A stretch of DNA of 24,000 bases from Solobacterium sp. (GCA_024696355.1 JAILGV010000032.1:9482-33481); one strand, 5' to 3'. Numbered from the stretch's first letter, positions 1 to 24,000 are shown. Translations and numbers: made by a program. Notes: a model not told the origin generated them from the sequence alone.

Positions 1-1723
1 AGGAAACAAGACATGCATGCAGTCTGTTTTCCTGATCTTTTCCGATACGTATTTCCGGTTTCCCGGCCGCTTTCTGAGCCCGGTATATTTCGGCACGTTT
101 CTCGAAGACATCATCCGGCATCGGTGAATAGCCGGAGACAAAATGGAATGCGTTCCAGCGCAGATGCTCGGTCTTTCCGAGATTGTCCTTCTGTCTGTCC
201 GTCAGAACAAGCCCTTCTTTTGCCGCGGTTTTTCCGTCGGTATGTGTCATATACAGATATGCCGGGGCGAAGTCCGCTGAGGCACGTGAGCTCATTCTGC
301 TGAAATAATCTGTATCATACCAGTTCTCCTGCGGAGTTTTTCCGTTGTTTCCGCAGTAGCCGTGATTCAGAATAATTGCCCGCTGATCGATTTTATCGAC
401 AGAAAGAAGATTTCTGTCATAGAGCTTCTGCCGCTGTGCAGCCTGTTTTCCGCTGATGCACCGGATCCCGCTGTAGCTGCACTGATAAACGGGTATGCTT
501 CTGCCGGACCGCTTCAGATAGCCGTTGATTTCCTCGCCGATCTCATTGTTGGTCTTTGCGTTTCCCGTGCAGACGGCAATGTATTTCAGTCCGGGATGAT
601 CCGCAAGATATCTGTACATCGCATCGCTTCTGCCGTCATCGTTGTAAAACTCAATGTCATACTGTCTGAACATCTCTGCGCTTTCCTGGCGCATATAGCC
701 GGCTTCCTGATTATAAACAGGTGAGAAAACCGCCGCATGGAAGGTGCTGCCGGCAAACTGACCGTTCATGACGATGCTTCTCAGAACCGCCTGCCCGATT
801 CTTCCGAAACCGACAATCAGCGCTTCGAAATCACTTTCGGCTGCGCAGTCCTCATTGAATGTCATTGCTCTGTACGGAGGATATAATTCCGTCAGTATTC
901 TGGCACAGAGCTGTGCCTCATCAAAGATGAACACTCTTCCGTATCCGTAGCGGTCTCTGTATGCCTGCAGCGACGCCCCCTGGGTCTCTTCCTTTGCCAT
1001 CATAACCAGGGAGGTTCTCTGCGGGCTGATTCCGGCTTCTTCAAACGCTCTGAGTATGTTTTCTGCGTATTCTTCATTCTGAACGCCGTCATTCCGCAGA
1101 CAGTAAACAGATATCTTTCTGTTTTTCCTCATCGCGCCGACCGAAGCCAGAAAGCGGCGGGTTATTTTTGCGTCGGTCCTGTACAGTCCGCCTCCGCCCT
1201 GTATTGTTTCCAGGGATGCAGCGACAGGTTCACTGTCGATGTAAATAACGGAATCACGTGAGTCAAACTGTGATCCGAGCATCACTGAATTCGGATTGAT
1301 TCCGCAGATCAGAATCAGATCTCCTTTTTTGACAAACAGCATCCGGATTCTGTGCAGTACCTTGTCCCCGACCGCAATGATCGCCGTTCCGGCAGTTGCG
1401 TAAAGTGCCATGTAATGGATAACCCAGAAAAGAATCTGAAGTCCCGTGTATTTGTTGAACAGCGGGGTCTGCATGGCTGCCGAATAATCATTTCTTCCGA
1501 GGAACATATACAGAACAGACAGAGCTGCTCTCAATGCGCCGAGAAAAACGCTGCCGCTCTGGCATGCGAATATATATCCGTACAAAAGCAGGCCCACCGC
1601 TGCCGACACAGACACAAAAACACTGACAAGCATCGACTGATAATGCGGCTTTGCCGCAAGCTGGACCACTGTCACGGAAAAAATAACGATTGTCAGTAAA
1701 ATGACAGGTGCAAAATATGCCAT
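1..1723 (-). CDS. Membrane-anchored NAD(P)-binding (TrkA-N/Rossmann-like) domain protein, possibly with a C-terminal RyR-like motif. The 3' end lies beyond the left edge of the window.
   Basis: This ORF is absent from the supplied track because it has no stop codon in the window. My hand translation of the reverse strand from the ATG at 1723 stays open for all 574 codons to the window edge. The start context is aaaaaggggaatcggaATG, which is SD-like. The protein begins MAYFAPVILLTIVIFSVTVVQLAAK and has about 4 hydrophobic helices. A GxGxxG Rossmann motif (LIVGFGRIGQAVL) follows. Near the edge, EHLRWNAFHFVSGYSP...NRLHACLVS loosely resembles the bacterial RyR-domain signature. No long plus-strand ORF competes with it. 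Confidence 0.7.
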   Translation of the reverse strand, partial: MAYFAPVILLTIVIFSVTVVQLAAKPHYQSMLVSVFVSVSAAVGLLLYGYIFACQSGSVFLGALRAALSVLYMFLGRNDYSAAMQTPLFNKYTGLQILFWVIHYMALYATAGTAIIAVGDKVLHRIRMLFVKKGDLILICGINPNSVMLGSQFDSRDSVIYIDSEPVAASLETIQGGGGLYRTDAKITRRFLASVGAMRKNRKISVYCLRNDGVQNEEYAENILRAFEEAGISPQRTSLVMMAKEETQGASLQAYRDRYGYGRVFIFDEAQLCARILTELYPPYRAMTFNEDCAAESDFEALIVGFGRIGQAVLRSIVMNGQFAGSTFHAAVFSPVYNQEAGYMRQESAEMFRQYDIEFYNDDGRSDAMYRYLADHPGLKYIAVCTGNAKTNNEIGEEINGYLKRSGRSIPVYQCSYSGIRCISGKQAAQRQKLYDRNLLSVDKIDQRAIILNHGYCGNNGKTPQENWYDTDYFSRMSSRASADFAPAYLYMTHTDGKTAAKEGLVLTDRQKDNLGKTEHLRWNAFHFVSGYSPMPDDVFEKRAEIYRAQKAAGKPEIRIGKDQENRLHACLVS

Positions 1724-1821
1724 TCCGATTCCCCTTTTTATTACAAAAATGATAGCACAAGCACCGCCCGGCTTGAATTATTATATCGGCAATTGCTGTA
1801 TCACGTATTCACGGAGGCATA

Positions 1822-1852
1822 ACAAAAACCGGACCTGTATGACAGGCCCGGT
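1822..1852 (-). terminator. Rho-independent terminator downstream of prs
   Basis: On the minus strand, ACCGGGCCTGT-CAT-ACAGGTCCGGT forms an 11-bp stem with one G-U pair, followed by TTTTTGTTAT. It lies 17 nt after the prs stop codon. Confidence 0.7.
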
Positions 1853-1868
1853 CAGAATGTCCTGACGC

Positions 1869-2864
1869 TCAGTCGTTTTCTCTCGGGGATGAACCCTCGT
1901 TCTTTGATTCATACATATCGTATACAGAGGATACGGACGTATGATTCTGAATTGCGTCAATTGTCTCGGCAAGCACGTCAGCCATGGACAGCTGGATGAC
2001 CTTTGTCGTCTTTCTGCGCTTTTCTTCCGTCATCGGCACAGTATCGGAGATGACAACTTCACAGATGTCGGATGCTTCGATCTTCTCGAGGGCGTCTCTT
2101 GAGAATACGCCGTGGGTAACACCGACATGAACCTCCCTGGCTCCGTGATCCTTCAGAATCTTCGCCGCAGCGCAGAGTGAACCGGCTGTATCACAGATGT
2201 CATCGATAATAATGCAGATTTTTCCCCTGACTTTTCCGATTACGTTCTGTGCTTCAACTTCGTTGGGGCGGGGACGTCTCTTGTCTACGATGGCGATCGG
2301 TGCATTGAGAATATTCGCAAGCTTTCTCGCTCTGACAACTCCGCCGTGGTCCGGTGACACTACAACAAGATCCTCGTTGGGGAACTGCTTGTCAAGGAAA
2401 TAGCGGCCCAGCATCGGCACTGCCGTCATGTCATCAATCGGAATATCGAAATATCCCTGAATCTGTGCGGCATGAAGGTCAACCGTCACGATTCTGTCGG
2501 CTCCCGCCACCTGCAGCAGGTTGGCTACAAGCTTGGCAGTGATCGGCTGATGCGCATCGGCTTTTCTGTCCTGACGTGCATATCCGTAATAAGGCATGAT
2601 GACATTGATTTCTGCCGCAGATGCTCTCTTCAGGGCGTCAATGCAGACAAGAACCTCCATGAGGTGCTCGGTAACGGGAGGGCAGGTGCTCTGAATAATG
2701 AATACGGATCCTCCTCTGACAACTTCCTGGGGAGTAACCATAATCTCTCCGTCCGCAAAATGCTCGATTTTGATCTTTCCGAGTCTCATTCCGAGGTGAT
2801 TTGCAATACTAGCCGCAAGATCCGTACTCGAAGTTAACGCAAACAGAACTGTCTCATTAAGCAT
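1869..2864 (-). CDS. prs: Ribose-phosphate pyrophosphokinase (PRPP synthetase)
   Basis: The translation MLNETVLFALTSS...HFADGEI...YYGYARQDRK...DLHA.QIQGYF...VVSPDHGGV.RAR is typical of the Prs family. I chose the ATG at 2864 because it has GGAGGAAAATTAAT upstream. The track's longer start at 2897 overlaps glmU and has no SD. Confidence 0.95.
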   Translation of the reverse strand: MLNETVLFALTSSTDLAASIANHLGMRLGKIKIEHFADGEIMVTPQEVVRGGSVFIIQSTCPPVTEHLMEVLVCIDALKRASAAEINVIMPYYGYARQDRKADAHQPITAKLVANLLQVAGADRIVTVDLHAAQIQGYFDIPIDDMTAVPMLGRYFLDKQFPNEDLVVVSPDHGGVVRARKLANILNAPIAIVDKRRPRPNEVEAQNVIGKVRGKICIIIDDICDTAGSLCAAAKILKDHGAREVHVGVTHGVFSRDALEKIEASDICEVVISDTVPMTEEKRRKTTKVIQLSMADVLAETIDAIQNHTSVSSVYDMYESKNEGSSPREND

Positions 2865-2865
2865 A

Positions 2866-3867
2866 TTAATTTTCCTCCGTTCCCGTGACACTGGCAAACG
2901 GCCCTACGTGGCTGCCGCACTTCACTTTACTGTTTTCTATGACTGAAGCTTCGATCAGACAGTCATCCCCGATGACTGCATTGACAAGATATGAACCGGG
3001 TCTGATCACGGTTCCGTTTCCGATACTGCTTTCCCCGTAAATACTGACGTTGGGATGAACCGTAACATCATGACCGAATGTCACTTCCGTACCGATATAT
3101 GTGTTTTCCGGATCAATGACCGTTACACCTGCATGCATCCATTTTTCATTGATCTTCCTGCGCAGCCAGGCATTTGCTCTGGCCAGCTCGGCATTGTCGT
3201 TGACACCCTGCACTTCATCTTCGTCCTCCGCAAGAACCGCCTTTACGGTCCAGCCCTTGTTCCGGAAGATTTCCACCAGATCGGTGATGTAGTATTCGTG
3301 CTGGGCGTTGTTGTTCTTCAGTTCCTTCAGACCTTCAAACAGCTTTTCGGTATTAAATGCATATATTCCCGTATTGATTTCGCGGACTGCCTTTTCTTCT
3401 TCGCTGCAGTCCTTGAATTCAACGATTTTTTCCACGATTCCTTCTTTGCTGCGGATTACGCGGCCGTAATGTGCCGCATCTTCCATTGAAACAGTGAGCA
3501 CTGCCATGTCTGCATCTTCAACAGACTGATACAGACTGCTCAGCGTTTCCGGCTGAATCGTCGCCGCATCTCCGTTGACGACCAGCACCGTTCCCTTTTC
3601 GTTCTCGAGCTGTCTGGCCTGCATAACTGCATGCCCTGTCCCGAGCTGGGGATCCTGTATTGCAAATTCACACTGCCCTTCAAGTGCTTTTTCAACAAGC
3701 TCATGCCGGTATCCGACAACGGCAATGATTCTTTCCGCTCCTGCTTTTTTCAGATTTCTTACTATTAATTCCGCCATCGGCATTTCACATACCTTATGCA
3801 GAACTTTCGGCGCATCGGAACGCATTCGGGTTCCTTTTCCCGCCGCTAATACGATCGCATTTTTCAT
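2866..3867 (-). CDS. glmU: GlmU-like N-acetylglucosamine-1-phosphate uridyltransferase, C-terminally truncated so that most of the acetyltransferase domain is missing
   Basis: The N-terminus MKNAIVLAAGKGTRMRSDAPKVLHKV...GTGHAV is the GlmU pyrophosphorylase signature. Left-handed beta-helix hexapeptide repeats begin at GVTVIDPENTYIG. The protein ends at ...HVGPFASVTGTEEN after about 333 aa, whereas bifunctional GlmU is about 450-460 aa. The ATG at 3867 is preceded by GGAGG. The glmU-prs order matches the Bacillus gcaD-prs arrangement. Confidence 0.85.
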   Translation of the reverse strand: MKNAIVLAAGKGTRMRSDAPKVLHKVCEMPMAELIVRNLKKAGAERIIAVVGYRHELVEKALEGQCEFAIQDPQLGTGHAVMQARQLENEKGTVLVVNGDAATIQPETLSSLYQSVEDADMAVLTVSMEDAAHYGRVIRSKEGIVEKIVEFKDCSEEEKAVREINTGIYAFNTEKLFEGLKELKNNNAQHEYYITDLVEIFRNKGWTVKAVLAEDEDEVQGVNDNAELARANAWLRRKINEKWMHAGVTVIDPENTYIGTEVTFGHDVTVHPNVSIYGESSIGNGTVIRPGSYLVNAVIGDDCLIEASVIENSKVKCGSHVGPFASVTGTEEN

Positions 3868-3939
3868 CTGTCTGCCTCCGCTCAATAATTATACAGGAAA
3901 TCGTCTGAAACTGATGATAAACCTGCAGAAAAGCGGCGT

Positions 3940-4791
3940 TCAGTGAACACCGCTTCCGAGAATTTTAGTTGCTCTTACAAAATATCCGTTTGCTCTCATT
4001 ATATCGGATGCTTCGCGGATTACTCTCTGACTTCTGGTGATGCCGAAAACCGCAGAGCCGCTGCCCGACATCAGAACACCGTCAAAACCGAGGTCTGTCA
4101 GCTGTTCCTTCACTTCACTGATTTCACTGACCAGTTTCAGGGAAATGCTTTCCAGGGAATTGCCGAGAGAGGAAATAATCCCGTCATAATCACCTTCGAT
4201 CAGTGCTTTCATCATCTTTTCCGGATCGGGATGTTCCATATTGCTGAAATCCAGACCGCCGAAAGCCGCTTTTGTGCTGACTCCCCTGCCGGGCTTCACC
4301 AGAAGAACGCTGAAATCGGGATTGCATGAAAATGTTGTGAGATTTTCACCGATGCCTTCTGCCAGCGCGCATTTGTTCAGTACGCAGAACGGCACGTCTG
4401 CGCCGACTTCCTTCGCACACGAAAGCATTTCTTCTGTCGTCAGATTCAGATGCAGGCTTTTGTTGATCATCCGGATTGCCGCAGCCGCATCAGCCGATCC
4501 TCCGGCAAGTCCTGCCTGCGTGGGAATATGCTTCTGCAGGGTAAAGGCAAAATTCCGGTCAAATCCGTACCGTTCCCTCATCACGCTGTAAGCCTTGATC
4601 ACCGTATTCTTTTCATTGACGGGAAGATATCTGCGGTTAAGGGAAATACTTGTTTCATCTGCAGGAACCATTTCAAGAACATCATAAAAATCGATCGGCA
4701 CAATGACCATTTTCAGGTCATGATATCCGTCTTCCCTTTTTCTGACGACATCCAGACAAAGGTTAATCTTGGCATAGGCACGTTCTTTCAT
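3940..4791 (-). CDS. ispE: 4-diphosphocytidyl-2-C-methyl-D-erythritol kinase (MEP pathway)
   Basis: MKERAYAKINLCLDVV.KREDGYH and the GHMP-kinase motif PTQAGLAGGSADAAA identify the family. The ATG at 4791 is preceded by CAGGAGG. It overlaps the 3' end of rsmA by 29 nt. Confidence 0.9.
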   Translation of the reverse strand: MKERAYAKINLCLDVVRKREDGYHDLKMVIVPIDFYDVLEMVPADETSISLNRRYLPVNEKNTVIKAYSVMRERYGFDRNFAFTLQKHIPTQAGLAGGSADAAAAIRMINKSLHLNLTTEEMLSCAKEVGADVPFCVLNKCALAEGIGENLTTFSCNPDFSVLLVKPGRGVSTKAAFGGLDFSNMEHPDPEKMMKALIEGDYDGIISSLGNSLESISLKLVSEISEVKEQLTDLGFDGVLMSGSGSAVFGITRSQRVIREASDIMRANGYFVRATKILGSGVH

Positions 4792-5620
4792 ACAGCCTCC
4801 TGAATTCTTTCTGACCGAGTTCCTGGGCACGGCAGCCCGGATCTATATCTGCTTCCCGAAGCACCCGGACAGCTGTTTCGCCGTTTCCCAGATACTCCCT
4901 GACATTATTGTATATCGTTTTCCGCCTCTGCTTAAAGCAGGCTTTGACAAGTTCAAAGAATGCCTCCCTGTCGTCAACCGGATCATCAATTTCCTTCTGC
5001 CTGAACTGAATCACCGCACTGTCAACATTGGGTGCCGGCTGAAACGAATTTCTGGGCACTGCATACAGTTTCTTTACATCATACAGATACTGGCTTTCCA
5101 CGGAAAGAGCACCGTAGTCTTTTGAACCGGGTTCCGCCGCAAATCTGTCAGCGACTTCCTTCTGCACCATAACCGTAATATACGGAATTCCTTCCCGGCA
5201 TTCAAACAGCCGGAACAGAATCGGTGTAGTAATGTAATACGGCAGATTTGCGCAGACTGCAACGCTTCCGTATGCTTCGCGCAGTTCCCTGACGGAACTT
5301 TCCACGTCCGCCTCAAGAAAATCCTGCAGAATGACTTCAACGTTGCCGTATTCCTTCAGTGTCTCTTTCAGCACCGGAATCAGTTTCTCATCCACTTCAT
5401 ACGCCCTGACATGCTTTGAGCAGAGCGCCAGCTGTTCTGTCAGCGAGCCGATTCCGGGACCGATCTCGATTACGGCACCTTCACAATGTGAAACCTGCGC
5501 ACAGCGGCTGACAACACTGACATCGGTCAGAAAATTCTGACCGTAGCCTTTCTTTGCATGCAGGCCAAACTGCTGCAGGATTTCCTTTGTTCTCGAGGGT
5601 GCGGCAATTGGTTTATTCAT
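4763..5620 (-). CDS. rsmA: 16S rRNA (adenine1518/1519-N6)-dimethyltransferase
   Basis: KKGYGQNFL and the SAM-binding motif VIEIGPGIGSLT are RsmA/KsgA hallmarks. The ATG at 5620 has AAGGAG 7 nt upstream. The track's start at 5623 is a TTG one codon earlier. The gene overlaps the rnmV stop by 8 nt (ATGAATAA). Confidence 0.93.
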   Translation of the reverse strand: MNKPIAAPSRTKEILQQFGLHAKKGYGQNFLTDVSVVSRCAQVSHCEGAVIEIGPGIGSLTEQLALCSKHVRAYEVDEKLIPVLKETLKEYGNVEVILQDFLEADVESSVRELREAYGSVAVCANLPYYITTPILFRLFECREGIPYITVMVQKEVADRFAAEPGSKDYGALSVESQYLYDVKKLYAVPRNSFQPAPNVDSAVIQFRQKEIDDPVDDREAFFELVKACFKQRRKTIYNNVREYLGNGETAVRVLREADIDPGCRAQELGQKEFRRLYERTCLCQD

Positions 5621-6149
5621 CAAGGATCTCCTTTAACTTTTCCTTCGTGATATTCAGGCAGTTCAGACGGTTCAGCATTGTTCTGGCATTTCCGTTTCCG
5701 ATATGCAGTCTGCGTCCGGCCTTTTCCCGCAGCGCGGCACTGTCCTTTCTGCCGCTCAGACCGAGTTCATACAGATCAGTAATACTGATTGTCCTGTTCT
5801 GTTCTGTATATGTAACCAGATTGCTCAGAGCTTCGCTGATTGCTTCATATCCGGCATGCTCTACGCCGACTTTTTTGTCTGTACGTGCATTTTTCCTGTC
5901 CACAAATGCATTTCTGCATCCCGGAATTTCTCTGTTGATTCTGTCACGGATCCGGTTTCCCGGGGAATCGGGATCCGTCAGTACGATGATGCCTCTCAAG
6001 GCTGCGGCAGCCCTGATCCTCTCCATGGTTTCATCGGAAAGACTGCTTCCGCCGGTCTCGATCGTGTCACAGTCATAATACATGCGCAGCCGGTCTGTAT
6101 CATGTTTTCCCTCGACGACGATCACTTCCCGGATTCTTTTTCTTTCCAT
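5613..6149 (-). CDS. rnmV: Ribonuclease M5 (5S rRNA maturase, TOPRIM domain)
   Basis: VIVVEGKHD...IIVLTDPDSPG is the RNase M5 TOPRIM pattern. The ATG at 6149 overlaps the tatD TGA (TGATG) and has GGAGGG 6 nt upstream. The track's start at 6152 is a GTG. Confidence 0.9.
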   Translation of the reverse strand: MERKRIREVIVVEGKHDTDRLRMYYDCDTIETGGSSLSDETMERIRAAAALRGIIVLTDPDSPGNRIRDRINREIPGCRNAFVDRKNARTDKKVGVEHAGYEAISEALSNLVTYTEQNRTISITDLYELGLSGRKDSAALREKAGRRLHIGNGNARTMLNRLNCLNITKEKLKEILDE

Positions 6150-6925
6150 CACTTTCCCTCCAGAAAGCGCGTATAGTTTTCAAATATTACGCCGGCAAGA
6201 TACTCTTCCGGAACATTTCTGAGTTCCGCCATTTTACGGAGAATATGCGGAATGTTGGAAGGATCGTTTCTTCTGCCCCTGACCGGTTCCGGTGACATAT
6301 ACGGACTGTCGGTCTCAGTCAGAAGATATTTTTCGTCGATTGTCCGGCAGACTTCCCCGGAATGTCTTGCGTTCTTAAATGTCACCGCTCCGCCGAGGGC
6401 AATATAGTATCCGAGCTTTGTAAATTCCAGTGCCATTTCCTTTGAGCCGGGAAAACAGTGCAGCAGTCCCCTGCAGCGGTGCTGCTTCAGAATATCAAAG
6501 GTGTCCTGCATGGCATCACGGGAATGAACAAGAACCGGCTTGCCGATTTCGTTTGCCCATTCGATCTGTCTGATGAAAAGCTCTCTCTGCTTCGCCCGCA
6601 GATTTTCATCTTTTACCCAGTGATACTCCAGGCCGCATTCACCGACCGCACTGACGTCCCCGCGTGCCGTGATTTCCCTGAACGCATTCCAGCGTTCCTC
6701 CGTCAGTTTGTCTGCATCCTCGGGAAATACGGCATGGGCAACCTGGTATTTCCCGGGATCGCGCTTTCTGAATTCCAGTGCGCGGTAAGCCTCCTCAGGC
6801 TCCAGTGTTATGATCATGATCCTGTCAATATGAGACGCTTCCGTCTTTTTCAGCATTTCCTCAAGATCATTTTCAAATTCTTCACTCATGATATGTGCAT
6901 GAGAATCAATATATCTTACTGTCAT
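6149..6925 (-). CDS. tatD: TatD-family metal-dependent hydrolase/DNase
   Basis: YIDSHAHI at the N-terminus, with internal GECGLEYHW and ETDSPYMSP, are TatD/YabD family motifs. The tatD-rnmV-ksgA order is conserved in Firmicutes. Confidence 0.9.
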   Translation of the reverse strand: MTVRYIDSHAHIMSEEFENDLEEMLKKTEASHIDRIMIITLEPEEAYRALEFRKRDPGKYQVAHAVFPEDADKLTEERWNAFREITARGDVSAVGECGLEYHWVKDENLRAKQRELFIRQIEWANEIGKPVLVHSRDAMQDTFDILKQHRCRGLLHCFPGSKEMALEFTKLGYYIALGGAVTFKNARHSGEVCRTIDEKYLLTETDSPYMSPEPVRGRRNDPSNIPHILRKMAELRNVPEEYLAGVIFENYTRFLEGK

Positions 6926-6927
6926 TG

Positions 6928-8250
6928 CTATTTGCCGAGGCAGAACCTGCTGAATATCTCATCCAGAAGATCTTCTCTGCCTGCCTCCCCTGTTATTTCC
7001 CTTAACGCAAACCATGCATTCTGCAGATCGATTGTCACAAGATCCACCTCTGCACCGCTGCGCAGTGACGAAACGGCATTCTTCATATATGTTTCCGCCT
7101 GTATTGCAAGACCGATCTGCCGTTCGTTGTTCAGTGTATCCTCAAAGGCTGCACGGATTCCGTTCTCATACCTCTTTTCGATTTCGTCCGTCAGGGCATG
7201 AATATCTTTGTTTACCGCCGAGATTGCCATCGTGCCGGGAATTTCCTTTTCGTCTTTTTTGTTGTAGACAACGATTCTTTCCCTGTCCTTTGTCAGTTCC
7301 AGAAGCTCCCTGTCTTCCTCCGTCATGCCCGAAGAGGAATCCAGCACAACAATTACAAGCTGTGCTTTTTCAAGAGCCTTCAGTGACTTTTCGATGCCGA
7401 TCTGCTCAATCACATCCTCCGATGCCCGGATGCCCGCCGTATCGATCAGATTCAACGTCACATTTCCCACTCTCACCGAGCCTTCCACAAGGTCTCTGGT
7501 TGTGCCGGCAATATCCGTAACAATTGCCTTGTCTTCCTCAAGCAGGGCGTTCAGCAGAGATGATTTTCCGACATTCGGACGGCCGAGAATGACGGTATCA
7601 ACACCGTTTCTGATCAGCACGGACTGCTGTGCCTTTTCAATCACTCCCCGGATCATCTTCAGCCATTCCTCCGCCTGCGGAAGAATCTGCTCATCCCTGA
7701 GCTGTTCAACATCGTCATATTCCGGATAATCGATGTTCACTTCTATCTGGGCTATGATCTGCGTCAGGCTTTCCGTCAGAGGATCAAGAATCCTCTGCAC
7801 GCTGCCTTTCAGAGAATGAACCGCACTGACTGCGTTCACCTCATCCCTTGCCCTGATCAGATCATTGACGCCTTCCGCCTGGGAAAGGTCCATTTTTCCG
7901 TTCAGGAAGGCACGCTGCGTAAACTCTCCCCGTTCCGCAAGCCGGGCTCCGCTTCCGAGCACAAGGGAAAGGATCTTTCTTGTGATATAGATGCCGCCGT
8001 GGCAGCTGATCTCGACAACGTCCTCTCCGGTATAGCTTTTCGGAGCATGGAAAATACTGAAAAGCACCTGATCTACAGGCTTTCCGTTTTCGATAATGTT
8101 TCCGACCCGGATTGTATATCCTTCCGCATCATGCAGTGAACGGTCACTGACTGCTTCGGCGATGCTGAAAGCATCTGCCCCGCTGATGCGGATTACGGAA
8201 ACTGCCCCTTCCCCGGGTGCTGTTGCGACTGCGGCTATCGTATCATTCAT
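6928..8250 (-). CDS. mnmE: tRNA modification GTPase MnmE
   Basis: The N-terminus DTIAAVATAPGEGAVSVIRISG, the G1 motif GRPNVGKSSLLN, DTAGIR, and the C-terminal FCLGK are diagnostic MnmE/TrmE features. Confidence 0.95.
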   Translation of the reverse strand: MNDTIAAVATAPGEGAVSVIRISGADAFSIAEAVSDRSLHDAEGYTIRVGNIIENGKPVDQVLFSIFHAPKSYTGEDVVEISCHGGIYITRKILSLVLGSGARLAERGEFTQRAFLNGKMDLSQAEGVNDLIRARDEVNAVSAVHSLKGSVQRILDPLTESLTQIIAQIEVNIDYPEYDDVEQLRDEQILPQAEEWLKMIRGVIEKAQQSVLIRNGVDTVILGRPNVGKSSLLNALLEEDKAIVTDIAGTTRDLVEGSVRVGNVTLNLIDTAGIRASEDVIEQIGIEKSLKALEKAQLVIVVLDSSSGMTEEDRELLELTKDRERIVVYNKKDEKEIPGTMAISAVNKDIHALTDEIEKRYENGIRAAFEDTLNNERQIGLAIQAETYMKNAVSSLRSGAEVDLVTIDLQNAWFALREITGEAGREDLLDEIFSRFCLGK

Positions 8251-8332
8251 ATCTGTACCTTCGCTAAACAGTCTATCATAAAACAGCCCTCAGTTTTTCC
8301 TGCGTATTTAAAAAGCTTCCCGCAGCCCGGTT

Positions 8333-8527
8333 TCATATTTCCGGAACAAAAGTGTCTGTTTCCGTTCCCGTACAGCGGATGTAGTAAAGGTACGTGCCGT
8401 CGAGATGCTTCCCGAACCGGGTAATGATATAGCCGCTTCTGATGTGCTCCCCGCTTCCGATCCAGGAAACGCATGCCGGGAATTTCTCTCTCGCTTCCTG
8501 CAGCGCCTGTTCAAACGTTTTCTGCAT
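8333..8527 (-). CDS. Small hypothetical protein (64 aa)
   Basis: The ATG at 8527 is preceded by AGGAGGAG 6 nt upstream. The gene lies in the same orientation just upstream of mnmE. I recognise no family. Two overlapping alternative-frame ORFs in the track lack an SD. Confidence 0.5.
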   Translation of the reverse strand: MQKTFEQALQEAREKFPACVSWIGSGEHIRSGYIITRFGKHLDGTYLYYIRCTGTETDTFVPEI

Positions 8528-8565
8528 GTCAGTCTCCTCCTGACTGCAGAATAAGCCCGTAACGG

Positions 8566-8603
8566 AAAGTCACTGTCCCGAAAGAAGGACAGTGACTTTT
8601 TTT
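8566..8603 (-). terminator. Stem-loop terminator immediately after the LysR stop codon
   Basis: A perfect 13-bp stem pairs AAAGTCACTGTCC (8566-8578) with GGACAGTGACTTT (8587-8599) around an 8-nt loop. The T-run is on the plus-strand side; the minus-strand tail is TTTCCGTT. The only upstream gene is the minus-strand LysR, so the hairpin may act in both directions. Confidence 0.6.
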
Positions 8604-9468
8604 ACTGTTTTATGACGTTTTTGAAGAAGCGGATGATATCTGCACGCATGGTTTTGACCGCTGCCGACTGATATCCGCCTCCGCGCCAGGACAGGTTGAT
8701 GTATCTGTAGCAGTGCGGGTATTCGATCTCCTTCAGGACAAAATTATCGTAGTTCAGATCCGTCCATGTCACGGAAGGAATAAAGCATATGCCGAGTCCT
8801 GCCTGCACAAGACCTCTCACCGTATCCGGTGAATCACTCTCAAGAATAATATCCGGTTCAATGCCTGCCATGCGGCAGTACGCATCCGCTGCGATGCGAA
8901 GGTTCTTTCCTTTTTCAAGGGCGATAAATTTCATGTCTTTTGTGTCTGACAGACGGACATGTTTTTTCTCCGCAAGAGGATCGTTTTTCGGAACCGCCAG
9001 CAGGAGTTCCTCCTGAAGCAGGATGACGGAATCCGGATCCTCCGGACGGTGAATGGACGATGTGACGGTAAGATCACATTCCTCATTGCTTCTGCCGAGC
9101 GTCAGATGCAGGGCAATATCCGGATATTTGTTCTGAAACTCAATAATAAACTGCGTCATCAGTTTTGACGCCGCCTGCACGGAAACCGATACGGATGACA
9201 TCTGATCACCCTTCATCTCCCTGATCTCGCTGTAAATGTCCTCTGTTTCCTTCAGAATCCTTTTGGCGTGCTTTAATACTGCCTCCCCGTATTGATTGAG
9301 GACTATCTTTTTGCCGGATCTGTCAAACAGACTGACGCCCAGTTCAGCCTCCAGATTAGAGATCGTCCGGCTCAGTGAAGGCTGTGCAACATGAAGCTGT
9401 TCCGCCGCCTTTGTGACATGTTCAAGCTCTGCTACTTTGCGGAAATATTCCAGTGAATGAAGATCCAT
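8602..9468 (-). CDS. LysR-family transcriptional regulator, divergent from the decarboxylase operon
   Basis: The N-terminal winged HTH MDLHSLEYFRKVAELEHVTKAAEQLHVAQPSLSRTISNLEAELGVSLFDR is a canonical LysR signature. A C-terminal substrate-binding domain of typical length follows. Confidence 0.92.
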   Translation of the reverse strand: MDLHSLEYFRKVAELEHVTKAAEQLHVAQPSLSRTISNLEAELGVSLFDRSGKKIVLNQYGEAVLKHAKRILKETEDIYSEIREMKGDQMSSVSVSVQAASKLMTQFIIEFQNKYPDIALHLTLGRSNEECDLTVTSSIHRPEDPDSVILLQEELLLAVPKNDPLAEKKHVRLSDTKDMKFIALEKGKNLRIAADAYCRMAGIEPDIILESDSPDTVRGLVQAGLGICFIPSVTWTDLNYDNFVLKEIEYPHCYRYINLSWRGGGYQSAAVKTMRADIIRFFKNVIKQ

Positions 9469-9499
9469 TGCCGTCTCCTTTTTCTTATAACAATTTCAG

Positions 9500-9553
9500 T
9501 ATATATCCGTAACTCACTATATATCAATAGATATATAGATCCGATGCTATATT
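9500..9553. promoter_or_regulatory. Candidate LysR operator and divergent promoter region
   Basis: TATATATC occurs at 9500-9507 and 9518-9525, and its exact inverted copy GATATATA at 9530-9537. The last two form a 20-bp perfect dyad with a 4-bp spacer. A TATATT -10-like hexamer at 9548-9553 lies 37 nt before the ATG at 9590. No convincing -35 element is seen. Confidence 0.4.
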
Positions 9554-9589
9554 GATCTTGTTAAATAAGGATCGGAAAGGAAACTGAAA

Positions 9590-11218
9590 ATGAATTGGAA
9601 TATTGAGCGCCAGTCAAAGGCAGAACGGCTCGAAGCCGCATCCGCGTATATTTCCGGCAAAGAAGTATCAACCGAAAATATCGTAAAAGTACTGGAAACC
9701 ATCATTCATCCTGCAGACAAAGTTGTTCTGGAGGGATGCAACCAGAAACAGGCCGCTTTCCTGGCCGGAGCACTGACCAGGGTAGATCCCGAAAAAGTGA
9801 ATCATCTCAACATGATCATTCCTTCAATTTCACGCAATGAGCATCTTGAAGTATTTGAAAAAGGCATTGCCGAGGAACTGAACTTCGCATTTGCCGGTGT
9901 TCAGTCACTGCAGCTGGCACAGATGCTTGCCGCAAAGAAGCTCCGCATCGGTGCCATTCACACTTATCTGGAGCTTTACGGAAGACTGTACGTTGATCTG
10001 ACACCGAATATCTGCCTGATCGCCGCAGACAAAGCGGACAGAAACGGCAATCTGTACACCGGATACAACACGGAGGAAACTCCCATGATTGCGGAAGCTG
10101 CCGCATTTAAAAACGGCATCGTTCTCGCTCAGGTCAATGAAATTGTCGATACATGCGACCTTCCCCGCGTAGATATTCCGGGTGACTGGACAGACCTCAT
10201 CGTCAGGGCAGATGAACCGTATCCGATGGAGCCTCTGTTTACAAGAGATCCTGCCAAAATCCAGGATATGCACATCCTGATGGGCATGATGGTCATCAAG
10301 GGCATTTATGCAAAGCACAATGTCATGAGCCTCAACCATGGCATCGGATACAACGGCGCCGCAATCGAACTGCTTCTGCCGACATACGGAAACGAACTCG
10401 GCCTGAAGGGCAAGATTGCCACTCACTGGGTACTTAACCCGCATCCGACCCTGATTCCGGCTATCGAAGACGGCTGGGTAAAGCAGGTATGCGCATTCGG
10501 CGGTGAACTGGGCATGGACAGATATACAGCAGCTCATTCTGATATTTTCTTCACCGGAAGGGACGGATCCCTCAGATCCAACCGTGCCGCCGCACAGGTT
10601 GCCGGCCTTTACGGCATGGACCTCTTCCTCGGCGGAACACTCCAGATGGACTATCACGCAAATTCCTCAACTGTAACCAACGGACGTCTGAGCGGATACG
10701 GCGGAGCACCCAACATGGGCAACAGCTCCGGAGGAAGAAGACACGTCACAAAAGCATGGAGCGATATGGCTCCCGGAAACGGTTCCCTGATCAGCGGACG
10801 CAAGCTTGTTGTCCAGATGGTGAAGAGCTCATCCAAGTTCGGACCTGCGTTTGTTCCGGAACTTGATGCCGTCAAAATCGGCAGAGAAGCCGGAATGGAA
10901 AATGTGCCGGTTATGATCTACGGCGAAGATGTAACGCATACCGTTACCGAGCAGGGCATTGCGTATCTCTATGCCGCTGAAAGCGAAGAGGAAAAGACAA
11001 AGCTCCTCGGCGCTGTCGCTCAGGGAACACCGATCGGAGATCTTGTCACAAAAGAGGAAATCGACGCCTTCCGTGCAGCAGGCAAGGTTGCATATCCGGA
11101 AGACCTCGGCATCGATCCTGCCCGCGCCAACAAGAGCATGCTCGCTGCAAAAACACTTGATGAGATCTCCGAGATTTCCGGAGGCCTCTACGAAGTTCCG
11201 GAAAAATTCAGAAAGTAG
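9590..11218 (+). CDS. Malonate decarboxylase alpha-subunit homolog (MdcA/MadA-like acyl transferase of the CoA-transferase superfamily)
   Basis: The 542-aa protein carries blocks I recognise from MdcA: LEGCNQKQAAFL, GAIHTYLELYGRLYVDL, ADKADRNGNLYTGYNTEETP, LPRVDIPGDW, EPLFTRDP, SLNHGIGYN, NPHPTLIPAIE, GRDGSLRSNR, GYGGAPNMG, KLVVQMV and GIAYLY. Its length matches MdcA at about 550 aa. An AAAGGAAA SD-like sequence lies upstream. Confidence 0.88.
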   Translation: MNWNIERQSKAERLEAASAYISGKEVSTENIVKVLETIIHPADKVVLEGCNQKQAAFLAGALTRVDPEKVNHLNMIIPSISRNEHLEVFEKGIAEELNFAFAGVQSLQLAQMLAAKKLRIGAIHTYLELYGRLYVDLTPNICLIAADKADRNGNLYTGYNTEETPMIAEAAAFKNGIVLAQVNEIVDTCDLPRVDIPGDWTDLIVRADEPYPMEPLFTRDPAKIQDMHILMGMMVIKGIYAKHNVMSLNHGIGYNGAAIELLLPTYGNELGLKGKIATHWVLNPHPTLIPAIEDGWVKQVCAFGGELGMDRYTAAHSDIFFTGRDGSLRSNRAAAQVAGLYGMDLFLGGTLQMDYHANSSTVTNGRLSGYGGAPNMGNSSGGRRHVTKAWSDMAPGNGSLISGRKLVVQMVKSSSKFGPAFVPELDAVKIGREAGMENVPVMIYGEDVTHTVTEQGIAYLYAAESEEEKTKLLGAVAQGTPIGDLVTKEEIDAFRAAGKVAYPEDLGIDPARANKSMLAAKTLDEISEISGGLYEVPEKFRK

Positions 11219-11232
11219 ACGGAGGACAGGAT

Positions 11233-12780
11233 ATGGCTACAAAAAAACAGCAGGAAATGCTGGACAGAAAGAAAGCCCTCATGCAGGGCGGCGGTGAAAA
11301 AGCCATCGCCAGACAGCACTCACTTGGCAAGTATACAGCCCGTGAGCGCATTGAAAAATTCTTTGATGAAGGAACATTTACGGAAACCGGTCTGTTTGTA
11401 AAGCACCGCTGCACAAACTTCGGCATGGAAAAGAAAGACCTTGCCGGGGACGGTGTCGTAACCGGATACGGAAAGGTCAACGGCAGGCTTGTTTATGCGG
11501 CTGCGCAGGACTTTACCGTAGTCGGCGGATCGCTCGGCGAAATGCACGCTTCCAAGATCGCCGCAGCTCAGGAGGCTGCCATGAAGGTCGGTGCTCCGAT
11601 GGTCTGCATTAATGACTCCGGAGGAGCACGTATCCAGGAAGGCGTTGACGCGCTGTCCGGCTACGGAAGAATCTTCTACAACAATACGATCGCTTCCGGC
11701 GTTATCCCCCAGATCTCAGTAATCATGGGTCCGTGTGCCGGCGGTGCGGTATACTCACCGGCAATTACCGACTTTATATTCATGGTTCAGGGCACGGGAC
11801 AGATGTACATCACAGGTCCCAATGTCATCAAGACAGTTACCGGCGAGGAAGTTACCGGTGAAGCACTCGGCGGAGCCGATGCACACAACAGAATTTCCGG
11901 TGTCGCGCACTTCAGCTGTGCAAACGAAGATGAATGCCTGAATCAGATCAGGGAACTGCTCAGCTATCTCCCCTCCAATCACCTCGACGCCGCACCTTCC
12001 TATGAATGCAGCGACCCGGTCACAAGAGCTGATGAAGCGCTTGACAGTCTGGTTCCCGAAAATCCCAACAGACCCTACGATGTCAAAGACATTATTGAAA
12101 AAATTGCCGACAACGGATATTTCCTTGAAGTCCAGGAGGCATATGCACGCAATATCGTGACATGCTTCATCCGCATCAACGGTGAATCAGTCGGCGTCAT
12201 TGCAAACCAGCCGAAAGTCAATGCCGGCTGTCTGGACATCAACGCGGCAGACAAGGCAGCCCGGTTCATCCGTACCTGCGACTGCTTCAATATCCCGCTG
12301 CTTACTCTTGAAGATACTCCGGGCTTCCTGCCGGGCACAGCACAGGAACACGGCGGCATCATCCGCCACGGCGCAAAGCTTCTGTATGCCTACAGCGAGG
12401 CAAGCGTTCCCATGGTGACAGTCATCATGAGAAAAGCATACGGCGGCGCATACATCGGCATGTGCTCCAAGCACCTGGGTTCTGACATCGTATACGCATG
12501 GCCCGATTCAGAAATCGCCGTCATGGGCGGAGACGGTGCTGCAAATATCATTTTCGCAAAGGAAATCAAAGCCGCCGAAGATCCTGCCGCAAAGAGAGCA
12601 GAAAAACTTGCGGAGTACCAGCAGATGGCAATGAATCCCTATGTCGCAGCAGCCAGAGGCTACGTTGACGATGTCATCATGCCTCATGACACACGCCGTG
12701 CCATAGCCGGTGCATTTGAGTCCCTGAAGGGCAAACAGGTTTACAAGCCGCGCAAGAAACACGGAAATATTCCGCTGTAA
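11233..12780 (+). CDS. Acyl-CoA carboxyltransferase, methylmalonyl-CoA decarboxylase alpha / PccB type
   Basis: The 515-aa protein has GKYTARERIEKFFDEGTF, DFTVVGGSLGEMHASKI, INDSGGARIQEG, MGPCAGGAVYSPA, the C-terminal-half motif LEDTPGFLPG...EHGGIIRHGAKLLYAY, and the terminal KKHGNIPL. These are typical of MmdA/PccB/12S transcarboxylase. GGAGGA lies 6 nt upstream, and the gap after the previous gene is 14 nt. Confidence 0.92.
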   Translation: MATKKQQEMLDRKKALMQGGGEKAIARQHSLGKYTARERIEKFFDEGTFTETGLFVKHRCTNFGMEKKDLAGDGVVTGYGKVNGRLVYAAAQDFTVVGGSLGEMHASKIAAAQEAAMKVGAPMVCINDSGGARIQEGVDALSGYGRIFYNNTIASGVIPQISVIMGPCAGGAVYSPAITDFIFMVQGTGQMYITGPNVIKTVTGEEVTGEALGGADAHNRISGVAHFSCANEDECLNQIRELLSYLPSNHLDAAPSYECSDPVTRADEALDSLVPENPNRPYDVKDIIEKIADNGYFLEVQEAYARNIVTCFIRINGESVGVIANQPKVNAGCLDINAADKAARFIRTCDCFNIPLLTLEDTPGFLPGTAQEHGGIIRHGAKLLYAYSEASVPMVTVIMRKAYGGAYIGMCSKHLGSDIVYAWPDSEIAVMGGDGAANIIFAKEIKAAEDPAAKRAEKLAEYQQMAMNPYVAAARGYVDDVIMPHDTRRAIAGAFESLKGKQVYKPRKKHGNIPL

Positions 12781-12789
12781 GGAGGAAAT

Positions 12790-13128
12790 ATGTTCGGAGA
12801 TGAAGTTTCTGTATTGCAGGCGCTGCAGATCTCTGCAGTCAGTATCCTGATCGTATTTCTGGTCCTTCTGTCAATTTCCTGGCTGATCAGAATTACGGCA
12901 GTGATCATCAACAGACCTGCAAAGAAGGAAATCAGGGAAGTTCCCGCCGCAGAAGCACCGGCAGAGCCTGCAGAAGAAGTCAGGGATGATTCAGATAAGT
13001 TCATTCTTGCCGCAGCTGCCGTAGCTGCATATCTCGGCACAGACCGTTTTGTAATCAGAAGTATCAGAAAAGCAAATGAAGAAGGCAGCTGGGCTGCCAG
13101 AAGCCGTACAGGCTTCCTGGATGAATAA
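12790..13128 (+). CDS. OadG/MmdD-like small membrane anchor subunit of a Na+-translocating decarboxylase
   Basis: The 112-aa protein has one N-terminal transmembrane helix (ISAVSILIVFLVLLSISWLI) followed by an Ala/Pro/Glu-rich linker. It sits between the carboxyltransferase and BCCP genes, as in mmdADCB. An AGGAGG SD is present. Confidence 0.75.
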   Translation: MFGDEVSVLQALQISAVSILIVFLVLLSISWLIRITAVIINRPAKKEIREVPAAEAPAEPAEEVRDDSDKFILAAAAVAAYLGTDRFVIRSIRKANEEGSWAARSRTGFLDE

Positions 13129-13143
13129 GAGGAGAGAAAAAAT

Positions 13144-13512
13144 ATGTCAGTTAAAACATTCCGCATTGTAATGGACGGCGTTGAACACATTGTTGAAGTA
13201 GAAGAGCTCGGCGGAGTATCCGCTCCCGCACCCGCTGCCGTTTCTGCTGCACCGGCACCTGCACCCGCACCCAAGAAGAAAGCTTCCGCTGCACCTTCAG
13301 CCGGAGATATCCTGGCTCCTCTGCAGGGAACAGTTTCCGCAGTCAATGTCAAAGCCGGCGATTCCGTCAAGGAAGGCCAGATTGTTGCAATTATTGAAGC
13401 TATGAAGATGGAGAATGAAATCGCCGCACCCAGAGATGCTGTTGTTGCAGGTGTCTCTGTCAACCCCGGTGATAAAGTTAATGCCGATGATCTTCTGATC
13501 AGCCTGAAGTAA
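13144..13512 (+). CDS. Biotin carboxyl carrier protein (MmdC/GcdC-like)
   Basis: The biotinylation motif EAMKMENEI lies 35 residues from the C-terminus, preceded by an Ala/Pro linker (APAPAAVSAAPAPAPAPKKK). The N-terminus FRIVMDGVEHIVEVEE matches decarboxylase carrier subunits. A GAGGAGAG SD is present. Confidence 0.9.
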   Translation: MSVKTFRIVMDGVEHIVEVEELGGVSAPAPAAVSAAPAPAPAPKKKASAAPSAGDILAPLQGTVSAVNVKAGDSVKEGQIVAIIEAMKMENEIAAPRDAVVAGVSVNPGDKVNADDLLISLK

Positions 13513-13525
13513 AGGAGGAGATGTC

Positions 13526-14689
13526 ATGCTTGATATTCTTCTGCAGTTCTGGCAGGGATCAGGTCTGGCACAGCTGTTTGAACTCAACGTTGAATTGTTC
13601 GGCATAGCTCTTCCGGGCTATCTGATCATGCTGATGCTTGCCTGCTTATTCCTGTATCTGGCGATCGGAAGAGGATATGAGCCGTATCTTCTGATTCCCA
13701 TTGCGTTCGGTATGCTGCTGGTCAATCTGCCCCTTGCGGGATTAATGGAACACGCTACCGCATCCGCCAAGGGAGGCCTGCTCTACTATCTTTATCAGGG
13801 TGTTGATCTGGGTATCTATCCCCCGCTGATCTTCCTGTGCATCGGTGCCGGAACAGACTTCGGACCGCTGCTGGCAAATCCGAAGAGCCTGCTTTTAGGT
13901 GCTGCTGCCCAGCTCGGTATCTTCTTTACCTTCCTGGGAGCCATCCTGCTCGGCTTTACCGGACCGGAAGCCGCTTCAATCGGCATCATCGGCGGAGCCG
14001 ACGGCCCTACGGCACTTCTGCTGACCTCTCAGCTGGCACCCCAGCTTCTCGGTGCAATTGCCATCGCTGCGTATTCCTATATGGCTCTTGTACCTGTTAT
14101 TCAGCCGCCGATCATCAAGCTTCTTACAACCGAAAAGGAACGTAAGATCAAGATGTCGCAGCTGCGTCAGGTTTCCAAAAAGGAAAAGATCGTCTTCCCG
14201 ATTGCAGTAACACTGTTTACGTGTCTTCTGCTTCCGGATGCCTCCCCGCTGATCGGAATGCTGATGCTCGGCAATCTGCTCAAGGAATCCGGCAGAGTTC
14301 CGCTGTTATGCTCCTGTCTGGAAAAATCACTGATGTATATCGTCTCTGTTTTCCTCGGCCTGACAGTCGGTGCCAAAGCAACAGCTGAAATGTTCCTGCG
14401 TGCAGAAACATTGAAAATTATCCTTCTCGGCATCATTGCCTTCAGTCTCGGCACAGCCGGCGGCGTTATCCTCGGTAAAATCATGTGCAGACTGGACGGC
14501 GGAAAAACAAATCCCATGATCGGTGCGGCAGGCGTATCTGCTGTTCCGATGGCTGCCCGTGTCGTACAGAAGGAAGGCCAGAAGTACAATCCTTCCAACT
14601 TCCTCCTCATGCATGCCATGGGTCCGAATGTGGCGGGCGTGATCGGCTCTGCAGTCGCAGCCGGAATGCTCATGCTGTTCTTCAAATAA
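13526..14689 (+). CDS. Na+-translocating carboxybiotin decarboxylase beta subunit (OadB/MmdB/GcdB/MadB family)
   Basis: The 387-aa polytopic membrane protein has the family-typical length and blocks such as IGAGTDFGPLLANPK, GIIGGADGPT, GNLLKESG and MGPNVAGVIGSAVAAG. An AGGAGG SD is present. Confidence 0.92.
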   Translation: MLDILLQFWQGSGLAQLFELNVELFGIALPGYLIMLMLACLFLYLAIGRGYEPYLLIPIAFGMLLVNLPLAGLMEHATASAKGGLLYYLYQGVDLGIYPPLIFLCIGAGTDFGPLLANPKSLLLGAAAQLGIFFTFLGAILLGFTGPEAASIGIIGGADGPTALLLTSQLAPQLLGAIAIAAYSYMALVPVIQPPIIKLLTTEKERKIKMSQLRQVSKKEKIVFPIAVTLFTCLLLPDASPLIGMLMLGNLLKESGRVPLLCSCLEKSLMYIVSVFLGLTVGAKATAEMFLRAETLKIILLGIIAFSLGTAGGVILGKIMCRLDGGKTNPMIGAAGVSAVPMAARVVQKEGQKYNPSNFLLMHAMGPNVAGVIGSAVAAGMLMLFFK

Positions 14690-14695
14690 TCTCTG

Positions 14696-14722
14696 AAATG
14701 CCGGGTCCGGACCCGGCATTTT
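14696..14722. terminator. Bidirectional rho-independent terminator between convergent transcription units
   Basis: A perfect 11-bp stem pairs AAATGCCGGGT with ACCCGGCATTT around a CCGG loop. TTTT follows on the plus strand and TTTCAGAG on the minus strand. It lies 7 nt after the beta-subunit stop and 74 nt after the stop at 14796. Confidence 0.75.
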
Positions 14723-14795
14723 ACTTTCTCATACAATGCATGAAATCTGTATCCCGAAGACATTTGAAAGGACCGGCGCTTACTGCCGGTCCCTG

Positions 14796-15329
14796 TTACT
14801 TTCCGCTTTCAACGTGTGCCAGAATTCCGTCGCCTTCCGCTTCAATGTCCGTCAGGCTGATGCTGCTGTTTCTCGCCTTCAGGAAAGCCGCAAGACGCTG
14901 AGCCTGCCCTTTGGAGCTGGTCACGTCCATGGCACTGTCGCTGCCGCTGATCAGATATACGTTCCAGTTGTCCTTTTTTCCTTTTTCCCCTCTGATTTCC
15001 TTCAGGTCCCTGTAATAAAACTCCCTGATCTTTCTGTCATAGATCAGCATTCTGTCTTCCAGAAGAAATGCCTGACCGATAATATAGCTGTCATTGTATT
15101 CCTTCCAGTTTCTGATCTTTCTCAGTTTTCCGGATATGGAGAATCTTTCTCCGTAAAACATCGCCAGCAGTACGGCAAGCACTGCAGCCATGATAAATAC
15201 CAGAATTCTTAACAGCATGATTTTTGTCCTGAAGTACGCAAATGCCAGTATGAAAATCACAACAGAGACTGCCGGCAGAATCACCAGATATTTCATTGAA
15301 ATAAAGGCGTGCAGATAGCTTTTTACCAT
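14796..15329 (-). CDS. Hypothetical membrane protein with two N-terminal transmembrane helices and a soluble C-terminal domain
   Basis: The ATG at 15329 lies 2 nt after the TGA of the upstream DAHP synthase gene (TGATTATG), with GGGAG 8 nt upstream. Hydrophobic segments are YLVILPAVSVVIFILAFAYF and ILVFIMAAVLAVLLAMFY. I recognise no family with confidence. Confidence 0.65.
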   Translation of the reverse strand: MVKSYLHAFISMKYLVILPAVSVVIFILAFAYFRTKIMLLRILVFIMAAVLAVLLAMFYGERFSISGKLRKIRNWKEYNDSYIIGQAFLLEDRMLIYDRKIREFYYRDLKEIRGEKGKKDNWNVYLISGSDSAMDVTSSKGQAQRLAAFLKARNSSISLTDIEAEGDGILAHVESGK

Positions 15330-15331
15330 AA

Positions 15332-16366
15332 TCAGAACTCCCACTGATCTGCCAGTTCACAGATCAGATCTTCACTTTTCTGCCATCCCAGGCACGGATC
15401 GGTGATTGATTTTCCGTAGCAGTGCTCATTTGCTTTCTGGCTTCCGTCCTCAAGATAGCTCTCAATCATGAGTCCTTTGACAAGCTTCCTGATATCACTG
15501 CTGACTTTGCGGCTGTAGAGAACATCCTTCGAAATACGGATCTGCTGAAGGTATTTCTTGCCTGAGTTGGAATGATTGCAGTCAACAATGACTGCCGGAT
15601 TTGCCAGACCGCGTTCACTGTACAGCCTGCTGCATTCCATCAGCTCCTCATAATGATAATTCGGGATATTTCTTCCGTATTTGTCAACATATCCTCTCAG
15701 GATAATATGCGCATGGGGATTTCCCTTGGTGTGAACCTCCCATGTACGGTACTGGAATGTATGTGCAGACTGCGCCGCAACAACTGAATTCATCATGACA
15801 TTCAGGTCTCCCCCGGTGGGATTCTTCATTCCCGCAGCGATGCCGATGCCGCTTGCCACCAGACGGTGCTGCTGGTTTTCCACTGACCGTGCACCGACGG
15901 CAACATAGGAAAGAAGGTCATCCAGGTATACATGGTTTTCCGGGTATAGCATTTCATCCGCGCATGTAAACCCTGTCTGCTCAGCTGTTTTCAGATGCAT
16001 ATTTCTGATTGCAATCAGTCCCTGAAGAAGATCCTCCTTCTTTTCCGGATCCGGCTGATACATCATTCCCTTATAACCCAGACCGATTGTCCTCGGCTTG
16101 TTGGTGTAAATTCTGGGAACCATAAAAATCCTGTCGATTACCTTGTCCTGAACTTTTCTGAGTCTTCCCATATATTCAAGCACAGGGTCTTCATGATCGG
16201 CCGAACACGGGCCTATAATCAGAAGCATTCTTCTGTCCCTGCCTTCAATAATATCTTTAATGGTCTGATCCCGTTCCGCCTTGATCTTCTTAATTTCGCT
16301 GCTGACCGGATTCAGGCTCTTCAGTTCGTCCGGTCCGGGGAGCTTCCTAGAAAATTCCATGTCCAT
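15332..16366 (-). CDS. 3-deoxy-7-phosphoheptulonate (DAHP) synthase, class I alpha (AroF/G/H type)
   Basis: LLIIGPCSADHEDP, RIYTNKPRT, GARSVENQQHR and GMKNPTGG are motifs of the E. coli AroG-type family. A GGAGA SD lies upstream of the ATG at 16366. Confidence 0.92.
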   Translation of the reverse strand: MDMEFSRKLPGPDELKSLNPVSSEIKKIKAERDQTIKDIIEGRDRRMLLIIGPCSADHEDPVLEYMGRLRKVQDKVIDRIFMVPRIYTNKPRTIGLGYKGMMYQPDPEKKEDLLQGLIAIRNMHLKTAEQTGFTCADEMLYPENHVYLDDLLSYVAVGARSVENQQHRLVASGIGIAAGMKNPTGGDLNVMMNSVVAAQSAHTFQYRTWEVHTKGNPHAHIILRGYVDKYGRNIPNYHYEELMECSRLYSERGLANPAVIVDCNHSNSGKKYLQQIRISKDVLYSRKVSSDIRKLVKGLMIESYLEDGSQKANEHCYGKSITDPCLGWQKSEDLICELADQWEF

Positions 16367-16393
16367 ATCAGATTTCTCCGTTTGAATAAATGC

Positions 16394-16422
16394 AGTTTAT
16401 CATTCACAGTCTTTCATCACAA
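16394..16422 (-). promoter_or_regulatory. Candidate sigma-70-type promoter for the DAHP synthase gene
   Basis: On the minus strand, TTGTGA (16422-16417), a 17-nt spacer and TAAACT (16399-16394) lie about 30 nt upstream of the ATG. This rests on sequence pattern only. Confidence 0.3.
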
Positions 16423-16431
16423 GAAAGATAC

Positions 16432-16456
16432 AAAAAAAAGAGGGCAATATCCCCCT
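16432..16456 (-). terminator. Short hairpin plus U8 tract downstream of the 38-aa ORF
   Basis: The minus-strand RNA reads CAGGGGGAUAUUGCCCUCUUUUUUUUG. It forms a 5-bp GC-rich stem (one G-U pair) followed by eight U residues. Confidence 0.45.
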
Positions 16457-16464
16457 GTGATTTA

Positions 16465-16581
16465 TCAGAAGCGGATTTCCGCCGTCACTTCGTCTATTTC
16501 TTCCTGGGTAAGGGCCTTTCCATGATATTCGAAGATTTCTTCCTCATCCAGAACATCTTTATCACGGCTGTTGTCATCCAT
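16465..16581 (-). CDS. Unannotated small acidic ORF (38 aa): MDDNSRDKDVLDEEEIFEYHGKALTQEEIDEVTAEIRF
   Basis: This ORF falls below the ORF-track size cutoff. The ATG at 16581 is preceded by GGGAGG with a 7-nt spacer. A candidate promoter lies upstream (TTGATT at 16636-16631, 16-nt spacer, TATCAT at 16614-16609), and a U8 terminator lies downstream. Coding status is not proven. Confidence 0.4.
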   Translation of the reverse strand: MDDNSRDKDVLDEEEIFEYHGKALTQEEIDEVTAEIRF

Positions 16582-16694
16582 AACCTGTCCTCCCTTACAC
16601 CAAAAATTATGATATAAGGAATTTTCCTGAAATCAATTCTTGAAATATTATTTCTTCTGTGATTTCTGCTTTTTTTTGTGTTTTTTTGAAAACA

Positions 16695-16722
16695 CCGTGA
16701 AAGAAAGCCGTTCCAGGCTTTC
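16695..16722 (-). terminator. Terminator-like hairpin after the 16755 membrane-protein gene
   Basis: On the minus strand, GAAAGCC-TGGAAC-GGCTTTC forms a 7-bp stem followed by TTTCACGGTGTTTTC. It lies 32 nt after the stop codon. Confidence 0.5.
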
Positions 16723-16754
16723 AGATTTCCGACCGGGCGTTCCGGCTTTTGATT

Positions 16755-17333
16755 TTACTTTACGCTGAACCGTTTTCTGATCTCTTCACCGAAACGGTTT
16801 CCGAGAAAAGCGGCACAGAGCACAAGCAGAAATACCGAACATACCGCAAGAACGGCCAGCGGCCAGACCACAGCTCTGCCCCTGCGGGCAATCAGCCCGA
16901 TGACGGAGCCTGTGAAGCACAGCACACAGAATATCAGCATCGGAAACATATTCTGTTTCTGCTTCTCAAAGTCACTGAAAAACAGTACTCCCACCAGAAT
17001 CACGGCAGCCGTGCATACCAGGGCAATGACATTGACCGACCATCCCGGTGCGAGAAACAGATCGATCATCGCAAGAAGGACACACGCTCTCAAAATCAGC
17101 TTCACGGTCTGGCTGAGACGGTTGTATTCCACCATATCCGTAGACAGGATCTGTGACCATACGATCCACATCGACCATATCGCAATTACACTCCAGGCCT
17201 TTCCGCCGACCGAAATATTCACTGCCGCACAGATTGTTGACGCAAACAGGAAGATCCATTTGCAGTATATTCTCAGATTCATCCAGATCCTCTGCTGTCT
17301 GGTTACCTCGGGATAAACAATCTTAACTTTCAT
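16755..17333 (-). CDS. Polytopic small membrane protein, partner of the upstream acyltransferase-like gene
   Basis: About 6 hydrophobic segments are present, for example IFLFASTICAAVNI, VIAIWSMWIVWSQIL and VIALVCTAAVILVGVLFF. The ATG at 17333 has GGGAG 8 nt upstream and overlaps the upstream stop by 11 nt. The track's start at 17351 is a TTG. Confidence 0.7.
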   Translation of the reverse strand: MKVKIVYPEVTRQQRIWMNLRIYCKWIFLFASTICAAVNISVGGKAWSVIAIWSMWIVWSQILSTDMVEYNRLSQTVKLILRACVLLAMIDLFLAPGWSVNVIALVCTAAVILVGVLFFSDFEKQKQNMFPMLIFCVLCFTGSVIGLIARRGRAVVWPLAVLAVCSVFLLVLCAAFLGNRFGEEIRKRFSVK

Positions 17334-18864
17334 AGACCGGACTCCCTTCAACTTCGGGAATTATGCCGTCTGCGGCCAGCAGGCGGTACAATGCCTCTTC
17401 AAATGTCGGATCAGCTGTCTGCTTGGATATACTGAGCGATACGATCCCGTTAAATGTAACCACGGAACACTGCGCACGGTTGAGACCTGTCGTTCCCAGT
17501 ACGAAGTCCATGTGATCAATATGTTCCGCATATCCTTCGGGCATGGAAACTGCACCGATATTGGAAAGCACCGTGCTGAAAATGCCGTCAGTGAAAAATC
17601 CGTAAAGCGATTTGGCTGCCGGAACCTTGAAAACCAGCGGAACAAACCGCAGACTCCATACAAGCCTGCCTGCGGAATTCATCATTTCATCCATGGCTTC
17701 ACGTGTTGATTTTTCACTGAGCTGCTGTGCAGTCCTGTGTACAAATTCGGCAGTATCTTTGATCTGAGGGACAGGGAACCGGATACCGCAGTACAGCGAA
17801 AAATTACGCACGGTACGTGACGGATAGAATTTCCTCATATTTACCGGAATCTGAACGCTGACATCTCCTTCAAGCTCATCTGTTGCCTCTTTGACCGCCA
17901 GAAAAATCTTTGAAAGGATATAAACCGTCACGGTCGCATCAAGCTGTTTTGCGGCCCTTTTCACGTCCTCCGCCTTCATGTTGAAATGCAGCACCCGGCA
18001 GGGTTTGATTCTTGAAAGAGCCCCGCTCATCTGCACGGCAGGCTGATCCGCAAAACCGCCGCTTTTTTCAGCCGCTTCCGGACGCACAAACATATTTGCG
18101 GCTTCCTCTGCTTCGGGAATATCATCCCTCTTCATCAGTCCTTCCTCACAGCTGTTTACCCCGCACAGCCGCAGGTATTCTGCGGTCAGAGCTTTCAGAA
18201 ACGCCATGCCGCCCGAACCGTCGGTAAGAATATGGAAAAACTCCGCACTGATGCGGTTCTGATGCCAGAGAATGCGGAATGTCTGTGAGGCACTGGCTGC
18301 GATATTCAGCGGCTGGCACGGAATGCCTGTCTCCTGCAGAACCGTGTAGCGGATTCTTGCTGTGTCCAGATAATGCCAGAAGAAGCCCTTCTTGACTGTT
18401 GTCGCAAAACTGGGAAATCTTTTGATTGTAAAATTCAGAGCCATCTGCAGCAGCTGCGGGACAACGGGTTCCTTCAGATATACGGAAAGCCTGAACACTG
18501 CCATCCTGCCCCGCTTCATGGACAGCGGATAGATTTTGGCGGCATCATCCAGTGCATACCACTGCACCGCGGGACGGGCATAAAATCCTCCCAGATGTCT
18601 GATATCCAGAAGCTCCAGAGCTTTTTCCAGCGGAATGCCGGCCGATGCATAGTAAAGAACCGCATTTTCAAAATCTCTCCGGAGCTTTTCTGTTTCTCGT
18701 TTCTGCATTTTGCAGTGTGCGGAGAACTCATCGAAAAAATCACGGACGGTATTCTGTTCTTCCTCCGTCAGTTTTTCCGTATATTCATCAAACGGCGTTT
18801 TTTTCCTGATCTGTTCTTTCATTGCTTCGTTCCCGGCATATTCACTGCTTTCATGCAGAGTCAT
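17323..18864 (-). CDS. HxxxD-motif acyltransferase-like protein (alcohol acetyltransferase / condensation-domain superfamily) with an N-terminal helical extension
   Basis: The 513-aa protein contains FFHILTDGSGGMAFL, which is the HxxxDG catalytic motif of the CAT/condensation/WS-DGAT/AATase superfamily. Its size and two-lobed layout are consistent with that fold. The start is uncertain: the SD at 18864 is weak, and an alternative Met is 14 codons downstream. Confidence 0.75.
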   Translation of the reverse strand: MTLHESSEYAGNEAMKEQIRKKTPFDEYTEKLTEEEQNTVRDFFDEFSAHCKMQKRETEKLRRDFENAVLYYASAGIPLEKALELLDIRHLGGFYARPAVQWYALDDAAKIYPLSMKRGRMAVFRLSVYLKEPVVPQLLQMALNFTIKRFPSFATTVKKGFFWHYLDTARIRYTVLQETGIPCQPLNIAASASQTFRILWHQNRISAEFFHILTDGSGGMAFLKALTAEYLRLCGVNSCEEGLMKRDDIPEAEEAANMFVRPEAAEKSGGFADQPAVQMSGALSRIKPCRVLHFNMKAEDVKRAAKQLDATVTVYILSKIFLAVKEATDELEGDVSVQIPVNMRKFYPSRTVRNFSLYCGIRFPVPQIKDTAEFVHRTAQQLSEKSTREAMDEMMNSAGRLVWSLRFVPLVFKVPAAKSLYGFFTDGIFSTVLSNIGAVSMPEGYAEHIDHMDFVLGTTGLNRAQCSVVTFNGIVSLSISKQTADPTFEEALYRLLAADGIIPEVEGSPVYES

Positions 18865-18944
18865 CTGCCTGTACCACTATTTTAGCCGAAAACACAGCGC
18901 TCAGACAGTATGCATTCTGCAGATCACAGCCGCCCGTCACAGAT

Positions 18945-18976
18945 AACAGAAAAGAGAAGGCTCCCGCCTTCTCTTT
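18945..18976 (-). terminator. Rho-independent terminator ending the cdd-yjjI-yjjW unit
   Basis: On the minus strand, AAAGAGAAGGC-GGGA-GCCTTCTCTTT forms a perfect 11-bp stem followed by TCTGTTATC. It lies 12 nt after the activase stop. Confidence 0.7.
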
Positions 18977-18988
18977 CCGGTATTGCCT

Positions 18989-19831
18989 TTAAATAATTAC
19001 GATATTCCGGAAGCCCCTGCTTTCTGCATGTTTTTTCAGATCCAGCATATACTGCTCTGCCGGTTCCTTAAAATTCTGATACTTCCCGCGCACACCGAAG
19101 TGACGGTATTTGATCAGCTTGTACCGGATATCCTTTTTCTCAAGATACGGCTTTAATATCTCACCGACAGTATCAATCGTCTTCTTGCTGTCCAGGCTGT
19201 CCGGTATGCATACAGTTCTGATCTCTTCCAGTTTATTGACGGAAGCCAGATATTCCAGATTATCCAGTACGGGTTTAATGCTGCAGCCGGTAAGCCACCG
19301 GTGTCTTTCTTCACAGTCAGCCTTCACATCCAGCATTACGCCGTCACAGACTTCCAGCAGTTCCGGATGATTTCTGAAGTCATAAGATCCGTTGGAATCC
19401 AGCAGAGTTCCCAGCCCGTGCGCCTTTGCAATCGCAAACAGTTCTCTGACTGTCTCTGCCTGCAGTGTACATTCTCCGCCGGAAACAGTGATTCCCCGGA
19501 TGAAGGGAAGACTGCCCTCGATCTTCCTCCAGATTTCCGGTGCGCTCATGTATTTCACTTTCGGCGAAGCATTATTGGTGCATGTCCTGATGCAGGTATC
19601 GCATCCGCAGCACTTCTCTTCATTCCATACCACTTTTCCTTCCGCAAAGCTCAGGGCGCCGGCAGGACAGGTCTTTACACATGCGCCGCAGCCGGTGCAC
19701 AGATGAATTGTTTCCGGATTATGACAGTAGCGGCAGTCGAAATTGCATGACTGGAAAAAGACTGCCGTCCTGTTGCCCGGTCCGTCAACGACGCTGCTGG
19801 GGATAATCTTGTTTACGGGTGCCTTATTCAT
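18989..19831 (-). CDS. yjjW: Glycyl-radical enzyme activating protein, YjjW type (radical SAM plus two ferredoxin-like 4Fe-4S motifs)
   Basis: KIIPSSVVDGPGNRTAVFFQSCNFDCRYCHNPET carries the CxxxCxxC radical SAM motif, followed by CTGCGACVKTCP and CCGCDTCIRTC. GITVSGGECT is also present. The pattern aligns well with my recollection of E. coli YjjW. The ATG at 19831 overlaps the upstream stop (ATGAATAA). Confidence 0.9.
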   Translation of the reverse strand: MNKAPVNKIIPSSVVDGPGNRTAVFFQSCNFDCRYCHNPETIHLCTGCGACVKTCPAGALSFAEGKVVWNEEKCCGCDTCIRTCTNNASPKVKYMSAPEIWRKIEGSLPFIRGITVSGGECTLQAETVRELFAIAKAHGLGTLLDSNGSYDFRNHPELLEVCDGVMLDVKADCEERHRWLTGCSIKPVLDNLEYLASVNKLEEIRTVCIPDSLDSKKTIDTVGEILKPYLEKKDIRYKLIKYRHFGVRGKYQNFKEPAEQYMLDLKKHAESRGFRNIVII

Positions 19832-21347
19832 CAAAGCTCCTGACTTTCTTTTCGGTCAGATGTCTGGAAGGAGTTTTGTCAGTTACCAGACATACAGAGT
19901 CATTGGCAACAGCTTCCCCTCTCTTCAGCTTCTCAACTTCTGATTTCTTCATTAAGTAGCCGGTAACCCTGATCAGATCTCCGCTTCCCAGATATGTGGA
20001 CATATATTTGACGCCGACTTTGAAGCCGCCCTTGAAAATATCCAGCAGGGCATCCAGATTGCGGAATGCAGTCTCATCAAACGGGAAGATATCGCCGATG
20101 CCGGACGGGCAGAAGTGATGATACAAACCGCAGTTCCTGAGATGTTCATACAGTTCCGGCTCATCGCCGTATGCAATCCTGGTTCCGGCAGAGTTGCCTT
20201 CATCATCTGCGGCGCCTACCTGGGAATGCATGACAAACCGGTGATTGTATGAATACGGACAGTAATGTTCGTTAACGGCTTTCTCAAGCGTTTCCAGAAT
20301 TCTGACACCCAGTGCATCCGCCTCTGCATCATGTCCCATACGGCCTTCCCTGCCGTCTTTTTTCATCAGGTTATTTACGCACTCACATAAACCGACGAAG
20401 CCGAACAGACCGACAAACCTGTCAGACTGCACAAAGCCTTCCTTCACCATCCAGTCCGAATCAAAGAACGCACGGTTTTCCACCACATTCCTGATTTTGG
20501 CATCCATGAACTTCAGCTGCGTATCAATGCACAGAGGCAGTCTGCGGCTGAAGAAATCTTCAGAGTTTTTACTGTTCTCGGAAATGGTTCCGAGTCTCAG
20601 TCTGCACAAAGTATAGGCGCCTCCTCCGATCAGAAGTCCGTTATAGCAGGACGCAATCCCGTAGTTTTCTCCGACTCTTTCCTTATAGAAGCTGTCCAGG
20701 CCGAAAGCCGGATTGGCGCACCTTAAAGCGCAGTCCAGAGCTTTTTTGGCAAATCCGTCCGGTGTTGTTTCCGGATCATAGCGCAGTGTCATATTCGGAG
20801 TAATATTCTGCAGTTCCGGCATTAGCTCCAGCAGAATATTGCCGGTGACCGATTCCTCCGGTCCGATATTAGCCTGTACGAAGCTGTCGGACATCGTACG
20901 GTCAATGCTGATAAGGAACAGCCGCAGAGTCTGCTTTGCTGCTTCATAGTCTTCCCTGACAACAAATTCCTCAAGCAGATCATCCAGTCTGCCCAGAAAG
21001 ACCGGAAAGCGGTCAACGGAATGGGCATTATGATAGAAGATCAGCAGTGCATTAACTGCTTCCGCCAGATTCTTCGGGGCAGAGAGTCTCAGGAACTCCG
21101 AGCCTTCCTTCAGAAACTTCTTGTAGTCAGGAAGAATATAGCGCGGCGATCTCGGGCCGTGTCCTTCTCCCAGATCATTGATTTCACGGCTTTCCATCAG
21201 CTGATAGAATTCTTCGGGTGTTCCTTCCGGATAATCCAGAAGATTTTCTGCATATTTTGCCAAAGCATCAGTTCTCTGCCAGTAGGTGAGTCTGCGGTCA
21301 TTCATGATGGTTTCGATTTCCTGCTGGAGTTTCTTTTTATCACACAT
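19824..21347 (-). CDS. yjjI: YjjI-family glycine radical enzyme (DUF3029), function unknown
   Basis: The 507-aa protein starts at the ATG at 21347, with GAGGAG 6 nt upstream. The C-terminal SGDLIRVTGYLMK matches the glycyl-radical RVxGY motif. The blocks GEGHGPRSPRYILPDYKKFLKEGSEFL, ANIGPEES, PNMTLRYDPETTPD and GIASCYNGLLIGGGAYTL parallel E. coli YjjI as I remember it. It is immediately followed by the cognate YjjW-type activase. Confidence 0.88.
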   Translation of the reverse strand: MCDKKKLQQEIETIMNDRRLTYWQRTDALAKYAENLLDYPEGTPEEFYQLMESREINDLGEGHGPRSPRYILPDYKKFLKEGSEFLRLSAPKNLAEAVNALLIFYHNAHSVDRFPVFLGRLDDLLEEFVVREDYEAAKQTLRLFLISIDRTMSDSFVQANIGPEESVTGNILLELMPELQNITPNMTLRYDPETTPDGFAKKALDCALRCANPAFGLDSFYKERVGENYGIASCYNGLLIGGGAYTLCRLRLGTISENSKNSEDFFSRRLPLCIDTQLKFMDAKIRNVVENRAFFDSDWMVKEGFVQSDRFVGLFGFVGLCECVNNLMKKDGREGRMGHDAEADALGVRILETLEKAVNEHYCPYSYNHRFVMHSQVGAADDEGNSAGTRIAYGDEPELYEHLRNCGLYHHFCPSGIGDIFPFDETAFRNLDALLDIFKGGFKVGVKYMSTYLGSGDLIRVTGYLMKKSEVEKLKRGEAVANDSVCLVTDKTPSRHLTEKKVRSFDE

Positions 21348-21379
21348 AATACTCTCCTCAATTTTCTGCACACAAATAA

Positions 21380-21396
21380 TCTGAACTCTCTTCAGA
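21380..21396. other. Short AU-rich hairpin in the cdd-yjjI spacer, possibly a weak terminator or attenuator
   Basis: TCTGAA-CTCTC-TTCAGA forms a 6-bp stem. TTTTT follows on the plus strand and TTATTTGTGTG on the minus strand. The stem is weak, so function is uncertain. Confidence 0.25.
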
Positions 21397-21463
21397 TTTT
21401 TGGCTGCGTTATCCCCGGGTGCTTCAGTCCTGCAGTTCACATCTGTGATTTAGCGCATTGTTT

Positions 21464-21871
21464 TTAATGATAATCTTTGCTCGGATTGAAGCTCACAAAC
21501 GGAAGCGGACAGATTTCCCTGATCGTATGCTCATATATTTCCGAAGGGCCTCCGACATAAACCGGCACATCAAAATCGGCACAGAACTCTGTCATGACCT
21601 GTCTGCACAACATGCACGGCGCTCCGTCCTCTTTCTGTGAACCGACAACTGCCAGTGCTTTGAATTTCCTGCATCCATCGGCAACCATCGAAAAGATGGC
21701 CGTTCTTTCGGCACAGACCGTTGCGCCATAGGAGGCATTTTCAATATTGCACCCCCTGTAAACCTTCCCGTTTTCTCCGAGGACTGCTGCTCCGACCATG
21801 AACTTCGAATACGGACAATAGGCATTTTCCCTTGCTTCGCGGGCGATCTGAATCAGTTCTTCTTTATTCAT
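21464..21871 (-). CDS. cdd: Cytidine deaminase (small homotetrameric type)
   Basis: CPYSKFMVGAAV, the zinc motifs CAERTAI and PCMLCRQV, and a length of about 135 aa identify the family. The ATG at 21871 has AGGAGA 7 nt upstream. The track's N-terminal extension to 21898 lacks an SD. Confidence 0.93.
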   Translation of the reverse strand: MNKEELIQIAREARENAYCPYSKFMVGAAVLGENGKVYRGCNIENASYGATVCAERTAIFSMVADGCRKFKALAVVGSQKEDGAPCMLCRQVMTEFCADFDVPVYVGGPSEIYEHTIREICPLPFVSFNPSKDYH

Positions 21872-21899
21872 AATTATTTCTCCTGCCTGATAATGCAAT

Positions 21900-22060
21900 T
21901 ATGGGCCGTGTGAACTACCCAAGGCTAAAGCACTTGGGCTTCTTGCTTCATCGATGAGTTCTTATACTCTGCGTCCGAAGACACAGGTACAGCGGAACTA
22001 TTCTCCACAAGACTCTGAGCTCTACGTTCCATAGAGACTTGACGAAGTGCTTCCTCCAAG
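21900..22060 (-). ncRNA. Predicted TnpB omega-RNA (reRNA) region spanning the tnpB 3' end and the right-end hairpin
   Basis: This call is by analogy only. In characterised IS200/IS605 elements, the guide RNA is transcribed from the 3' end of tnpB through the right end. Here the right-end hairpin (21918-21938) overlaps the tnpB stop codon. The extent is a guess. Confidence 0.3.
21918..21938 (-). repeat. IS right-end subterminal hairpin
   Basis: The CCCAAG/CTTGGG stem has a 9-nt loop. It matches the copy at 23639-23659 at 20 of 21 positions. Confidence 0.75.
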
Positions 22061-23187
22061 ATGGATTGGGCACTTTTTATATCTCTTGATTCGTGATGAT
22101 ATCCGCAGTGTATGCAGTTATACTCACGTTCTGAGAGCGGATGCTTCGTCAGACATCCGCATACCGGACATATCTGTGTACTTGGAAAACTGCGTTCTAC
22201 CACATGGACTCTGAAGTTGTTCCTCAACTTCGCTTTGATATAGCCCATTGCGGAATGCTGAACCTGTTTTCCAAATAACCCGGAATGCCAGTTGTGTATC
22301 ATCTCATCCTGGATCGCTATGAAATCATAGACGGTCAGGATATCGTGAACGATCTTGTTTGCCAGATCCGTACGTCTGTTTTTATCCTTCTGATATGCGA
22401 TCTGAAGTCTCTTTATCCGTCTGTAATGATTGCAGGATCTTTTTCCGTTGTTTTTCCGCAGGGATCTGTTTACCCGGACAGACGCCATTTTGGAACGTTT
22501 GCTTTCAGAGACATTGATGTCAAACAAGGTCCCGTCTGACAGTGTCAGATTATGTTCGATCCCGAAATCTATTCCACATTCTTTATCTGTCTTGACCCGA
22601 TCCTCTTTCAGCACAAAACAGGTGATGTGGAAGTACAGTCCATCCGGTTTACGGATGAATCTCGCATTTGTGATCTCTGCGATATCCGGGATCTGCTTCA
22701 ATCCCCGAACATAAAAGTCCTTACGGATGTTCTGGATCTTGATACGGTTCCGGGAAAAGTCGATCCTGTAAGTGACTCCATACTGCCGCAGTGGAATGGA
22801 ATTGCAGTAAGACTTAAAACTCAGGGCACCGACCTTCTCTCCCTTTCCCTTTTTTGTATGGAGACCTCTGATCTCACTTTTCACCATGTCATAGATATCC
22901 TGGCGAACCTGGGATCCAAGGAGTTCAAGAGGACGCTCTTCAAATGTTTCCCCGATCTTTACGACCGCAGTTTTCCCGTTGCGGTCCGCACTTTCCAGAT
23001 CTGCGACGATGGAATTACGGCGCCACTTCGCTTCACGGAAATATTGATTGACTTGTTCCTTCTGAGCCTTAGACATCTTGGAAGATACCACTTTCACCTC
23101 AAAAACACGGCAATCCATCTGAGAATGCCGTGCTTTCGTGGATCTCATGGTGTTTCGGATATTGTTATTTTTTTCTTCTTGACTCAT
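21925..23187 (-). CDS. tnpB: TnpB (IS605 OrfB-type RNA-guided nuclease, RuvC plus zinc finger)
   Basis: RuvC-I (CGIDFGIEH), RuvC-II (IAIQDEMIHNW) and RuvC-III (HHESRDIKSAQSI) are all present, together with the zinc finger CPVCG...CIHCG. The start is uncertain: the ATG at 23187 overlaps the tnpA end, the alternative ATG is at 23148, and neither has a clear SD. Confidence 0.88.
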   Translation of the reverse strand: MSQEEKNNNIRNTMRSTKARHSQMDCRVFEVKVVSSKMSKAQKEQVNQYFREAKWRRNSIVADLESADRNGKTAVVKIGETFEERPLELLGSQVRQDIYDMVKSEIRGLHTKKGKGEKVGALSFKSYCNSIPLRQYGVTYRIDFSRNRIKIQNIRKDFYVRGLKQIPDIAEITNARFIRKPDGLYFHITCFVLKEDRVKTDKECGIDFGIEHNLTLSDGTLFDINVSESKRSKMASVRVNRSLRKNNGKRSCNHYRRIKRLQIAYQKDKNRRTDLANKIVHDILTVYDFIAIQDEMIHNWHSGLFGKQVQHSAMGYIKAKLRNNFRVHVVERSFPSTQICPVCGCLTKHPLSEREYNCIHCGYHHESRDIKSAQSILEEALRQVSMERRAQSLVENSSAVPVSSDAEYKNSSMKQEAQVL

Positions 23188-23587
23188 TTGTTTTCTGGTC
23201 TTCGATATATTTTTTGACAACGTCAAGGGACACACTTCCAACAGTGGCGATAAACTTACTTCTGGTCCACAGAGTAGGCAGTTTACGTTCCAGTTCAGGA
23301 AATTCCCGGTTCAGAATATGTGCAGTTTTACCCTTGATGCGGGATACCAGAATATTGATCCCGATCGTAGGGTCGACATCCAGCAGGAGGTGGACATGAT
23401 CCGGCATGACTTCCATTTCAAGTACATAAAAGTTCTGTTCCTCCTGCATTGACAGAACGATCTCCTTGAATCTCTGTGCGATCGGTTCGCGAAGCACCTT
23501 TCGCCTGTATTTCGGGCAGAAGATGACGTGGTATCTGCAGCAGTAGACAGTGGTTTCTGTGGATCGGTATTCGCTTTTCATATCCAT
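23165..23587 (-). CDS. tnpA: IS200/IS605-family Y1 (HUH) transposase TnpA
   Basis: The 140-aa protein has YHVIFCPKYRRKVL, the HUH motif PDHVHLLLD, LPTLWTRSKFIATVG, and the catalytic-Tyr helix VVKKYIEDQ. It is closely parallel to IS608 TnpA as I recall it. A TATAAT hexamer (gatATAATatctATG context) lies just upstream. Confidence 0.92.
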   Translation of the reverse strand: MDMKSEYRSTETTVYCCRYHVIFCPKYRRKVLREPIAQRFKEIVLSMQEEQNFYVLEMEVMPDHVHLLLDVDPTIGINILVSRIKGKTAHILNREFPELERKLPTLWTRSKFIATVGSVSLDVVKKYIEDQKTNESRRKK

Positions 23588-23638
23588 AGATATTATATCA
23601 TATATCTATGCCGTTATCTATCTGTAACGCGCTTTCAT

Positions 23639-23659
23639 CCCAAGGCTAAAGCTCTTGGG
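23639..23659 (-). repeat. IS left-end subterminal hairpin
   Basis: The CCCAAG/CTTGGG stem is a copy of the hairpin at 21918-21938. It lies between the tnpA promoter region and the stop codon of the flanking gene. Confidence 0.75.
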
Positions 23660-23682
23660 GTTTCCCGCGCTGATTTTCTAAA

Positions 23683-24000
23683 TCATCTGCCTTTTTTCAT
23701 GCTTAGGCACGATTCGATGATCTCCATTACTTCTGGAGCATTACCGCACTCAATCACAAAAGAATTACTGCCCATACGAGATTTGATGCTTCCATAAAAT
23801 TCTCGATCATCATGTTTAAAAGTCAGTATCATGCCGTAATCTGTCAGACTTGGATTGGTAAAAAAATTTAGATCTTCCAGCATCTCATCAATTGTTCTGA
23901 AGTGATGTAACCCTGTCTCACCGTAATCCACAACTTCTCTTACAGATATTTCACAAGTATCCGCTATATTTGTTTTTTCAAATTGTCTGTAATAATTCAG
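23683..24000 (-). CDS. Hypothetical protein. The 5' end lies beyond the right edge of the window.
   Basis: The track lists 23683-23931 starting at a GTG. The same frame stays open for all 23 codons upstream to position 24000 (LNYYRQFEKTNIADTCEISVREVV...), so the gene probably enters from outside the window. I recognise no family. The region is visibly more AT-rich than its neighbours. Confidence 0.55.
   Translation of the reverse strand: MNYYRQFEKTNIADTCEISVREVVDYGETGLHHFRTIDEMLEDLNFFTNPSLTDYGMILTFKHDDREFYGSIKSRMGSNSFVIECGNAPEVMEIIESCLSMKKGR

Follow-up and report, generated by a model that had tools for sequence, protein, structure and literature searches.

A gene cluster in Solobacterium sp. 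places a gene of the malonate decarboxylase transferase family ahead of genes resembling a Na+-pumping biotin decarboxylase, which raises the question of whether malonate could be decarboxylated for energy without an ACP. To our knowledge, Mdc and Mad are the two malonate decarboxylases that textbook accounts recognize, and each is centered on a dedicated ACP with a phosphoribosyl-dephospho-CoA arm and needs maturation enzymes. We analyzed the locus within a 24-kb stretch of DNA (24,000 nucleotides; GCA_024696355.1 JAILGV010000032.1:9482-33481), referred to here as the window, and compared it with other loci encoding MdcA.

The cluster comprises five genes on the plus strand: an MdcA-family transferase (gene 1, 9590-11218), a single-chain PccB/MmdA-type acyl-CoA carboxyltransferase (CT; gene 2, 11233-12780), an OadG/MmdD-like membrane anchor (gene 3, 12790-13128), a biotin carboxyl carrier protein (BCCP; gene 4, 13144-13512), and an OadB/MmdB-type Na+-translocating carboxybiotin decarboxylase (gene 5, 13526-14689). 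A LysR-type regulator with HTH_1 and LysR_substrate domains is encoded divergently on the minus strand (8602-9468). The operon ends in an intrinsic terminator on the plus strand (14694-14723), whose arms, AAATGCCGGGT/ACCCGGCATTT, form a 13-pair stem with a 4-nt loop and are followed by a T-rich tail. All six ORFs lie where an earlier note on this DNA had placed them; the perfect 11-bp terminator it described is the core of the 13-pair stem, and the spacers between the five genes, claimed to be 9–15 nt, measure 14, 9, 15, and 13 nt. The note had also assigned a strong SD to each gene. This holds for genes 2–5 (GGAGGA, AAGGAGG, GAGGAG, and AAGGAGGAG, respectively), but not for gene 1, which has the weaker GGAAAGGAAA. 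The other called genes in and around the window are all on the minus strand, as expected if this is the sole plus-strand block, and Pfam scans of the large ORFs of the window revealed only housekeeping and unrelated genes besides it.

No match to MdcC, MdcG, MdcH, or Mad-type ACP queries was obtained by tblastn in the 24-kb window, and no ACP or MdcB/G/H genes were found there. The locus might still encode an ordinary ACP-dependent malonate decarboxylase, with the ACP (MdcC/MadE or CitD) and the prosthetic-group enzymes located elsewhere in the genome and the CT acting on malonyl-ACP; the search for ACP genes covered the window and 8–10 kb flanks of relatives. The comparison set consisted of 95 MdcA loci: 37 hybrid loci, and 58 loci classed as classical because an MdcC or MdcDE gene adjoins mdcA. 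The survey of neighborhoods across Firmicutes that the earlier note had called for thus places the mdcA-like plus Mmd-like arrangement in 37 loci, from Erysipelotrichaceae, Oscillospiraceae, Lachnospiraceae, and digester Clostridia. The cultured carrier in Lachnospiraceae is Hungatella effluvii DSM 24995. Since 37 independent loci share this gene order, it represents more than chance. MdcC, MdcG, and MdcH were found beside none of the 37 hybrid cassettes (8–10 kb flanks), and most of the 58 classical loci also have MdcG and MdcH. ACP-type and CT-type neighborhoods were strictly either/or, with no mixed locus among the 95. Two loci with a classical-type MdcA, L087 and L111, have no adjoining ACP genes within 8 kb. 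These two loci are in line with an ACP encoded at a distance; against it stands the absence of ACP genes from all 37 hybrid loci despite their varied genomic contexts and families.

The product of gene 1 had been described as a full-length homolog of the malonate decarboxylase alpha subunit, and the domain models agree: PF16957 covers residues 2–541 (828.9 bits), and the TIGR01110 mdcA model is a borderline pass (789.5, cutoff 789.15). Such full-length membership, just reaching the mdcA equivalog cutoff, is also what an ACP-dependent enzyme would show. The protein is 57% identical to P. aeruginosa MdcA (5vit; E = 3.6e-200). The 5vit structure paper lists as malonate-binding and catalytic (including oxyanion-hole) residues N59, Y134, R228, N258, I261, N292, F312, R341, Q345, and G381, with F312 packing on the malonate CH2. 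All ten are identical in the window protein and in 37/37 hybrids. The site is likewise kept in 58/58 classical MdcA, nine positions being invariant and I261 replaced by Val in six classical sequences.

The ACP-docking surface, which the earlier note had proposed to inspect, gave the opposite picture to the wholly retained malonate site. The MdcA residues docking the MdcC ACP have been defined experimentally as F424, E466, I490, and R521, and the F424A mutation alone abolishes the holoenzyme. At these four positions, the window protein has S, Q, G, and P. At position 424, 58/58 classical sequences have F or Y, and no hybrid has an aromatic residue; at position 466, E is found in 57/58 classical sequences, and hybrids have Q or H, never Glu; at position 490, the classical residue is V, I, L, or A, and 35/37 hybrids have G; and at position 521, 51/58 classical sequences have R, and 25/37 hybrids have P. 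Of the 543 columns, only 12 combine conservation in classical MdcA with disjoint residues in hybrids, and seven of these (422, 424, 427, 434, 466, 489, and 547) belong to the C-terminal AC domain. Among the 53 columns that discriminate best are three of the four interface residues that had been probed (hypergeometric p = 0.003), with the reservation that the substitution counts are not independent, because the hybrid MdcAs form a single clade in the NJ tree, the phylogeny suggested earlier, and their interface substitutions may reflect one ancestral event. The replacement of F424, E466, and I490, the first of which disrupts the holoenzyme when mutated alone, argues against an ACP-dependent enzyme. 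We propose that the gene 1 product is an ACP-independent malonate:acetyl-CoA CoA-transferase; this EC 2.8.3.3 activity is suggested by an active site that is intact, by the loss of ACP docking, and by the acyl-CoA type of the CT.

The CT matches PF01039 over its full length (662 bits). In the PDB, it is matched best by beta subunits of acyl-CoA carboxylases (E = 1e-203 to 1e-185), some of them solved with CoA, whereas its identity to the ACP-dependent MdcDE is only 23–33%, over partial lengths. At the PccB D422 site the CT has Ile408, and Ile is also present there in Thermotoga 1vrg. We propose that it acts as a malonyl-CoA:biotin carboxyltransferase. Its acyl-CoA type, as opposed to the MdcD/E or MadC/D type of both known ACP systems, counts further against a distant ACP, an explanation we consider unlikely.

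The remaining subunits agree in their domain models with the earlier assignment of genes 2–5 as CT, anchor, BCCP, and pump. The anchor matches PF04277 OAD_gamma (45 bits, cutoff 27) and has an N-terminal hydrophobic helix in its translation, while falling below the cutoffs of TIGR01195 and of the MmdD model (23.1 vs 150). The BCCP matches PF00364 above cutoff (67 bits), with the biotinylation motif EAMKM intact and its biotinyl-lysine at K88; the MmdC model scores 76.7 vs a cutoff of 200. The pump subunit matches PF03977 (516 bits) and TIGR01109 (484.2 vs 190.6), whereas it reaches only 178.6 with the MadB model TIGR03136 (cutoff 596.9). Its D159, Y185, N329, S338, and R345 align with D203, Y229, N373, S382, and R389 of Salmonella OadB (6iva), residues of the Na+/H+ pathway. 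The locus thereby shows the features of the NaT-DC family: an OadB-type beta subunit with five conserved residues, a biotinyl motif, and a gamma/delta anchor.

With such a gene set, the operon could be a standard methylmalonyl-CoA decarboxylase of the succinate-to-propionate pathway, beside which the MdcA-like gene is unrelated or accessory, or MdcA could activate methylmalonate or another dicarboxylate. The top NCBIfam match of the CT is indeed TIGR01117 mmdA, and the genes follow an A-D-C-B order like that of mmd clusters. However, the CT score of 841.8 is below the mmdA cutoff of 998.8, the MmdC and MmdD models also stay below theirs, and there is no epsilon subunit, the spacers of 9–15 nt being too short for an extra small ORF. 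Neither methylmalonyl-CoA mutase nor epimerase was found by Pfam scans of the large ORFs in the window. The same short spacers, together with an MdcA-CT adjacency conserved in 37 loci, speak against an unrelated transferase gene, and relatives carry an MdcF-family carrier, an MdcR-like LysR, and a promoter box. Methylmalonate, which the earlier note had left as an alternative substrate, is disfavored by the malonate pocket, in which 10/10 positions, F312 among them, have the same residue as in P. aeruginosa MdcA. Overall, a methylmalonyl-CoA decarboxylase, or a transferase for another dicarboxylate, is decidedly unlikely.

The window LysR is 39–40% identical to the LysR adjoining classical mdc operons in two Lachnospiraceae loci (L028 and L029), and its identity to LysR proteins from the other hybrid loci is 40–53%. 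It is a probable MdcR-like malonate-responsive activator, for which effector binding is predicted. The divergent promoter/operator region (9469-9589) contains the dyad operator claimed beside the LysR gene: reading the sequence directly, TATATATC-AATA-GATATATA is a dyad (9518-9537) whose 8-bp arms match perfectly across a 4-bp spacer, in which TATATATC lies at 9518 and its inverse GATATATA at 9530, and a further copy, the third, of TATATATC lies at 9500-9507. The dyad shares positions with a sigma-70-like promoter for lysR, which lies on the minus strand (9527-9498). The dyad region is a putative operator to which the regulator may bind. A related box, TATATATT[AGT]GAC-N17-TATnAT, is common to many hybrid loci and also occurs in L028 and L029, the classical mdc loci; the window operator has no match to it within two mismatches.

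Taken as a pathway, the five genes would act in three steps. In the first, the MdcA-clade enzyme would bind malonate in the pocket it shares with classical MdcA, and would draw the thioester from free acetyl-CoA, rather than from MdcC's prosthetic group in its acetylated form, yielding malonyl-CoA and acetate. In the second, as its family suggests, the CT would transfer the free carboxyl of malonyl-CoA to the biotin of the BCCP, regenerating acetyl-CoA. Since acetyl-CoA is regenerated and CoA would cycle catalytically, the priming enzymes (MdcB/G/H and MadH) would not be needed. In the third, the OadB-like subunit, which the OadG-like anchor would tether to the complex, is predicted from its family and conserved residues to decarboxylate carboxybiotin and pump Na+ out. 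The net reaction would be malonate + H+ -> acetate + CO2, with formation of a Na+ gradient. We put at about three in four the probability that the block forms a self-contained operon under LysR control, whose products decarboxylate malonate without an ACP and couple this to Na+ export. The idea of an ACP-free CoA-transferase feeding an Mmd-like pump, put forward in the earlier note, gains support at the level of sequence from the either/or pattern of the 95 loci, the loss of docking residues, the monophyly of the clade, and the variants of the cassette.

Among these variants, a 4HBT hotdog thioesterase is inserted between MdcA and CT, BirA and BioY are included within the operon, an MdcF-family carrier directly follows OadB, or DcuC-family or DASS carriers lie beside LysR. 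The thioesterase, BirA/BioY, and carrier variants, like the reduced forms described below, fit a free-CoA, biotin-dependent, dicarboxylate-fed system. The earlier caveat that a transporter is missing holds for the 24-kb window, in which no transporter gene was found, but not for relatives, in which MdcF-family, DcuC-family, or DASS carriers adjoin the cassette. Horizontal transfer has probably carried the cassette among anaerobic Firmicutes from gut, rumen, and digester habitats, with different lineages adding different dicarboxylate carriers. In very abundant gut lineages, other variants have no adjoining pump and consist of MdcA and CT only, or of MdcA alone. These are what might be expected if the system ran in a biosynthetic or exchange direction, either with the Na+ gradient driving the carboxylation of acetyl-CoA to malonyl-CoA or with a transcarboxylase-like CT serving other biotin proteins, MdcA releasing or scavenging malonate; NaT-DC enzymes are generally known to be reversible in vitro. 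Yet the window encodes a complete pump, the dicarboxylate carriers found with the cassette are of the uptake type, its LysR is catabolic in style, and malonate decarboxylation is strongly exergonic (about -44 kJ/mol, according to a review). Operation in the reverse or exchange direction is therefore very improbable.

The malonate decarboxylation proposed for the five-gene operon can be set against known systems. Mdc (Klebsiella, Pseudomonas, and Acinetobacter; MdcABCDEGH; biotin-independent) shares with it the malonate and catalytic site, LysR-type control, and, in hybrid relatives, the promoter box of Firmicute mdc operons. It differs in that the window locus has no MdcC, MdcD/E, or MdcB/G/H and has the ACP-docking residues replaced; Mdc is soluble, whereas decarboxylation in the window system is predicted to be biotin-dependent and membrane-coupled. 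Mad (Malonomonas rubra type) has the physiology proposed here, converting malonate to acetate and CO2 with Na+ export via BCCP, OadG-like, and OadB-like subunits. However, it has an ACP and a split AccD/AccA-like CT (MadC/MadD), compared with no ACP and a single-chain PccB-type CT in the window; MadA shares only 38% identity and departs from MdcA at most of the aligned active-site positions, and the window pump subunit falls well short of the MadB model. In L124, the Mad-type locus used for comparison, the ACP is fused to the CT (ACP::CT), and an MdcE-like gene is present.

Mmd (Veillonella parvula and Propionigenium modestum; mmdADECB) has the same single-chain PccB-type CT, anchor, BCCP, and beta pump in the order A-D-C-B, known from the mmdADECB clusters of Veillonella and Propionigenium, and acts on a free CoA thioester, as the window enzymes would judging by their families. 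Mmd is reported to accept malonyl-CoA. Unlike Mmd, the window operon has no epsilon subunit and no mutase/epimerase context, has CT, BCCP, and anchor below the Mmd equivalog cutoffs, and is joined to an MdcA-type transferase under an MdcR-like LysR. Acidaminococcus fermentans follows the logic proposed here: a CoA-transferase (GctAB) activates a dicarboxylate with acetyl-CoA, after which a Na+-pumping biotin decarboxylase (GcdABCD) acts on the acyl-CoA. The substrate differs, as does the transferase family: GctAB belongs to family I and works through a glutamyl-CoA intermediate, while MdcA is a family II, ternary-complex enzyme; in the window system, acetyl-CoA would be regenerated directly.

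The pathway proposed here is the same as the malonyl-CoA route that Dehning and Schink reportedly described on physiological grounds in Sporomusa malonica, in which CoA transfer from acetyl-CoA is followed by a biotin-dependent malonyl-CoA decarboxylase. Sporomusa malonica grows by malonate decarboxylation. The literature searched contained no gene assignment for this route and no paper describing a cluster such as the present one. It is fairly likely that the cassette represents a third, ACP-free class of malonate decarboxylase, in which an MdcA sub-clade serves as CoA-transferase to an Mmd-like Na+-pumping malonyl-CoA decarboxylase; that it is mobile and occurs widely in Firmicutes of the rumen, the gut, and digesters; that it supplies the missing genes of the Sporomusa malonica route; and that its stripped-down forms mark malonate use in very abundant human-gut lineages.

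The operon thus probably encodes a third, undescribed route by which gut and rumen bacteria could obtain energy from malonate, which is abundant in legumes. If so, the minimal gene set of a malonate decarboxylase would be five structural genes, the older physiology of malonyl-CoA-dependent malonate fermentation would be explained, a family II ACP transferase would have reverted to free CoA, and energy-conserving malonate use by rumen and gut Firmicutes would be revealed. For engineering, the cassette would also offer a compact module, either to supply malonyl-CoA made from malonate or to couple decarboxylation to Na+. Since Hungatella effluvii DSM 24995 is in culture, the model is directly testable. 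The database label of the transferase gene is currently just 'malonate decarboxylase subunit alpha'.

A divergent LysR-type regulator gene (8602-9468, minus strand; HTH_1 and LysR_substrate domains) precedes a block of five plus-strand genes. The first encodes an MdcA-family protein (9590-11218) that matches PF16957 over its full length (829 bits) and scores 789.5 against a cutoff of 789.15 for TIGR01110. It is followed by a single-chain carboxyltransferase (CT; 11233-12780; PF01039, 662 bits), an OadG-like anchor (12790-13128; PF04277), a biotin carrier (BCCP; 13144-13512) with an EAMKM motif at Lys88, and an OadB-type pump subunit (13526-14689; TIGR01109, 484 bits). The intergenic spacers measure 14, 9, 15 and 13 nt, strong Shine-Dalgarno sequences stand ahead of genes 2-5, and a clean terminator-type hairpin with a T-tail (14694-14723, plus strand) closes the block. 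The gene anatomy that the earlier note had read from the sequence was borne out by an ORF listing and profile searches. No match to MdcC, MdcG, MdcH or Mad-type ACP queries was obtained in the window by tblastn.

When one genome per species was scanned, the LysR-MdcA-CT-(OadG)-BCCP-OadB arrangement recurred at about 25 loci. The carriers were Erysipelotrichaceae MAGs (Solobacterium and Bulleidia among them), most of which came from the gut of ruminants, as well as Angelakisella, Ruthenibacterium and other Oscillospiraceae; a cultured carrier was Hungatella effluvii DSM 24995 (Lachnospiraceae). Another 80 loci came from scanning metagenomes with a mixed alignment of MdcA sequences as the query. 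Loci with a full-length MdcA were sorted by their neighbours: a locus was considered hybrid if its CT was of PccB/MmdA type and shared at least 60% identity with that of the window, and classical if it had the MdcC ACP and/or MdcDE. This yielded 37 hybrid and 58 classical loci, the latter mostly with MdcG and MdcH too, and none of mixed type. MdcA identity to the window followed class, never falling below 64% in hybrid loci or exceeding 62% in classical ones, and the hybrid MdcAs formed a single clade in a neighbour-joining tree. The genes form a conserved cassette and are not together by chance. Since its flanks vary between genomes, horizontal spread of the cassette is indicated. The classical LysR-MdcA-MdcC-MdcDE-MdcG-MdcH form was found in Lacrimispora sinapis and Anaeromicropila herbilytica, both of them Lachnospiraceae; together with the hybrid form in H. 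effluvii, this means that the family holds both architectures. In a representative library clustered at 50%, the MdcA family comprised one full-length cluster plus fragments, and the same search yielded a Mad-type comparator (P0133). A homologue search with a basal hybrid member (L046) named no cultured or Sporomusa carrier among its matches.

The window CT matched structurally characterised acyl-CoA carboxylase/transcarboxylase beta subunits (E = 1e-203 to 1e-185), including Thermotoga 1vrg, the PCCs 3n6r and 6ybp, the 12S transcarboxylase 1on3 and Streptomyces PccB. ACP-dependent Mdc, in contrast, uses MdcD/E, a CT of another type, to which the window CT is only 23-33% identical over partial lengths. 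The CT also differs in type from that of Mad, the other known ACP-dependent system, here represented by a Mad-type locus (L124, 6188-12031) that holds MadA, an ACP::CT fusion, an MdcE-like gene, OadG, OadB and BCCP; the ACP there is fused to the CT N-terminus (PF06857 + PF01039). The OadB-type subunit of the window retains the counterparts of Salmonella OadB D203, Y229, N373, S382 and R389 and falls far under the MadB model score. Judged by sequence, the window MdcA is partnered by enzymes of the free-CoA, biotin, Na+ type. We also considered as a specificity marker the site of PccB D422 (MePCC D407), at which the window CT and all 37 hybrid CTs have Ile. This residue fits acetyl/malonyl-CoA but is not diagnostic; since Thermotoga 1vrg has it as well, and the genuine PCC 3n6r has Val, the site was not counted as evidence.

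The malonate-binding and catalytic residues of P. aeruginosa MdcA are N59, Y134, R228, N258, I261, N292, F312, R341, Q345 and G381 (PMC5534430). Placed on the relatives through an alignment with the P. aeruginosa MdcA structure 5vit, all ten were retained in every hybrid (37/37) and every classical (58/58) protein, nine of them being invariant and I261 being replaced by Val in six classical ones. The L124 MadA, which shares only 38% identity with the protein of the window, departs from MdcA at most aligned active-site positions (9/10, with R228 as the sole exception). The identity of the window's malonate pocket to that of P. aeruginosa MdcA, together with the conserved MdcA-CT synteny, argues against an ordinary Mmd complex or one acting on another dicarboxylate. 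The best NCBIfam match of the window CT was indeed mmdA, but its 842 bits lie under the cutoff of 998.8, and we regard such a complex as improbable.

A different pattern was seen at the surface that docks the ACP. In the MdcA-MdcC-MdcD-MdcE structure, the MdcA residues mutated at the MdcC interface were F424, E466, I490 and R521, and F424A by itself abolishes holoenzyme assembly (PMC5534430). At position 424, classical proteins have Phe (51/58) or Tyr (7/58), whereas the hybrids have Ser, Arg, Ala, Gln or Lys, never an aromatic residue; the window has Ser. Position 466 is Glu in 57 classical proteins and Gln (34) or His (3) in the hybrids, with Gln in the window. Val, Ile, Leu or Ala occupies position 490 in classical proteins and Gly in 35 hybrids and the window, while position 521 is Arg in 51 classical proteins and Pro (25) or Arg (10) in the hybrids, with Pro in the window. 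Of 543 aligned columns, only 12 (265, 310, 356, 358, 389, 422, 424, 427, 434, 466, 489 and 547) combine conservation of at least 85% in classical MdcA with residues that the hybrids do not share; the probed interface residues account for two of these, and another four lie beside probed ones. Three of the four probed residues fall within the 53 most discriminating columns (p = 0.003), although the hybrid clade is monophyletic and interface changes in its 37 sequences are not 37 independent events. Hybrid MdcA has lost the docking surface. Its variability at position 424 suggests relaxed constraint, and the newly fixed residues at 434, 466, 489 and 490 suggest a new function for the surface around them. 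An ACP encoded elsewhere in the genome could still serve the transferase; against this stand the lost docking site, the CT type of the window and the lack of ACP genes at 37/37 hybrid loci (8-10 kb flanks), which make it unlikely.

We propose, with a probability of about 0.75, that the cassette carries out ACP-free, CoA-cycling malonate decarboxylation with Na+ export, through three inferred activities. The MdcA-clade transferase would convert malonate and acetyl-CoA into malonyl-CoA and acetate, by ternary-complex chemistry as described for MdcA. The CT would then convert malonyl-CoA and biotin-BCCP into acetyl-CoA and carboxybiotin-BCCP, and the OadB-like subunit would release CO2 from carboxybiotin and H+ while exporting Na+. 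Since CoA would cycle catalytically, prosthetic-group and priming genes would not be needed. Operation of the same enzymes in reverse, or as a transcarboxylase, appears very unlikely.

A full-text literature search, with most subscription-journal papers outside its reach, turned up no account of a cluster that joins mdcA to mmd-type genes. The reviews within its reach name only the ACP-based Mdc and Mad systems, and the database label of the transferase is just "malonate decarboxylase subunit alpha". What we regard as new is the combination of the MdcA family with NaT-DC decarboxylases, both of them known. If true, the proposal would add a third class of malonate decarboxylase, a simpler one with a wide distribution among the Firmicutes of gut and rumen. 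Dehning and Schink (1994) reportedly described malonate decarboxylation by a malonyl-CoA route in Sporomusa malonica; this roughly 30-year-old physiological observation would become genetically testable in a cultured strain.

The LysR of the window is 39-40% identical to LysR genes of classical Lachnospiraceae mdc operons. The divergent lysR-mdcA intergenic region (121 bp) contains two copies of TATATATC, at 9500 and 9518, as well as its inverse, GATATATA, at 9530; the copy at 9518 and the inverse form a perfect dyad (9518-9537), which a sigma-70-like lysR promoter overlaps. Many hybrid loci and those classical Lachnospiraceae mdc loci have in common a box, TATATATT[AGT]GAC, followed after 17 nt by TATnAT. 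This box and the LysR similarity suggest that hybrid and classical operons share an MdcR-like, malonate-responsive control. The relatives' conserved box TATATATTNGAC was not matched in the window within two mismatches, so the operator of the window is a putative one; its three TATATATC repeats were rejected as proof of the relatives' operator and treated as a variant.

The earlier note had cautioned that the window lacks a malonate transporter. It does lack one, and the concern is answered by lineage-specific carriers of dicarboxylate type beside the cassettes of relatives: a DcuC-family carrier in L003, L009, L022 and L023, a DASS carrier in H. effluvii, and an MdcF-family (Mem_trans) protein directly after OadB in L005, L007, L008 and L018. 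In the last four loci this carrier lies between OadB and an F-type ATP synthase operon, which is found downstream of the cassette in one Erysipelotrichaceae group (L005, at 15271-21000, L006, L007, L008, L012, L015 and L018). The c subunit encoded there carries a Glu in its first helix and an E-T...Y motif in its second, and we take it to resemble two-carboxylate Na+-binding c-rings; this hints at a local Na+ cycle in that group.

Cassette variants likewise indicate a free-CoA, biotin-type system. Oscillospiraceae cassettes have a 4HBT hotdog thioesterase between MdcA and CT, and the operon of digester Clostridia (L034-L036, 15182-21632) is extended by an amidase-signature enzyme, a biotin-protein ligase and BioY. 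Two very abundant gut lineages lack an adjacent pump: one has only LysR-MdcA-CT (P0075, indexed in 548 blocks; CT of 542 aa), the other LysR-MdcA alone beside birA (P0110, a cluster of 2690 sequences). Both carry the hybrid interface signature, and a transferase without partners is understandable if it makes malonyl-CoA, a diffusible product. Loci of these pared-down lineages are L031-L033, L126/L127 and also L040-L042. A 98-aa ORF after the stand-alone MdcA in L040 was rejected as a cryptic ACP; its translation is low-complexity, rich in Gly and Arg, and has no Pfam match. Among other neighbours, xanthine-dehydrogenase-type molybdenum hydroxylase genes abut the L034-L036 operon, M20 peptidases lie near the cassette in L003 and L031, and a CN-hydrolase lies near it in L024. 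With such amidase, peptidase and hydrolase neighbours, malonate may, speculatively, be freed from amides, for example malonamate or ureidomalonate.

A separate MdcA-like lineage (L055, 4941-11166) is also without the docking residues (V424, I466, D490, P521). Its neighbours are a glycerate kinase, a hydroxypyruvate-isomerase-like TIM-barrel gene, a tartronate-semialdehyde-reductase-like dehydrogenase and an aldehyde dehydrogenase, and the locus may encode a CoA-dependent route from tartronate or malonate to glycerate. Since this lineage is separate and the docking residues are absent from it, ACP-free use of the MdcA fold may have arisen more than once.

The remaining genes of the window are all on the minus strand and are housekeeping or unrelated, with prs, a glmU-like gene, ispE, ksgA, rnmV, tatD and mnmE upstream and DAHP synthase and cdd among those downstream; Rfam and tRNA scans of the window found nothing. 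Also downstream, a YjjI-like glycyl-radical enzyme (PF11230, 598 bits) and its adjoining radical-SAM activase (18989-21440, minus strand) neighbour a 513-aa protein without a clear family and a DUF6320 membrane protein. An IS200/IS605-type element (21925-23587, minus strand) encodes a TnpB-like 438-aa ORF (OrfB_IS605 and Cas12f1-like TNB) and a Y1 transposase TnpA of 140 aa, identical copies of which occur on several other short metagenome contigs beside different genes.
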